Positions 1 through 57,395 of a stretch of DNA of 57,395 bases are shown in pieces; position 1 is the first letter of the stretch, and each line of letters starts with the position of its first letter. This stretch comes from Pseudomonadota bacterium (GTDB lineage Bacteria; Bdellovibrionota; FAC87; UBA2466). The stretch is taken from NCBI GenBank assembly GCA_043718025.1, contig JAYSWN010000139.1, positions 1 through 57,395 of the forward strand. Reading direction: 5' to 3'. The notes beneath the pieces are model-generated. The model made no database searches. It was not told the origin of the DNA and saw only the letters and a list, made by a program, of their open reading frames with translations. A program made the translations under genes and the position numbers.

Positions 1-59
1 AATCATCCACATTCGGGCTTGCAAATGAAGTCGCCTCTGGAGTACCGAGAGGCATTAAC

Positions 60-377
60 TTAACCCAAGAAGTGTTCGTCTAAACGGGGACAACTCCACT
101 GCAAGGTAGCAGTAGGTCTTTGCCGAAGATCGTCTTTGCCGAACTTTTCATATTGGAAGGCCAAGAGCAGGACCTTAATCAAGGCCTCCTTATTACGAAC
201 GGTATCCGCGTTGGCGGTGAGCGCATCGATCGCCTTAATCTGGGCGGCTTCGCCTTTCTTATCCAACGCTCTTTTTAGATCAGCTGCCGTGAGGGGCCCA
301 GAGTAAGCTTGCGGACTGAGTGCCGTGGCGCCAAGCAGGAGAGCGACGAGAAACGAGGTCAGACGCTTAGTGCTCAT
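60..377 (-). CDS. Secreted hypothetical protein, possibly frameshifted/truncated (helical, HEAT-like N-terminus)
   Basis: Signal-peptide-like start (MSTKRLTSFLVALLLGATALSPQAYS) followed by amphipathic helices. The C-terminus looks out of frame. Confidence 0.45.
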   Translation of the reverse strand: MSTKRLTSFLVALLLGATALSPQAYSGPLTAADLKRALDKKGEAAQIKAIDALTANADTVRNKEALIKVLLLAFQYEKFGKDDLRQRPTATLQWSCPRLDEHFLG

Positions 378-750
378 AGGGTTTCCAATGAATTATTGAG
401 TGTTTTTATATAGTTTATCAGCACAAAGCTAGGACAGCCATCCCACCCCTAAACCTATGAGTGGGGTGGCCGAAGGCGGTTATGAGCAATAGCGGGAGGC
501 AAATTTTTGCTGCAATCGCCTATTTGATGGCGAGGTATCGGCGTGCAGCTCATGGAGACCCTCTTCGGACCCCATCCGCGGGTCACGGGTGAGGGGCTTA
601 GCCATTTTTGGGAATTCCGATTGCAAAAATGTTCCCAGCGTTTTCTGGATTCGTGAAAATAGTCCGTCCTCCTTCCATGTCCTTGGGATTAACCCCCAAA
701 TGGTTCCGCCGCGCGGTTGAAACTATTCCTACAACCATTACGCTTTACTC

Positions 751-2157
751 ATGAGCCATCCTGAGTTCCGCGTCTGGTTGATTTTCGCTTTGCTTTCATT
801 GGCCGCCCGGGCGGAAACCAATCCCCCGGACGTTAAGAAGCCACACACCGGGGACAAGCCACCCAATCCACGCAGCTCCCTGTCCTCAAAAGTCGTCCCT
901 ATTCCCGAAGCGTGGAAGAACAATCCGGATTTCGGCGTCGTGTATGAGGTGACCGGCAACGTGGCCGGGCTCAAGATCGGAGGCCGCGTTATTCTCTCCC
1001 GGCGAAGCATGGACGACATTCTCCTGCGGGACGAGACAGACCGGAGTATCGGAATTTGTAGGTTGGGCGACAAGAATCAAGACGACGGGGGGATTTGCGA
1101 TACGCAAGTGCCCTATGCCGCGCTAAAGGAGCTCCTCAAACCAACGACGGAAGCGGCTCCGATGGCCCACTGGGAAAAATGGCACGCCGATCATCTCGAC
1201 CCCATGATTCCCAACGTGAAGCCGAACTTTTATTACCACTCGACCTTTCCGTTAAACGTTCATCCGGCAAGTGGCCCCATCGAACAAAGGCCCAATCTCA
1301 TCTTGAGCGGTGCCAGCTTCCGCGTTATCTCGCCTTCGCCCCACTGTAAGCCGGACGAGCTGACCATTCGCCTGAGCGAGGAAACGGCGGGTAGCAGTTA
1401 CCTCGCGAAAAGACGGGCGGCCCACCCTGAGGTCATTATGGCGGGCCCCTGGTACGGCGACGACTATTGCCTTTCCGTGCGCCGCTTTGTGCTCAACGCG
1501 GCTCAGGAGAACCACGAAGTAGATCCTAAGGCGAAGGATATCCTTCCCTGGGAAGACGTCTCCCGTCTTTACTCCGCGCATTTGCCCGGCGCCGTGGCGA
1601 GCCCCACCAATGACAAAGCTATTCCCGTAGATCCCTTTTCCGAAGCGGACCGTAAAAGGGGCCGCAGCGGCCCCACGATTAAGCTCAAGCAGATTACGAC
1701 GATTCCGGAGACGGATCGACAGGGGCTTGCCGACGATACGTGGGTAGCGGACTACGGTGGACCGCTCTATTACGCCTGTGCGGGCGGATCGTGCCGAATG
1801 CAGGGATACCAGGTAGCGCTTGGCCCCGACGGAAAGATCCTCAAGGTACTGAAGAACCATCTTTACTACTGGGACGGCCACGCGGAATTGCCTCTCGATC
1901 CCAAGGATTGGGAACGGCTCCTGAAGGTAGCCAATGACAAGGACCAGCTCCGCCAAGTTTACGATTGGGCCAAGGGAAAACAGGGGCCCGCTTTCACGGC
2001 CGAAATGAGTCGGCTGGCCCAGATGGGGGCACCCCGGCAGGCGGGGAATTCGTTCGGCACTTTCCTGCTTCACCTTTCGAAGATCCGGGAGAAAGAACCG
2101 TTCAAAGCAAACGGATGGCCCACTTACGACGGCCCAGCGCCGGGGGGAGATAAATAA
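751..2157 (+). CDS. Secreted hypothetical protein (468 aa) with a CAGGSC motif in the C-terminal part
   Basis: Long ORF, signal peptide ending ARA, GC-rich codon usage, TAATG overlap with the next gene. Confidence 0.75.
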   Translation: MSHPEFRVWLIFALLSLAARAETNPPDVKKPHTGDKPPNPRSSLSSKVVPIPEAWKNNPDFGVVYEVTGNVAGLKIGGRVILSRRSMDDILLRDETDRSIGICRLGDKNQDDGGICDTQVPYAALKELLKPTTEAAPMAHWEKWHADHLDPMIPNVKPNFYYHSTFPLNVHPASGPIEQRPNLILSGASFRVISPSPHCKPDELTIRLSEETAGSSYLAKRRAAHPEVIMAGPWYGDDYCLSVRRFVLNAAQENHEVDPKAKDILPWEDVSRLYSAHLPGAVASPTNDKAIPVDPFSEADRKRGRSGPTIKLKQITTIPETDRQGLADDTWVADYGGPLYYACAGGSCRMQGYQVALGPDGKILKVLKNHLYYWDGHAELPLDPKDWERLLKVANDKDQLRQVYDWAKGKQGPAFTAEMSRLAQMGAPRQAGNSFGTFLLHLSKIREKEPFKANGWPTYDGPAPGGDK

Positions 2158-3014
2158 TGAAGCGACGACTAGGAGTCCTTTTTGGGCTGGCGGTGGTGAG
2201 CCCATTTTTATTTGGGGCGCTTCCCCAAGGGAACGAAACGATCTTTGGCGTGTCGGTCACCTGGCAGGCGGAGCAATCGGAAAAAAGCGAGGCGATCCGC
2301 CAGACACTCACCCAATTGGCGAAGGAAGGGAAAGAGTTCCTCGATCCGGATTGCCGGTGGCGAAAGCCCGGACAAAAGGGACGGTGCGAAAACCGTTTTC
2401 GAGAGCGAACCCGGGAACTCGATCAGCTCGCGGCGAAATTTCGTGAGGAAACGCTCGGCTATTTCGACGTGGGACACGACGCCCGCACCGTGGGGAAGCG
2501 AGACTTCGGCGGCCTCTGGGAAGGGTTTGCCTTGGATAAGCTCCGGAAAGAGATCACCGGTTCGTGGCTCGTGGATGTCGCGGGAGATATCTTGGTCACA
2601 TCCCCTTTTTCCTCCCACCTTCCGATCGTGATCACCGATGCCGTTTTCGACGAGGTCCACTACGCCTCCGTGAAGATGGAGCGGGGAATCGTGGCGACCT
2701 CCGTCTCCAAGCGCTTAGGCGGCCTAGTCCGCGTTCCCGATGCCCTTGGCGAATCGGGCGAGGCAGCTGCTTCGGGGGAAATCCTCAAGATCGTTCTTTT
2801 CGCGTCTCCCGAACTTTCCGGAGCTAGGGCGCACGCCTGGGCCACGGCGGCTATCGCGGGCGGAAAAAAGGTTCTCACGCACTTGAAATCGCTCGAGCCC
2901 TTTGCGGGCAAGTGGGCCTACTTCTACTTCCTCCCGGACGGCACTCCGGTTTGCTCTGAGCGGATCCGGTGCCAACTGATCGGGGCAAATCGTACGGTGG
3001 AAGTCGCCCTTTAA
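2157..3014 (+). CDS. Divergent ApbE/Ftp-like (FAD:protein FMN transferase fold) protein
   Basis: ApbE-like motifs in the expected order: ETLGYFDV, DFGGLWEGFALD, LVDVAGDI, IVATS, AHAWATA. Signal peptide present; HIIDP motif absent. Confidence 0.65.
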   Translation: MKRRLGVLFGLAVVSPFLFGALPQGNETIFGVSVTWQAEQSEKSEAIRQTLTQLAKEGKEFLDPDCRWRKPGQKGRCENRFRERTRELDQLAAKFREETLGYFDVGHDARTVGKRDFGGLWEGFALDKLRKEITGSWLVDVAGDILVTSPFSSHLPIVITDAVFDEVHYASVKMERGIVATSVSKRLGGLVRVPDALGESGEAAASGEILKIVLFASPELSGARAHAWATAAIAGGKKVLTHLKSLEPFAGKWAYFYFLPDGTPVCSERIRCQLIGANRTVEVAL

Positions 3015-3069
3015 TTGTGGCCAACGGCCACGGTTTGAGTGAATCCCGTGAGAGAAGAACCAGGAGCGA

Positions 3070-3131
3070 TATCTTGGGGGGTTATCCCGCCTATCCTTTG
3101 TGATGGCAGCCGTGATGATCAGTTTTTCCAT
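3070..3131 (-). pseudogene. Possible 5' remnant of a beta-keto acid cleavage enzyme (Kce/BKACE) gene
   Basis: MEKLIITAAIT..R.DNP resembles the Kce N-terminus as recalled; the reading frame then loses similarity. Confidence 0.35.
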
Positions 3132-3195
3132 GATCGCTATACTTGCAGCTGACTTAGAGACTTCGCTACTAGCGAGCGGAATCTTGGATTCAAAG

Positions 3196-4398
3196 TCAGT
3201 TAGAGTAAGCTTTTAAATCATCGTATTGCTGAATGGTCAGATACTTTCCAGAAGGCGTATAGTGGCCCGCATAATGTTCACGAAATACAATTTTTGGAGT
3301 GGACCAAACTTGTTTGCCGGTACCAAGTGAGTAAGCGCTCATGCCATCCACAAAGGAATATATATAGTTGTCCGTTGCAAAAAAATCCGCATACCAATTC
3401 AACCGAGGACGCGGGATAAAGGGCTGTGAGAAATCATATTTATTGGAAATGAGATCGAAAGACCCCAGCTGGTAATTATCGAATTCGGCTAAGATAGAAT
3501 TACCTATAGTCACGTGGCGATGAATTACGTTATTGGGAAAGAGCGATGCATCCAAAAAACGACCTGTTTTTTTATCAACTAAAATTATGCCCTTTCTACT
3601 TTTGCTCACCACAATAAAGTTTTTGGCCGCACTCACGCGGAACGGTTGATCCATGGGGTCCGAAACCCAAATCAAAGATCCCGTCGCTCGCGAAAGGGCG
3701 TATATATTTATGATCCGTCCTTCGCTCGAAGAACTCCCCGTGTATGAAGTAAAACTAGCTAAATATAAGTTGTTATCGTCCGCTATGAAATCGAGGCCAA
3801 GAATGCTCTGGAGCCCTTCGCTTTTCCATAACACTTTTTCTGTGTTTAGATCGAGGGCGTATACAAAACTCTTTCGGGGTTTGCCGGAATTCACTTCGAC
3901 AAACAAAGTGCTATCAATCCTTAAAACGTTGTTGATGAATTGGTTTTTGAACAGAGTCTTAAGTGGTTTTCCTGTCTTTTGATCGAAAACATAAAGCCCA
4001 GAGGGCTGAAGATGTTGGTAACCTTTTTCAGTATTTCTGCCAAGGTAGCCTTTATCGCCATAAAAAGAGGGAGGATCGACCGTGTAGTTATTACCAAAAA
4101 TATGGTTCACGCTTTTTGACTTCCAAATAAATTTCCCCGTAGCGAGTTCGTGCTGCGAGATATCGCCAAAGGAATTGCTCAAGTAAAGATGCTCTTTATT
4201 GACCACTGCAGGAAGTGGATAGCCGCGGGGCTTGATCTTAATTGACCATTTATTTTTTGGCGGCTGAACCATGTCTTCCGCTGCAAATTTACCGGTGCCC
4301 TCTTTGTCGCCAAAGACGTCCCCATTGCCCATCGCGACGAGCGAGATACCAAGCAGAGCCCAAATGACGCTGATCTTAAAAGCGTTAAAACAGATCAT
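3196..4398 (-). CDS. Secreted PQQ-like/BamB-type beta-propeller protein
   Basis: Repeated A(L/Y)xxxTGxxxW blades (ELATGKFIW, ALDLNTEKVLW, ALSRATGSLIW, SLGTGKQVW), signal peptide, AT-rich DNA. Confidence 0.8.
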   Translation of the reverse strand: MICFNAFKISVIWALLGISLVAMGNGDVFGDKEGTGKFAAEDMVQPPKNKWSIKIKPRGYPLPAVVNKEHLYLSNSFGDISQHELATGKFIWKSKSVNHIFGNNYTVDPPSFYGDKGYLGRNTEKGYQHLQPSGLYVFDQKTGKPLKTLFKNQFINNVLRIDSTLFVEVNSGKPRKSFVYALDLNTEKVLWKSEGLQSILGLDFIADDNNLYLASFTSYTGSSSSEGRIINIYALSRATGSLIWVSDPMDQPFRVSAAKNFIVVSKSRKGIILVDKKTGRFLDASLFPNNVIHRHVTIGNSILAEFDNYQLGSFDLISNKYDFSQPFIPRPRLNWYADFFATDNYIYSFVDGMSAYSLGTGKQVWSTPKIVFREHYAGHYTPSGKYLTIQQYDDLKAYSN

Positions 4399-4805
4399 GA
4401 AGTAGTTCCTCTAATAAGTTGCATTAGGCGGTTCTATTTTAAATGAAGCCGAGAAAGTAAAACGAGCTGGCTAATTAATTCGGTGGAATTTTATCTGATT
4501 ACGGAAATGAGCGGTGTACCATTAAGTGTGATTGCAATAAATCGTGGACAAGAAAGTCCACGGTCACCAAGAGCTTCGCGAATTGGAGACTTTGTAATTT
4601 GGAAGCTGGTAGTTACGTCGAAAAATGGTATCCGTTACATATCAAGGAAATATATTTCGTATCCGCTATCCGAACGGTTGAAAACCAGGGAGGGTCGGAA
4701 GGTTTACACTCTCGCCCCACGTCTTTCCTTATTATGTAACGGATACCTTTTTTGAACTAAATTTATAGGGATTAGACGGCTGGTCGGAAATACCTTTTAT
4801 AATGC

Positions 4806-5303
4806 CTACCCATGCAGTGGCTTTAGGCGCATGACGGTAACCGCGCGATAGCCGCGACGTCGAAAAAAACGCTGCGCCTTTCGGTTGGCGGCTCCATTTT
4901 CGAGTGAGAGGTGGGAGATGCCTTGCTGACGAAGCGCCGCTTCGATCCAAGCGAGCACCTTAGATCCGATGCCGGCATTGTTTCCTTGGCGCTGCACCAC
5001 CAAGTCTTCGAGCGTGGCATAAGCAAAGCGGGCCGAAATCGGGAACTGGATGATGGCGAAGGCGCAAAGGCGGTTTTCGCGCCAACCAGTGACCATTCGT
5101 TTTGGCCCCTTGCCGCCCAAGGCGCCATGAATCTCAGTTTCTAAAAGAGCGACGATCTGCTCGCTCCACTGGCCATTCACGGTGGCACGGCCATTCAGAT
5201 ATTCACCCCAGGAGATATATTCATCATCGGTGTTAGCAATAAAGAAGGTGGCAAGTTCGCCGGCTAATCGGAGGTTGGTTTCCCAACGAATTTCTACTGG
5301 CAT
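4806..5303 (-). CDS. GNAT family N-acetyltransferase
   Basis: LEDLVV...NAGIGSKVL and NRKAQRFFRRRGY motifs. Confidence 0.8.
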   Translation of the reverse strand: MPVEIRWETNLRLAGELATFFIANTDDEYISWGEYLNGRATVNGQWSEQIVALLETEIHGALGGKGPKRMVTGWRENRLCAFAIIQFPISARFAYATLEDLVVQRQGNNAGIGSKVLAWIEAALRQQGISHLSLENGAANRKAQRFFRRRGYRAVTVMRLKPLHG

Positions 5304-5347
5304 TGAGAACTCGTTTGCGTGGCTCTTTCCATGGGGAAGAACTGAAC

Positions 5348-5433
5348 TGGCGGAGGGAGGGAGACTTGAACTCCCAAGGGCTTACGCCCGCCGCATTTCG
5401 AGTGCGGTGGCATACCAATTTGCCTATCCCTCC
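5348..5433 (-). tRNA. tRNA-Ser(CGA)
   Basis: Minus strand: GGAGGGA/TCCCTCC acceptor stem, anticodon arm CCGCA-CTCGAAA-TGCGG, long variable arm GGGC-GTAA-GCCC, GGGAG-TTCAAGT-CTCCC T arm, discriminator G, encoded CCA. Confidence 0.95.
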
Positions 5434-5513
5434 GTAGCAGAAGAGGGCGAGTATGTTTGGGTGCGTCGCAATTGTAAAGTAGAGAGTCAGCGCCAATTGC
5501 AGGCTATAACTCT

Positions 5514-6668
5514 TTAAAATGATAGGCCGATGCTGGTGGCCACGCCTGAATTGGCCGCCGCTTCAAGAACCGGGCTTTCGGCCATAGAGTCGTGCTCGAC
5601 CGCGAACGAAAATGCCTCTTGCGCCGAAACCTTTCCATTCTTGTTGGTGTCGGCCGATACTGATTTTCCGTCGTGAGTCTGGTGCGCGAAAGCCGACGTC
5701 ACGTGGTACAAAAACTCGTCGAATCGTAGATCGGGGGTCGACCAGCTAAACTCACGGTTGGTCGAGGCGGCCATGGCTACGGTTTCATCGTCGGCCATCG
5801 GGCGCACGAAACCGCCACCAAAACATTGTTCGAAGATGGCGATAATGCGTTTGGTAGGTAACCCTTTCACCATGCCGGCAAACTCCGACGCTTTGATCTC
5901 ACCGTCGAACAAAACCATCGTGGTTTCGTTTTCTTTAATACTGCCGTGATCATTAACCACGATTAAAAGCTGGTCTTCAGGTTTAAGCTTCTCTTTAAGT
6001 GAGGTGAATAGATCTTTCACCGCATTCACGGTTGAGGCGTAAGCGATTCGGTTTTTTCCGCTGCCATCTAAATCACCTTTGGCCTCTTTATTGGTGCTGT
6101 CGGCGACGTGGATGTTTTCGGGAAGGTAGCCATAAACGCTCAATAGCGTTCGGTACAAAAAGGCAAAGTCATTCCAGTGCCGTTGGTTGGGATTGCCGTT
6201 GATCATGAGGGCATGAAATTTGCCCGGATTTTCGACTTTGTATTTTCCTTTATGATCCACCAGCGCAAACTTCACCTCCAACGGGTCGGTTTCAGAATCT
6301 TCAGGCTCGGACGCTACGGTTGCCTTGGTGGGCGATTTCTTTTTTAGTTGTCCTAAACCGCGCGGAGGCGATTGTAAGGCGCGTCGCAGCAATTCTTTTC
6401 CTTGATGCAGCACGCTAATAATGGCGGGGTGGCCCCAGTTGGCGCCGGGCATTAAGTCTTCGAAAATGACTTTGCTTCCTGGGGTGCTGGCGGCGGCGAG
6501 AGGAATAATCTCCCCTCCTTCAAGCTCGACGCCAGGGCTGCCGTCGAGCGAGTGGGTCTGCACCAAGGCGGTGATGTCAGTCACCTGGGCTTTCGGTTTC
6601 GTTCTGGCCTCGGCTGCGCCTAGAACGAAGAAGAAAAAGACAAGCGAGACAAAACCTCGTTGCATCAT
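5514..6668 (-). CDS. Secreted clan CD cysteine peptidase (C13 legumain/caspase-like)
   Basis: Signal peptide, catalytic-dyad motifs NDHGS and EQCFGGGF, AAST..EFSW and an EF-hand-like DTNKNGKVS. Confidence 0.75.
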   Translation of the reverse strand: MMQRGFVSLVFFFFVLGAAEARTKPKAQVTDITALVQTHSLDGSPGVELEGGEIIPLAAASTPGSKVIFEDLMPGANWGHPAIISVLHQGKELLRRALQSPPRGLGQLKKKSPTKATVASEPEDSETDPLEVKFALVDHKGKYKVENPGKFHALMINGNPNQRHWNDFAFLYRTLLSVYGYLPENIHVADSTNKEAKGDLDGSGKNRIAYASTVNAVKDLFTSLKEKLKPEDQLLIVVNDHGSIKENETTMVLFDGEIKASEFAGMVKGLPTKRIIAIFEQCFGGGFVRPMADDETVAMAASTNREFSWSTPDLRFDEFLYHVTSAFAHQTHDGKSVSADTNKNGKVSAQEAFSFAVEHDSMAESPVLEAAANSGVATSIGLSF

Positions 6669-6794
6669 GAATCCCCCCGAATCCAAATTTCACGTTAAGT
6701 AATGGCGCGGTAATGGTCTATCTGCCTGGTAACTACTCTGTAACATACGTTACCACTCGAACTATTTCAGAGGAGACGCTACACTTTATTTCTG

Positions 6795-8594
6795 GTGCAA
6801 AAACCCATCGTCATCATTCTCACCTCTCTCTTCTCGCTACTAAACTTTAGTTGCGCTTCAAAGTCGGTGTACCAGCCTACGTCGGTAGTTGCCACTTACC
6901 GCGACCGCCCGATGTCGCATCTTACCGGCGAAGAGGTGCAAGAACTCGAGCTGCTCGGCCAACGTCACGATCTCGACACGCTGCAGAAGCGCCGGCTTTG
7001 GGAGTTAACCGGCTACGAGATTCGCGGCATCAAAGCAAACACGCCGCGCTACCGCGAGAAGGTGGCGCTGCAAACTGCTCTGGCCGCCGAGCTGGTCGAC
7101 TTGGACTCTGAGCTTCGCAATGTAAAAGACGAAATCTTGGCGTGGAAAGACCCCTCGGCCACTCCTGAAGAAAAGCCGAGCGCCTCGTTTCGCAGCTCTA
7201 AACTTCGCCGCGAATACACCCAAGTCTTGAGCATTTGGAATAAAGATCATCTTGAAGAGGCGATGAAGAAAATTCAAATGGTGGTGGGTGACGAAAAGCT
7301 TATGGCCGACGCTACTCCCGAAGAGTGGACCAAGCTGCTAACGCTACGGTTTCGACTGGCGGTGGAGTTAGACCAGACCACCCTGGCGGTCGACTCTTAC
7401 CAGGGGATCAAAGCGCACGGAAAATGTACGCCCGATTCGGCCCAGGCCGCTTTTTTACTCTCCATCCATTACCTCGTGAAAAATGAGGGGGCCAAGGGGC
7501 TCGAAGTTTTAGAGTCACAATGTGATCCTGACGTCAGCCCCTATAACCGTATCCGACGGCTCTATTGGCAGGGCCGGCTCAAGGCTTCCACCGGCATTCC
7601 CCGAGCCCTAGCGTACAAAGAGTTATTGGCCACGCCGGTTCCCGGCTACTACCTCTACCTCGCCAAAGCGTGGATGAAAGAGCGGCTCGAGTTTCCGGTG
7701 GGCGCGTTTGGTCAGCCATCAGTTCTTAGGGCACCGCTCGAACTTCCTAGTCGAGTCGTGGAACTTATCGAAAAATCAAAAGAGCGGCTCGGCACCAATC
7801 TTAAGAAGGAGAGTTCGGTATTTTTGGTTAGAGCGTCGCAGTTACTTCGCGACCAACGTTCAAAAGAGTCGGTCGATGGCCTGTTATACGTTGCCCACCT
7901 GATGCAGGCGTCAGCCCAGCCGCTAGAAGCGATGCGCCTCTATGCGTTCGTTAGCCAAGAGCTGCAAGGGGAGAGCGCCACCTATAAAGGGGTGCCGCTT
8001 GATTTCTTAGCCGAGATGTTTCCTAAACCCTTCGCAACTGAGATTGAACTCAAATGCCAAGAGTGGGGCTTAGATCCCGATTACGTTTTTGCACTGATGC
8101 GGCAAGAAAGCGCTTTTAACGCGGGGGCCTTATCTAGCGCCGATGCCCGCGGCGTGTTGCAGATTCTCCCCTCCGTGGCGCGTGAAATTGCCCGTCAGAA
8201 AAGGTATCCCTACTTCCAAGATCGTTCGCTTTTTCACGTGAACGAAAACCTCAAGATGGCGCTCACGCACTTGGTGACCCTGAAGGCCAAAGTAGAGCAT
8301 CCTTTCTTTATTGCCGCCAGTTACAACGCCGGCTACGAGCGTTTTTCACGCTGGCGTCGACGTTACGGCAACTATCCGTTGGATGCCTTTGTCGAATTGA
8401 TTCCGGTGAATGAGACAAAAAACTACATCAAGCTCGTTACGCGCAATCTTTTGCATTATCGTGCCCAACGCAATGGTGGCTGGGTCGAACCCAATCTGTT
8501 TCCGCTCGAAGGGTTTAATGCCGGCCCAGTGGCTGGGGTCTCCAGAATTGAAAAGAGCGGGACCCTTCTCGCCGCCCCGCCCCTCAGTAACTAA
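6795..8594 (+). CDS. Soluble lytic transglycosylase (SLT domain) lipoprotein
   Basis: Lipobox-like FSC; MRQESAF, GVLQI, ASYNAG and ETKNY motifs. Confidence 0.9.
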   Translation: MQKPIVIILTSLFSLLNFSCASKSVYQPTSVVATYRDRPMSHLTGEEVQELELLGQRHDLDTLQKRRLWELTGYEIRGIKANTPRYREKVALQTALAAELVDLDSELRNVKDEILAWKDPSATPEEKPSASFRSSKLRREYTQVLSIWNKDHLEEAMKKIQMVVGDEKLMADATPEEWTKLLTLRFRLAVELDQTTLAVDSYQGIKAHGKCTPDSAQAAFLLSIHYLVKNEGAKGLEVLESQCDPDVSPYNRIRRLYWQGRLKASTGIPRALAYKELLATPVPGYYLYLAKAWMKERLEFPVGAFGQPSVLRAPLELPSRVVELIEKSKERLGTNLKKESSVFLVRASQLLRDQRSKESVDGLLYVAHLMQASAQPLEAMRLYAFVSQELQGESATYKGVPLDFLAEMFPKPFATEIELKCQEWGLDPDYVFALMRQESAFNAGALSSADARGVLQILPSVAREIARQKRYPYFQDRSLFHVNENLKMALTHLVTLKAKVEHPFFIAASYNAGYERFSRWRRRYGNYPLDAFVELIPVNETKNYIKLVTRNLLHYRAQRNGGWVEPNLFPLEGFNAGPVAGVSRIEKSGTLLAAPPLSN

Positions 8595-8748
8595 CGCGAC
8601 TTTAGTTTTCTAAATCGCCGTGTTCTTGATAAACCTCGATCCAACTTAATTTAGCGCCAATTCATCTTCGGCAGTCACGGTTCTCAAGCGAGCACGTTGA
8701 GTTTAACAAAACGTTTAGCTATAACTCTCCCTCTTCAAGGGAGAAAAC

Positions 8749-9330
8749 GTGCGTCGACTCTGTGTTTTTTGCGGATCCAATAAGGGAAAACAGCCGGCCT
8801 ATTCGGCGATGGCAAATGAGCTAGGGCGGTATCTGGCCGTTAGCCAAATCGCTTTGGTTTACGGTGGGGGCAACGTAGGCCTCATGGGTCTTATCGCCGA
8901 CGCCGTGATGAGCGCCGGTGGCGAGGCCATTGGAGTCATTCCCCAGCATTTGGCGGCTAAAGAATTGGCCCATGAAGGGCTCACCGAGTTACGCGTGGTA
9001 AATTCGATGCATGAGCGCAAAGCGCTCATGGCCGATTTGTCGGACGGGTTTATTGCGATGCCGGGCGGCTTTGGTACGTTCGAAGAGTTTTTTGAGATCG
9101 TGACGTGGTTGCAACTAGGTTTGCATAAAAAGCCGTGCGGTTTACTCAACGTAAAAGGTTTTTATGATCCGCTGTTGGCGCTCGTAACCAGGGCCACCGA
9201 GGAAGGCTTTATCCGCACCGAACAATCAAAATTGGTACTTTCTTCAGAGTCTCCGCCAGATTTGATTACCCAAATGAAGCAGTGGACCCCACCCCTTTTC
9301 GAAAAGTGGATCGACAAAAACACCAGATAA
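8749..9330 (+). CDS. LOG family nucleotide phosphoribohydrolase (TIGR00730)
   Basis: CVFCGS, LVYGGG..GLMG, MHERK and PGGFGTFEE motifs. Confidence 0.95.
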   Translation: MRRLCVFCGSNKGKQPAYSAMANELGRYLAVSQIALVYGGGNVGLMGLIADAVMSAGGEAIGVIPQHLAAKELAHEGLTELRVVNSMHERKALMADLSDGFIAMPGGFGTFEEFFEIVTWLQLGLHKKPCGLLNVKGFYDPLLALVTRATEEGFIRTEQSKLVLSSESPPDLITQMKQWTPPLFEKWIDKNTR

Positions 9331-9474
9331 TTGCGATCGGCGCATTCCGTCAGTCGACGGTCAGCGGCACCGCGGTGACGTGAATTGTCACCCCGAATGC
9401 GGTTTGCTAGCCAATCTTCAGACGTAGACCAATAGAAAACATAGACTTAATCAGCCCTTGTTTACGGCCGGCGC

Positions 9475-9490
9475 TGGCACCCCTCTTGCT
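9475..9490 (+). promoter_or_regulatory. Sigma-54 (-24/-12) promoter of the S8 protease
   Basis: TGGCAC-CCCTC-TTGCT with exact GG-N10-GC spacing, about 70 nt upstream of ATG 9560. Confidence 0.7.
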
Positions 9491-9559
9491 CAAGTAAATG
9501 GCGTCGCGGTTCCGCCTCAACGGCTTCCGCGAAGGTTCATGTTCAAGCGGGAGTTGTGG

Positions 9560-10855
9560 ATGCGTCGTTCGGGGCAACAAAAGACGAAAATCATCAGTTT
9601 CTTAATCCTCGTTTTCACCTTGCCGGCGGCAGCCAAGATGAACGTGGCTAAACGTTACGAGCAACTTCAATACCCTGTTCTCCCGCTAGAAATCTCCGAT
9701 CGCCTCAAAGGAAAAAAAGCATCGACCATCGTGAAAAATGACGGGGCGATTGCTAAAGACTGGGCCTTGGCCTCGATTGGCTTTTTTGAATTACTTACGC
9801 CCTCGTTTTCTCTCACCCGCGCCGGCGCCGCCGAATGTGGATCTCCGGTCGTGGTGGCGGTGGTCGATACCGGAATTGATTACGTGCATCCCGATTTAAA
9901 AAGTTTGATCTGGACCAACTCCGGTGAATCCGGCCCTTGGGAAGCCCCTGCCGAGCTGAAAGCACAAGGCTTAGCTTGCAACGACAAATCTTGTAACGGC
10001 ATTGACGATGACAATAATGGTTTTATCGACGACGTGATGGGCTGGGATTTTGTTCACGACTTACCATTGCCGTACGATACGCACGGCCATGGCACTCACA
10101 TTGCCGGTATTGTAGCTTCTACTGCGGTGGCCGGTTTAGCGGATGGGGCAAATTGCCAACGCGTTCAGATCATGCCGCTGAAGTATTACGATAACTCTGG
10201 TGCCGGTTTTAATAACTTGGCTAACACCGTTCGTGCCATCCAGTACGCAGTAAAAAACGGTGCTGCCATCATCAACTATAGCGGCGGCGGATCAGATCCT
10301 GCGGCTTCCGAAAAAGCGGCGATAGAAGACGCTAATCGCAAAGGTATTTTATTTATCGCGGCCGCCGGTAACGACGGCCATAACAACGACAGCGCGCCCT
10401 ATTACCCTGCCAGCTACGGCCTTGAAAATATTATCGGCGTGGCTTCGCTCAATAAACAAAATCAGCTTTTACCCTCGAGTAACTTTGGCAAGACGGTCCA
10501 GGTAGGAGCTCCGGGCCTTTCGATTCTTTCCACTCTGCCCGAAGGAAAATTTGGAACCATGTCGGGTACCTCGCAGGCAACTGCTTTTGTCACCGGCACC
10601 GCGGCACTGTTGGCCAATCAGCTTAAGTCAAAATCGCCAGATGATTTCAAGAAAGTTAAGGGCTGGATTCTGGAAGGAACGAAACCCCTCAAAGGTAACG
10701 AGAAGAAGCAGATTCTTTCGGCCGGCGTGTTGTCGCTGCCCAAAACGATCGTGGCGCAAAGAGACTCTTTAAAGAAGGCTTCAAAAGTATCGCCGCCGTT
10801 GTCTGGACCTGAAGTGGCCACTCGGCCCGCCTTTCGCCCTGCGAAGCTTCGGTAA
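9560..10855 (+). CDS. Secreted subtilisin-like S8 serine protease
   Basis: VDTG, HGTHIAG, AAGN and SGTSQAT catalytic motifs. Start chosen from the GGGAG RBS and the promoter position. Confidence 0.92.
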   Translation: MRRSGQQKTKIISFLILVFTLPAAAKMNVAKRYEQLQYPVLPLEISDRLKGKKASTIVKNDGAIAKDWALASIGFFELLTPSFSLTRAGAAECGSPVVVAVVDTGIDYVHPDLKSLIWTNSGESGPWEAPAELKAQGLACNDKSCNGIDDDNNGFIDDVMGWDFVHDLPLPYDTHGHGTHIAGIVASTAVAGLADGANCQRVQIMPLKYYDNSGAGFNNLANTVRAIQYAVKNGAAIINYSGGGSDPAASEKAAIEDANRKGILFIAAAGNDGHNNDSAPYYPASYGLENIIGVASLNKQNQLLPSSNFGKTVQVGAPGLSILSTLPEGKFGTMSGTSQATAFVTGTAALLANQLKSKSPDDFKKVKGWILEGTKPLKGNEKKQILSAGVLSLPKTIVAQRDSLKKASKVSPPLSGPEVATRPAFRPAKLR

Positions 10856-11055
10856 CGCACCGCGTCCGCGCGAAGAGAAGCTCAATGATTCCATAGGCCC
10901 ATTTTGGTAGCCTATATTGGCACCAGGTTCCAATCTGGTTTGTAAATAAATCTATAAAATTTAATACTTAGCCACTTGATGCTTGGCATTAGGCCATGCT
11001 ACTCATGGCGAGACTCTTTAAACACAAGGTCGAATATTTATATTCGGGGTGAAAG

Positions 11056-12003
11056 ATGTTTTCGCGTTGTTTAGTGATTGGTTCGTTGCTGCTCTCATTG
11101 GTTTCTTCATTAAAGGCTGATGACGGTGTAGAGGAAAAGCTTTTCACGGCCTATTCGAGAGTAATTGAAGACAGTCCCGCCGAAAAAGACGCACTCACTC
11201 CTAAGCAAATGAGGCAGTTATTCTTGGCGGCGTACAAGCACCCCGTCGCGGATGTAGACGTAATTGGAAAATACGACCCCAAAGAGATTATCGGCTTCTG
11301 TTTTGGCCGCTCAACTACAGTTCACCTTATCGCTAGACAGATGGGGCTTAAAGATTCAGCGATCCGAAAACTTTTTATAATTGGCGATCTGCGTTCCAAT
11401 CCTAAAAAACCGGAATGGCGTTTTCATGTAACGACGCTCGTGAAGGGGCCTGAAAATCAGTGGTACGCGATTGACCCAATTATGACTCCGCCCTTGGCCC
11501 CGGGCGGCGAACTCAAGGTTGAAGAGTGGATCAAGATCGTGAAGAAGACATGGGACTACAAAAAGAAGGCGTACCTTTACGTGGCTCAGGCTTCGGCAAT
11601 CACTCCTGATATTCGGAAAGACGCCGATGGTAAAACTGGCGACCACGTCGTTGAACTTTCGTTCAATCCCGAAAAACAAAAAGGCTTTAAAAAGGTGCGC
11701 TTGGCAGAGTTTGCGGCCTACGTTCCTAGCCAGCAAGCGCAGTCATTGCACTTCTTAGAGGCGTCGGCCGGCGAAACTGAAAATCGTTTTTTGTTTCTCT
11801 CGGTAACTATCGAAGGGATGGGGTTCGTTTCTTTTAATGACTACTTCGTTGAACTCTTAAAAACATTCAATAGACCTATAGCCCTTGCGCAGAGCAACGG
11901 CCTTGAGTTTACGGCTCCTCCCGCAAGCAAGATTCAGTCGCTAAAAGGTGAAGTAGCGCAACCGCCTAATCTCCATAGCTTCCGTCTTGGTACGAAGGAG
12001 TGA
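11056..12003 (+). CDS. Secreted papain-fold Cys-His-Asp protein, protein-glutaminase/deamidase-like
   Basis: Signal peptide; GFCFGR, WRFHVT and AIDP spaced like protein glutaminase GCxAR/WxYHV/IDP. Confidence 0.6.
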   Translation: MFSRCLVIGSLLLSLVSSLKADDGVEEKLFTAYSRVIEDSPAEKDALTPKQMRQLFLAAYKHPVADVDVIGKYDPKEIIGFCFGRSTTVHLIARQMGLKDSAIRKLFIIGDLRSNPKKPEWRFHVTTLVKGPENQWYAIDPIMTPPLAPGGELKVEEWIKIVKKTWDYKKKAYLYVAQASAITPDIRKDADGKTGDHVVELSFNPEKQKGFKKVRLAEFAAYVPSQQAQSLHFLEASAGETENRFLFLSVTIEGMGFVSFNDYFVELLKTFNRPIALAQSNGLEFTAPPASKIQSLKGEVAQPPNLHSFRLGTKE

Positions 12004-12006
12004 TCC

Positions 12007-13344
12007 ATGTCGTTGTGGGCAGATAAAAGCAAACGGCAGTTTTACGACTCGTGGGAGTTCATGCCCGAAGATCGGCGCCAGGAGCTAAAGCGTCGTTTCT
12101 TAAAAGACTACATTCATTTTTCGCGCGAGCTGAAGTACTACGGTGACCGCACCCAGGGCTACGATGGCAATTCGAGCCATCCACTGAAAGCCGTACCGGT
12201 GCTTAACTCCTCAGATATCCGTGACCTGTTACCGCCGATCTCTAACGCTCTGGTAACCGGCGGACTGCGTGATTACACGGTGTTTCAAAGCGGGGGGACC
12301 ACCGGATCTCCAAAATCCACTCTGTTCAGTCACGGCGAGTTGGAGGGGCTAAACCTACCCAATGCCCGTGGTTTTTATGCCTGCGGACTGGTGCCCGAAG
12401 ATCGCGTGGGCAATCTATTTGCAGTGGGCAGCCTCTACATGACCTTCGTGCACATCAATCGAATGTTGCAGCAGTACGGCTGCCAAAATTTTCCATTTTC
12501 TAATCACACGGCGGTTGATTTCGTGCACACCGTGGTCAAGCAATTTGACGTGCGGGTACTTACCGGCATTGCCAGCGTGGTGCTAAACGCACTTCGTGGC
12601 ATGAAAAAAATCGGGCTCGAAGGAATTCAGATCGAAAAAATATTTTATGGCGGCGAGCACTTTTACGAAGCAGATAAAAAAGAGATCGAAGCTACCTTCG
12701 GTACCAAAGTCATATTAGCGCCGGGTTACGGAACAGTCGATACTTGGTACCTCGGTTACCAGTGCACCCAAACTCCAACCGGGGTTTTTCATGCGCACGA
12801 CGATCAAGTCTATTTAGAAGTCGTTGACGAAAACACCGGTGATCTCACCAAGCCGGGCGAAATCGGCATGCTCTATTGCACGGCCTTTCCGCGCCGCCTC
12901 ACCCCCATAGTACGTTACCGCGTTGGGGATCGGGTGAAGTGGACCGGCGAAAGTTGCGCGTGCGGTCGCACGACCCCGCTGTTTCAACTCTTGGGGCGAG
13001 GCGATGATGTTTTGCGCATTGGCTACGACTCTATCGACTACAACGCGATTCAAGATTTAGTGCTGTCGGTTTCGGGGTTGAGTGGCACCGTGCAGATGGA
13101 AAAGCAACGCGAAGCGGGCAAAGACCGGTTTATCGTTAGGGTGGAATCGGAACTCAGTGCGGCCGATAGGCCGGCGGCCGCCGCCGAGTTGGTGCGCGCA
13201 GTATTAGATTCCCGTCCGTCGATTAGAGATTTTTTAAGCAAGGGAAGCGTTTGGCCGGTTCAAGTAGAAGTCGTGGACCCTGGGACGCTACCAAGAAATG
13301 TTCGCACGGGTAAATTAATGCGGGTTATCGATTGTATGGGGTGA
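12007..13344 (+). CDS. Phenylacetate-CoA ligase (PaaK)-family adenylating enzyme
   Basis: SGGTTGSPK, GYGTVD, RYRVGD, GRGDD and RTGK motifs. Confidence 0.9.
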   Translation: MSLWADKSKRQFYDSWEFMPEDRRQELKRRFLKDYIHFSRELKYYGDRTQGYDGNSSHPLKAVPVLNSSDIRDLLPPISNALVTGGLRDYTVFQSGGTTGSPKSTLFSHGELEGLNLPNARGFYACGLVPEDRVGNLFAVGSLYMTFVHINRMLQQYGCQNFPFSNHTAVDFVHTVVKQFDVRVLTGIASVVLNALRGMKKIGLEGIQIEKIFYGGEHFYEADKKEIEATFGTKVILAPGYGTVDTWYLGYQCTQTPTGVFHAHDDQVYLEVVDENTGDLTKPGEIGMLYCTAFPRRLTPIVRYRVGDRVKWTGESCACGRTTPLFQLLGRGDDVLRIGYDSIDYNAIQDLVLSVSGLSGTVQMEKQREAGKDRFIVRVESELSAADRPAAAAELVRAVLDSRPSIRDFLSKGSVWPVQVEVVDPGTLPRNVRTGKLMRVIDCMG

Positions 13345-13348
13345 CTAC

Positions 13349-14821
13349 GTGGTTGATGGGGTTAGCGATAAGGCGGTTTTAGAGTTTCCGGCAAGTCTGC
13401 TTCACGTCGGGCCGGTATTGGGCTACTTAGATGCCTTTTCTACTCAGTTTGGAATTGAAAGCGATCGTCGGGTGCAGCTTAGAGCCGCCACCTCGCGCGC
13501 GCTTGACCTGGTGGTGAAAAACAACGAGCACCTCTTTCCAAAACCTTCGGTTAGCGTGGGTTTTAGCGAAAACAACGGTGAGCTTTTGATTGAGGTGCTC
13601 AATCACGGGGTGCCGATCAACGTGAATAGGAATGGGCAGAGCGCCATTTTTCACGGGCTCACCCAAGGACTTGACCGGGTACTTCTTGAAAATCAGGGTC
13701 GGCAAGGGCAGTCGATAATTTTGGGGATGAAGCTTGGAGAAGCCGCCGCCCGCAAATCATTAGAAGGCAACGTGCGGGTTGCTGAGCCTTTTGATCCTGA
13801 AACGGTTGAGATTAAGATTCGGCGGCTCACCAAGGGCGACGCCAGTGCTATCGCAGAACTTTTTTTCTACGTCTACGGATACGACTACATTCACGATTTT
13901 GTCTACTACCCTGAAAAGCTTGAAAATTTAATTGAATCTGACGAGCTGATTAGCGTCGCGGCAGTCTTGCCCAACGGTCGGCTGGTGGGCCACGTGGGGC
14001 TGCGCCGATGGAACACGTCACCATTGGTTTACGAACCCTGTCTGGGGGTAGTTGACCCGGTGTTAAAATCGAGAGGGGTTTTTAGCAAAGTATTTCAGCA
14101 GGCAATGCAGGTGGTTGAAACCATTCCGATGCATTACCTATTTTTTGATTTCGTCACCAACCACGAGTTTAGCCAAAGGTTTGTCTCTCGTTACCACCCG
14201 GTTGATTTAGCCATTTTTGTGGGCTGCCAAAGTAAGGACACCCAAGCCAAGTTAGAAAAGCTTGGTATGGGCGCGGACCCAAAGAAGACCGATCGTTACA
14301 GCCTATTGTATTCCGTTCTGCCGCGCGTGGAATTCCCCTTCGGCAAAGAGGCCGAGTTGCCCCTTTGCCTAGGTGAGCAGATCGGTTTCTTGCTCGACCC
14401 GCTAGGAATTTCTTGGTACCCGGCGTCGCGGTTTTCCGTTCTGCCTTCGGGTGGCGATTACACAAGTAGTTTGCAGCCGGCGCAAAACGCGATCGTGTTT
14501 GATCTCGTCATGCCCGGGAGAAATGCCGTCGACCGAATTTTGCAGGAGTGGCAGCAGTGTTTGCGCAATGGTTATGAGTACGCGGCGGTAGATGTGCTGG
14601 TGGGCTCCCCTGGGGTGGGCAACCTCTATGACTGCCTTCAGGAGGCGGGCTTCTTTGTTGCCGGGTTTCTTCCGCATAAGATGGGAAGTCAGTTGTCGCT
14701 GCGGTTTCAAGCGGTACGCCCCACTAAACTTGCATTCGACGAAATTCGCGTCGTGAGTCCCATTGCTAACCGACTCTTGGATCTGATTCAGATTCAGTAC
14801 GAAAGGAATGCTTCATTATGA
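13349..14821 (+). CDS. RsbW/HATPase-like domain fused to GNAT-type domain(s)
   Basis: N-terminus resembles the anti-sigma HATPase_c_2 fold (LEFPA..., QLRAA...LVVKN, NHGVP, LDRV..NQGRQG). C-terminal GNAT (YGYDY, GHVGL, VVDP..KSRGV). Confidence 0.7.
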   Translation: MVDGVSDKAVLEFPASLLHVGPVLGYLDAFSTQFGIESDRRVQLRAATSRALDLVVKNNEHLFPKPSVSVGFSENNGELLIEVLNHGVPINVNRNGQSAIFHGLTQGLDRVLLENQGRQGQSIILGMKLGEAAARKSLEGNVRVAEPFDPETVEIKIRRLTKGDASAIAELFFYVYGYDYIHDFVYYPEKLENLIESDELISVAAVLPNGRLVGHVGLRRWNTSPLVYEPCLGVVDPVLKSRGVFSKVFQQAMQVVETIPMHYLFFDFVTNHEFSQRFVSRYHPVDLAIFVGCQSKDTQAKLEKLGMGADPKKTDRYSLLYSVLPRVEFPFGKEAELPLCLGEQIGFLLDPLGISWYPASRFSVLPSGGDYTSSLQPAQNAIVFDLVMPGRNAVDRILQEWQQCLRNGYEYAAVDVLVGSPGVGNLYDCLQEAGFFVAGFLPHKMGSQLSLRFQAVRPTKLAFDEIRVVSPIANRLLDLIQIQYERNASL

Positions 14822-15945
14822 ACGATTTCCAACATTCTGAAGCCATTTGCCGAGTTCCCAACCCACTCGATTGGGATGAATCAAAGAAACAGCTGATGGT
14901 GAATGCTTGTCGGGAAATGGCCGAGTTTCACAATGCCAATTCTTCCGATATTCGTTTCCTTTACCGAAAGAATCAATTTGATCCCTCATCGCTACAGACC
15001 GAAGCTGATTTGGCTCGTCTCCCTTTTGTTGGGGTAACGGCGATGAAATATTTCTTACTCACCTCAGTGCCCCACGATCAGGCGGTGTTGAAATTGACTT
15101 CAAGTGGCACGCGCGGTCAAAAAACTCAGATCTGGTTCGACCAAGCCAGTCTTGATCGCGTGCAGTCACAAATGGATGTGCTGTGGGGGCAGGAAGGTCT
15201 GGTGTCAGATCTGCCAACCAACTACTGCAATTTTATTTATGACCCGAACGATGCGCAAGACCTTGGGATAGCCTTTTCGGTAAAAAATGAAGAGCGTTTT
15301 GCCCCCATGAAAGACTCGTTCTTTGTCGTCCGCAAGAATGCGGCTGGGGTGTGGGAGTTCGATAAGCAAAAGGCCATCGACCGGTTAAGGCGGTACGAGC
15401 AAGAGGGCAGTCCGACGCGACTGTTGGGAATTCCCAGTTTTCTTTTTGAGCTGATTGAAGAGCTACAAAAACGCGGAGAAACCATTTCGCTTCCGCCCCA
15501 TAGTTGGTTGCTTACCGGCGGTGGGTGGAAGGCGGCCGAAGACAAAAGCGTAACGCGTGCCCAGTTTCGGGCGCTGGTTACCGACCTGCTAGGAATTCCG
15601 GCGGCAAATATACGCGATGGCTTTGGCATGGCTGAGCACAGCGCCCCCTACATTGAATGTGACTTCCATCGTTTCCACGTACCGGTTTTCAACCGCGTTC
15701 TAGTGCGTCACCCGGACACTCTTGAGTGTTTGTCCGACGGGCAGGTAGGGCTGCTGGAATTCATTACTCCGTTTAATGCGATGATGCCCAACTTGGCGAT
15801 TCTCTCCACCGACTTGGGTTTTTTAGATCCGGAACAATGTGGGTGCGGAAGAAAATCTCCCACGTTCACTTTGGTTGGCCGCGGCGGTCTTACTAAACAC
15901 AAAGGCTGCGCTATTACCGCCGCTGATTTGGTGAAGAGGAATTAA
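14818..15945 (+). CDS. luxE: LuxE-type acyl-protein synthetase
   Basis: LTSSGTRG, TGGGWK, DGFGMAE, ILSTDLG and C-terminal KGCA with the acylated-Cys position. Confidence 0.9.
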   Translation: MNDFQHSEAICRVPNPLDWDESKKQLMVNACREMAEFHNANSSDIRFLYRKNQFDPSSLQTEADLARLPFVGVTAMKYFLLTSVPHDQAVLKLTSSGTRGQKTQIWFDQASLDRVQSQMDVLWGQEGLVSDLPTNYCNFIYDPNDAQDLGIAFSVKNEERFAPMKDSFFVVRKNAAGVWEFDKQKAIDRLRRYEQEGSPTRLLGIPSFLFELIEELQKRGETISLPPHSWLLTGGGWKAAEDKSVTRAQFRALVTDLLGIPAANIRDGFGMAEHSAPYIECDFHRFHVPVFNRVLVRHPDTLECLSDGQVGLLEFITPFNAMMPNLAILSTDLGFLDPEQCGCGRKSPTFTLVGRGGLTKHKGCAITAADLVKRN

Positions 15946-15946
15946 C

Positions 15947-18568
15947 ATGAGCCGTCATTACTATTTTGGAGAGTGGGTTGAACGCCGGTCAGAGTTAACT
16001 CCGGACGAAGTGGCTCAACTTGCGATTAAAGGGCGCCTCGCCGCCAAAACTTTTGCCGCCTATCCGGTAGAAAAGGTTTTGACGCTACTCGATGCGGTAG
16101 GAAAAGTTTGGGCCAATCCCAATTACCCACCCCGGCTGCGCCTTGAGGCCATACTGCCGCGCACTACTGGATTTTCGGCACCGATGATCCAGTTGGGGAT
16201 GCAAGAGATTCCGTTTGTTCTCAACGCCGAGAACTTGCGAAAGAAACTGCAAGCAGAACTGGGAGGCACCGAACGAGAAGGGCAGTGGAGCTGGTCGTCC
16301 GCATCAAAGACCGCACTCTGTTTAAGCCCACTGGGCGTCATCTTACATGTGATTTCGGGCAACGTATTCTTGGTTGGCATGGGCTCACTGATCGAAGGGC
16401 TGATCACCGGTAACGTTTCAATTTTGAAACGCGCTTCGGTTGAGACTGGCGCCGAGGCAGATTTTTTAAGTGCGCTTATCGACACCATTCGCGACTTAGA
16501 TGCTGAGGGCGTGGTTAGCCGATCATTCGCCATTGTAGATTACCCCTCATCGGCAAAAGCGGTTATCGCCGCTTGGAAAAAAGAGGTCGATGGTCTCGTG
16601 GTTTGGGGAGGCGAAAAAGCGGTTAAGGCTTACCGTGACGATCTTCCGGCGCGTACCCGTTTCATCGTGTTCGGTCCGAAGATTAGTCTCGGTTTGGTGA
16701 CGCGAGCGGGATTGAGCCATTTCGGCGCGGCGAACGTGGCCGAGCGTCTGGCCGTGGAATTGGCGATTTGGGACCAAAATGCGTGTACCGCGCCGCAGGT
16801 CTGTTTCGCTGAAGGCAAAGACACGGCGCTTGCACTTGCTGCCGCCTTGGCCGAAGCGTTGGTAAAAAAGGAGGCCGAGATTCCGGCCGGACCGGCCGAC
16901 ACCAACACGGCGGTTGAAATTCAAAAAATGCGCTCGGTCGCGGAGATCGAAGAAGCTCGCGGCATCGGAAAGGTTTACGAATCAAAAGGAGGGGTCGCGT
17001 GGACGGTTATCGTTGATGAAAAAATGGCCGTGGAATCCTCACCGCTGCACCGTACGATTAGAATTATCGCTGCCGCCAACTTAGAAGCGGTTTTTAATGA
17101 AGTAGAATCGGTTCGTGGCTATTTGCAAACCGTTGGGGTGGCCGCCGCTCCCGCTGAGCTAAAAATGGTGGCCACCGAGTTGGCGCGCCGCGGGGCGGTT
17201 CGTATTTTGGAACTTGGTTTAATGTCGGGCGGAGAGATCGAAGATCCGCACGATGGCGCTTACGATCTGCCTCATTACTTCAATTTCACCTTTGCGCGTT
17301 TTGCTTCGGCTCAACGCTGGCCCGAAAATGCACCGGACACCCATTTGCAGCGCTTAATCGAAGTGGCACGAAATTCACCCTTCTACGGTGAGCGATTAAG
17401 AGGAGTCGAAATTCTTACCGGCGCCGACTTAGCAAAGATTCCCATTCTAACCCGCGACCAAATGGAAGCTAATTTGCCACCGCGTAGTGAGGGGTTAGCG
17501 ACCGGGCATTGGCAGCCAGGCGGTTACGTTTCACGCAGCGGCGGATCGACCGGCGAGCCTAAGTTTTCGATCTACGATGGGCATGATTGGGAACAGATGA
17601 TTGCCCACGCCGTGGGTGTTTTCAAAGAGGCTGGGCTTGAACGAGGCGATCGGGTGGCCAATTGTATGCTCGCCGGAGACTTGTACGGAAGCTTTGTTTC
17701 GTTTGATCACATTAATAGCCGCCTGGGCGTTCAGACCTTTGGGTTCGCCGATAAGCTAGAACCTGATCTGTTCTTAAAGATCTGGCGAGGCTTTAAGATA
17801 AATACGATTCAAGCCATTCCGGCCCTTTTGGTGCCGCTGTTGCGGGCGGCAAAAGCCAAAGACCCCACGTTCACTTTAGAAAAGGTAATGTTTGCCGGCG
17901 CGCCGCTCCAGCCCTCCGATAAAAAATGGATGCGCGACGCGCTGGGGGTCAAACAGATTGCTTCTATCATCGGGGCTAACGACGGGGGGCAGATTGGCTA
18001 CCAGTGCCGCTATTTATCCGGCGCGCTACACCATTCGGTCGATGATTTTAACTACCTTGAGGTAGTGGATGAGCAAGGCCTACCTTGTCCGACCGGAGTC
18101 GCCGGACGCTTGCTGGTGACCAGTCTGCGTAAGCTTGCCTACCCGTTGATTCGCTACGAAGTGGGCGACATGGCCAAGTTTGTGGATCACCCTTGTGAAT
18201 GTGCCAATGGGGGAAGGGTATTCGAATATTTGGGGCGTGCCGATGACACTATCTGCGTTGGCATTTTAAATTTGGCCTACCGCGATTTTCAAAGTGCGCT
18301 CGCTGAAGAATCTATCTCGGCCCTCCAGATTGTGACGGTTAACTCAAGTGGTATTGACGAAATTATTGTGAAGGTAGAGGCAGAGAATCGCGACGCCGCT
18401 TTTAGCGAGCTGCTTCGTAGCCGCGTGCTGAGCCGCGTGGCGAAGGTCGAAAAGAATATTCAAGATGGGCAAATTCGCTCGCTGATGGTGGAGGTACATC
18501 CTCTGGGGTCACTCCCGCGCAATCCTCGCAGCGGAAAGATTAAAACATTGGTAGATTTGAGGAATTAA
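15947..18568 (+). CDS. LuxC-type acyl-CoA reductase fused to a C-terminal PaaK-like ligase domain
   Basis: LuxC motifs HVISGNV, WGGEKAV, FGPKIS, DQNACTAPQ and HDG, followed by SGGSTGEPK, RYEVGD, GRADD and RSGK. Confidence 0.88.
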   Translation: MSRHYYFGEWVERRSELTPDEVAQLAIKGRLAAKTFAAYPVEKVLTLLDAVGKVWANPNYPPRLRLEAILPRTTGFSAPMIQLGMQEIPFVLNAENLRKKLQAELGGTEREGQWSWSSASKTALCLSPLGVILHVISGNVFLVGMGSLIEGLITGNVSILKRASVETGAEADFLSALIDTIRDLDAEGVVSRSFAIVDYPSSAKAVIAAWKKEVDGLVVWGGEKAVKAYRDDLPARTRFIVFGPKISLGLVTRAGLSHFGAANVAERLAVELAIWDQNACTAPQVCFAEGKDTALALAAALAEALVKKEAEIPAGPADTNTAVEIQKMRSVAEIEEARGIGKVYESKGGVAWTVIVDEKMAVESSPLHRTIRIIAAANLEAVFNEVESVRGYLQTVGVAAAPAELKMVATELARRGAVRILELGLMSGGEIEDPHDGAYDLPHYFNFTFARFASAQRWPENAPDTHLQRLIEVARNSPFYGERLRGVEILTGADLAKIPILTRDQMEANLPPRSEGLATGHWQPGGYVSRSGGSTGEPKFSIYDGHDWEQMIAHAVGVFKEAGLERGDRVANCMLAGDLYGSFVSFDHINSRLGVQTFGFADKLEPDLFLKIWRGFKINTIQAIPALLVPLLRAAKAKDPTFTLEKVMFAGAPLQPSDKKWMRDALGVKQIASIIGANDGGQIGYQCRYLSGALHHSVDDFNYLEVVDEQGLPCPTGVAGRLLVTSLRKLAYPLIRYEVGDMAKFVDHPCECANGGRVFEYLGRADDTICVGILNLAYRDFQSALAEESISALQIVTVNSSGIDEIIVKVEAENRDAAFSELLRSRVLSRVAKVEKNIQDGQIRSLMVEVHPLGSLPRNPRSGKIKTLVDLRN

Positions 18569-18572
18569 ACTC

Positions 18573-19793
18573 ATGGTCCTAAAAGAAAAAAACTTTTTCC
18601 GTTTATGGATCGGCCAGATTTTGTCGCAGTCGGGCGCTCGCATGGTGCAGATTGCCGTTTTATGGTGGGGCATCAACCAGGCTGGACCTTTGGCCGGTCG
18701 TTGGGCGGGTGGCCTTTTGGTGCTCTCGGCATTGCCGTCGCTACTATTCGTTAAGATCTTTGGTTTGCTGATTGATCGTTGGCCCAGTCGAAATATTTTA
18801 CTCTTGGCCGATATAGCTTCTGCGCTCTTCGTCGGGTTTCTGGCCCTTGGTTTTTATAAGGGCATTGTATCGACGCCATTCATCTACGCGATGGGGTTTG
18901 GACTGGCCACCTGCCAGGCATTGCTCGACCCTACCTTGAATAAATCCGTGGCACAGGTTGCCAGTGCCGAAAGCCTCGACAAGGCGGTTACGTTAGCCTC
19001 ATCCACCCAGAGTTTAGCCAGTTTCGCCGGGGCCATGTTGGGCGCAGTGCTGATCGACAAAATTGGCGTGGTGCTGACTTTGTCGCTGGCGAGCCTTGGC
19101 TACCTTATCGCTGCCGCCGCAAGTGGCGTAACGTATTTTAGGCCGGTAGCGGGGGAGGGCCCTAACGAAGAGATTAGCGAAACGCCGTGGCAGGTTTTGA
19201 ATCATTATCCATTTTTGAAAAAGTTGTTGTTCGGCTTTGGCTTCGTAAATTTTTTTGGAACCCCCACCTTACTGGTGCTACCGCTCTACGTTAAGCGCGT
19301 GCTGGAAATGAAGGCGAGCGATCTCGGGATGCTCGAAGGGGCTTTGTGGTTGGGCCTTATCTGCGGAACTTGGTGTTCGAGATCCATTAAATACCAGGGA
19401 TCGATTCTCCACGTTGCTTTTATCTGTCTCGCATTTTTGGGATCGGCATTCGCTCTACCCGCGCTCGTGCCGGGCTTTGCGATTTCACTGGGGTGTCTCA
19501 CCGTGGCCGGATTGGCCCTGGGTATAAATAACGCCAAGTTTTTTGTCCTCTTTCAAAACCAGGTTGCGGACCGGGAAAAGGGGAGATTCTTTGCGATTCT
19601 TTCGGCGATTGTAGGATTTAGCTTTCCGGTAGCCTATCTGTTCTTTGGCTTAATGGTGGACCTTGTTCCGGTTACCTCAGTAATGGTGGCTCAGGGATTA
19701 GGGGTAATTGGCGTGGCATTTTACTTTCTATTGCTGCAGGATCAAGGCGGTCGCCGCAGAAAGAATTCGTCACTGGTTTTGGGGGAAGTATGA
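18573..19793 (+). CDS. MFS transporter (DHA3/macrolide-efflux-like exporter)
   Basis: NFFRLWIGQILS, GLLIDRW, about 12 hydrophobic segments, KGRFF. Confidence 0.9.
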   Translation: MVLKEKNFFRLWIGQILSQSGARMVQIAVLWWGINQAGPLAGRWAGGLLVLSALPSLLFVKIFGLLIDRWPSRNILLLADIASALFVGFLALGFYKGIVSTPFIYAMGFGLATCQALLDPTLNKSVAQVASAESLDKAVTLASSTQSLASFAGAMLGAVLIDKIGVVLTLSLASLGYLIAAAASGVTYFRPVAGEGPNEEISETPWQVLNHYPFLKKLLFGFGFVNFFGTPTLLVLPLYVKRVLEMKASDLGMLEGALWLGLICGTWCSRSIKYQGSILHVAFICLAFLGSAFALPALVPGFAISLGCLTVAGLALGINNAKFFVLFQNQVADREKGRFFAILSAIVGFSFPVAYLFFGLMVDLVPVTSVMVAQGLGVIGVAFYFLLLQDQGGRRRKNSSLVLGEV

Positions 19794-21028
19794 ATCTGAA
19801 TTTGGGCTTTCGTCGGGCCATGCCGCGAGATGCATTTGGTTTGATGCAACTCTACCAATTGGCTAATCCCAAGGCTTCGGAAAAATCTGATGAGATGATG
19901 CTGTATCAAGATCGGCTAAGCGTGGAGATCGCCGGCGATCAAAATATCTGGCTTATTGGCGAGCGCGGATCTGAAATTGTGCTTTACCTTGGCATGCAGG
20001 TAGATCGCATCAATCGTTTGGCCAAAATCACCCGGGTTGCTTTTCATCCCGATATTTCAACCGCCGAAGATCTGTTTGAAGAGGCTATGCCGCAACTTCT
20101 CACCTATCTGGCGGAAAAAGGCGTAGAGGTCGTTTACACCACCACTCGTACCATTACGTTGGCGCAACAGGAGATCACTCTACGTTTGGGCTTCAAGATG
20201 TTGGGGGTGTTTCCCAACGCCTTTGGCGGCGACCCACTTAAGATCAATGGCCTGTCTGCTTACTTTTTCGATGGGGTGCTTAAAAACCGGAAAAAAGCCC
20301 GCTTTTCTCTTCATCCGAATGTTGCGCCGTACTATGAAAAAGTGCGTCAGGCATGCGGACTTGAAGAGCTACCGGTGGCCAAGCCAAAAGTGCTTGAAAA
20401 ATTCGTCGGCCATCCCCTACCGGAGCTCGAAATAATTCACGCCCCTAAATTCGTTACGAGCCGTTTTGAAAAGCTACGCGGACGCCAAGCACTCAGCGTT
20501 CATTTCTATCCGTTTCATGAGCCAAATGTTCTGATCACCGATCCGGATCAGAAAATTGAGATCTTCGTGAAGATGGTTCCGGAACAACGTTTTGCCGCTA
20601 TCCTTGGAGAACGCCTCGACATTTATTTGAACCCGGTCGAGTTGTACCAAAAAATTGCGGTGCTGCTCAATCAGCACGGAATTACTTACCTTGAAGTGAT
20701 CAACGACGCAGGGGATTTGGACGGCACGCAAGCCATAATAGACGCCGGCTTTCTTCCTTGCGCCTATTTTCCCTGCTTTAAAAAGCTCGGGGAAGGCCGT
20801 TGGGACTACACCGTGTTTTCATGCTCATTCGAGAAACCCTTACCCCTGTCGGTGAGTCAAACCGCGCCGATTCATCCTGCGTATTTGGATTTCTTAAGAG
20901 AGTACCGCCGCCAAGAGGCCGAGAAATATTTGGCGGCCTTCTCCCCGACTCCAGCGTTGGAACCAATGGTGCCTCATTTGCGTTTGGTAACCGACGCAAA
21001 GCCCCCCACCATCGTTACGTTGCACTAG
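19790..21028 (+). CDS. GNAT-fold protein (probably tandem GNAT)
   Basis: FRRAMPRD start and two GNAT-end motifs (LRLGFKMLGVFP, IDAGFLPCAYFP). ATGA overlap with the MFS gene. Confidence 0.65.
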   Translation: MNLNLGFRRAMPRDAFGLMQLYQLANPKASEKSDEMMLYQDRLSVEIAGDQNIWLIGERGSEIVLYLGMQVDRINRLAKITRVAFHPDISTAEDLFEEAMPQLLTYLAEKGVEVVYTTTRTITLAQQEITLRLGFKMLGVFPNAFGGDPLKINGLSAYFFDGVLKNRKKARFSLHPNVAPYYEKVRQACGLEELPVAKPKVLEKFVGHPLPELEIIHAPKFVTSRFEKLRGRQALSVHFYPFHEPNVLITDPDQKIEIFVKMVPEQRFAAILGERLDIYLNPVELYQKIAVLLNQHGITYLEVINDAGDLDGTQAIIDAGFLPCAYFPCFKKLGEGRWDYTVFSCSFEKPLPLSVSQTAPIHPAYLDFLREYRRQEAEKYLAAFSPTPALEPMVPHLRLVTDAKPPTIVTLH

Positions 21029-21060
21029 GGCCCACACCTCCCGCAACTTCAGGGCCCATT

Positions 21061-21087
21061 AGCATTGGGAGCATTGGGAGCATTGGG
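21061..21087. repeat. Tandem repeat (AGCATTGGG) x3
   Basis: Three perfect 9-bp copies in intergenic DNA. Confidence 0.85.
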
Positions 21088-21118
21088 TTGGAGTTGTCCA
21101 CTGCCTGTGTCCGCAACC

Positions 21119-21134
21119 TGGCGAGATCTTTGCA
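21119..21134 (+). promoter_or_regulatory. Sigma-54 promoter of the lipoprotein-ompA operon
   Basis: TGGCGA-GATCT-TTGCA, GG-N10-GC spacing. Confidence 0.6.
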
Positions 21135-21184
21135 ATTCCCTATGCGCACAGTTCAATCGTCCATTAGGGGGTTTAAATAAACGT

Positions 21185-21760
21185 ATGAAACACTTTAGGA
21201 ATACAGTTTCGGCAGTTGAGTTCTCAGCAAACTCTAAGAGCAATTTAAAGCGTTTAGCCGCAATAATGCTATCTACTGCACTGCTGTCGGCTTGTTCGAC
21301 AAAGATATCTACCGACACGAGCGGCGCTAGCGTTGCTAACCAAACGGGTTCGTCAAACGAGTATGACTACAACACGGATTATAGCGACGATGGTTCAAGC
21401 ATAAATACTCCGCAGATCGACACCAACCCGACCACCCCCACCATTCCGGTGAGTGGGGTGAGCGCGCCAATTCGCTGCTACGTTTATCGTCCCGGCGGCT
21501 ATTTTTACGTGGGGCAACCGGTGCCGTGGGAGTTTGGCACCGATACCGGGGAAGAGCTTGAAGTGGTCAATATCACCTCAAACATCCCGTGGACTCAACC
21601 ACCGACCTACCCAATCGCCTCGAATTTTACGATTACATTTCATAGTCCCGGCGTAAAACGCCTGTCGTTCACGGTGCGATCAAAATTGGATCCTAGCCGT
21701 GTGTGCAATGCGGGACGCCCGGTGAATGATCAAATCGTGGTGAACTCTAGTTGGTATTAA
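21185..21760 (+). CDS. Hypothetical lipoprotein with Ser/Thr/Asp linker and small beta-rich domain
   Basis: LLSAC lipobox, low-complexity linker, Cys pair. Start uncertain. Confidence 0.7.
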   Translation: MKHFRNTVSAVEFSANSKSNLKRLAAIMLSTALLSACSTKISTDTSGASVANQTGSSNEYDYNTDYSDDGSSINTPQIDTNPTTPTIPVSGVSAPIRCYVYRPGGYFYVGQPVPWEFGTDTGEELEVVNITSNIPWTQPPTYPIASNFTITFHSPGVKRLSFTVRSKLDPSRVCNAGRPVNDQIVVNSSWY

Positions 21761-21786
21761 AGTTTAACCTTTGGAAATAATTCGGA

Positions 21787-22947
21787 GTGAATTTCATGAA
21801 GAAGTGCGCCTTTCTTGCTGCCCTGTTGTTTTTTAATGCGGCTAAAGCAGAAACCTACCTTTTCGGCGGTCTCGATGCCGGCATTTCAGGTCTAACCACG
21901 AGTGCCACTGGCGAGGTGGATAAGTTTGGCGTCGATTTCGCGGTTAAGGCACTCCTTTCGCAGGAGTGGGAAAGTTTTGTGCTGGATCTCGGCGTTGGTT
22001 ACGATTTTAATCGGATTGTTGGCGGCCCCGTCGCCAATCGGGTTAGCATCGAGACGAAGAGCGGTTTTGTAGAGATTTCGCCCCGTTTTGTTTTTGCGCA
22101 GGGTTGGCAGGTAGGCCCCGTAGGCAGATTCCAATTTGGCTCCGAAGTGGGCATGGCCGAAACTCTCGCCGGCTCAGCGAAAACGGCTTTTTATGGGGGC
22201 TTGCAGCTCAATCACGAATGGGGTTCGGAGTCGACGCGATACCGCCTGGGCCTTAAAGGCGCGATGGATATCAGCATTCCCGAGCGCAATCATTGGACCG
22301 CACAATTGATCTTCCAAATTGGGTTCCCGATTTTTTCTGGACATGACGTAGAGGAACCGGCGCGTAAGCCTGAAACGGTGAGTACGCCCGTAACCACGCA
22401 AGAAATTGTTGAAGATTCTTATACCATGTGGGCCGATCCGGAGCCGACCGCACCTCGCATCCAAGCGTACGATGACGGAGCCTTCCGCATCGAAAAACGT
22501 GGCGTTTCTACGTTGATTATCACTGCGTATTCAACCGCTCTTCATTTCGATACCGCCAAACACACTTTGGGGCGCGATTCGAGCACGTTGTTTCAGAAAT
22601 TGGCCCGAGTCATGCGCACCCACAGCGGCGATTGGACGCGCGCGAGAGTTGACGGTCATGCCGATGAACGCGGATCGGACGCGGCCAACTACCGCTTGTC
22701 ACAGAAACGGGCTTACTGGATTAGTCAGGTGATAAGCGGGCAGGGGCTAGCGGCCTCGCGACTTTACTCTAAGGGTTTTGGCGAGAATCAACCGATTGCT
22801 TTGGGTCACCGTGAAAGCGCGTGGGTACAAAACCGACGCGTTGAAGTGGTGCTCTATAACGTGACCAATCGTGACTTGGTGATCGACGCTATTAAATTGA
22901 TTCGTTCACGAAATTTAGCTTCGGCGCCGCGGGCGCAGCGTCGTTAG
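21787..22947 (+). CDS. OmpA family protein (beta-barrel plus peptidoglycan-binding OmpA_C domain)
   Basis: Signal peptide, amphipathic beta strands, LHFD, GHADERG...NYRLSQKRA, GFGE.QP and NRRVE. Confidence 0.92.
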   Translation: MNFMKKCAFLAALLFFNAAKAETYLFGGLDAGISGLTTSATGEVDKFGVDFAVKALLSQEWESFVLDLGVGYDFNRIVGGPVANRVSIETKSGFVEISPRFVFAQGWQVGPVGRFQFGSEVGMAETLAGSAKTAFYGGLQLNHEWGSESTRYRLGLKGAMDISIPERNHWTAQLIFQIGFPIFSGHDVEEPARKPETVSTPVTTQEIVEDSYTMWADPEPTAPRIQAYDDGAFRIEKRGVSTLIITAYSTALHFDTAKHTLGRDSSTLFQKLARVMRTHSGDWTRARVDGHADERGSDAANYRLSQKRAYWISQVISGQGLAASRLYSKGFGENQPIALGHRESAWVQNRRVEVVLYNVTNRDLVIDAIKLIRSRNLASAPRAQRR

Positions 22948-22950
22948 ACA

Positions 22951-23595
22951 TTAATACTGCCGGCCGACGAGCACTCGGTTATTCAACTCGTTGGTGTCAT
23001 CTGTTTTCGTCGGAAAGTGATGGGCAAGGTCGTCAGCTAGAGCTCTAATTAGCGCGACTACGCCTTCCGTGGCGTTACCCGCCTTAATGGCCGCAATCAG
23101 TTCATCCACCAGCTCTTTCCAATAGCCGGATTCATGTCGAGAATGTATCCCCTGGTCGGCAAGCAGCTCCACGCGCCGTTCGCAAAGTGAGATTACGATC
23201 AAAATGCCTGATCGGTCGCGGGTGCGCGCAAGCCCCAATGCGGTAAAATGAGCCAATGTTTCGCGATGCACGCACGAAGTGAGCAATGCTTTTGGTGCAA
23301 CGGCGCGAATCACCGCGGCACTGCGCAGCGGCAACACTCCCATTAAAAAACCAAACAACGGTAAGGAAAGGGCCCATTCGAAACTCAAACCCCATGCCGG
23401 GTGGGTGAGGTGCCATCCGTAGGCCACCAGAGAGCCCATCAGCGCACCGAAAATACCGCCCGCAAAACTGAGGCTCCAGTAGTCACTCGCGGCCGGAAGA
23501 ATCAGCGTGACGATCTCACCCGAGGTCTGTTTTTCGGCTACGCCAATGGCGGCTTCAATCTTTTTTAAATCTTCGGGTTGAAACAAGTTCTTCAT
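22951..23595 (-). CDS. TPM-domain membrane protein (LemA operon partner)
   Basis: AEKQTSGEIV, TRDRSGILI, ERRVELLADQGI and DTNEL motifs. Confidence 0.88.
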   Translation of the reverse strand: MKNLFQPEDLKKIEAAIGVAEKQTSGEIVTLILPAASDYWSLSFAGGIFGALMGSLVAYGWHLTHPAWGLSFEWALSLPLFGFLMGVLPLRSAAVIRAVAPKALLTSCVHRETLAHFTALGLARTRDRSGILIVISLCERRVELLADQGIHSRHESGYWKELVDELIAAIKAGNATEGVVALIRALADDLAHHFPTKTDDTNELNNRVLVGRQY

Positions 23596-23602
23596 TTTTT
23601 TT

Positions 23603-24358
23603 TCACCAGTTTGACGACGAACCGCCCCCACCAAAACCGCCCCCGCCGCCCGAAAAGCCCCCGCCGCCGCCAAAACCACCACCGCCGCCGAATCCTCCCC
23701 CTCCGCCAAAACCACCGAATCCCCCGCCACCAAATCGGCCTCCTCTTCCGCCTCCCCCCAAACGATTGAGCGCAGAGAGAAAGACCATGAGCAATAAGAA
23801 GATAAGCACCACGGGTAACGGCGCGCCTCGCCGCGGTTGGTGTCTTACCGGCGGCGCCAGCGGCGCAGAATCGAGACTTACGTTAAGTTTTTGTCCAATC
23901 GCGATTACGCCACTGGCTAAGCCGTCCGCCAAACGGCCGTCTTTAAAGTACGGCCGTACTTCGTCATTAAGCACTCGGCTCGAAAAGGCGTCAGTGATAT
24001 CGCCTTCTAACCCGTACCCCACTTCGAAACGCATTTTGCGGTCGTTAGGAGCCACGAGAAAAAGCAGGCCGCGATCATTTCCTTTGCGACCCAGCTTCCA
24101 TTTCTCAACGACCGCGAGGGCGTAGGTTTCTACCGGCTCGCCGTCAAGGGAGCGAACGGTGAGCACCGCCATCTGCATGTCGGCTTTGGCGTTGAGTTGT
24201 TCAATAAGCGAACTCAACGATCGGGTTTCGTCGCTGGTCAGTATCAGGGCCTCATCGACGACGGGCCCGGATAAAAAAGGAACGTTGATGGCGTTGCCGT
24301 CACCACCGATGCCGAGAACTACCAACACCAGAAACCAAAGACGGTTGACTCGCGTCAC
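23603..24358 (-). CDS. TPM domain (YgcG-like) protein with glycine-rich tail
   Basis: VVDEA, QMAVLTV, WKLGRKG.DRG, FEVGYGLEG and a GGGF-repeat tail ending GGSSSNW. Confidence 0.92.
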   Translation of the reverse strand: MTRVNRLWFLVLVVLGIGGDGNAINVPFLSGPVVDEALILTSDETRSLSSLIEQLNAKADMQMAVLTVRSLDGEPVETYALAVVEKWKLGRKGNDRGLLFLVAPNDRKMRFEVGYGLEGDITDAFSSRVLNDEVRPYFKDGRLADGLASGVIAIGQKLNVSLDSAPLAPPVRHQPRRGAPLPVVLIFLLLMVFLSALNRLGGGGRGGRFGGGGFGGFGGGGGFGGGGGFGGGGGFSGGGGGFGGGGSSSNW

Positions 24359-24930
24359 TAGAATTTCACCTGCGGGACCTTTTTAACCTCTTCGGCAACC
24401 GTGAAGGTCTCGCGTGGTTTCAAGCCCAGTAGGAACTTTGCCGTGAGATTGGTCGGAAAAAATCGAACCATCTTATTAAACTCAGCTACCGTTTCAATAT
24501 AGCGTTTGCGGGCCACGGTGATACGGTTCTCAGTGCCTTCCAATTGTGACTGTAGGTCGCGAAAGTTCTGGTTAGCTTTTAAATCCGGATATTTTTCTAC
24601 CGTAACCATCAAGCGAGAAAGAGCCGATGACATGCCGGCCTGCGCCTCTTCGAAACGCTTCATGGCATTTGGGTCATTCAGCGAGTCGGCTTTAAGCTGT
24701 ACTTGGGTGGCTTTAGCCCGGGCATTGATGACGCCTTCTAAGGTCTCTTTTTCATGTTTGGCGTAGCCTTTAACGGTTTCCACCAGGTTGGGGATCAAGT
24801 CGTTGCGCCGTTGATACTGGTTGTCGACCTCGGAAAGCGCCGCCTTTACGTCCTCGTCAAGCGCCTGCAAGCGGTTGTAGCCGCATCCAGAAAGGGAAAG
24901 AACGGCCAAAAGAATAAATACCAAACGCAT
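24358..24930 (-). CDS. lemA: LemA family protein
   Basis: GCGYN, QYQRRNDLIPNLV, EKYPDLKAN and LEGTENRI motifs. Confidence 0.95.
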   Translation of the reverse strand: MRLVFILLAVLSLSGCGYNRLQALDEDVKAALSEVDNQYQRRNDLIPNLVETVKGYAKHEKETLEGVINARAKATQVQLKADSLNDPNAMKRFEEAQAGMSSALSRLMVTVEKYPDLKANQNFRDLQSQLEGTENRITVARKRYIETVAEFNKMVRFFPTNLTAKFLLGLKPRETFTVAEEVKKVPQVKF

Positions 24931-25152
24931 AGAAATCACCTCATTAGGAATGGGATGCAAATATAAACTGCGGTTCCGCCTACGGCAAATCTCGTGGCGG
25001 CCCCCCGATTCCGCTAACCATCATAAAGAATCAAAGCAAGAGTAGAGCACTTAGCGAGGGGACAGCCCTACCTCCGTCCACGCTCAGAGCAGCTGTCAAA
25101 ATGTTGGTCACTGCCCACTTCGCTATACAGCTGAAAACACTCAGTTCACGGG

Positions 25153-25168
25153 CGGCAATGGGATTGCA
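25153..25168 (+). promoter_or_regulatory. Probable sigma-54 promoter
   Basis: CGGCAA-TGGGA-TTGCA, GG-N10-GC spacing, 25 nt before ATG 25194. Confidence 0.5.
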
Positions 25169-25193
25169 CAAACAATGGGGAAGGACGGCACCC

Positions 25194-26549
25194 ATGTTAT
25201 TGCAACGAATTCTAATCGCCCTCGTTTTCTCATCTACCAGCGTCGCCGATGACTGGTGGGATGGTGAGGCTGGCTACGAAAGTAGTGGCGGCTTTAAAAC
25301 TGAATTGAACGAGGGACGCGAAGTGGGCACGATTGACACTTCGGCCTCCCAAAATATCACCAACTTCATGAACTCGGCCAGCAAGGCTCCCAGCAGCACT
25401 CCCCAAATTAATCCGATGACGGGTAAAATCGAAACTCCGGCCGAGAAGGCCATTCGCCAGGCCCGAATACCCGGCAATCTCGTTCCCGATCCGCGCAAAG
25501 AGGTGTTGGGTACCAATGGTGACTTGAGTTCGCCCGGCCGGCTTGGTCTGGATGAAAAGCTGGTGGATGCCCGACGACTCGCCGAATTGGGCAAGAAGGG
25601 TGAGATAACTCAAAGTACGCTGACCGGCTTAGGCGCGATCTCTCTGTTTAGTATGGCGGCAACCGATCCGGTGGCTTACGCGGAAGAAATGGACAAGATT
25701 GATAAACAGGTCAAAGAGTACGGAAAGAACCAAGAAGTCTTTGACGCTAGCAGCAAGGAATACGGCCGAGGCATCCGCAAGCTGACGCGCGACTACGAAG
25801 CTTTTGATCCTAAGGGGCCAGCGTTTTCGAATTCTGGCGCTTCCGGCGGGCCCGGAAGTAGCTCAACCACCCCAGGCTCGAGCGGTGAGTCAAAAAACTT
25901 GAAGGCCGAAGCTCTATTGAACGGAATGACATTTGAAAACTTCGAAACCTTTCGCGAACGTGGCGTCAGTGCGAATGATTTCGCCGAAAAGTTTGCTAAT
26001 GGTGATTTTAAAAGCGCCCAAGATCTTTCCGATTTTTTCGATTCCGGAAGCGCGGGTGGAGGCGACTCAAGCTCACCTTCATTCGCTGATTCTAGAGAAT
26101 CAGCGGCCGGCGCCAATCGCGCCTTCGCGTCCTTGAATACGGACCGCGAAGACGAAGGGGCGGTGGTGAATGTGCGAAGCGGAACCACATTGTCCACCGG
26201 TAGTGGCCAAAACGAGAACTCGCACGAAGGTTTAGTGAACAGACTGGCCTCCTTCTTTAGCGGCGATGCTAAAAGTAAAAAGGCCGATCTTACCGTGGTC
26301 AACGAAGATGGCGGGGGGGTTAGTGAGAAAGAGAAACGCGCGCTGTTAAGTTTTGCTCTGGAGTGGTGGAAGAGTGGCAAAGCGCCGAGCGAAAAGGACA
26401 ATGGCAACGGTGGCCTCTGGGGAGGGAGCGAGCGCGGGAAAAAACTTAAGCGCGGCGCCACCATTTTCGATATTGCTCATCAGACCTACGGTAAATACCG
26501 GGAAGAGAGTGGCAGCGGCAAACGCGGGCCGGTTGCCTTCAACCGCTAA
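25194..26549 (+). CDS. Secreted Gly/Ser-rich hypothetical protein
   Basis: Signal peptide, low-complexity linkers and a C-terminal TIFDIAHQTY helix. Confidence 0.75.
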   Translation: MLLQRILIALVFSSTSVADDWWDGEAGYESSGGFKTELNEGREVGTIDTSASQNITNFMNSASKAPSSTPQINPMTGKIETPAEKAIRQARIPGNLVPDPRKEVLGTNGDLSSPGRLGLDEKLVDARRLAELGKKGEITQSTLTGLGAISLFSMAATDPVAYAEEMDKIDKQVKEYGKNQEVFDASSKEYGRGIRKLTRDYEAFDPKGPAFSNSGASGGPGSSSTTPGSSGESKNLKAEALLNGMTFENFETFRERGVSANDFAEKFANGDFKSAQDLSDFFDSGSAGGGDSSSPSFADSRESAAGANRAFASLNTDREDEGAVVNVRSGTTLSTGSGQNENSHEGLVNRLASFFSGDAKSKKADLTVVNEDGGGVSEKEKRALLSFALEWWKSGKAPSEKDNGNGGLWGGSERGKKLKRGATIFDIAHQTYGKYREESGSGKRGPVAFNR

Positions 26550-26618
26550 AATCGGATCAACACGCAATCGTGACTCGCCCCTAAACAAACCCCAACACAA
26601 CGTGCCGATAATAAGGGC

Positions 26619-27422
26619 ATGTTCTTAGCTGACTTTCATGTCCACTCAACTTTCAGCGATGGCAAAATTCCCTTACCTGACGTAATCGACCTATATGGCA
26701 AACGCGGCTTCGGCGCGATAGCCATCACCGATCACCTTTGTGAAAAATCCACCTTTCTGGGCTTTGCCAGCCGAACCCTAGAGTGCTCCCTGACCCCTGC
26801 CAATTTTCCGCTCTACATGGCGCTACTAAAAACCGAAGCCGAACGCGCTTGGGACCAGTACGGGATGGTGGTGATACCCGGGGTGGAGCTGACCAAAAAT
26901 TTTCTTTCTAACCACCGATCGGCGCACGTGTTGGGGTTGGGCATCTCAGAATTCATTAGGGCCGATCAAGATATCCCCGAGCTGTGTCGCGAGATTCGCG
27001 CCCAAGGTGGGGTTAGTGTAGCGGCCCATCCGGTTTGGACCCGCAAAGTAGAAAAGCAGACCTACCATTTGTGGAATCGAAAAGGCGAACTGCGCGAGTG
27101 TTTCGACGCTTGGGAGGTGGCCAGCGGCCCCCATGTCTTCGAAGAGGTGGCCGATACTAATTTGCCTAAAATCGCCAGTTCCGATCTGCACGTGGCCAGG
27201 CAGATGACGTCGTGGAAAACGGCCCTCGACTGCGAAAAACACCCAGAAGCTATCTTGCGCGCCATCCGCCGCCAGGAAGTAAATTTTGTTTTTTACGAAG
27301 ACCCTATCAAACCCGAAAAGAAAACTTGGGAGGCTAATCATGAGCACGCCCTACGTATTTCCGCTAGTTCTTTGGAGCTTGGCCTTCGGCAGCATGATCT
27401 GGGGAACGTGGTTTGCGCTTAG
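26619..27422 (+). CDS. PHP-domain metal-dependent phosphoesterase
   Basis: DFHVHS.FSDG, AITDH, GVE, AAHP and SSDLH motifs. Confidence 0.9.
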   Translation: MFLADFHVHSTFSDGKIPLPDVIDLYGKRGFGAIAITDHLCEKSTFLGFASRTLECSLTPANFPLYMALLKTEAERAWDQYGMVVIPGVELTKNFLSNHRSAHVLGLGISEFIRADQDIPELCREIRAQGGVSVAAHPVWTRKVEKQTYHLWNRKGELRECFDAWEVASGPHVFEEVADTNLPKIASSDLHVARQMTSWKTALDCEKHPEAILRAIRRQEVNFVFYEDPIKPEKKTWEANHEHALRISASSLELGLRQHDLGNVVCA

Positions 27423-28473
27423 GCAGTTTCGAACCCTCAGCGTAAAACCAACTCACTTTCCGCCCATCTCCATATTGAAACCGGTCAAAGGGGTGGAACA
27501 GGGGTTTGTTGAAAGCCTCGAAGTCTTTTTTGCGCTCGATTATCCAGTATACGAACTCATCTTCTCAGTGGCCGATGGCAATGACCCTGCGGTGGCGGTA
27601 ATAAAAGGTCTGCAAGAAAAATATCCCCGTTGCCCAAGTTTACTCGTCATTGGCTCCGAGGAGATTGGCCCCAATCCAAAAATAAATAATTTGGTAAAGC
27701 CTTACCGACTGGCACGCTACGATATGTTGTTAATCAGCGATAGCAATGTGCGCGTCAGCGCCGATTACTTGAGAAATATTGTGTCTCACCACCGACCGGG
27801 AGTGGGGGTAGTTACCGCCGTGGTCGCCGGCACCTTTCCAAAGGGGTTGGGCGGTGCGCTTGAAGCCACGTACCTCAACAGTTTTTACGCCCGCTGGATG
27901 CAAATGGCCAGCGCCTGCGGCGAGTCGTTCGTGGTCGGAAAACAAATGCTCTTTCGACGTAGCGACATGGATCGTTTCGGCGGACTTCACAATTTGGGCT
28001 GTTACATTGCCGAAGATTACATGGCCGGCAAGGCGATGCGTCGCTTAGGTTTAAAGGTGGTAATTGCGCCCCAGCCAATTCAGCAGTTCATCGGCCAATA
28101 CGGGCTGGGCGATTTTTGGAAACGCCATTTACGTTGGGGCCGCATCCGTAAAGCGCAAGCGCCCCTGGCTTTCGTCTTTGAGCCTTTTTTCTTCTCGCTT
28201 CTCTCCGGAGTGATCGGGGCAATCACTTTTCAACATTGGTGGGGAGTGCCCTGGCCTACGTTCATCGGTATTCATCTATTAGTATGGTTACTGTTTGATC
28301 TGAAGTTGATGCAGCAGTTAGAATCAAAGCTAACCCTTAGCATGGTGGGCAGTTGGGCTTTACGCGAGCTTCTGGCTTTTCCACTGTGGGTTCACATGGC
28401 GCTCGGCAATTCCGTCGATTGGCGAGGCAAGCGTTTTAGAATTCGTAACGGCGGATTAGTCGAGGCAGCGTGA
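27340..28473 (+). CDS. Ceramide glucosyltransferase-like GT21/HpnI-family glycosyltransferase
   Basis: SILKPVKG, NPKINNL, ISDSN, AEDY and RHLRWGR motifs; GGAGG RBS before ATG 27340. Confidence 0.88.
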   Translation: MSTPYVFPLVLWSLAFGSMIWGTWFALRQFRTLSVKPTHFPPISILKPVKGVEQGFVESLEVFFALDYPVYELIFSVADGNDPAVAVIKGLQEKYPRCPSLLVIGSEEIGPNPKINNLVKPYRLARYDMLLISDSNVRVSADYLRNIVSHHRPGVGVVTAVVAGTFPKGLGGALEATYLNSFYARWMQMASACGESFVVGKQMLFRRSDMDRFGGLHNLGCYIAEDYMAGKAMRRLGLKVVIAPQPIQQFIGQYGLGDFWKRHLRWGRIRKAQAPLAFVFEPFFFSLLSGVIGAITFQHWWGVPWPTFIGIHLLVWLLFDLKLMQQLESKLTLSMVGSWALRELLAFPLWVHMALGNSVDWRGKRFRIRNGGLVEAA

Positions 28474-29816
28474 TCAAAGACACAACTCACCCGTTTCTAT
28501 GGGGGGTGGCAACCAGTTCCCATCAAGTAGAAGGCAACAACCGCCACAACGACTGGTGGCAATGGGAAGCCGAAGGCAATATCGAAAATAACGAGCGCTC
28601 GGGTGACGCCTGCGATCATTGGAACCGCTATAAAGAAGACCTCGGTATCGCCAAATCAATGGGCGTAAACTGCTACCGTTTTTCGATCGAGTGGTCGCGA
28701 GTTGAGCCCGAAGAAGGCAAGTGGAACGAAGCGGCGATCGATTGGTACGTTGAGCTCGTAAAAGAGTGCGAGCGGCTCAACATCATGCCGATGGTCACCT
28801 TGCACCACTTCACCGTGCCCAAATGGCTTGCCGATAAAGGGGGGTTTCTTTGGGAAAAGGCGGCGGGGCGTTTTGCCGGCTACACCCATAAGATTGCCGA
28901 ACGGCTCGGTTCGCGCGTGCCGTTCTGGTGCACGCTTAACGAACCTAACTCGCTCACCATCGGTCAGTATTTAGGCGCCTTTATGCCTCCGGCCCGTTTT
29001 GCTCCGAAACTGGTTGCCCAATCGTGTCGAAATTTACTCATCGCCCATCTGAAGGCTTACGAAATTCTCCATAAGTACGCGGCAAAGCGCGAGGGGCTTT
29101 TCGCCACCGTTCCGTTGAAAGTGGGCGTTGCCCACAACGTCATTCAATTCTTGCCCCGACACCGCTGGAATCCACTGGAGCGTGTACTTGCCCACTCGTT
29201 TCACCGTTTTTATAACTTAGCCTGGCCCGATGCCTTGACCGGGCGGCACCAGCACTTTGGGGCCTTTGGACTGATCCCCTCGCCCCGTCAAGTGTGGGAA
29301 GCCCGTCGCAAAAAGTGCATTGATTTCTTAGGCATCAATTACTACATGAAGGTTTACGTCTGCATGGGGCCGCAGAAAGAGACCGCCAACTTTATCAAAT
29401 CGCGGTTGCCCCTGGGCATCGTTTTTGCGCTTCCCGGCGACCAGGTTTCAGACCTCGGCTGGGCGATTCACCCCGAAGGGCTAGAATCGCTTTTGGTCGA
29501 AATGAGCGGCTACGGCCTTCCACTCTACATCACCGAAAATGGCATTGCCGACGCCAAAGACGTGCACCGGGCCAATTACCTAAGAAGCCACGTGGGCGCG
29601 GTTATTCGGGCGCGAAGTCGGGGGGCCACGATTGACGGCTACGTTCACTGGTCATTGATGGATAATTTTGAGTGGATAAAGGGGTTCGAGCCGCGCTTCG
29701 GTTTGATTGAAATCGATTACCCCACTCAGAAACGAACTCTTCGGCCCTCGGGTGAGGTGTACGCCCAGATTATCGCCGAAAGTCTAAAAAATCCAGGTGG
29801 TTATCCGGCGCCCTAA
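28470..29816 (+). CDS. Glycoside hydrolase family 1 (beta-glycosidase)
   Basis: FLWGVATSSHQVEG, TLHHF, NEP, ITENG, WSLMDNFEW. GTGA overlap with the GT21 gene. Confidence 0.95.
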   Translation: MIKDTTHPFLWGVATSSHQVEGNNRHNDWWQWEAEGNIENNERSGDACDHWNRYKEDLGIAKSMGVNCYRFSIEWSRVEPEEGKWNEAAIDWYVELVKECERLNIMPMVTLHHFTVPKWLADKGGFLWEKAAGRFAGYTHKIAERLGSRVPFWCTLNEPNSLTIGQYLGAFMPPARFAPKLVAQSCRNLLIAHLKAYEILHKYAAKREGLFATVPLKVGVAHNVIQFLPRHRWNPLERVLAHSFHRFYNLAWPDALTGRHQHFGAFGLIPSPRQVWEARRKKCIDFLGINYYMKVYVCMGPQKETANFIKSRLPLGIVFALPGDQVSDLGWAIHPEGLESLLVEMSGYGLPLYITENGIADAKDVHRANYLRSHVGAVIRARSRGATIDGYVHWSLMDNFEWIKGFEPRFGLIEIDYPTQKRTLRPSGEVYAQIIAESLKNPGGYPAP

Positions 29817-29889
29817 ACGCCGTTTCTCTTCATTTGGGTTAGGTTACCCACTGGCTTACCGCGGTGAAATATGGCATACCTACGACCCC

Positions 29890-31998
29890 ATGCAGCAGTT
29901 TCGGGTATTACCGACATTACCATCCCTCCTCGAAAATCCTGGTCAGCCCTTTATCCACCGCGACGTCAGCTGGCTTCAATTCAATGAGCGAGTACTCGAT
30001 GAGGCCCGAGAAATTAGCGGCAACCCGCTTTTAGAGCGCCTTAAGTTTTTAGCTATCACCTCCACCAACCTCGACGAATTTTTCATGATCCGTTTTGCGG
30101 CGCTTTCTAAACGCTTAAAAGGCGCCACAAAAAAGAAGGCGTCGGAGATGATCCTCGGAAAAAGGTTAAAAACGATTCACGATTCACTGTTAGAAAACGT
30201 AGCAAAATTTGGCGTGAAGCAGATCGAAGTGTTTGACCATCTAGTTGCTGAAATTGCCGATGCCGGAATCGAAGTGGTAAAAAACTCGGCGCTCAGTCCC
30301 GAGACCATGCGACTTGGTAAAGGGTTGTTTGAGTCGCAAGTGCTGCCCAAACTCGCACCGCCCGAAACATTCGAAATGTCTAAGCTGGGGCTGCTTGAAA
30401 ATTTAAAAATGGCGGCGATATTTCCCGAAGGGCTCTGGTTTAGGATTTCGCGTACCTTGCCTCTCACCTACACTACCCGCGACGAAGCCGGTCGACTCTA
30501 TTTCTTCTTTTTAGACGATCTGATCATCAATTTTTTGGGCGACACGTTTGGCTTAAAAAACCATCCCGCGTTGATTCGATTAACCCGTGATGCTGATTTC
30601 ACCGCGGATATAGGAGACGCTGACCCCTCTTCAATTCCTGACGTCGTTAAAACGAGCCTGGGCAAACGTGAAAAAGGGGTGCCCGTACGCGTGCAATATC
30701 ACGGCGACGTGTTAACCGATTTTTTGGAGCAAGTGTCGTCGGCGTTGCGAATTTCGCCCGGCCAGATTCTTCCCGCGCCGGCTTCGCTCTGTTTGCAAGG
30801 CCTCTGGGCGGTTTACAACCACCAAGCCCCTGAGTTGCTAAGCGAGCGCCAAGGTTTGCGCTATGCCACCTTGGCCCCCAAAATCCCGGTCGAATTTTAC
30901 GACGCTGAGACTATGTTTCAATCTTTGCGTAGTCGCGATTTTTTATTGCACCATCCGTACGATACGTTCGAAGCTTACATTGAATGGATTCGCCAGTCGG
31001 CAATCGATCCTAAGGTTGAAACCATTGAGATGACGATTTATCGCATGGACAAGTCGTCGCCGCTGATTGAAGCATTGAAGACCGCCGCCCATACCAAAAA
31101 GGTGAGGGTGATTATTGAACTGCGAGCCCGTTTCGATGAATTCAACAACCTGCGTTTAACCGATGAGCTGAAAAAAGCGGGAGTAGAAGTGGCGTTTGGT
31201 TTCGGAAAACTGAAGCTCCACGCTAAATTTACTTTAGTGACTCGCAAAGAGGATGGCATTGCCCGCCGATACACCCATCTGTCGACGGGAAACTATAATG
31301 CTACTACCGCTCGTACTTACACCGACATGGCCATTCTCACCGCCAACGCCGATATTGGAAACGATGCGCGCCACTTTTTCGACTGCGCTTTCGCCGGAAA
31401 AGTACCTAACCGTTTTAAGACCTTGGTTTCGGCACCCACCCGATTGCATCAGCGCCTAATAAATCACATTCATGCCGAAACTGAAGCGGCTCGTCGCGGC
31501 GAAAAAACTCGAATTGTGGCGAAGGTGAACGCCCTAGTGGATCAAGAAGTGGTTGAGGCACTTTATGAGGCTTCGCGCGCCGGTGTTTCGATTGATTTGA
31601 TTGTGCGCGGTGCGTGTTCGTTGGTGCCAGGTGTTTCGGGCATTTCTGAAAACATACGGGTTATCAGCGTGGTCGATCGTTTTCTGGAGCACAGCCGCAT
31701 TTACTATTTTGAGAGCGAAGGCGCCATGTACCTCTCGAGCGCCGACTGGATGCCCCGCAATTTTTTCTCACGCTTGGAGATCGCGTTTCCCATTTTGGAC
31801 CAGCGTATCTTTTCGTACATTCGCGATATTGTGATTCCCACCTACCTTTCTGACAATGCTAAGGCGCGGGAATTGACTCCGCAGGGAACTTGGAAACGAC
31901 GGCCGGCACGAAAAGGGAAAGCCTCTATCCGTTCACAAAGTGTTTTCGAAAATTTAGCCATAGGCAATTACCAGGGGACCTCGCTGCCTCATGCCTAA
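29890..31998 (+). CDS. ppk1: Polyphosphate kinase 1
   Basis: RDVSWLQFNERVL, NLDEFFMIR, LHHPY, LKLHAK, DRFLEHSR and SADWMPRN motifs. Confidence 0.97.
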   Translation: MQQFRVLPTLPSLLENPGQPFIHRDVSWLQFNERVLDEAREISGNPLLERLKFLAITSTNLDEFFMIRFAALSKRLKGATKKKASEMILGKRLKTIHDSLLENVAKFGVKQIEVFDHLVAEIADAGIEVVKNSALSPETMRLGKGLFESQVLPKLAPPETFEMSKLGLLENLKMAAIFPEGLWFRISRTLPLTYTTRDEAGRLYFFFLDDLIINFLGDTFGLKNHPALIRLTRDADFTADIGDADPSSIPDVVKTSLGKREKGVPVRVQYHGDVLTDFLEQVSSALRISPGQILPAPASLCLQGLWAVYNHQAPELLSERQGLRYATLAPKIPVEFYDAETMFQSLRSRDFLLHHPYDTFEAYIEWIRQSAIDPKVETIEMTIYRMDKSSPLIEALKTAAHTKKVRVIIELRARFDEFNNLRLTDELKKAGVEVAFGFGKLKLHAKFTLVTRKEDGIARRYTHLSTGNYNATTARTYTDMAILTANADIGNDARHFFDCAFAGKVPNRFKTLVSAPTRLHQRLINHIHAETEAARRGEKTRIVAKVNALVDQEVVEALYEASRAGVSIDLIVRGACSLVPGVSGISENIRVISVVDRFLEHSRIYYFESEGAMYLSSADWMPRNFFSRLEIAFPILDQRIFSYIRDIVIPTYLSDNAKARELTPQGTWKRRPARKGKASIRSQSVFENLAIGNYQGTSLPHA

Positions 31999-32455
31999 AA
32001 AGACCTTTGTGCTGGTTCGGCACGCTCATCGTGACACCGACTCCGGAAGAGAAAAAGACAATGGCCTTTCCGCTAAGGGAAGAGATCAAGCCAAAGAATT
32101 CCGCGACGCCATGCTGGAAATGGCGCTTGATCAACCCGCAGTTTTTCTGAGCAGCCCCAAAAAGCGGTGTGTAGAAACCTTGGAGCCGTTGGCCAAGAAA
32201 ATGGGATCTCCCGTTGAGATTGACAAACTTCTTGATGAACAATCGCACGGTGAATCTTACTCGGGTCTTGAACGCCGCATTGATCTGTTCATCGCTTGGG
32301 TGCAGCGGGCTAGCGTGCCGCTAATTATTGCCAGTTCGCACGGTGATTGGATTCCGGCCTTCATGGAAAAAGCGGCCAGTCAGGTCCGTGATTTTCGCAA
32401 GGGCGAATGGGTTTGCTTAGAGGTTACCCACAAGGGGCCTTGGAAGGCCCTCTAA
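31991..32455 (+). CDS. SixA-like histidine phosphatase
   Basis: LVRHA, SSPKKRC.ET and SHG motifs; overlaps the ppk1 stop. Confidence 0.85.
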   Translation: MPKKTFVLVRHAHRDTDSGREKDNGLSAKGRDQAKEFRDAMLEMALDQPAVFLSSPKKRCVETLEPLAKKMGSPVEIDKLLDEQSHGESYSGLERRIDLFIAWVQRASVPLIIASSHGDWIPAFMEKAASQVRDFRKGEWVCLEVTHKGPWKAL

Positions 32456-32462
32456 GCACGCG

Positions 32463-33107
32463 CTAGATTTCAATTCCCATCAGTAAACACTGTTTAGGTT
32501 CCTCGATCACGGCAAAAGGAGTGGTTCCATCCATCGTAAAGTCTTTATACGCCAGGGCGTGTAGAGTGCGGAAGCCCAGTCGGGAACACATGGTTTGGGA
32601 ACCGGTGCCGGTGGTTTCGGCTACGGCAAACTCAAAGCCTGCGTCGGCGGCGATTTCTAGAGACTCGAGCAACAATTGTTTGGCGAGGCCATGTCGGCGG
32701 TATTCTTTTAGTACCCCAAGGTTAAATAGGTGAAACAGGCGATCGGTAGTTACTCTGAGAGTGGTTAAACACGCCTGGTCGATTTGTTTGAGAAATTCGA
32801 ACAACGGGGCAAACTTCTCATCCAGCGGCAGCTGAGTGAAATCAGCGATTGTGCTAAATGGCTCGTTGATGCAGAAACCAGCGACTTTTTGAGCGTCGTG
32901 GTCCCACGCCAGAACACTCAGCTGTTCGGCGATGGCTTTCTCACAAACAAATTGCGAGAAAGACTCTGACTCAGCTGGCGTGATGGCGAGCGCATTCATC
33001 ATGGCTTCGCCCTTCTCATGGGCAAAAGCGAGCAAATGGCATTCCATTAATTCAAAGAAATCGTTTTCCTTGATCATCCGAATTTCTATGTGGGATCGGT
33101 TATTCAT
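32463..33107 (-). CDS. GNAT acetyltransferase, arylalkylamine N-acetyltransferase-like
   Basis: LGVLKEYRRHGLA and AETTGTGSQ...RLGF motifs; abuts the decarboxylase stop. Confidence 0.8.
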   Translation of the reverse strand: MNNRSHIEIRMIKENDFFELMECHLLAFAHEKGEAMMNALAITPAESESFSQFVCEKAIAEQLSVLAWDHDAQKVAGFCINEPFSTIADFTQLPLDEKFAPLFEFLKQIDQACLTTLRVTTDRLFHLFNLGVLKEYRRHGLAKQLLLESLEIAADAGFEFAVAETTGTGSQTMCSRLGFRTLHALAYKDFTMDGTTPFAVIEEPKQCLLMGIEI

Positions 33108-34232
33108 TTAGGCCACCTTGTTTTGATGTTGCGCCATCTCCGCGACAAAACGGTCGATCTTTTCAATCGTGACTCCGGGCATGACGATGATGTGGGAGTT
33201 TTCATTTTGCGTGGCGAGCTGCCAGCGGCGGATCAAATCGTCATCTGGACGGGGAAAGACCACGGTGTTCGACCACTCGTTGTGCCACGCCGGGCAGCCA
33301 ATTTGATTTAATTGTTGTTCGGCGTAATCGGTTAGCTCTAAACACTGCGAGGCCAATCGGCTTAGGCCTTCTGCGCCGTTGCGCTGCAGAACCTGCCATA
33401 AAACGATGGTCGAAAAGGCATCGCGCGAACCTGAAATGGTGGCATCATTTGAGCCAATGTATTCCACTGAAGACCTTACCGCCTGCACGTGTTTGCGTCT
33501 GGCTAGGACCAAGCCGCAGGGGATCGGGGATCCTAAAAATTTATGACCTGAAATCGAAATGCTGCCGATGGGAAGCCTGAAATCAATCTTGGGGGCTTTT
33601 GCAATGAATGGAAGCATCGCCCCGCTGAGCGCGGCGTCACAGTGAATATAGAATTTGGAAACATTCTGACGAATTAAAATCTCCAAAATTTTTGGAACGC
33701 TATCGATCGCACCTTTCATCGTCGTACCAATGTTGGCATTGATAATGATGGGGTAGTGGCGCAAGAGCGCGACGGCGCTTTCTAAATGACGATAGTCGAC
33801 CTCGCCATTGGTTTGACATTGAATGACCGCACTTCGGCAATTGAGCAGACGCACCGCTTTGGGAATACTGTAATGAGTTTCGCTTGAGTAAAGAACGATT
33901 CCGTCGGGATAAGTTTCTCGCCCCAAAAAGAGACCATAAGTATTTCCTTCGGTGCCTCCGTTCGTCAAATAGCCCCAACCCTCCTCTGGCGAGAGCTGTA
34001 GCGCTTTTTTGAAGAACGCCAGAATTTCATTTTCAAGTTCAAAGGTGTGCATTCCGTTGTTACCCAGCTCGGGGTCACCAACATTGTTGATAGTAAAATT
34101 CAGAAAGCGCGAAAGATTTCCGTTATCGAGAAGTGAGCTGTTGGGGTAGCCAAGGTAGGTTTCTTGCTGCTCTGCAAGGTGATCGGCAAGGCGATCTAAA
34201 CGGTTCTGGTAACTTATTTTGGGTGCGTCCAT
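33108..34232 (-). CDS. PLP-dependent group II decarboxylase, histidine/serine decarboxylase family
   Basis: LGYP, INNVGDP, TNGGTEGN, HCDAAL, SGHKF (PLP Lys) and SGSR motifs. Confidence 0.9.
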   Translation of the reverse strand: MDAPKISYQNRLDRLADHLAEQQETYLGYPNSSLLDNGNLSRFLNFTINNVGDPELGNNGMHTFELENEILAFFKKALQLSPEEGWGYLTNGGTEGNTYGLFLGRETYPDGIVLYSSETHYSIPKAVRLLNCRSAVIQCQTNGEVDYRHLESAVALLRHYPIIINANIGTTMKGAIDSVPKILEILIRQNVSKFYIHCDAALSGAMLPFIAKAPKIDFRLPIGSISISGHKFLGSPIPCGLVLARRKHVQAVRSSVEYIGSNDATISGSRDAFSTIVLWQVLQRNGAEGLSRLASQCLELTDYAEQQLNQIGCPAWHNEWSNTVVFPRPDDDLIRRWQLATQNENSHIIVMPGVTIEKIDRFVAEMAQHQNKVA

Positions 34233-34292
34233 GGGAAGAAAGGATGACCGTAACCCCAAAACTTCTCAAGTTAGCGAACCGTCAAAGATTGG

Positions 34293-35186
34293 TTACGGAA
34301 TCACAAAATCGCGGATAACCGCCATGTGTTGCATGTTTTGCGCGGCGCTATCACCGATGCGAACCGGTGGCACGGCTTCCAGGGGCCGGAACGTTCGCGA
34401 GTCAAAGACTAGGCCTTTTGGAAATCTGATTGTGTCGCGGCCGGCTAAAAGTTCAAGGGGAACGTGGTGCCTATCCAATGCCGGATTTGAAAGCAAAAGA
34501 TCATAGGGCTTATTGCGGGCGGCGTTGGTACCCGCTTTCCCGTCGCTGCCCACCGGAATGAATTTATCGGCGAAAACTGTTTTTAAAACGCGAATGGCCT
34601 CCTCGTCACGGTTAGTGGTATTGGCGTCGGCGCCAAATATTAGGTACTCGCCCGACTTCACTCGTTTCATAACGAAATCTACCACTACCTTTGACGCTTG
34701 CGTGCGACGACCGCCACCGTCATGGCTATAGTGTGCGCTGAAAACCCACAGCTTGGTGGTGCCCGGTAGATCAATCTTTGCCCAGGCGATGCCTCGGTTG
34801 TTAATGGTTGGGTCAGTGAGCACGCCCGATTCTAGAATGGGCCACGCACTAACGATGCCATTGGGAATCTTGCTGTCACCTTCGCTCGGTTCACGGTAGA
34901 AAAAATAGTTTTTTCCAAACGCTCGGTCCACGAATTCGCGAATCGCGTGCTCAGAGTTATCCCCGTAGTTAAATTCTTGAACCATGGCAACCTGGGGGGC
35001 AAAGGCGTGAAAGATTCGAGCCCCGTGCCCCTCATCGTAAGACTGTTCTGTTCCGCTGGTAATGTTTCCGGTCATGGCGCGAAGCTTGGTTTCGGCTGAC
35101 GCTACGCTGGCTAGCCAAAAGGCTAGAAAGAAACTAAATAATTTAGGAAGAGTATTTGAACTAGATATTGGAAATATATAACCCAT
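34293..35186 (-). CDS. Secreted endonuclease/exonuclease/phosphatase family protein
   Basis: GN, VQE, SAH, GADAN, YD and HMAV motifs; signal peptide. Confidence 0.85.
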   Translation of the reverse strand: MGYIFPISSSNTLPKLFSFFLAFWLASVASAETKLRAMTGNITSGTEQSYDEGHGARIFHAFAPQVAMVQEFNYGDNSEHAIREFVDRAFGKNYFFYREPSEGDSKIPNGIVSAWPILESGVLTDPTINNRGIAWAKIDLPGTTKLWVFSAHYSHDGGGRRTQASKVVVDFVMKRVKSGEYLIFGADANTTNRDEEAIRVLKTVFADKFIPVGSDGKAGTNAARNKPYDLLLSNPALDRHHVPLELLAGRDTIRFPKGLVFDSRTFRPLEAVPPVRIGDSAAQNMQHMAVIRDFVIP

Positions 35187-35324
35187 CTCTCGTTGCTACA
35201 GGGCGGCAATGATTCGGGTCAATTCGTTAACCAAAATGAGGTGACCTATCGTTACTTCTTGTTCTCAACACAAACCTGAAGGAGCACTGATAACCCCTGG
35301 TCATTTGCCAATTAAAATAGGGGA

Positions 35325-36074
35325 ATGAAAGCGACTCTCGTCCTTTGGATCGGTGTGCTTTTTTATAACCCGGCTTTTTCGACCGCGGAGTTTCAGCAGT
35401 TCGATGAAGCCTATCGCCATCGGCGCGACGTTAACTCTTTTCGTACCGCGCTAGAGGGTTACCGAAAAATTGGGAGGCAAGATCCCACCAATGCCGGCGC
35501 CGGATGGCGCACTGCGATGGCCTGCAGCTTTCTGGGGCTGAGGGTAGAAGCCGATGAGGACAAGATTGGTGAGGCGTACGCCGAAGGAAAAGAGGCGGCT
35601 CACCAAGCTCTGCGGCAAGACCCGCTTTGCGTCCCTTGTCACTTTTGGCGGGCGGTAAATCAAGTGTTGCACGCCAAAACCATAGGCGTCCTAAAAATGT
35701 TGTTTTCGCTTAAAGAAATTCGCGAACACTTAAAATTCGTAGCTGATCACGCCCCTGATTATCATCACGGGGCGGCCTTACGTTTTTTAGCCCTGATTGA
35801 TTGGAAGTTGCCGGGCTTCCTCGGTGGCGATAACGAGCGCGCCAAAGAGTATTTTGTTTTGGCGCTAAAGCATGGTCCAGACGAAGCCATGAATTACCAG
35901 ACGTACTTTGAATTCTTGCAAGATCAAGGCTCCGACGAAACGGTGGCTTTAGAGGTGTTACGAAATGGGGCCGAGCTATCGCTTCCTCCGGTGGAACGAA
36001 TTGAATCTACCGACGCCCTTTTATTGCTACGCGAATGGTGGCGAGTGCGCCGGGAGAAGCACAATGTGTTATGA
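35325..36074 (+). CDS. Secreted TPR-like helical protein (TatT-like)
   Basis: Signal peptide, TPR-like helices, LPGFLGGDNERAKEYF. Confidence 0.7.
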   Translation: MKATLVLWIGVLFYNPAFSTAEFQQFDEAYRHRRDVNSFRTALEGYRKIGRQDPTNAGAGWRTAMACSFLGLRVEADEDKIGEAYAEGKEAAHQALRQDPLCVPCHFWRAVNQVLHAKTIGVLKMLFSLKEIREHLKFVADHAPDYHHGAALRFLALIDWKLPGFLGGDNERAKEYFVLALKHGPDEAMNYQTYFEFLQDQGSDETVALEVLRNGAELSLPPVERIESTDALLLLREWWRVRREKHNVL

Positions 36075-36142
36075 GCGTTGCGCTTAAAATGCGCAGCCGC
36101 AGTTTTTGTTTGGCCTTGTTCGCGGTTAAAGTTCGATTCCCA

Positions 36143-36682
36143 TCACGTTTTTTTAAACGCGGCTTCGATCTGGGCCAGCTGCTCCGTGGTCAGAGACTTC
36201 GCGTGCTTTGTGAGCATGTCCATGAAGAAACGGATCTCTTCCGGCAATTCGGGGCAGCCAATATTACCCGAGGCCGCAACCGAATTCGCTAACACCGCGC
36301 CGTTGGAATCAAGAAATGCGAACCAGGGAACCGAAATATAATCTAACTTTGCATACGTCTTGTAGAGCGGTTTGGCCTGCGGCACGACCGTAATATTGAT
36401 CTTCAGATCGACAAATTCAGAGTCGAAGGCCGCTTTCAATTGCGGACGGGCAAGTATTTTATCCATTCGCACGCAGTGCGGACACCCCGTGGTGCCAAAA
36501 CGAATAAAAACCATTTTACCTTCGGTTTTGGCCTGCGCCAAAGCGGAGTTGAGAAGATCTTGGGCAGTATCTTCCCTAACCAATGGCGACAAGCTTGTAC
36601 CAGCGAGGACTCCGGTCGAAGTGAACGCCATGCTAAAAAAGACAATCCAAAAATGAATCGGTAACCACTTCTGTTGAATCAT
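36143..36682 (-). CDS. Exported thioredoxin-fold protein
   Basis: CPHC motif, cis-Pro loop SVPW and N-terminal hydrophobic segment. Confidence 0.85.
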   Translation of the reverse strand: MIQQKWLPIHFWIVFFSMAFTSTGVLAGTSLSPLVREDTAQDLLNSALAQAKTEGKMVFIRFGTTGCPHCVRMDKILARPQLKAAFDSEFVDLKINITVVPQAKPLYKTYAKLDYISVPWFAFLDSNGAVLANSVAASGNIGCPELPEEIRFFMDMLTKHAKSLTTEQLAQIEAAFKKT

Positions 36683-36755
36683 ATGTTCCCCCAACAAAAG
36701 GGTACCAACTAATTTATTGGAACACTAGGGCTCCTTTCTTGTTACACTGGCGCCC

Positions 36756-37517
36756 GTGACGTTCACGACACACTTTGAAAGACTTTTCACCGCGTTGCGT
36801 TTTCGTAATCTTCACTTTAACGGGAATAAGAAACTTTTGATCGACCGGGCTTTTGCCCATTCAAGCCGAAGGTCTAGCTCATTTGCTGATCTAGGAGGGA
36901 TTTGGAAAGTAAACGGGGCGTATACTTTTTACGCCCTGCAAAATTTTGAAGTCGAACAAGCCTGGTTGGTCGATACTCATTTTTCTGAAGCGTCGAGAAG
37001 GAAAAGTCTGGGCCATCCGAATTTAAAGCTCGTGGAGAGCAATTTCGGTGATGCGGCAATTGCGGAGCGCATCGGCGAGGTAGATGCGGTCTTTTTGTTC
37101 GACGTGCTGCTTCACCAGGTTGCCCCGGATTGGGATGAGTTGCTTTCTCTCTACGCCAAACGCACAAAGCAATTTCTTATCTGTAATCCTCAATGGACGG
37201 GGCCGGGTGAAACACTTCGCCTTTTGGATCTGGAACGAGACGAGTACTTTCGGCAAATTCCGGGGCGGGTTCAGCAACAACTTTACCGCGAATTATTTGA
37301 AAAAATGCACGAAACGCACCCTACCCACAACCGTCCGTGGCGCGATGTTCACCACTTTTGGCAATGGGGAATTACTGATCAGGCACTAATTGCGAAAATG
37401 AGGGAACTTGGTTTTGAGATGACCTTCTACAAAAATTTTGGACGATTTGGTTCACTGCCAAACTTCGAGAGTCACGGTTTCCTCTTTGAAGCGTCCGTGG
37501 CCATTATTCCGGCCTAA
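36756..37517 (+). CDS. Putative SAM-dependent methyltransferase-like protein
   Basis: FADLGG motif I and VDAVFLFDVLLH. Confidence 0.6.
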   Translation: MTFTTHFERLFTALRFRNLHFNGNKKLLIDRAFAHSSRRSSSFADLGGIWKVNGAYTFYALQNFEVEQAWLVDTHFSEASRRKSLGHPNLKLVESNFGDAAIAERIGEVDAVFLFDVLLHQVAPDWDELLSLYAKRTKQFLICNPQWTGPGETLRLLDLERDEYFRQIPGRVQQQLYRELFEKMHETHPTHNRPWRDVHHFWQWGITDQALIAKMRELGFEMTFYKNFGRFGSLPNFESHGFLFEASVAIIPA

Positions 37518-38340
37518 TGGCCAGATAGTTTTCACGGGCAGAAAATGTGCCTGTGGCCGTCGGCAGCACTGTATAGGAGTATCCGAATTCCTTCAGAAAA
37601 TTTGGTATTGAGGGGTCGGAAATATTCCCTGTTGAATCACATTCATCCTCGAACAGTATCGCTCTGGGGGGGCGGGTTGAGAACAATTTACGAGCCCCTT
37701 GAAGAACTTTAATTTCCCATCCCTCGACATCGAGCTTGATGAGGGTGGGTGGGGTTACCCCTTCGGCGATCAACTCGTCCACAGTGCGAACTTGGACGGA
37801 ATGTCTTGGGGTGTTTGTCCCGGTGGGCAAAAAACTACCGAGCCCATTATTTATTGAATGCCCTTCGTGAAGGGTTTGCATTTCGCTGCGATCACCCAAC
37901 CCAAACGCGTAGGCTTTGCCAAAATAGTTTGGATTTAGGGCCAGGTTCGCCTTGAGGGCCAGAAAAATCTCTGGATGAGGCTCAAAGCAATGCACCTCAC
38001 GGACTTTAGGATCCTGCATCGCAAGTATTGCCACCATTCCCACGTGCCCGCCAATATCCCAAAGCACTTCGTCTTTTTTGGCTACCTTGGAAAGGCACGC
38101 CCAGACATCGTAATTATACCGATCTCGAAGCAACCAGAATTCAAGCACGCTCCTGAGATCTATGCTGATCAACCCATGGGGGCCGTGGGGGATTGTCAAT
38201 CTTGGGTAGCCAAACCATCGGTTGAGCAGATTCCAAATTCGCAGCTTCGACGGGTGGTCAGGACCCAAGTAATAGGAGATCAAGATTTTAGAAAGCGTCT
38301 TTCCGATTAGATGCGGCGGGCGGAGTTGTGCAGTCGGCAT
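37504..38340 (-). CDS. FkbM family methyltransferase
   Basis: WDIGGHVG, FEP and IKLDVEGWE..VLQG motifs. Confidence 0.9.
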   Translation of the reverse strand: MPTAQLRPPHLIGKTLSKILISYYLGPDHPSKLRIWNLLNRWFGYPRLTIPHGPHGLISIDLRSVLEFWLLRDRYNYDVWACLSKVAKKDEVLWDIGGHVGMVAILAMQDPKVREVHCFEPHPEIFLALKANLALNPNYFGKAYAFGLGDRSEMQTLHEGHSINNGLGSFLPTGTNTPRHSVQVRTVDELIAEGVTPPTLIKLDVEGWEIKVLQGARKLFSTRPPRAILFEDECDSTGNISDPSIPNFLKEFGYSYTVLPTATGTFSARENYLAIRPE

Positions 38341-38380
38341 AGGGAATTGTAACACGATAGTGCGTCAACCAGGTTGGCAA

Positions 38381-38475
38381 GCATAACTTTAACTCTCTTC
38401 AGAGATTTGAAGTTGAACAAGCCTGGCTAGTCGATGCTCATTTTTCTAAGAAAACGAAATCAAAAAAAACTGGGC
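38381..38475 (+). pseudogene. Remnant of a homolog of the 36756 methyltransferase-like gene
   Basis: 38406-38447 matches 36945-36986 at 38/42 nt (FEVEQAWLVDAHFS versus FEVEQAWLVDTHFS). Confidence 0.8.
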
Positions 38476-38489
38476 TGACCGATCGAGCC

Positions 38490-39473
38490 TTAAGCTGGCC
38501 ACTCTTCGACGATTACGTGACGAAAACCAAACGTCTCTTCCATGAGTCGTTTGTAAGGAGCCGGACCGCGGGGTTTAGCCGTTTTTAAAACCACCTCGCA
38601 CGCGTGAACATTGGGGCCGATACTCCAGATATGGAGATCGAGTACTTCAGCGTCCATGGCTTCCAAAGCCTTGGTCAGTTTATCGCGTGAAATCAATTTG
38701 GCGTTGCCATCTAGCAACTCCCACGCCGCATCCTTCACCAACGTGTAACTCCATCTCAAAATAATGGCCCCGCCCAAAATTCCCATCGCGGCGTCTAGCC
38801 AGGGGGCGTTGAAGTGCTTGCCGAAGTAGAGTGCGATAATCGCCAAAATGGATGTGAACGCATCGGCCACCACGTGAAAATAGGCGCTCTTTATATTCTG
38901 ATCAGAGTGGCTTGAGTGGTCGGCGTGCGAGTGGCCGTGCGTGTGCGCGTGCCCTTCAGAATGAGCATGATCTTTACCATCGTCTGGTTCGGGCTCGCAT
39001 TCTCCCGGGTGAAAGTGACTGTCTTTTCCCAAAATGATTACGCTCACAATGTTGACCAATAGCCCCACGATGGTGACGCCGAGAGCTTCGTCGTATTGAA
39101 TTGCCTGCGGATTAAAGAGCCGCATCGTTGATTCAACCCCCATCCAGATCGCCATGACCCCGAGCAAAATTGCATTCGTGTAACCGCCGAGTGGAATAAA
39201 TTTTCCCGTGCCAAAAGAAAAGCGGGCGTGCAGCTTTTTGTTTTTGGCGAGGAGGTAAGTCAGGTAGGTAATGAAAAGGGCCCCGGCGTGCGATCCCATG
39301 TGCCAGCCATCGGCCAGTAGCGCCATCGAATGGGTGGCGTAGCCGTAGACCAACTCCACGCCCATCATGCTGAGGGTGAGCAGCAGAATCAAACGACACT
39401 TACGCTCGTTGTCGGCAATCCAACTGAACTCGGCCAGGTAGTTGTGGTATTCAATTTTAGGCGGGGTTTTCAC
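38490..39473 (-). CDS. CDF family metal efflux transporter, DmeF-like
   Basis: SMALLADGWHM, His-rich loop, AYFHVVADA and DLHIW motifs. Confidence 0.92.
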   Translation of the reverse strand: MKTPPKIEYHNYLAEFSWIADNERKCRLILLLTLSMMGVELVYGYATHSMALLADGWHMGSHAGALFITYLTYLLAKNKKLHARFSFGTGKFIPLGGYTNAILLGVMAIWMGVESTMRLFNPQAIQYDEALGVTIVGLLVNIVSVIILGKDSHFHPGECEPEPDDGKDHAHSEGHAHTHGHSHADHSSHSDQNIKSAYFHVVADAFTSILAIIALYFGKHFNAPWLDAAMGILGGAIILRWSYTLVKDAAWELLDGNAKLISRDKLTKALEAMDAEVLDLHIWSIGPNVHACEVVLKTAKPRGPAPYKRLMEETFGFRHVIVEEWPA

Positions 39474-39482
39474 AACCAGATA

Positions 39483-41012
39483 CTAACAGGACTGGGCTTC
39501 TAGTGTCTTGCCGAACTCTTTTTCAAAAAAACCTTTTCGTTGTTGCAGGCGCATGATTGAAAGCTCAGTGTTTTTGCCGCGTGGTAGACGTAAAATTAAT
39601 TTTCCCGGGTGATTCAAGGCGCGCAGACCGCGCGGCCCGCTCTCTAATGGCGCTCCGCTAGGGTGTAGCGCGTCAGAGATCTGATAAAGGGCCAGCACTT
39701 TCGGGAAGGCAGCTTTGGCCAGCGGATCTAACCCCATCAAAGTGTCGTAAGCCACCCGTTTGGCCCGCTGGTGTAAACAGAGTTGCGCTACGAACTCAAC
39801 CTCCCAACCCTCGTAAAGCGGAAGATCGGCGTGGCGCACTACATACGCCGTGTGCCGCTCAGTTTCTAAAGGCGAAATAAATTTACCGGCATTGCGGTAA
39901 AGCAGAGCAATCTTTAAATAGGTAAGCCACTTTTCCGACAATCGGTGAAGCGACTGCAATTGTAAAAATAGCCGCTCACTTAGATGCACCAAGGATTTGA
40001 GCTCGCGCGAAGACTCACCCAGTTGCGCGGCTTGACGAAACAGCGGTTCCAGATCCACCTCGGTGGGACGAAGGTGTTCAAGCTCTAGCCGTTGTATTTC
40101 ACGATCAAATATTCCGTCGCGTAGTGAATAGTCGGTGAAGGTGGCCTGATCCACACCCAGCGCCTTCATGCACTCTTCAAGAACAAGACTACCCGCAACA
40201 ATTAAATCACTGCGACGGGGCTCCATGCCGGGGATGGCGAGTAGCTCTTGCGCGGTTAGTGTCGCCATTTTTTTGTTTAGTTTTTTCAGCGTAGAAAGGT
40301 CAATTTTTTCTACCCCATTCGACTTACGGCATAAACGGGCCAGCGCCCTTACCGTGCCGCTCGATCCAAAAACATTGTCGAGCCGAATGTCGAAGTGCTG
40401 ACTTTCAGGTTCTAGGTGGCGTCGAATCTCTTTTTTCAAATTGCGCAGTGGGTTGTTGTTTTTGGTTTTTCTTGGGGGCGTGGTTTTTAAAAAGACCTGC
40501 TGAAGCCGGGCGGCACCAAGTGGAAAACTCTTGCTAAAGACAACGCGCCGTTCACGACACAGGCTCATCTCCATGCTGCCGCCGCCAATATCGATGAGCG
40601 CAAAGTTTCCTCGCAGCGATTTCTCATTGGCCAAAATGCCACGAGCGATAAGCTTGGCCTCTTCGGTTCCCGAAATCACTTCGATAACGATGCCGAACTT
40701 TCTTTTGGCCGGAAGTAGTAGGCGGTCGCGATCTTTGGCGTCACGCAGCGCGCTAGTGCCAAAGGCCACCCATTTATCAACGTGTAGATCGACCGCCGTT
40801 TTTTTGAAGCTGGAAAGGGCTTCGAGCGTTCGTTTAATGGCGCGTGAGTCGAGACGGCCGTGTTCAAACAGCCGTTCACCCAGCTTTACCATCAGTTTTT
40901 CGCGGTGAATGAGGCGAGGCGCCTTTTTGGCGGTTATTTCGTGAATATCGAAGCGGACGGAGTTAGTCCCGAGATCCAAGATAGCCAGCCTAATTGCCCC
41001 GTCTTTCGCCAT
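39483..41012 (-). CDS. ppx: Ppx/GppA exopolyphosphatase with degenerate HD domain
   Basis: DLGTNS, TSALRDA, ISG.EEA, DIGGGS.E, R.DLI..G and SLRDG motifs. Confidence 0.92.
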   Translation of the reverse strand: MAKDGAIRLAILDLGTNSVRFDIHEITAKKAPRLIHREKLMVKLGERLFEHGRLDSRAIKRTLEALSSFKKTAVDLHVDKWVAFGTSALRDAKDRDRLLLPAKRKFGIVIEVISGTEEAKLIARGILANEKSLRGNFALIDIGGGSMEMSLCRERRVVFSKSFPLGAARLQQVFLKTTPPRKTKNNNPLRNLKKEIRRHLEPESQHFDIRLDNVFGSSGTVRALARLCRKSNGVEKIDLSTLKKLNKKMATLTAQELLAIPGMEPRRSDLIVAGSLVLEECMKALGVDQATFTDYSLRDGIFDREIQRLELEHLRPTEVDLEPLFRQAAQLGESSRELKSLVHLSERLFLQLQSLHRLSEKWLTYLKIALLYRNAGKFISPLETERHTAYVVRHADLPLYEGWEVEFVAQLCLHQRAKRVAYDTLMGLDPLAKAAFPKVLALYQISDALHPSGAPLESGPRGLRALNHPGKLILRLPRGKNTELSIMRLQQRKGFFEKEFGKTLEAQSC

Positions 41013-41147
41013 GCGCTCCGTTCGATGCCTAAAATTTAACTCCGCGCGGCTTAACTTCATAGTTTTATTTGGCTAAAAAGTGAGGCGCTAACGAAATCTA
41101 GACAAAAGACTGAAGACGCTCCGACAACCAGAGGTTACGATTTAAAT

Positions 41148-41978
41148 ATGGAAGGTCACAAACCGCTTCGTACCATCCTTGGCCAGTATGCGAATTATGT
41201 GAAGGCGGCGCGCCCGTTGCGCGGCTTCCTTCCCAAAATTCCCATTTCTATCGTCAAAGGAAACTTTCTCATCAAAACCGCCAATAACTGGCCAGAGGTC
41301 GAAAGCGTTCTAAAGCTGCGCTACGAAGTGTTTATCCGCGAAGGGTTGAATCTTAAATTTCCCTTGGGCCTAGACGTCGACCGCTGGGATCCGCTGGCCG
41401 ATCACTTGATGGTTATCGACCAAACTAATGGCGCGTTAGTGGGAACCTACCGTCTCATCTCGAGCGGTTTCTCCAATGATTTTTATTCTCAAAGTGAATT
41501 CGAGTTGGCCCCATTCATGCGGTGTTTGGGCGGAAAACTTGAACTCAGCCGGGCATGCGTTCGCGCCGATTACCGAAGTTCTTCCACTATCGGCTTGCTG
41601 TGGCGCGGCATCGCCGCTTATGCCCAGGCGGCAAAATCGCGTTACCTTTTTGGCTGCGCCAGCGTCAAGTCGATGGACCCGAGCGTGGCCGAAATGTTAA
41701 TCGCCTATTTTAAAAAAGAGGGCAGGTTTGATGAAGAGACCGGGGTGAGACCACACGCGTCATTCCGTACTCCGCCGGCGCTTGCCCCGCTAGAACCCAA
41801 GCCAGAGATGGACGTACGGGAGTCTATCCCGCCTTTGTTACTTTCTTATTTGCGGGCGGGCGCAAAAGTTTTGGGGGCGCCAGCGTTAGATCGGTCTTTT
41901 CGTTGTTTAGATTTTTTGACGGTTTTAGATTTTTCGCAAATGAATGCTGCTTTCGAACGCCGCTACCTTTCGGCTTGA
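41148..41978 (+). CDS. OlsB-like acyl-ACP:amino acid N-acyltransferase (Acetyltransf_5)
   Basis: LRYEVF, D.DRWD..ADHL, VGTYRL, FYSQSEF, ELSRACV, YLFGCAS and PPLL.SYLRAGA motifs. Confidence 0.85.
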   Translation: MEGHKPLRTILGQYANYVKAARPLRGFLPKIPISIVKGNFLIKTANNWPEVESVLKLRYEVFIREGLNLKFPLGLDVDRWDPLADHLMVIDQTNGALVGTYRLISSGFSNDFYSQSEFELAPFMRCLGGKLELSRACVRADYRSSSTIGLLWRGIAAYAQAAKSRYLFGCASVKSMDPSVAEMLIAYFKKEGRFDEETGVRPHASFRTPPALAPLEPKPEMDVRESIPPLLLSYLRAGAKVLGAPALDRSFRCLDFLTVLDFSQMNAAFERRYLSA

Positions 41979-41992
41979 TCTATAATCACTAG

Positions 41993-43054
41993 ATGCACTT
42001 TCCCCGCTTCGACCCAGCCCTGAAAAAAGAGGGCCTGCTTTCCCGCCTGCCCGAAATGTACGAATTAGAACGTCTGGTGGAACAGGCTCGTCCATTGGGC
42101 CGCGTGCACACGTTGACCACCGTGAATGTGGGCGAGCTCCACTTTCCGGTTTACGCCTTGGCCTTTGGAAATCCGGATCCCAAATACCCTACGCTGGCCT
42201 TGTTCGGCGGCGTGCACGGGTTAGAGCGTATCGGCACGCACGTTTTACTTTCGTACCTACGCACAACGATAGAATTGCTTGAATGGGATGTGTCGTTTCG
42301 AAAAAGTCTGGAAGAGTGCCGTCTGCTTTTCGTGCCGCTCGTAAATCCGGCAGGCATGTTTTTGCAAACCAGGTCTAATGCTAACGGCGTGGACTTGATG
42401 CGCAACAGCCCCACTCAAGCCGAAAAAATTTCTAAATTTTTTATCGCTGGAGGGCATCGCATTTCGCCGATTTTGCCCTGGTATCAAGGTAAGGCGGACG
42501 AGCCCATGCAGGCCGAAGCCAAGGCGCTTTGCGATTGGGTGGTACAAGAGGTGTTTCCCTCGCAAACCGCGATCACTCTCGATGTGCATTCGGGTTTTGG
42601 CGCCGTGGATCGACTGTGGTTTCCTTACGCCCGCACCAAGCGGCCATTTCATTCCGTGGCCGAAGTGTTTGCCTTAAAAGCGCTGCTCGATCGCACCTAC
42701 CCCAACCACATCTATCGTGTAGAACCTCAATCGGTGCAGTACCGAGCCCACGGTGATTTGTGGGATTATCTTTATGATGAGCACAAAAAGGTGGCGCCCG
42801 AACGCACGATGCTGCCGCTTACCCTCGAGTTGGGTTCGTGGGCTTGGGTTAAGAAAAACATTTTTCAGGTCTTTTCGTTGCTCGGTCATTTCAATCCGTC
42901 GCGCACGCACCGCGTGCAGCGCACTTTGCGGCGCCATATTTTATTTTTTGAATTTCTACAACGCGCGGTGACGGCGCCGCAGTCGTGGGCCGTGATCTCG
43001 AAAGAAGATCGTGATACGTACCGCCGCCGGGCCCTGGAGCTTTGGTATGGGTAA
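41993..43054 (+). CDS. M14-type zinc carboxypeptidase/deacylase
   Basis: GVHGLE, NPAG, NGVDLMRN, LDVHSG and TLELG motifs. Confidence 0.85.
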   Translation: MHFPRFDPALKKEGLLSRLPEMYELERLVEQARPLGRVHTLTTVNVGELHFPVYALAFGNPDPKYPTLALFGGVHGLERIGTHVLLSYLRTTIELLEWDVSFRKSLEECRLLFVPLVNPAGMFLQTRSNANGVDLMRNSPTQAEKISKFFIAGGHRISPILPWYQGKADEPMQAEAKALCDWVVQEVFPSQTAITLDVHSGFGAVDRLWFPYARTKRPFHSVAEVFALKALLDRTYPNHIYRVEPQSVQYRAHGDLWDYLYDEHKKVAPERTMLPLTLELGSWAWVKKNIFQVFSLLGHFNPSRTHRVQRTLRRHILFFEFLQRAVTAPQSWAVISKEDRDTYRRRALELWYG

Positions 43055-43805
43055 CTCCCGCCGCCGGTGGCTGTTATTGCGTGGACTGGCCCGTGAAGTG
43101 CGCCATTGGGGGGATTTTCCCGCTCAGCTTCAAACGGCGTTTCCGGACGACGAAATTGTTTGCCTCGATCTTCCGGGGGCCGGTCTTTGGGCCGAAAAAG
43201 AGTGTCCCTGGTCGGTGGCAAAAATTCGCGCCGACGTTCGAAAAAGGTGGCTGGAACTTGGCACGGCTGGTTCCCAAGATGTGATTCTTGCACTTTCGCT
43301 GGGTGGAATGGTGGCGCTGGACTGGCTTTCGGTCTATCCAAAAGAGTTTGGCCACGCGGTCCTCATCAACACCAGCGCCGGGGGGCTCAATCGGCCCTGG
43401 GAAAGAGTTTTGCCCTCGGCCATGGCCACGTTTTTAGAGGTGGCGCGCCCCCTCTCTCTTTACGAGCGTGAAAAAATTATTCTAAAGCTCACCAACACCC
43501 GCGTTTTTTCTAAAGTCGAAATTGCAGAACGCGCTGGCATTCAGCGAGAAGCGCCAGTTTTGCGGCGAAACGCATTGGCGCAGCTCATCGCCGGCGCTAC
43601 ATTTCGGGCGCCCAAGATTCAAACCAAGGCTTCACTGCTTTTCGTGCGTGGCCTTGGCGATCGCCTTTGCTCCCCGCGCTGTTCTGCCCGCCTTTGCCAA
43701 CACTACGGTGGTACGCTCGAAAGCCACTCTAGCGCTGGCCACGACTTGCCCATCGACGAGCCGCGATGGCTTATTGAATTGTTGCGGCGAAAATTCAGTA
43801 ACTAA
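43047..43805 (+). CDS. Alpha/beta hydrolase
   Basis: LLRGL, DLPGAG, ALSLGG nucleophile elbow, DRL and GHDL. Confidence 0.88.
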   Translation: MGNSRRRWLLLRGLAREVRHWGDFPAQLQTAFPDDEIVCLDLPGAGLWAEKECPWSVAKIRADVRKRWLELGTAGSQDVILALSLGGMVALDWLSVYPKEFGHAVLINTSAGGLNRPWERVLPSAMATFLEVARPLSLYEREKIILKLTNTRVFSKVEIAERAGIQREAPVLRRNALAQLIAGATFRAPKIQTKASLLFVRGLGDRLCSPRCSARLCQHYGGTLESHSSAGHDLPIDEPRWLIELLRRKFSN

Positions 43806-43917
43806 AGCAATTCTAAACACTTAGTCACGCAACCCACCTTAATCCTTTCCTGACAGGACTTTGCCCGGTTCTTGAGTTAAACCCTCCGCAGCCAGAAAAA
43901 AAATCAGGAGCTTTTTT

Positions 43918-44934
43918 ATGAAGCATGCAGCCCTTTTAGTTCTTTTGTTTTTATCCGTGGTTTCGCATTCGGCGACGCTCATCAATGGAGCCGGCGCCAC
44001 GTTTCCTTACCCCCTCTATTCGAAATGGTTTTCGGACTACCAAAAAGTCGATGCCGACGTTCAATTCAATTACCAGTCGATTGGTAGTGGTGGTGGAATT
44101 CGTCAGTTTTCTGAAAAGACGGTCGATTTTGGCGCTACTGATGCGCCGATGAATGATGACCAGATTGCGAAGGCTCAGGCCACCGTGTTCCATATTCCCA
44201 CCGTGTTGGGCGCCGTGGTGATTACCTATAATGAGCCCGCCGCCGGCGAAGGGTTAAAGCTGACCGCTGATATTGTGGCCGATATTTTCTTGGGTAAGCT
44301 CACTTCGTGGAGCGACGCCCGCATCGCCAAATTGAATCCAACCAAAAAGTTGACCGGCGACATTATGGTGGTTCACCGCAGCGATGGCTCGGGCACGACC
44401 AACATTTTTACTGACTACTTGTCGAAGGTGAGTGCGGATTGGAAGTCGAAAGTGGGAACCGGTACCGCCGTAAATTGGCCAGTGGGCTTGGGCGGAAAAG
44501 GCAACGAAGGAGTGGCTGGTCTTATTAAACAGACTCCCGGCACCATCGGTTACGTGGAGCTGATTTACGCGAAAAGCAATAATTTGCCGTACGCTTCGCT
44601 GCAAAACAAAGCGGGCCAATTCATCGAGCCCAACATGGATAGTGTTTCGGCGGCGGCCGAGGGTTTTGTTAAAGACATGCCGGCTGATTATCGTGTTTCC
44701 ATCACCAATGCCGATGGTAAGAAAGCTTATCCGCTTTCCGCCTTCACTTACTTGTTGGTTTGGAAAGCGATGCCCGATGCAAACAAAGGGGCTAAAATGG
44801 TTAAATTTTTGAAATGGGCGGCCACCGAAGGGCAAAAGCAGGCCGCCGCTCTCCATTACGCTCCACTACCGAAGGCATTGGTCAAGAAGGTGGAAGCCAC
44901 AATTAATTCTATCGAAGTAAAAAAGATAAATTGA
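43918..44934 (+). CDS. pstS: Phosphate ABC transporter substrate-binding protein
   Basis: GAGATFPYP, YQSIGSGGG, HRSDGSGTT and GKGNEGV motifs. Confidence 0.97.
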   Translation: MKHAALLVLLFLSVVSHSATLINGAGATFPYPLYSKWFSDYQKVDADVQFNYQSIGSGGGIRQFSEKTVDFGATDAPMNDDQIAKAQATVFHIPTVLGAVVITYNEPAAGEGLKLTADIVADIFLGKLTSWSDARIAKLNPTKKLTGDIMVVHRSDGSGTTNIFTDYLSKVSADWKSKVGTGTAVNWPVGLGGKGNEGVAGLIKQTPGTIGYVELIYAKSNNLPYASLQNKAGQFIEPNMDSVSAAAEGFVKDMPADYRVSITNADGKKAYPLSAFTYLLVWKAMPDANKGAKMVKFLKWAATEGQKQAAALHYAPLPKALVKKVEATINSIEVKKIN

Positions 44935-45048
44935 CCGGAGCCTTAGGATCGCTCTATCGGCAGACACTAACCCTGAGTTGATGGGAGAGTTACGGTGGAA
45001 GTTAGTTGGGAAGCGCAGGGCTCATGGATACAATCGTGGCTCAACGCC

Positions 45049-45996
45049 ATGATTCGTAGCGAACCTAAATTGCAGAAAACTGACCTACATCAAGGCGATC
45101 GCCGTTTTCGTACCATTGTTACGGTAAGCGGCGTTTTACTGTTGGTTCTATTAGCTGCGATTGCCTTTTTTTTAATTAAAGGCTCAATTCCCGCAATCAA
45201 GCATTTTGGTTTCGCCTTCCTGTGGACTTCAAAATGGGACCCGGTTCAAGAGATCTTTGGGGCCATGCCACTTATTTACGGCACCGTGGTGTCTTCGTTG
45301 CTAGGCATGTTGCTGGCCGTGCCTTTAAGCATTGGCGTTGCCCTTTTCCTGAATGAACTGGCCCCGCGTTGGATCGGCAGGCCGGCGGGCTTTTTGGTGG
45401 AAATGTTGGCGGCAATTCCCAGTGTCGTCTACGGCCTGTGGGGAATTTTTGTGTTGGCCCCGTTGCTTCGGACCACGGTACAGCCCTGGCTAAAGGAGCA
45501 CTTGGGCTTTCTCCCGCTTTTTCAAGGGCCAGCTTACGGGGTGGGAATGATGACCGCCGGAATTATTTTGGCGATCATGGTCACTCCGACCATCTCCTCT
45601 TTAGCTCGCGAAGTGTTTCGGGCCATTCCTCGAGCGCAGCGGGAAGCGGCGTGGGCCCTCGGGGCCACCCGCTGGGAAGCCATGGTGATGGCCGTTTTAA
45701 AATCTTCGAAGCCTGGTTTGTTTGGTGCCTCCCTATTAGGATTGGGGCGCGCCGTGGGTGAGACGATGGCGGTGACGATGGTTATCGGCAACCGCTCCGA
45801 GATTGTGGCCTCGTTGTTTGCCCCTTCGCAAACTATGGCCAGTGTGCTCGCCAACGAATACGCAGAAGCGTCTAGTCAAATTCATCTCTCGGCGCTCATT
45901 GAAGTTGGTCTGGTGTTGTTTGCCGTGACTTTTGTCATGAATGCCTTCGCGCGATTAATGATCGTCGCCACCAACAAAAAACAGGCGCATGGATGA
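45049..45996 (+). CDS. pstC: Phosphate ABC transporter permease
   Basis: LAAIPSVVYGLWG, EAA loop and GRAVGETMAV. Confidence 0.96.
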   Translation: MIRSEPKLQKTDLHQGDRRFRTIVTVSGVLLLVLLAAIAFFLIKGSIPAIKHFGFAFLWTSKWDPVQEIFGAMPLIYGTVVSSLLGMLLAVPLSIGVALFLNELAPRWIGRPAGFLVEMLAAIPSVVYGLWGIFVLAPLLRTTVQPWLKEHLGFLPLFQGPAYGVGMMTAGIILAIMVTPTISSLAREVFRAIPRAQREAAWALGATRWEAMVMAVLKSSKPGLFGASLLGLGRAVGETMAVTMVIGNRSEIVASLFAPSQTMASVLANEYAEASSQIHLSALIEVGLVLFAVTFVMNAFARLMIVATNKKQAHG

Positions 45997-46868
45997 AATC
46001 AGGAACCTTGCACCGCTATCTTTCGCAGGGGTACCGGCGTCGAAAGTTTTTTGATTTTTTTATGCGTTGTCTTCTTGGCTGTACGGTGGCCTTGGCCGTA
46101 ATGCCGCTGGGTAGTGTGCTGTCTTACGTTATTAAAAAGGGCGGTCCCGCCCTCAGTTTCGATTTCTTTACCAAAATTCCAAAACCCGTTGGTGAGCTTG
46201 GTGGTGGAATGGCGAATGCCTTAGTGGGCACGCTAATTCTGGTAGCGATGGCCTCAGTTATTGGAGTTTTGTGGGGCGGAATGATTGGCATTTACCTTTC
46301 TGAATTTGGGAAAGGGAAATTGGCGCACGTGGTTCGCTTTGCGACTGATCTGCTGGGTAGTGTTCCCTCGATTGTGATCGGACTATTCGTTTACAGCGTT
46401 ATCGTAATGCCGATGAAGCGCTTTTCGGCATTGGCCGGAGCGGTTGCTTTGGGCATCTTGATGATTCCTACCGTGGCCCGCAGCACGGAAGAGCTTTTGC
46501 GTTTAGTGCCGCAGCACATTCGCGAAGCCGGTTTAGCGTTGGGGCTTCCCCGCTGGAAGGTGATCTTGTTTCTGGTCATCCGCGGGGCGATGAGCGGAAT
46601 CATCACCGGAATTCTGCTGGCGGTTGCTCGGGTGGCGGGTGAAACCGCGCCACTGCTTTTTACGGCCTTAGGAAATCAGTATTGGCAAAGCGGCATTGAC
46701 CAGCCGATCGCCTCTTTGCCGGTGCAGATTTATACCTACGCGATCTCGCCGTTTGAAGAGTGGCACCGTTTGGCTTGGGCCGGCGCTCTAGTTTTAGTTG
46801 GCGTGGTGTTCACGATGAATTTGTTGAGTCGGTTCTTGTTGCGCGGCCAGAATTTGGCCCGGGAATAA
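45993..46868 (+). CDS. pstA: Phosphate ABC transporter permease
   Basis: VPSIVIGLF, REAGLALG and ARVAGETAPL motifs. Confidence 0.96.
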   Translation: MKSGTLHRYLSQGYRRRKFFDFFMRCLLGCTVALAVMPLGSVLSYVIKKGGPALSFDFFTKIPKPVGELGGGMANALVGTLILVAMASVIGVLWGGMIGIYLSEFGKGKLAHVVRFATDLLGSVPSIVIGLFVYSVIVMPMKRFSALAGAVALGILMIPTVARSTEELLRLVPQHIREAGLALGLPRWKVILFLVIRGAMSGIITGILLAVARVAGETAPLLFTALGNQYWQSGIDQPIASLPVQIYTYAISPFEEWHRLAWAGALVLVGVVFTMNLLSRFLLRGQNLARE

Positions 46869-46880
46869 AAGAGATTATTG

Positions 46881-47648
46881 ATGGCTTCGCCCCAACCTAT
46901 TCTTAGCATTGAGCACCTAAGTGCGTACTTCGGGCAGTTTCAAGCGGTTAATGACGTATCACTGGAAGTGCTACCGCATACGGTGACCGCGTTGATTGGC
47001 CCCAGCGGTTGTGGAAAATCGACTTTTATTCGCTGCTTAAACCGCCTGCACGAAGAGGTGGTTGGGGCGCGCGCCACGGGCAGCGTTAAACTGGGCGGCA
47101 TGGATATTTACGGTCATGGCGTCGACCCCGTGGTGATTCGGCGCAAGATTGGAATGGTTTTTCAGAAACCAAATCCGTTTCCGGCATTGAGTGTTTTTGA
47201 CAATGTGGCGGCGGGGCTTCGCTTAGCCGGGATTAAACGGCGGGCACTGTTAAACGAAGTGGTGGAGAGCAGTTTGCGACACGCGGCGTTATGGGGGGAA
47301 GTAAAAGATAAATTAGACGCGCCGGGCACCAGCCTTTCGGGTGGTCAACAGCAGCGGTTGTGCATTGCTAGAGCCTTGGCGGTAGAGCCGCCGGTTCTCT
47401 TGATGGATGAGCCTACCAGCGCTTTAGATCCTATCTCCACCGCCAAAATTGAAGAGCTGGTGATGGAGTTAAAGAAGACTGTGACCATCGTTATGGTCAC
47501 CCACAACATGCAGCAAGCCGCTAGAATTTCCGATAAAACCGCGTTTTTTCTCTTGGGTGATTTGGTTGAGTTCGGCGATACTTCGACCGTGTTCACGGTT
47601 CCTAAAGAAGAACGGACCGAACGGTACATCACGGGAAAATTTGGCTGA
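46881..47648 (+). CDS. pstB: Phosphate ABC transporter ATPase
   Basis: [24 protein letters not shown] and YITGKFG motifs. Confidence 0.97.
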
Positions 47649-47654
47649 TTAAAA

Positions 47655-48338
47655 ATGCAGAGAAATATCGACATTGGGCTAGGTCAATTATCGCGTGAGC
47701 TGTTGACGATGGCGGGTTACGTAGAGCAAGCGATCGAAGCTGCGACCCAGGGCTGGCAGAAACGATCGCTGGCTAAAGTTAACGAAGTGTACGCCGTTGA
47801 GCAAAAGGTGAATCAGGCGCACATGTTGGTTGATGACCAGAGCTTTAAGATCTTGGCCCTGCAACAGCCAATGGCGGCTGACTTAAGGAAGATCGTGGCG
47901 ATCATCAAGATCAATAGCGATCTCGAGCGAATGGCCGACTTAACCGTTAATATTGCCAACAACACAGAATACTTTCTTCAATCCGATCCGCTTTTCGATC
48001 TGAAGGACCTCAGCGTCATGGCGGACGAAACTCGTTTAATGGTGAAAGAGGTTCTCGACGCCTTTATTCGCACCGATCAAGTTAAGGCACGCGAGGTCTT
48101 GCTTCGTGACGATACCGTCGACGGTCTTAAACGTGGCATCGTAGATTCAACCATCGAAACGATGAAGACCTCTGCGGCCACCATTACCCAAGGTCTTAAT
48201 CTTATTCTGATGGCTAAGAATCTTGAACGTATTGGCGATCACGCCACCAATATTGCTGAAGACGTTATTTTTATGGCGTCGGGCGAAGACGTTCGTCACG
48301 GATCGCAAAAAGACAATCCAGGCCGCGGGGGAAAATGA
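47655..48338 (+). CDS. phoU: Phosphate signalling protein PhoU
   Basis: QPMAADLR, DLERMAD and LERIGDHATNIAE motifs. Confidence 0.96.
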   Translation: MQRNIDIGLGQLSRELLTMAGYVEQAIEAATQGWQKRSLAKVNEVYAVEQKVNQAHMLVDDQSFKILALQQPMAADLRKIVAIIKINSDLERMADLTVNIANNTEYFLQSDPLFDLKDLSVMADETRLMVKEVLDAFIRTDQVKAREVLLRDDTVDGLKRGIVDSTIETMKTSAATITQGLNLILMAKNLERIGDHATNIAEDVIFMASGEDVRHGSQKDNPGRGGK

Positions 48339-48339
48339 A

Positions 48340-49038
48340 ATGGGTGACACTGCAAAAGTCTTAGTCGTTGAAGACGAGCGAGACATTTCTGATTTAATGA
48401 CCTTGCACTTGAAGCGCGAAGGGCACGAAGTTACCTCGGTCGAAAACGGAGAAGAGGCGCTACGCCGAATCGAAAGCAATCAATTTCAGCTGCTGGTTCT
48501 CGACTGGATGCTTCCTGGCCTCTCGGGAATGGAAGTGTGCAAACGCATTCGCGGGGGCAAGCGCGAAGGGCAAGGGGGCGTGCCTATACTGATGGTCACG
48601 GCCCGGGCCCACACCTCCGATATCGTGCTGGGGCTTGAAATGGGCGCCGACGACTACCTTACCAAGCCCTTTGAGATTCCCGTATTTTTAGCGCGAGTGC
48701 GGGCGCTGTTGCGTCGGGCTTCGTCGCCGGTGAAGCCAAATGGCAACGAAATGAAGGCGGCCAACGTCACGGTAAACCTAGAGACGTACAAAGTGACCTG
48801 CGGCGACAAAGAGGTGAATCTCACTCCGTCTGAATTCAAAATGCTGGTTTCACTGATGAAGAGCCAGGGACGGGTTTTGACCCGGGAAATGCTTATCGAT
48901 CTGGTGCAAGGGGAAGGGGTTACCGTGGTCGACCGCGCGGTGGACACCCACATTTTTGGTCTCCGTAAAAAGCTGGGTAAATGCGCTGACTTGGTGGAAA
49001 CCATTCGTGGTGTCGGCTACCGCATTAAGGTAGATTAG
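48340..49038 (+). CDS. phoB: OmpR-family response regulator, PhoB
   Basis: VEDE, LDWMLP, GADDYLTKPF and winged-helix ETIRGVGY; pst context. Confidence 0.88.
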   Translation: MGDTAKVLVVEDERDISDLMTLHLKREGHEVTSVENGEEALRRIESNQFQLLVLDWMLPGLSGMEVCKRIRGGKREGQGGVPILMVTARAHTSDIVLGLEMGADDYLTKPFEIPVFLARVRALLRRASSPVKPNGNEMKAANVTVNLETYKVTCGDKEVNLTPSEFKMLVSLMKSQGRVLTREMLIDLVQGEGVTVVDRAVDTHIFGLRKKLGKCADLVETIRGVGYRIKVD

Positions 49039-49044
49039 GCCCTG

Positions 49045-50832
49045 ATGCCAACTACGCCGGGCCGCACCTTTCCGTGGCGAATTTTTAATCGCATTCTCGC
49101 TGGTCAGTGTTTCATTGTGCTGTTGGCCTTAATTGGCTCGGGCTACACTTCGCGCCTTTTCTTTCGTCACCGCCTTGTTTCCATCTCTGAATTTCAAACC
49201 CAACAGCTTTTTAAAGCGATGGATCACAAGATTCCATCAATTGTGCCGACCTCCTGGTGCAAAGACGAGGCTAGCGAGATCGGTTTAGATCTGGTCGTTT
49301 TTGATGGTCAGGGCAATTTCTTGTGTGCGTCTTCTGATTCATCACAAGATTCTGATCGTAACGTGTGGCTGCAGCTGCATGGGCAACGCCGGGCCGATCG
49401 TAACTACGTCACTAAGCTGGGTGGCGACTTTTTTTATGCCCTTTACTGGAGCCCGCAAAAAAATGTGAGCGTTGGTTTACGCCTGCCCCTGGAACGGATC
49501 ACCGGAACGTTTGCTCTGTTTGATGCCACGCAAATAATGATCATTTTTGTTACCTTGGCGAGCCTCGGTCTTTTGGCTTTCTGGTCGGCCCGGCAACTGG
49601 TATTTCCGCTCGGGAGAATGTTGCTTAAGGCGCAAAGCGTGTTTGAACCGCATGCGGTGCCGCTCACGGCGAGTGATTTGCGCAAGGACACGTCCGATGA
49701 GTGGGACGAGTTGGAGTCGCGCATCGACGATATTCGCAAAGAATTTTTCGCTAAGACCCAGAGCTTATCGCGTGAGCAGGTCGAGCTTGAAACTATTATG
49801 GCGTCGATCTCTGACGCAATTCTCGCCGTTGATCCGGATGGCAATCCCATGTTTTTCAACAGCCGGTTCGAGGTGCTTTTCGGTGGGTCGGGCTTAAGGG
49901 GAAAGGGGCTCAAGGTTTGGGGCATCTTTAGAGACCCGGAAATTTTACAGGCCTTTCGTTCTGCTCTGGAAGAGGGGAAGGCTGGCACCACCAAAGTGAT
50001 CACGCTTGATCAAGAGGGCAGCCTGCGGCGTTACCTTTCGCTTTCGGTGGCGCCATTGCGCCGGCAAGACACTACGGTTTATGGCGCGGTGGGTATTTTC
50101 CACGACGTCACTGAATTGAAATCGGCAGAACAAATGCGCATCGATTTCGTGGCGAACGTGTCTCATGAACTGCGCACCCCGCTTACCGTAATCAAAGGCT
50201 TTGCCGATACTCTCATTGAAGACTTTAAAACCCAGGGCGGCCCAACGCTTAGCTACCTTCAGAGCATCGCCCGCAATGGCGACCGGTTGATGGCGTTGAT
50301 GAATGATCTGTTAGATTTGTCTTCGATCGAATCGGCCGGCACCATTCAAAAGGACCCCTTAGACACTGACGAGATGACCCAACGGGTGTTGAGCCAGCTT
50401 GAGATTCAATTCAAAGAAAAGAAACAGACGGTGAAGGCGATTATTCAAGCGCCAATCGTTATGGCCGATGCCCACCGCGCCGAACAGGTGTTAGTAAACT
50501 TGCTGGCGAATTCCAATAAGTACACCCCCATCGAAGGCAACATTGTGGTGAGTTGGGAAACGGAGGGCAATAACGTGCTGCTACGTGTTTCTAACGATGG
50601 CCCGCCGATTCTTATTCAACATCAGGCTCGGTTGTTCGAACGTTTTTACCGCATTGATAAGCACCGTTCTCGCGATCAAGGCGGCACTGGCCTGGGTTTG
50701 GCTATTGTAAAACACGTCATGCAACAACATGGTGGCACCGTGTGGGTGGAAAGCAATCCACCCCATTCAGGCGCCGCTTTCGTTTGCCGTTTTCCTCACG
50801 CCGCCGATAACGACGCTAGCCACACCTCGTGA
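49045..50832 (+). CDS. phoR: Sensor histidine kinase PhoR (PAS, HisKA, HATPase)
   Basis: DFVANVSHELRTPL, FERFYR.D and GGTGLGLAIVKH motifs; follows phoB. Confidence 0.88.
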   Translation: MPTTPGRTFPWRIFNRILAGQCFIVLLALIGSGYTSRLFFRHRLVSISEFQTQQLFKAMDHKIPSIVPTSWCKDEASEIGLDLVVFDGQGNFLCASSDSSQDSDRNVWLQLHGQRRADRNYVTKLGGDFFYALYWSPQKNVSVGLRLPLERITGTFALFDATQIMIIFVTLASLGLLAFWSARQLVFPLGRMLLKAQSVFEPHAVPLTASDLRKDTSDEWDELESRIDDIRKEFFAKTQSLSREQVELETIMASISDAILAVDPDGNPMFFNSRFEVLFGGSGLRGKGLKVWGIFRDPEILQAFRSALEEGKAGTTKVITLDQEGSLRRYLSLSVAPLRRQDTTVYGAVGIFHDVTELKSAEQMRIDFVANVSHELRTPLTVIKGFADTLIEDFKTQGGPTLSYLQSIARNGDRLMALMNDLLDLSSIESAGTIQKDPLDTDEMTQRVLSQLEIQFKEKKQTVKAIIQAPIVMADAHRAEQVLVNLLANSNKYTPIEGNIVVSWETEGNNVLLRVSNDGPPILIQHQARLFERFYRIDKHRSRDQGGTGLGLAIVKHVMQQHGGTVWVESNPPHSGAAFVCRFPHAADNDASHTS

Positions 50833-50863
50833 AGCTAAAGTACGACTGGTTGAATGGCGAAGG

Positions 50864-51181
50864 CTAATATCGTCGAATCGACGGGTCCACGTCGGTGGAA
50901 TATTTATCAATTCCCCCCGAAATATTGCGTACCCTCTCAAAGCCGTTATGCCGTAAAAACGCCGCGGCGTGGCCGCTTCGAACGCCGTGGTGGCAGAGCA
51001 CTACGATTTCTCGATCGTCGGGCAGCTCTTCCAGGCGCTGGCTCAATTCACCTAGGGGAATAAGCTTGCCGCCGATATTGGCCAGGGCAAACTCATCGGG
51101 CTCGCGGACATCAAGCAGGAAAGGTGGTTCGGGGGATTTCAGATTAATCGCCAACTCATTTACAGAAATATTTTGTGACAT
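50864..51181 (-). CDS. Single-domain rhodanese
   Basis: LDVREPDE, CHHGVRS and GGID motifs. Confidence 0.92.
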   Translation of the reverse strand: MSQNISVNELAINLKSPEPPFLLDVREPDEFALANIGGKLIPLGELSQRLEELPDDREIVVLCHHGVRSGHAAAFLRHNGFERVRNISGGIDKYSTDVDPSIRRY

Positions 51182-51193
51182 GGGCTCCAGACT

Positions 51194-51967
51194 TCAATTT
51201 CGCTTCTGGAAATCCACTAACCCGGTTCCCGACCAATGTCCAAAGGAAGTCATATCGAGTTTGGGATAGGGTAGTTCGCGCCAGGTGCGCAACATTCCCC
51301 AAATACGGATATCGTCAAAAATAACGATCGGGGGACGGTCAAACGGAACCTCCGACAGATCTTCGATAAAACGAGACTCCTGTTCTCCGTTTTTTGCGGC
51401 ATCGATGAAAATAAGATCGGCGCCCTTTAACAGATCGCGTTGGCCGTAACACGAATCGCGGTCGCTCAAATCTACGGTGCGCTGTTCGAAGCGGCCTTCG
51501 ACGAAGTCGCCTTCATTGAGCATCCCATCCGCAACGCTTTTCCAGGGAATAACGTCGTACGTAACCAAGCGCCCGCCGGCGGGCAGCGTGTGTAAGAAGG
51601 AGAGGGCGCTTAGGCCAGCTCCGGTGCCAATTTCAACGATCAGCGCGGGCTTCATCACCTGCGTGATGGCCGCGAGCAGTCGGTAGTGTTCGCCGGGCCA
51701 CACCTCGGCCAAAAATTTTTTTTCGCTTCCCGCCAAAGTCATTCGTGGCCGCAGGGCCTCCAAAGAGATTCCGCGCGCGGCCGTGGCGGCGGCGATGGAA
51801 AGATCAAACAAGCGTTCCGAAGGGCGGTTGGGTTCGTCGTCCATCGAAAAAACGGTGCTCAGTTCCGACTGCCGTGAGGTGGCGGGCGAGCAATAGGTTT
51901 TTCGATTCGCCGGGGTGGGGGGGGTCTTTTCGCCAAAGATCTCTTTCGCACGATCGATATTGGGCAT
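51194..51967 (-). CDS. Class I SAM-dependent methyltransferase
   Basis: VEIGTGAGLS, LIFIDAAK and IFDDI motifs. Confidence 0.8.
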   Translation of the reverse strand: MPNIDRAKEIFGEKTPPTPANRKTYCSPATSRQSELSTVFSMDDEPNRPSERLFDLSIAAATAARGISLEALRPRMTLAGSEKKFLAEVWPGEHYRLLAAITQVMKPALIVEIGTGAGLSALSFLHTLPAGGRLVTYDVIPWKSVADGMLNEGDFVEGRFEQRTVDLSDRDSCYGQRDLLKGADLIFIDAAKNGEQESRFIEDLSEVPFDRPPIVIFDDIRIWGMLRTWRELPYPKLDMTSFGHWSGTGLVDFQKRN

Positions 51968-52067
51968 CCAAGAATTCTATAGCGAGCCGGTGGGGTGTGC
52001 CACTGCAAACGTGCTAAAATTTACAAAGTCTTTACCCCGAAAAATAGTATCAGGAGTGATAAAGGCA

Positions 52068-53117
52068 ATGCCCACGCCCACCGCGTTGAATCGCTATTTT
52101 GTGAGTCCGTGGCTAGACTTTTTTCTGGTCGGCGGGGGCTCCCTCGTCACTTACGCGGCGCTTTCGCTTATTTCTTGGGATGGCCAGGCCTTTCAGGTTG
52201 CTGCCGCGGCGGGTTACTTGAGCTGGGTGGTAAATTGGCCCCACTTTTCGGCGACGATTCAGCGTTTGACCGCCAGCCCCCGTAGTCACCGGGAGTTCCC
52301 ACTCACCGTAAAAGCGATTCCGGTTATTATTCTGGTCGCGGTGGTAGCGTCACTAAATTCTCCAGAATGGATCGCCCCCTATTTTATAAAACTCTATCTC
52401 CTATGGTCTCCCTTTCATTTCAGCGGTCAAACCGTTGGCGTCACGCTGATCTATGCGCGGCGAAATGAAATTACTTTTAGCGAATGGGGCAGGCGCTGTC
52501 TTTCGCTATTTGTCTTTGGCACCTTTGCCGCCTCAATACTTCAATTCGAAACCTCGCCGCTGGGGGCGGTTTTTTACCATATTCCTTATCCTGGATTGGG
52601 CGTTTCGCCGTGGCTTGCGACCGCAGCTTATTGGGTAACGGCGTTGGCGGGGTTAGGGGTTTTGGTCCATTTTGCGCGGGCCTGTCGCCAGGCCGGGCGG
52701 GTTCCCGTGATGGTGCTGGTTCCGGCATTGTCGCAAGGGGTCTGGTTTATCGTCGGCAGCGGTAATCCAGCTTTTTACGTGCTGGTGCCATTTTTTCATT
52801 CGTTGCAATACCTGCCCATCGTCTGGGCGATGACCATGGCGGAAAAAAAGGAAGACGGAGGGGTGACGGTGAGCACCTTTCGCAAAGAGACATTTTATTG
52901 GTACTTGGGCAACGTGGCCGGAGGAATTGCCCTCTTTCACATGCTGCCGCAGATTTTTATTTACGCCGGGGTGGCGCCCGCCACTTCTACTGGGGTGTTG
53001 CTCGCCGGCATACAACTGCATCACTTTTTCGTCGACGGAGTGGTCTGGAAATTGAAAAGCACCCGGGTGAATGCCGCCCTTACCAAAAACTTACCGTTGT
53101 TAATGAGGACCGTATGA
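52068..53117 (+). CDS. Polytopic membrane protein with four His-containing motifs
   Basis: About 8-9 TM segments; WPHFSAT, FHFSGQ, FHSLQY and HHFFVDG. Confidence 0.7.
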   Translation: MPTPTALNRYFVSPWLDFFLVGGGSLVTYAALSLISWDGQAFQVAAAAGYLSWVVNWPHFSATIQRLTASPRSHREFPLTVKAIPVIILVAVVASLNSPEWIAPYFIKLYLLWSPFHFSGQTVGVTLIYARRNEITFSEWGRRCLSLFVFGTFAASILQFETSPLGAVFYHIPYPGLGVSPWLATAAYWVTALAGLGVLVHFARACRQAGRVPVMVLVPALSQGVWFIVGSGNPAFYVLVPFFHSLQYLPIVWAMTMAEKKEDGGVTVSTFRKETFYWYLGNVAGGIALFHMLPQIFIYAGVAPATSTGVLLAGIQLHHFFVDGVVWKLKSTRVNAALTKNLPLLMRTV

Positions 53118-53998
53118 GAACGCTATTTCTATTCCTTATTTTGGCGGTTGGCATTGGCCCCAACGCCCTGGGCTCTCTTTCCGACGAGCGGGCTGTACTC
53201 CACACCGTGGGGGGCGATATCGTGTTGGCCTTCTATCCGCACATTGCGCCACGCACCGTCGCGCAAATGCGAAAACTGATGCAAGCGGGGGTCTTTGGGT
53301 CCACCCATTTTTTTAGGCACGAGCCCGGTTTTGTTTTGCAGTTGGCGCAAAGCGGCGACCGATTGCTGCCCTTGACCCCCGCCCAGAGCAGGCTAATCGA
53401 AAAACTACCGTTAGAAATTTCACCGACGATAAAACACCGAGCGTGGCGGCTGTCGATGGCGCGCGCTAACGATGATCTTAATAGTGGTGAGACGTCTTTT
53501 TCGATTCTTCTAGGGGAGGCACCGCATCTGGACGGGGGCTATACGATCTTTGGCGAAGTGGTGGAGGGCTTCGATGTCGTGCACGAACTCTTGAAAGTGC
53601 CGATTGATTTATTAAACCGGCCCAAAACCCGACTTACTGTGAAGAGTGTAAGCTGGTACCCATCGCCGCAAGCCATGAAAAGCGGGCCGCTGAATCCCGC
53701 CGTTGCCGTAAAAATTATCTCACCCACATTAAAAGAGACCGAGGTTCGGCTTCGTCTCATTCTCGGCGCCGGGCTCGTCGTTGTGATCTGCATTTCACTC
53801 ATTGCTTTTTTTTGGAAAAGGAAATTGGGTTCTGCGCAACTGGTGGCGCTGCATCTGCTACAAGTATTGATCGCGGCATTCTATTTGCTGTTTCTCTGGG
53901 TACCGGTGGCGCAGACCTCTGGAGTCATGGCCGGGGCGCTCTTTTTTATGTGCGTAGGGGTTTTTAAATTGATGAACCGTTTCGAAGCGGCCGGTTAA
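53114..53998 (+). CDS. Cyclophilin-type peptidyl-prolyl isomerase with C-terminal membrane helices
   Basis: APRTV, FFR..PGFVLQ, LSMAR, SFSI and PHLDGGYTIFGEV motifs; signal peptide; three C-terminal hydrophobic segments. Confidence 0.85.
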   Translation: MRTLFLFLILAVGIGPNALGSLSDERAVLHTVGGDIVLAFYPHIAPRTVAQMRKLMQAGVFGSTHFFRHEPGFVLQLAQSGDRLLPLTPAQSRLIEKLPLEISPTIKHRAWRLSMARANDDLNSGETSFSILLGEAPHLDGGYTIFGEVVEGFDVVHELLKVPIDLLNRPKTRLTVKSVSWYPSPQAMKSGPLNPAVAVKIISPTLKETEVRLRLILGAGLVVVICISLIAFFWKRKLGSAQLVALHLLQVLIAAFYLLFLWVPVAQTSGVMAGALFFMCVGVFKLMNRFEAAG

Positions 53999-55329
53999 TT
54001 TTTTCGATCAAAGTAGAATGGGTAATCTACAGTGACATCGCCTTTTTGGGGGCGGGGAAGGTCCATCCCTTCGACCAGCTTGACCAAGCACTCTTGAAAG
54101 GGGCTGTAAGCAATTTCACTGCGTTTCACCGTAACCCCTTCCGCCCGACCCAAGCGAGTGCTTTTCCAACTAAGCGTCACCGCCCCGCCTTGGTTCGGGG
54201 CTTTGAGCTGCAGGCCGTGGTAGCAGGTTTGAATCTCATCGCGCTTGCGGTCGAATGTCTTTTGCAATTTGTCTTCATCTAACGCTCCCGCCCCTTTTAC
54301 CAGCATGCCTTCGCCGTAGGTAAAACCATTTCGGTTCGCGCGCTCACGTTTTATCGCCGACCTTTTGGCTTCACCGGTTTCGCTGCTCGCGAGTACGGTT
54401 GCCTCTTCTTCTTCCGCTCTGTTTCTGATTTTTGAATCGGTAATTTTGACTCTGACCGGCCCTTGCTCCAATTGGGCGCGACGCTGACTCGCCGTAAGCG
54501 GAAGGTTGAATCGGTTGATCATGCTAACGCTGAGGGTGGCCGGATCTACGGGCGTTCTCTCTTCAATGGCGTTGAACGGAAGCATTAACCAGAGTACCCA
54601 CGCGACCAGCGCAACGGCGATACCGGTATTGCGGGTAAAAAAATTCGGATCTTGATTGCGGATAACAAACATCGCGGTGCCTTCGGGGGTTGAGAGAGGA
54701 ACCGTTCGCCACCAATGTTGCTGCCACTCGACCCAGCCATCCAAAAACGGCCCATTATCAAGAATGAGGGGTACCTCTTTGATCAACTCTTGTGCTTGAC
54801 CCTCAAAATTTCGCCAGGTGACGTCTTCCTGATACGCGGTGATTCGGTGCTGACCGGATGTGTACTCGTAGCGAAATACCGGAGTGTTTCCGATCTGAAT
54901 TCTGAATTGGTCGCCGACTTGGCGTTGGGTGAAAAGCCTGCGACGGAAACCGGTATATAGATAATAAGGCGGCTCAATGTCCGGAATGTCTAGGGTTTCG
55001 GGGTTGCGAAACGCCGCTGGTTCGAAAGGCGCCGTGGGCCGAAGCGTGATGATCCAAGGTTCAGCATCAGTAGCGTGGAGGCGGAGGGTGATCGGGGTGT
55101 GAAATTTTAGAGCCGCGATCTCCTCTTGGCCGGACCGGGCCAATTTGTCGACGAGCCGAATCTTTTTGGCTTCTTTGGTCAGAAAGAAACGGCTGGGGCT
55201 TCCTAAGGCGAATGGTTTTCGAGGGTCCCAAAGGTGAGTGACCTGTTGCCCACCGCGGCGAAATTCCACTAGGTAGCGACGGTGTCGCTGGTACAGTGAA
55301 TAGCGCTGTGGGAATAGCGACGGAGTCAC
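53995..55329 (-). CDS. AgmX/PglI-type TonB-like C-terminal domain membrane protein
   Basis: Single TM segment, then IQTCY...P...GAVTLSW...CL...LPRP..G.VTVDYPFYF. GTG start overlaps the upstream TGA. Confidence 0.75.
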   Translation of the reverse strand: MTPSLFPQRYSLYQRHRRYLVEFRRGGQQVTHLWDPRKPFALGSPSRFFLTKEAKKIRLVDKLARSGQEEIAALKFHTPITLRLHATDAEPWIITLRPTAPFEPAAFRNPETLDIPDIEPPYYLYTGFRRRLFTQRQVGDQFRIQIGNTPVFRYEYTSGQHRITAYQEDVTWRNFEGQAQELIKEVPLILDNGPFLDGWVEWQQHWWRTVPLSTPEGTAMFVIRNQDPNFFTRNTGIAVALVAWVLWLMLPFNAIEERTPVDPATLSVSMINRFNLPLTASQRRAQLEQGPVRVKITDSKIRNRAEEEEATVLASSETGEAKRSAIKRERANRNGFTYGEGMLVKGAGALDEDKLQKTFDRKRDEIQTCYHGLQLKAPNQGGAVTLSWKSTRLGRAEGVTVKRSEIAYSPFQECLVKLVEGMDLPRPQKGDVTVDYPFYFDRKN

Positions 55330-55784
55330 TTCGGACTCCCCGCCACGACCAGAGTCCATTGGGTGAGACCCACCGCCTCAGCCGCTTTTATCAGCGGTTG
55401 AAGTTTGGAAAAGGGAGTTTGGCCATCCGCCAAGAGGGCGATTGAATGGTATTCGGGCTGCAGCTGCCGCACTTCCAAAAATAGGCGCACGAGCCTTTGC
55501 TCCTCTTCCTCGGTTAGCTCGCCGCGGGCGTTAGCCTTTACGGTGAAGCCGCGCCCTTCTATCGCGTAAACATCTTTGCCCACCTCAATTCGTAATGAGT
55601 TCGGGGCTTGGGCGGAGCCAACTGCCTGTGGCAGGCGAATGCCGGCCGGAACCGACTGCATGGTTTGGTCAGTCGCGAAGGTCTGAAGCAGAAACAGAAG
55701 AACCACTAGAAAAATGTCGACGAGGGCGGTCAGCATGATTGAGACAGGTTTGGTTCGCGGGCGTAGGGTGACAAATGGTTTCAC
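55326..55784 (-). CDS. ExbD/TolR family protein (AglS-like)
   Basis: LTALVDIFLVVLLFLL and LLADGQTPF motifs. Confidence 0.88.
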   Translation of the reverse strand: MKPFVTLRPRTKPVSIMLTALVDIFLVVLLFLLQTFATDQTMQSVPAGIRLPQAVGSAQAPNSLRIEVGKDVYAIEGRGFTVKANARGELTEEEEQRLVRLFLEVRQLQPEYHSIALLADGQTPFSKLQPLIKAAEAVGLTQWTLVVAGSPK

Positions 55785-56227
55785 CGACGTTGGTCTCCGG
55801 ATAGCACTACCGAACGGGAATGTTTGCGCGCTATTTCGGTAAATTGCACCAGCGTTTGGTAGGAGGTTTTAGCCGTGGGCAAAAATACCAACTCTTTATA
55901 TTTGGCCGGTAGCGCCTTCACGGCGCGTGAAAAGGCATTAAAGTCGTAACCGCTTTTGTTCAGCGCCAAGATGGCGGGAAGTTCGTCGCGGTCATTGCTT
56001 GGGTCCAGGCTGATTCGACCCTCGTCCGAAAGAGTCACCACTACGTAATCGTAGTTGACCGGTGGATTAGCTTGGGTGGAAGGACGAACTACCTGGCTCG
56101 CTAAAAAGGAGAGGCCGACGAAAGTAGTGCTGATCAATAGGTAGCAGGTGAGCAGCAGTAGGCAATCAACCAGTGGCATGAGGTTGATTTCGGCAGTGAG
56201 ACTTCGCTTTGGCGGGAGAAAGCTCAT
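55781..56227 (-). CDS. ExbD/TolR family protein (AglQ-like)
   Basis: EINLMPLVDCLLLL and P...TSYQTLV motifs. Confidence 0.85.
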   Translation of the reverse strand: MSFLPPKRSLTAEINLMPLVDCLLLLTCYLLISTTFVGLSFLASQVVRPSTQANPPVNYDYVVVTLSDEGRISLDPSNDRDELPAILALNKSGYDFNAFSRAVKALPAKYKELVFLPTAKTSYQTLVQFTEIARKHSRSVVLSGDQRR

Positions 56228-56949
56228 TCGTTTCTCCCCTGCAGCGTGATCGACTTCGCTCCTCCCTTGGTGGTAAATCCGGTCGGCCCATTGGGATTTT
56301 CGCGATTGGGATCGGCTTGGGCAAGGCGACTGCGCAAAATTTCTAATATCGATAAAGCGCCGCGATCGATTTGCGAGAGCAAACGATCGGCTTGCGCGTT
56401 GAGCAGGCTGTGACCAATTAAGCAGGGAACCGCCACGGCAATTCCCAACAGGGTGGCGGTCATGGCAACTGAAATACCGGTGGCCAGTAATGCCGCCCGC
56501 TCTAGGGCATTGGCACTGCCAATGGCATCGAACGATTGAATGAGACCAACGATGGTGCCGAGCAAGCCCATTAGCGTGGCGACGTTCGCCAACGTCGCAA
56601 GGTAGGCGGTACGTTCCTGAACTTTTTCAGCGCACGCTTGTACCGCAATCTGCAAACCGTTCTCGATGATATTCTCAGTGAGGTGGGCGCGGATGAGCCC
56701 TTCTTTCACCACCACAACCATGGGCTTTGCCGAAAGCTGGTCACAGAAGGCCGCGGCCTCTTGCACCCGATCGGCGAGTACGAGATACCTTATTTTTTCC
56801 ATGAACGCGTCGGCGTACGGAAACGGGTAGTCCCAAAAAAGAGTATGGCTACGCTCTAAGATAATCACGAGCGCAAACACGCCTATGATGAGTAGCGGCG
56901 CACAGTGCCACCAGTGAGCTTGAATAAAATTGAGTAAATGGATCCCCAT
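56224..56949 (-). CDS. MotA/TolQ/ExbB proton channel protein (AglR-like)
   Basis: ANVATLMGLLGTIVGLI and GISVAMTAT..GIAVAVP motifs. Confidence 0.93.
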   Translation of the reverse strand: MGIHLLNFIQAHWWHCAPLLIIGVFALVIILERSHTLFWDYPFPYADAFMEKIRYLVLADRVQEAAAFCDQLSAKPMVVVVKEGLIRAHLTENIIENGLQIAVQACAEKVQERTAYLATLANVATLMGLLGTIVGLIQSFDAIGSANALERAALLATGISVAMTATLLGIAVAVPCLIGHSLLNAQADRLLSQIDRGALSILEILRSRLAQADPNRENPNGPTGFTTKGGAKSITLQGRNE

Positions 56950-57253
56950 CTCTTCTCTTTTCGGAAGAATCGGGGCAGAGGGTGAGCGGGAAATAACGCA
57001 AGGCGCCATGGGCTTCGATTCTTTATGATGATTAGTGGCAAAAAGGAGGGCGTGGCGTCTTTGCTCTCGCGTTGCTCGTGGCGGTGGGGCGGCGCTTCCA
57101 CCCGGGCGTGATTCAGGCGGGCAGTGCAAGGCCGGGCGTTGGCGGCGTTTCAAATCGCTACTCCACCCGCCTTCGGAGTTTTTTTTAAATTTTTCTTTCC
57201 GGAAAAAAGAGATGAAAAAATCAGAGCCATTTCAAAGGTTAGGTAATTTCCTT

Positions 57254-57395
57254 AGAGAGTGTCTCAAAACCTTTTGTAGAGCCGCGTTCCTGTCATTGCC
57301 TGCGTAGCAGGCGCGGCAACCTTTGGCCTGCTTGGTTTTGTCGACGTCCCTCTTCACTCATAGTGAAAGGGTTGCTTCAGCCGCACTGCGTGCGC
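57254..57395. repeat. REP/MITE-like palindromic element, probably cut by the window end
   Basis: TGTCATTGC, GCCTGC-GTA-GCAGGC hairpin, GCAACC...GGTTGC arms and inner CCCTCTTCAC/GTGAAAGGG hairpin. Confidence 0.5.

Follow-up and report, generated by a model that had tools for sequence, protein, structure and literature searches.

A distant and rearranged relative of the leupeptin operon in a Bdellovibrionota genome

What might an operon make that carries LuxE- and LuxC-type genes in the absence of a luciferase? We addressed this question in a stretch of 57,395 nucleotides (contig JAYSWN010000139.1; the whole stretch is called the window here) from a bacterium of the phylum Bdellovibrionota. The initial annotation had proposed an undescribed pathway, in which acids would be activated without a carrier protein, one of them reduced to an aldehyde or alcohol, an amide formed and the product exported.

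The seven-gene operon and the luciferase question

The plus strand carries seven linked ORFs (11056-21028; Table 1), which were searched against Pfam and NCBIfam profiles. Their coordinates and the gaps between them (in order 3, 4, −4, 1, 4 and −4 nt) agree with the annotated set of seven co-oriented, tightly coupled genes. The leading gene, g0, was rightly counted in this set without being given a role, and is here a predicted secreted papain-fold protein. Promoter and terminator scans both remained at chance level (7 versus 7.0 and 14 versus 16.0, respectively).

Table 1. Genes of the operon in the window
Gene and assignment	Position	Strand	Remarks
g0, predicted secreted papain-fold protein (protein-glutaminase-like, PF18626)	11056..12003	+	315 aa; first operon gene
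PaaK1, standalone leup-type adenylating ligase, LeupC counterpart by architecture	12007..13344	+	445 aa
GNAT1, RsbW/HATPase-fold N-domain with LeupD-like GNAT	13349..14821	+	490 aa
LuxE-type acyl-protein synthetase, LeupA counterpart	14818..15945	+	375 aa; Cys364; PF04443
LuxC-type reductase fused to second PaaK-like ligase, LeupB counterpart	15947..18568	+	873 aa; Cys280
MFS exporter (predicted), DHA3/EntS/Mef type	18573..19793	+	406 aa; TIGR00900
GNAT2, tandem-GNAT-like fold, clade without CoA pyrophosphate-binding loop	19790..21028	+	412 aa

In a comparison of homologous loci, the gene order (C-D-A-B-MFS in leup notation) was constant in all 41 loci with this type of GNAT1, as far as the loci reach, and the complete seven-gene set was present in 11 of them by a scripted census. 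Since the order was identical in every such locus, the arrangement is not a chance one.

As had been noted before, no ACP, PKS, NRPS or luxA/B/D family was found among the 26 ORFs that were profile-scanned (window positions 751-32452). The genes could in principle provide the aldehyde for a bacterial luciferase located outside the window; their LuxE and LuxC families and intact cysteines fit such a role, and the genome, which is 92% complete, contains one luciferase-like gene (contig C119). However, that gene is single and lies downstream of a guaA-like gene; its PF00296 score is 60.7 bits, and NCBIfam gave nothing for it at E ≤ 1e-8. The 92%-complete genome yielded neither a luxAB pair nor a luxD, consistent with the earlier description of the operon as luciferase-less, and no luxAB was noticed when the homologous loci were viewed, as distinct from a dedicated luxAB scan. 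The operon resembles the luxCDABE fatty-acid reductase complex in its LuxE Cys-thioester and LuxC reductase chemistry, but here LuxC is fused to a ligase, and LuxE and LuxC scored 103 and 109 bits, far under the Lux equivalog cut-offs of 550 and 750. We consider supply to a luciferase exceedingly improbable.

Relation to the leupeptin operon

In the available text of the sources, the leupeptin operon (an MFS gene plus leupABCD) is described from Klebsiella michiganensis/oxytoca, Photorhabdus and Xenorhabdus (Li et al. 2020, doi 10.1002/anie.202005506), and leupeptin biosynthesis is attributed to separate AMP-dependent ligases and a reductase (PMC11212599, citing Li et al. 2020). Our K. michiganensis locus (L038) is a true leup locus, because a leupA primer given in the accessible part of PMC8283571 matches exactly within its LuxE gene.

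Every core enzyme of the window operon has a counterpart there. LuxE (PF04443, 4e-39) shares 33% identity with LeupA of the K. michiganensis locus (E 4.7e-71), and its C-terminal Cys364, which the initial annotation had called intact, was present in 41/41 aligned homologues. The next protein consists of a LuxC domain (residues 38-441; PF05893, 2.6e-77) and a PaaK-like domain with an AMP-binding match (residues 466-872 of 873). This reductase-ligase fusion, a diagnostic feature, aligned with LeupB over residues 86-872 (25% identity, E 1.2e-59), and the LuxC cysteine of the DQxAC motif was likewise intact (Cys280, within DQNAC, in 32/32 aligned homologues). PaaK1, which has AMP-binding and PaaK-like matches, is 28-29% identical to LeupC (E 5e-31 to 9e-35).

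Identity of either ligase as the phenylacetate-CoA ligase PaaK was rejected. On TIGR02155, the PaaK equivalog, the two domains scored 96.6 and 72.6 bits against a cut-off of 646, PaaK equivalog scores in general lay at 70-120 bits against cut-offs of 646-700, and no paa genes were found among the neighbours scanned. The SGGTTG loop and YGTVD motif of PaaK1 are shared with the leup ligases. All four ligase clades described below have motifs in common that read differently in true PaaK. Residues in the neighbourhood of the ligase pocket differ from those of LeupB and LeupC, and sequence comparison aligned no Asp at a clear amino-binding position in the ligase domains.

The two operons thus share a LuxE-type synthetase, a LuxC-PaaK fusion, a standalone ligase, a LeupD-type GNAT and an adjoining MFS gene, as well as the catalytic cysteines and the absence of a carrier protein. 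They are equal in their count of adenylating domains (three), CoA-competent GNATs (one) and reductases (one). A-B and C-D adjacency is common to both, and the blocks are simply swapped, giving CD-AB-MFS here versus MFS-ABCD in the leupeptin operon. The window operon differs in its low identity (25-33%), its separate clade, an MFS of another family and three additions, namely an RsbW-fold domain joined to the GNAT, an additional GNAT without the CoA loop and the leading, predicted secreted papain-fold gene. Judged from its sequence, it is distantly related to leupABCD, with its blocks swapped and genes added, and its architecture is of the known leup type. The proposed logic of carrier-free acid activation, amide formation, aldehyde reduction and export gains support by analogy with the leupeptin enzyme set, but the claim that the pathway is undescribed does not hold, as that operon is an already characterised architecture of the same kind. 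The exporter was correctly named as DHA3-type (TIGR00900 was its nearest family, 6.5e-27). A BLAST comparison with the Klebsiella leup MFS returned nothing at E ≤ 0.1, and a leup-like cluster from Streptomyces encodes an MFS protein with 31% identity to the exporter; the exporter belongs to a different family from the Klebsiella protein.

In a quick LuxE tree (44 rows, SH-aLRT support), the window lineage (17 rows, 100%) was separate from the LeupA clade (22 rows, 99%). Because the lineage falls outside the Leup clade, the residues of the product cannot be transferred from leupeptin. A ligase tree built from 28 of the 66 domains contained four deep clades. It grouped fused with fused domains best (86/70), but the alternatives were not rejected (p-AU 0.25 and 0.17), so that step-by-step orthology to LeupB and LeupC is not established.

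Uncharacterised leup-like clusters with a single GNAT occur on plasmids of Streptomyces (L029, L030) and in further families of the same phylum (e.g. L026, L101, L102, L104-L107, L109-L112). They share LuxE, LuxC-PaaK and PaaK with the window; they have no GNAT1 and no g0, and their LuxE groups with LeupA. Most of the clusters sampled from other families of the phylum are much nearer to Leup (46-53% to LeupA). The one GNAT of the single-GNAT clusters is a homologue of GNAT2 (about 26%) but keeps the CoA loop. Among the papers found, as far as their accessible text extends, none described the seven-gene variant or leup-like clusters in Bdellovibrionota, although the homologue survey of Li et al. 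(2020) may cover this lineage; the same literature yielded no RsbW-GNAT1 fusion, loop-less GNAT2 or leading papain-fold gene. The initial annotation had also suggested that standard BGC rules could miss the operon; the consulted portion of the antiSMASH 8 main text makes no mention of leupeptin (PMC12230676).

The acyltransferases and the leading papain-fold gene

Neither GNAT1 nor GNAT2 had a Pfam match at E ≤ 0.01. The AlphaFold model of GNAT1 (pLDDT 87.5) retrieved the GNAT fold in structure searches, and its GNAT part matched LeupD by HHalign (97.8%, E 1.2e-12), with LeupD-specific motifs in both. Its [KRQ]xxG loop is intact and was present in 108/115 homologues. By these comparisons GNAT1 is a LeupD-type GNAT, predicted to be able to bind acyl-CoA. 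The N-terminal domain (about residues 1-130) superposed on RsbW (Foldseek TMt 0.89-0.92). RsbW-type Bergerat folds bind ATP through an N-box Asn and a G1-box Asp. In GNAT1, Asn85 occupies the position of the G1-box Asp (Asn in 47/49), and the N-box is poorly conserved. This domain likely has a regulatory role.

The initial annotation had read both GNATs as ordinary acyl-CoA transferases, which stands for GNAT1 with its intact loop but not for GNAT2. The pyrophosphate-binding loop of canonical acyl-CoA GNATs reads R/Q-x-x-G-x-A/G. This pattern was found in 0/16 members of the GNAT2 clade (16 rows, 100% support, long stem), compared with 12/22 relatives outside it under the strict pattern and 21/22 under a relaxed one. 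The relaxed pattern was defined after the rows had been inspected; a first strict pattern had missed variant loops (11/22 outside the clade). The AlphaFold model of GNAT2 (pLDDT 88) had GNATs as its top structural matches (Z 10-12). HHalign detected no closeness of GNAT2 to GNAT1 (6.3%) or to LeupD (1.5%), and it is therefore not a recent duplicate. The condensation domain of Ebony works without CoA. In the GNAT2 structure search it ranked 32nd (Z 10.3) among many tied GNATs and is a precedent, not a specific match; the cited text describes it as a transferase domain that makes beta-alanyl amines (PMC10510592). GNAT2 is likely a CoA-independent accessory protein with a scaffold or product-binding role.

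Pat-type acetyltransferases are known to acetylate the catalytic lysine of ligases. The GNATs might similarly be regulators, the RsbW-GNAT1 protein acetylating a ligase lysine while LuxE and LuxC reduce a fatty or short acid for housekeeping. In other phyla, HATPase-GNAT fusions make up a broad family (Atlas), and the missing CoA loop of GNAT2 would also suit this explanation. On the other hand, GNAT1 carries LeupD-specific motifs, the operon includes a coupled exporter gene, and full-length LuxC is patchy across the family and the phylum, unlike a housekeeping gene. We judge a purely regulatory function of the GNATs very unlikely.

The g0 gene lies 3 nt from the PaaK1 gene, and a g0-type gene heads the operon in 16/24 informative loci. 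It encodes a hydrophobic, signal-like N-terminus and a Cys82-His124-Asp140 triad that was invariant across 17 aligned rows. Its match to PF18626 was below the cut-off of 25 bits (20.3 bits, E 6.4e-4), but operon-linked homologues reached 25.9-35.8 bits, three of the four scanned exceeding the cut-off. The best Atlas match (0.96) was to the PF18626 cluster, with recognition under the tool's threshold, and sequence searches returned no solved relative (best E 0.32). The triad and N-terminus are shared with the PF18626 family; g0 differs in belonging to a subclade of its own that is linked to this operon, and its activity is a predicted one. The protein is probably a cysteine enzyme that is secreted and either is held in check by the aldehyde or trims it.

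Proposed product and distribution

Taken by analogy with leupeptin, the operon probably makes and exports an N-acyl short peptide aldehyde, assembled without a carrier, as a putative inhibitor of serine or cysteine proteases. The genes, their homologies, catalytic residues, order and linkage are observed, whereas the reactions and their sequence, the choice of residues and what the three additions do are inferred. By the analogy, GNAT1 would take an acyl group from acyl-CoA to cap an amino acid, after which each of the two PaaK-like domains would activate the growing acid as an adenylate and attach one further amino acid. LuxE would then adenylate the final carboxyl and hold the acyl group on Cys364, LuxC would accept it on Cys280 and reduce it with NAD(P)H, and the MFS protein would export the resulting aldehyde.

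The same enzyme logic could serve other chemistry, yielding a non-peptidic or single-residue acyl or aryl amide aldehyde or alcohol as a signal, which is nearest to the original proposal. Such a product would agree with the position of the lineage outside the Leup clade, with ligase pockets unlike those of LeupB and LeupC, and with trimmed loci that have no PaaK1 (L058, L064). In a near-identical pair (L048/L049), a solute-binding protein and a histidine kinase replace the MFS and GNAT2, and the RsbW-fold domain also hints at signalling. However, the LeupD-like GNAT is kept, the PaaK equivalog scores are low, and the only characterised system that we found with this enzyme set, as presented in the accessible literature, makes peptide aldehydes. 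We regard a product of this type as unlikely.

An extended form of the peptide-aldehyde pathway would assign work to all three additions: g0 would be co-expressed with its cognate peptide-aldehyde inhibitor or substrate, GNAT2 would catalyse CoA-independent condensation from an enzyme-bound thioester, a step absent from leupeptin that would give a new aldehyde scaffold, and an RsbW-like sensor would exert control. This combination is speculative and rather doubtful. If it were true, predatory-type bacteria would carry an enzyme together with its inhibitor in one self-contained operon. A functional link to g0, if there is one, would identify the natural target of an aldehyde of this kind.

The core idea is already known, and no standing view is overturned. 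Within the text available from the literature found, leupeptin in Gammaproteobacteria is the one characterised case of carrier-free peptide-aldehyde synthesis. New protease-inhibitor warheads might plausibly come from a deep sister lineage whose ligase pockets differ. By manual count, 57/301 genomes of the phylum had full-length LuxC matches (E ≤ 1e-50). Because 54 of the 57 lay in frames of at least 700 aa, the size of the fusion, such clusters are common in the phylum, which likely consists largely of bacterial predators, among which protease timing could matter.

The operon and its relation to leupABCD

The operon comprises seven co-oriented ORFs with intergenic distances of 3, 4, −4, 1, 4 and −4 nt, and its GC content resembles that of the remainder of the window. 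The initial annotation had described this tight layout and intact LuxE and LuxC cysteines. Both descriptions held: Cys364 of LuxE was retained in 41/41 aligned homologues and Cys280 of LuxC in 32/32. A subtilase (S8) lies directly upstream (window 9458-10855) and was also found in another genome (G002, locus L016) but was absent from the other loci checked. A C13-like peptidase lies farther upstream (5514-6686).

Genes of the operon as identified by family scan
Gene	Position	Orientation	Family scan result
g0	11056-12003	co-oriented	weak PF18626 protein
PaaK1	12007-13344	co-oriented	PaaK-like ligase
GNAT1	13349-14821	co-oriented	no family match
LuxE	14818-15945	co-oriented	LuxE
LuxC-PaaK	15947-18568	co-oriented	LuxC-PaaK fusion
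MFS	18573-19793	co-oriented	DHA3-type
GNAT2	19790-21028	co-oriented	faint GNAT_ablB match only (E 0.0044)

According to PMC11212599 (citing Li et al. 2020), leupeptin biosynthesis does not use an NRPS but relies on separate AMP-dependent ligases together with a reductase. In a plasmid search with the fusion protein, 9 of 185 matching records covered at least 80% of it. Nine named loci were taken for comparison after this search, including the Klebsiella michiganensis leup locus (L038), whose LuxE gene contains an exact match to the leupA primer given in PMC8283571. All four Leup enzymes were matched: LeupA by LuxE (33%, 4.7e-71), LeupB by the fusion (25% across 86-872, 1.2e-59), LeupC by PaaK1 (28-29%), and LeupD by GNAT1 residues 155-281 (28%, 4.5e-12; HHalign 97.8%, 163 columns). 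The architecture, initially regarded as undescribed, is thus represented by a characterised operon. Judged by these similarities, the window operon is the same kind of system as leupABCD and would work like it. A Rosenbergiella leup-like locus is broken, with a shortened LeupB-like ORF followed by only a ligase tail (L034:7001-8926). Plasmid clusters from Streptomyces (L031:7773-12498) and Burkholderia (L032:8056-12536) carry an ATP-grasp-like ORF, a ligase and an MFS gene but no LuxE; their ligase, preceded by an N-terminal part, shares 34-38% identity with the window's fused PaaK domain.

The operon product is probably an exported N-acyl peptide aldehyde. GNAT1 would acylate an amino acid for extension by the two ligase domains; LuxE would load the C-terminus onto Cys364, LuxC would reduce it to the aldehyde via Cys280, and the MFS protein would export the product. 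We infer each chemical step from leup and LuxE/LuxC chemistry. A non-peptidic amide-aldehyde signal is an unlikely, though not negligible, alternative product. Regulatory GNATs acting on a housekeeping reductase would be an improbable reading.

The window's genome (4.14 Mb, 234 contigs, 92% complete) contains single copies of luxE, the LuxC-PaaK fusion, GNAT1 and GNAT2. As initially proposed, LuxE and LuxC had no luciferase partner: the one luciferase-like gene, outside the operon locus, was an unpaired, weak match, and no LuxD match was found in this 92%-complete genome. Aldehyde supply to a luciferase is therefore extremely improbable. The host probably belongs to Bdellovibrionota, judging from 11 matches in its genome to TIGR02147, a family expanded in that phylum, and from the Atlas clusters nearest to g0 (below). 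The genome also has a second small-molecule cluster (G000:C138:844-6727, L152). The latter encodes an aspartate kinase, both 3-amino-4-hydroxybenzoate synthase genes (BagB/BagC-like), a hydrolase-like ORF and a BagE/FevW-like ligase (1.3e-109), and ends at a contig edge inside an AvaA6-like diazotase gene, of which only the start is present (7.7e-53).

A separate lineage with conserved gene order

In a quick LuxE tree (44 rows; redundant or partial loci under 17 name prefixes were left out), the window type formed its own 17-row clade (100%), apart from a 22-row LeupA clade (99%) to which 14 loci of the phylum's other families and two plasmid clusters of Streptomyces also belong. Gene order also differs by a block swap, MFS-A-B-C-D in leup versus C-D-A-B-MFS in the window (leup counterpart letters). 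Given its different gene order, its place outside the LeupA clade and a product that is only predicted, we do not regard the window operon as a leup orthologue; in the LuxE tree its lineage is separate. The ligase domains fell into four deep clades (quick tree, 66 rows). In a 28-row ligase tree, pairing fused with fused domains was best but reached only 86/70, and the other two pairings were not rejected. A signature differing from true PaaK was common to all four clades, and pocket-region residues varied between them; the amino acids used by the window operon cannot be inferred from leupeptin. Further deep leup-like lineages (L108, L116, L115, L118 and L120) lay outside both LuxE clades; three have no standalone ligase, and two have a distant HATPase-GNAT with an adjacent ORF of ~760-770 aa.

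Of the 25 family genomes in the initial search, 10 (including the window's genome and one partial match) carry close fusion homologues in the same gene order. Scanning metagenomes with the GNAT1 alignment yielded 29 loci (42-69% GC), and named GNAT1 homologues included MAG proteins of Elusimicrobiota, Riflebacteria and Bdellovibrionales. Synteny, which the initial annotation had proposed to check, was conserved: gene order was constant in all 41 loci with this GNAT1 type, although related genomes among them do not count as independent observations and some loci duplicate others. All seven genes were present in 11 of them, and most of the rest stop at contig edges. Real variants were L058 and L064 (without PaaK1 and g0), the near-identical pair L048 and L049 (without MFS and GNAT2) and L103 (without MFS). 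Across the phylum, full-length LuxC was found in 57/301 genomes, 54 in fusion-sized frames, mostly in family f10. At least four cluster layouts occur (loci L101-L120), and two genomes (G279 and G254) each carry two different ones.

The two GNAT proteins

The GNAT1 model (pLDDT 87.5) matched RsbW (TMt 0.89-0.92) and GNAT structures, and its HATPase-GNAT fusion is part of a broader family of such fusions. In the N-terminal domain, the G1-box position is Asn in 47/49 rows. The N-box varies, and one motif, N-x-G-R-x-G-Q, is almost invariant. Kinase activity is therefore doubtful on sequence grounds; the better guess is that the domain serves in sensing or binding.

GNAT2 has a predicted tandem-GNAT-like fold (model and structure search), and the single GNAT of Streptomyces-type clusters is homologous to it (about 26%). 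In-operon GNAT2 proteins formed a 16-row clade (100%, stem 1.73) in which none of the 16 has the CoA pyrophosphate loop, compared with 12/22 outside by a strict pattern or 21/22 by a relaxed pattern drawn up after inspecting the rows. This absence suggests that GNAT2, kept beside a LeupD-type GNAT, likely no longer binds CoA. The C-terminal half remains well conserved. Candidate roles for GNAT2 are those of a scaffold, a binding protein for the product or a condensation enzyme fed by a thioester. The initial assignment of both GNATs as acyl transferases would hold for the LeupD-like GNAT1, and a CoA-dependent reaction is unlikely for GNAT2. An extra GNAT2-family paralogue with the CoA loop occurs near three window-type loci (L018:944-2332, L020:1409-2653 and L062:16520-17719).

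The papain-fold gene g0

g0 has a hydrophobic N-terminus and an alignment-invariant Cys82-His124-Asp140 triad; its nearest Atlas clusters are commonest in Bdellovibrionota. It was first in the operon at 16 of 24 loci with informative upstream DNA, including one in another family's genome (L113), and a partial copy was additionally present in L043. Eight loci had no g0, so it appears dispensable for synthesis. Its broader family is common (60/301 genomes) and mostly not operon-linked, but the nine best matches were all operon-linked. All 16 linked copies fell within one 18-row clade (99%), whose only other members were a paralogue on contig C63 of the window's genome and a gene running off a 2-kb contig; this tree left out four other likely paralogues without a locus. 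Peptide aldehydes are established inhibitors of Cys and Ser proteases, which makes it attractive to see in g0 a candidate target of, or processing enzyme for, the predicted aldehyde. Co-regulation of two secreted functions would account for the linkage too. The C63 paralogue lies beside another possible biosynthetic cluster (G000:C63:3028-14616, L151) with a SolA-like oxidase, a PLP decarboxylase, a DdaF-like ATP-grasp ligase, a MATE exporter, GNAT-like ORFs and a MetRS-like protein bearing an additional N-terminal part.

Follow-up and report, generated by a model that had tools for sequence, protein, structure and literature searches.

The window, the whole 57,395-nt stretch of DNA that was analyzed, contains a run of seven genes separated by successive gaps of 3, 4, -4, 1, 4 and -4 bp (Table 1). 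The fifth gene is a single ORF that begins with ATG, has no internal stop and encodes a LuxC-type reductase followed in the same frame by a PaaK-like ligase. Scans for promoters (7 vs 7.7) and terminators (14 vs 14.9) gave results at chance level, and paa or aminobenzoate genes were absent from the operon.

Table 1. Genes of the seven-gene run and domains of the fusion protein, with the evidence used to assign them.
Feature	Positions	Strand	Extent	Evidence
Secreted protein-glutaminase-like Cys-His-Asp hydrolase (predicted)	11056..12003	+	315 aa	triad C82, H124, D140
Free PaaK-like ligase, putative LeupC-like role	12007..13344	+	445 aa	Pfam/NCBIfam, 29% to LeupC
HATPase_c_2-like domain fused to LeupD-like GNAT region	13349..14821	+	490 aa	Atlas clusters, LeupD profile match
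LuxE-type acyl-protein synthetase, LeupA-like	14818..15945	+	375 aa	PF04443, 135 bits
LuxC-type reductase::PaaK-like ligase fusion (LeupB-like)	15947..18568	+	873 aa	
Reductase domain of the fusion	15947..17299	+	aa 1 to about 451	Pfam, PDB matches, alignment
Complete PaaK-like adenylation domain of the fusion	17333..18565	+	aa 463-873	alignments, PDB matches
MFS transporter, likely exporter	18573..19793	+	406 aa	PF07690, PF05977
Second GNAT-like protein	19790..21028	+	412 aa	Atlas GNAT clusters 0.95-0.96

Pfam placed LuxC (PF05893) at aa 38-441 of the fusion (260.8 bits against a cut-off of 21) and an AMP-binding domain, PF00501, at aa 531-725 (33.6 bits against 29.9), and the PDB sequence matches were to LuxC 7XC6 over aa 41-443 and to PaaK-like 4R1L over aa 466-872. 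An AlphaFold model built on a 60-sequence alignment (pLDDT 86, pTM 0.77) likewise matched 7XC6 and PaaK-like folds. In the reductase domain the catalytic cysteine, Cys280, is encoded at 16784-16786 within the motif DQNACTAPQ, and Q394, H435 and D436 are conserved; counted by hand on the 7XC6 alignment, these four residues correspond to C296, Q402, H442 and D443 of the Photobacterium phosphoreum enzyme. The fused ligase carries the P-loop RSGGSTGEP (530-538), D741, R764 and K866. C280, the P-loop glycines G532, G533 and G536, and D741 were invariant in all 120 aligned fusion proteins, R764 was kept in 117 of the 120, and position 866, present in 118, was lysine in 95 and arginine in 17 (112 with either). 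Both halves of the fusion look catalytically intact and active, and an inactive ligase half was ruled out on the conserved motifs. The C-terminal half was 31% identical to the free ligase of the same operon over 415 aa (E 2e-52), which bears out the paralogy suggested in an earlier note made from the sequence.

The fusion of the two enzymes is real. A homolog search scored 7,997 candidates and found 198, of which the best 120, including the query, were analyzed; among the best 119 non-self relatives identity was 43-79%, and 116 aligned over 95% or more of the query, in a search that admitted only proteins of 480-1528 aa and to which split forms were thus invisible. Labels among the matches listed were Elusimicrobiota, Riflebacteria, Bdellovibrionota and Pendulispora, and a fusion of this kind, 47% identical, is present in the cultured Pendulispora brunnea. 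Judged by how related loci are labeled, which is mixed, the DNA probably comes from a member of the Bdellovibrionota. At the level of genome loci of the window type, both domains lay in one frame in 54 of 55, the remaining one stopping before the junction at a contig end. Contigs of two sequencing runs, at a depth of about 10, spanned 14500-19000 without a difference, although these runs may be the source of the window, and a 227-nt contig from a third sample of the same study was identical across 17182-17408, which includes the junction. An assembly error at the junction was excluded by the full-length relatives, the one-frame loci and the third-sample contig. The earlier note had asked for reads across the junction near 17300, and had named split homologs with a read error at the junction, or a dead ligase half, as findings that would count against it; the junction proved sound, the homologs within the scope of these searches are fused and the ligase motifs are kept. 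Its description of one 873-aa frame, LuxC-like and then PaaK-like, was confirmed by the ORF, the Pfam and PDB matches and the relatives.

The genes around the fusion were characterized in the same manner. The hydrolase triad was invariant in 26 of 26 family members; 23 of the 26 matched PF18626 at E up to 0.01, the copy in the window falling below the cut-off. The PDB match of the hydrolase was 8Z3I (E 3.5e-6), its fold matches were protein-glutaminases (TM 0.32-0.34 by query), and its N-terminus was hydrophobic as judged by eye. The HATPase-GNAT protein had no match in Pfam or NCBIfam and fell into Atlas clusters with PF00583 and PF13581 at 0.96-0.99. An intact LuxE-type synthetase is encoded 1 bp upstream of the fusion, and its tail cysteine, Cys364, is specified by 15907-15909.

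These neighbors recurred with the fusion. In the 27 loci that had sufficient flanking sequence to either side, LuxE was found in 26, the second GNAT in 24, the MFS transporter in 23, the HATPase-GNAT protein and the free ligase in 22 each and the hydrolase in 16, as detected by profiles that were built from the same loci as were counted, a distant locus (L056) being left out. Among 33 loci with at least 6.5 kb of upstream sequence, the free ligase and the HATPase-GNAT gene were both present in 27 (long form) and both absent in six (short form), and the hydrolase was found in 20 of the 27 long-form loci and in none of the six short-form loci, a linkage that survives rearrangements; the counts include related genomes, which are not independent, and no statistic is claimed for them.

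The closest characterized counterpart of this gene set is the leupeptin operon, which reportedly was described by Li et al. in 2020 as MFS plus leupABCD in Klebsiella michiganensis/oxytoca (doi 10.1002/anie.202005506) and is also reported for Xenorhabdus and Photorhabdus. In K. michiganensis, leup was found to comprise an MFS transporter, a LuxE/PaaK-family enzyme, an acyl-CoA reductase, a member of the phenylacetate-CoA-ligase family, and a GNAT. In a plasmid search, nine of the 185 records that matched, from Streptomyces relatives and Salmonella, held the same fusion; its neighbors in the two annotated plasmid loci inspected were LuxE, a further ligase and a GNAT. In K. michiganensis a protein of 801-802 aa carries both of these Pfam domains and shares 66% identity with the Salmonella fusion. 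Primers leupA_f and leupB_r, for which PMC8283571 gives a product of 1,235 bp, matched without mismatch in the four Klebsiella-type loci tried, with a product of 1,235 bp in three and 1,280 bp in the fourth (L062); they were unmatched in the Salmonella locus. LeupB was identified as a LuxC plus AMP-binding fusion because leupB_r falls inside the 802-aa ORF that carries these domains.

By sequence, the window fusion is a distant relative of LeupB, with an architecture that was already known. It shares with K. michiganensis LeupB the order of its domains and 26% identity end to end (E 7e-62), and in both operons LuxE lies directly upstream at a gap of 1 bp. Both gene sets include a second, free PaaK-like ligase, a LeupD-related GNAT and an MFS transporter, and neither includes a carrier protein. 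Identity was 33% between the window LuxE and LeupA, 29% over 394 aa between the free ligase and LeupC, and 28% over 127 aa between the GNAT region of the HATPase-GNAT protein and LeupD; the family profile of the HATPase-GNAT protein matched LeupD at E 3e-17, over only about 130 of 305 aa. A small residue follows the catalytic cysteine in both reductases, threonine in the window family (TAPQ in 118 of 120) and serine in the LeupB family (SSPQ in 103 of 120). The two systems differ in that identity is just 26-33% and in that the window protein, at 873 aa against 802 aa, keeps the N-terminal segment of the ligase, whereas LeupB is without the first 65 or so positions of the ligase profile. The median distance from the HDG motif to the P-loop was 105 in 119 window-type proteins and 70 in 109 LeupB-type proteins. 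Moreover, in the window a HATPase_c_2-like domain is joined to the LeupD-like GNAT, the genes stand in another order, and a Cys hydrolase that is predicted to be secreted belongs to the linked genes. The second GNAT and the MFS transporter of the window are of the type found in the Streptomyces clusters, not the Klebsiella type: the MFS family profile matched the Streptomyces cluster transporter at E 1e-100 and the Klebsiella leup transporter only at E 0.067, and the second-GNAT profile matched the Streptomyces cluster GNAT at E 1e-42 and LeupD not significantly.

In a 61-row LG+G4 tree the window fused, window free, LeupB-type and LeupC-type ligases formed one group (SH-aLRT 96) apart from Escherichia coli PaaK, the internal order of the four clades not being separated. 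A mixture-model tree of 32 of the 61 rows, from which E. coli PaaK was omitted as a long branch, joined the window fused ligases to the LeupB and Streptomyces fused ligases (97/87). AU tests rejected neither a single clade of fused and free window ligases (p 0.08) nor a grouping of the free ligase with LeupC (p 0.149). In BLAST comparisons with the C-domain of LeupB the free ligase (34%, 119 bits) scored above the fused ligase (28%, 109 bits). The trees and AU tests favored neither acceptance nor rejection of an independent fusion or a domain swap, and the reductase tree, which held two outgroup rows only, does not prove a single clade.

Because the fusion is a LeupB relative among leup-like neighbor genes, the operon was read as a pathway to a peptide aldehyde. 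According to PMC11212599, leupeptin is made without an NRPS: its amide bonds are formed by separate AMP-dependent ligases, and its aldehyde is produced by a reductase; the leup operon of K. oxytoca is tied to leupeptin and pyrazinones in PMC11480411, and a MIBiG entry for the leupeptin operon is cited in PMC10548850. We consider it probable that the seven-gene operon assembles a small aldehyde of an N-acylated peptide (or amino acid) by an NRPS-independent route and exports it, and that product need not be leupeptin. From the predicted functions of the genes we infer its chemistry and order of steps as follows. A GNAT would cap an amino acid. Chain extension would then fall to the two PaaK-like units, the free ligase and the fused domain, each activating the growing acid by adenylation and coupling it to the next amino acid through an amide bond. 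There is precedent for this in the PaaK-like enzymes ClxA and ClxC, which join building blocks directly according to PMC9400959. LuxE would then adenylate the finished peptide acid and bind it to Cys364 in a thioester; from there the acyl group would move to Cys280 of the reductase domain, NADPH would reduce it with release of the aldehyde, and the MFS protein would export the product. On this scheme chain length must vary between loci, because six of the 33 are without the free ligase and the HATPase-GNAT protein. The presence of three adenylating units (the free ligase, LuxE and the fused domain) had been taken in the earlier note to suggest several different acid substrates; the units are indeed there and are likely to act on three different acyl substrates, but in the LeupB system such units serve one tripeptide aldehyde, not unrelated acids.

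Within the branch formed by Bdellovibrionota, Elusimicrobiota, Riflebacteria and a myxobacterium, a more tentative extension of the peptide-aldehyde pathway is that the product may be a new protease inhibitor whose output is switched by the HATPase/anti-sigma-like domain on the capping GNAT. Such a compound might be co-exported with the operon's own protein-glutaminase-like Cys hydrolase; this enzyme could be the target of the inhibitor, or it could act on the aldehyde outside the cell, either maturing or destroying it. Prediction of the C-terminal residue of the peptide from the LuxE pocket was rejected; at the putative pocket position Asp of LeupA is replaced by Val155 in the window, but the column holds D 14, V 10, E 4, I 3 and C 3 among 39 relatives. 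Falcitidin was set aside as a relative, its pathway being an NRPS one.

A route through CoA esters to a short or non-peptide aldehyde is unlikely. Here the PaaK-like domains would convert small or aromatic acids to acyl-CoAs, an amine or an amino acid would receive them from the two GNATs, and an N-acyl amino aldehyde or other small aldehyde would result from the action of LuxE and the reductase. With two GNATs and as many PaaK-like ligases, the operon fits two acyl-CoA/GNAT pairs, and the best PDB sequence matches were acyl/aryl-CoA ligases. The joint presence (27) or absence (6) of the free ligase and HATPase-GNAT gene, counted over related genomes, agrees with such pairing, but it suits a LeupC/LeupD-like pair for capping and elongation as well. 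Moreover, only one operon with these enzymes has been characterized, and its product is a peptide aldehyde. PaaK, BT_0428, NatL2, AjiA1 and ClxA/ClxC share the fold and adenylation motifs with the window ligases, which nevertheless scored far below all PaaK equivalog cut-offs (TIGR02155, 72.6 of 646 bits; NF041878, 79.1 of 700 bits). These scores, with the placement of E. coli PaaK in a separate clade, also led to rejection of a role in PaaK catabolism.

In the earlier note the fusion had been proposed to be a self-contained acid-to-aldehyde reductase; in such a model the fused ligase would itself supply Cys280, with or without acyl-CoA as an intermediate. The intactness of both halves is in its favor, as is the full PaaK fold that the fused ligase keeps, unlike LeupB. 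LuxC moreover accepts acyl-CoA as a donor besides acyl-LuxE, as stated in PMC9157457. In the same paper LuxE is described as an adenylating enzyme that itself bears the acyl group, at cysteine C364 of its tail, with K238 and R355, before handing it on to C296 of LuxC for reduction by NADPH. K238, R355 and the tail C364 were invariant in 44 of 44 LuxE proteins of the window family. LuxE adjoined the fusion in 49 of 51 loci (47 of 51 under a strict 250-nt rule, L010 with a 258-nt gap and L049 with a frameshifted reductase being restored by inspection). The remaining two loci, L038 and L045, have no LuxE beside the fusion, which would suit a stand-alone enzyme, but both genomes hold a LuxE elsewhere that is 55-61% identical. 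Of 301 genomes of the phylum, 29 matched the reductase domain (E up to 1e-40), and LuxE was found in all 29, compared with 61 of the 301 overall. Finally, a LuxE-type KGC tail was found on the fused ligase in none of 120 fusion proteins. Given the linkage of LuxE and a fusion without a thiol-carrier tail of its own, the acyl carrier for the reductase is most likely the LuxE cysteine, by analogy with the known chemistry of LuxC and LuxE. These data do not support the claim of a self-contained reductase, and we regard reduction of an acid by the fusion alone as improbable.

The proposed resemblance to carboxylic acid reductases was also examined. Carboxylic acid reductases combine an A domain, a phosphopantetheinyl carrier and an SDR reductase in one chain in the order A-T-R. 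The window protein resembles them in that domains for adenylation and for thioester reduction share one chain, and differs in the opposite order of its domains, a reductase of the ALDH fold and not the SDR fold, the lack of a carrier and the retention of a separate LuxE. Neither a carrier domain nor an SDR family was detected in the fusion by a Pfam scan, in agreement with the absence of a carrier already remarked in the earlier note, and the modeled reductase had an ALDH-type fold; identity with a carboxylic acid reductase was rejected. Vibrio cholerae RfbN, a LuxC-LuxE fusion, may be another precedent for joining such enzymes.

Supply of a long-chain fatty aldehyde for luminescence or lipid synthesis by a lux-type fatty acid reductase (LuxCDE) is very improbable: the window matches LuxC-LuxE of P. 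phosphoreum (7XC6, PMC9157457) in its ALDH-fold reductase with catalytic Cys, in K238, R355 and C364 of LuxE and in the direct succession of LuxE and LuxC domain, but its reductase is fused to a ligase, the NCBIfam scores were 109 of 750 bits for LuxC and 103 of 550 for LuxE, there are no luxD or luxAB genes in the operon and no match to the LuxD family in the 92% complete genome, and the sole luciferase-like gene lies on another contig. The fatty-acid enzyme has F297 after its catalytic Cys, and an Ala mutant at this position is nearly inactive (PMC9157457); in the window F297 is replaced by Thr, and the C-terminal element that closes the long-chain cleft (LuxC 460-488) was unaligned in the fusion.

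A literature search, assessed on the best 20 matches where there were more, showed no paper that describes the operon from Bdellovibrionota or Elusimicrobiota, although the supplements of the primary leup paper may list distant relatives, this branch among them. The fusion architecture, being that of LeupB, is not new, while the differences of this branch from leup, as predicted from its genes, are real. The analysis removes a carrier-free analogue of carboxylic acid reductases as a false lead and places the gene among the NRPS-free peptide-aldehyde pathways, a class already known but little studied. If the peptide-aldehyde reading is true, uncultured bacteria with this branch would supply new protease inhibitors, and a comparison of the naturally occurring long forms, with three ligases, and short forms, with two, would show directly whether peptide length follows from the number of ligases. 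The fusion of the cultured Pendulispora brunnea may make this chemistry accessible.

Several hydrolase genes lie close to the operon in the window. The subtilase gene lies immediately 5' of the gene for the predicted secreted cysteine hydrolase, an upstream position that was common to just one further locus (L001) among those compared. Three more protein-glutaminase-like paralogs were found in the window's genome (239, 105 and 29 bits), along with one luciferase-like monooxygenase gene that was unlinked to the operon. The run of PHP-domain, glycosyltransferase and glycosidase genes possibly serves glycolipid synthesis and turnover. One ORF among the phosphate genes is presumably polyphosphate kinase-like, and a minus-strand run of three genes, which we take to resemble TPM-domain and LemA genes, also lay near the operon in loci L005 and L055.

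Locations of the loci and genes discussed
Feature	Location	Strand	Remarks
Peptidase C13-like gene	5514-6686	-	near operon
SLT transglycosylase gene	6795-8594	+	near operon
Subtilase S8 gene	9458-10855	+	
M14 carboxypeptidase gene	41993-43054	+	near operon
Three-gene run	22951-24960	-	
PHP-domain protein, glycosyltransferase family 21, GH1 glycosidase	26619-29816	+	one run, ORFs overlapping
Polyphosphate kinase-like ORF, Ppx/GppA, phosphate-binding protein, ABC permease, PAS histidine kinase	29797-31998, 39483-41060, 43918-50832		
Three protein-glutaminase-like paralogs and luciferase-like monooxygenase	G000:C63, C50, C78 and C119		window's genome
L084: GNAT, LuxE, fusion, free ligase	G030:C1:653368-659304		
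Proteins of 662-687 aa with a ligase domain	L069:5167-7230, L070:5278-7266		Streptomyces and Burkholderia plasmids
LuxE and stand-alone LuxC	L074:4778-7356		Streptomyces europaeiscabiei plasmid
Short forms L009, L032, L047			Riflebacteria and one unclassified
Short forms L016, L039			Elusimicrobia

A second branch in the window's phylum, comprising family f10 and locus L084, carries a fusion of LeupB length (about 800 aa). In L084, LuxE was 48% identical to LeupA, the fusion 36% to LeupB and the free ligase 37% to LeupC; a LuxE match was present in 39 of the 74 f10 genomes. The five short-form loci in the table lacked both the free ligase and the HATPase-GNAT, and contained LuxE and the fusion, with the MFS gene present or absent, or with GNATs alongside.

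In the 32-row mixture-model tree, the window-type fused ligase and the ligase domain of the L069 and L070 plasmid proteins formed sister groups (100/99). By eye, their N-terminus resembled an eroded LuxC fragment; profile comparison gave an E value of 0.33 for L070 and no match for L069, and no LuxE was annotated within 6 kb of either protein. The stand-alone LuxC of L074 was placed inside the Streptomyces fused reductases (99/96 in the reductase tree, which had two outgroup rows). Short ORFs lie beside the LuxE and LuxC genes of this locus, as do genes of DUF692, MBL-fold and YcaO-like type; a RiPP-like cluster may have taken up a reductase module here.
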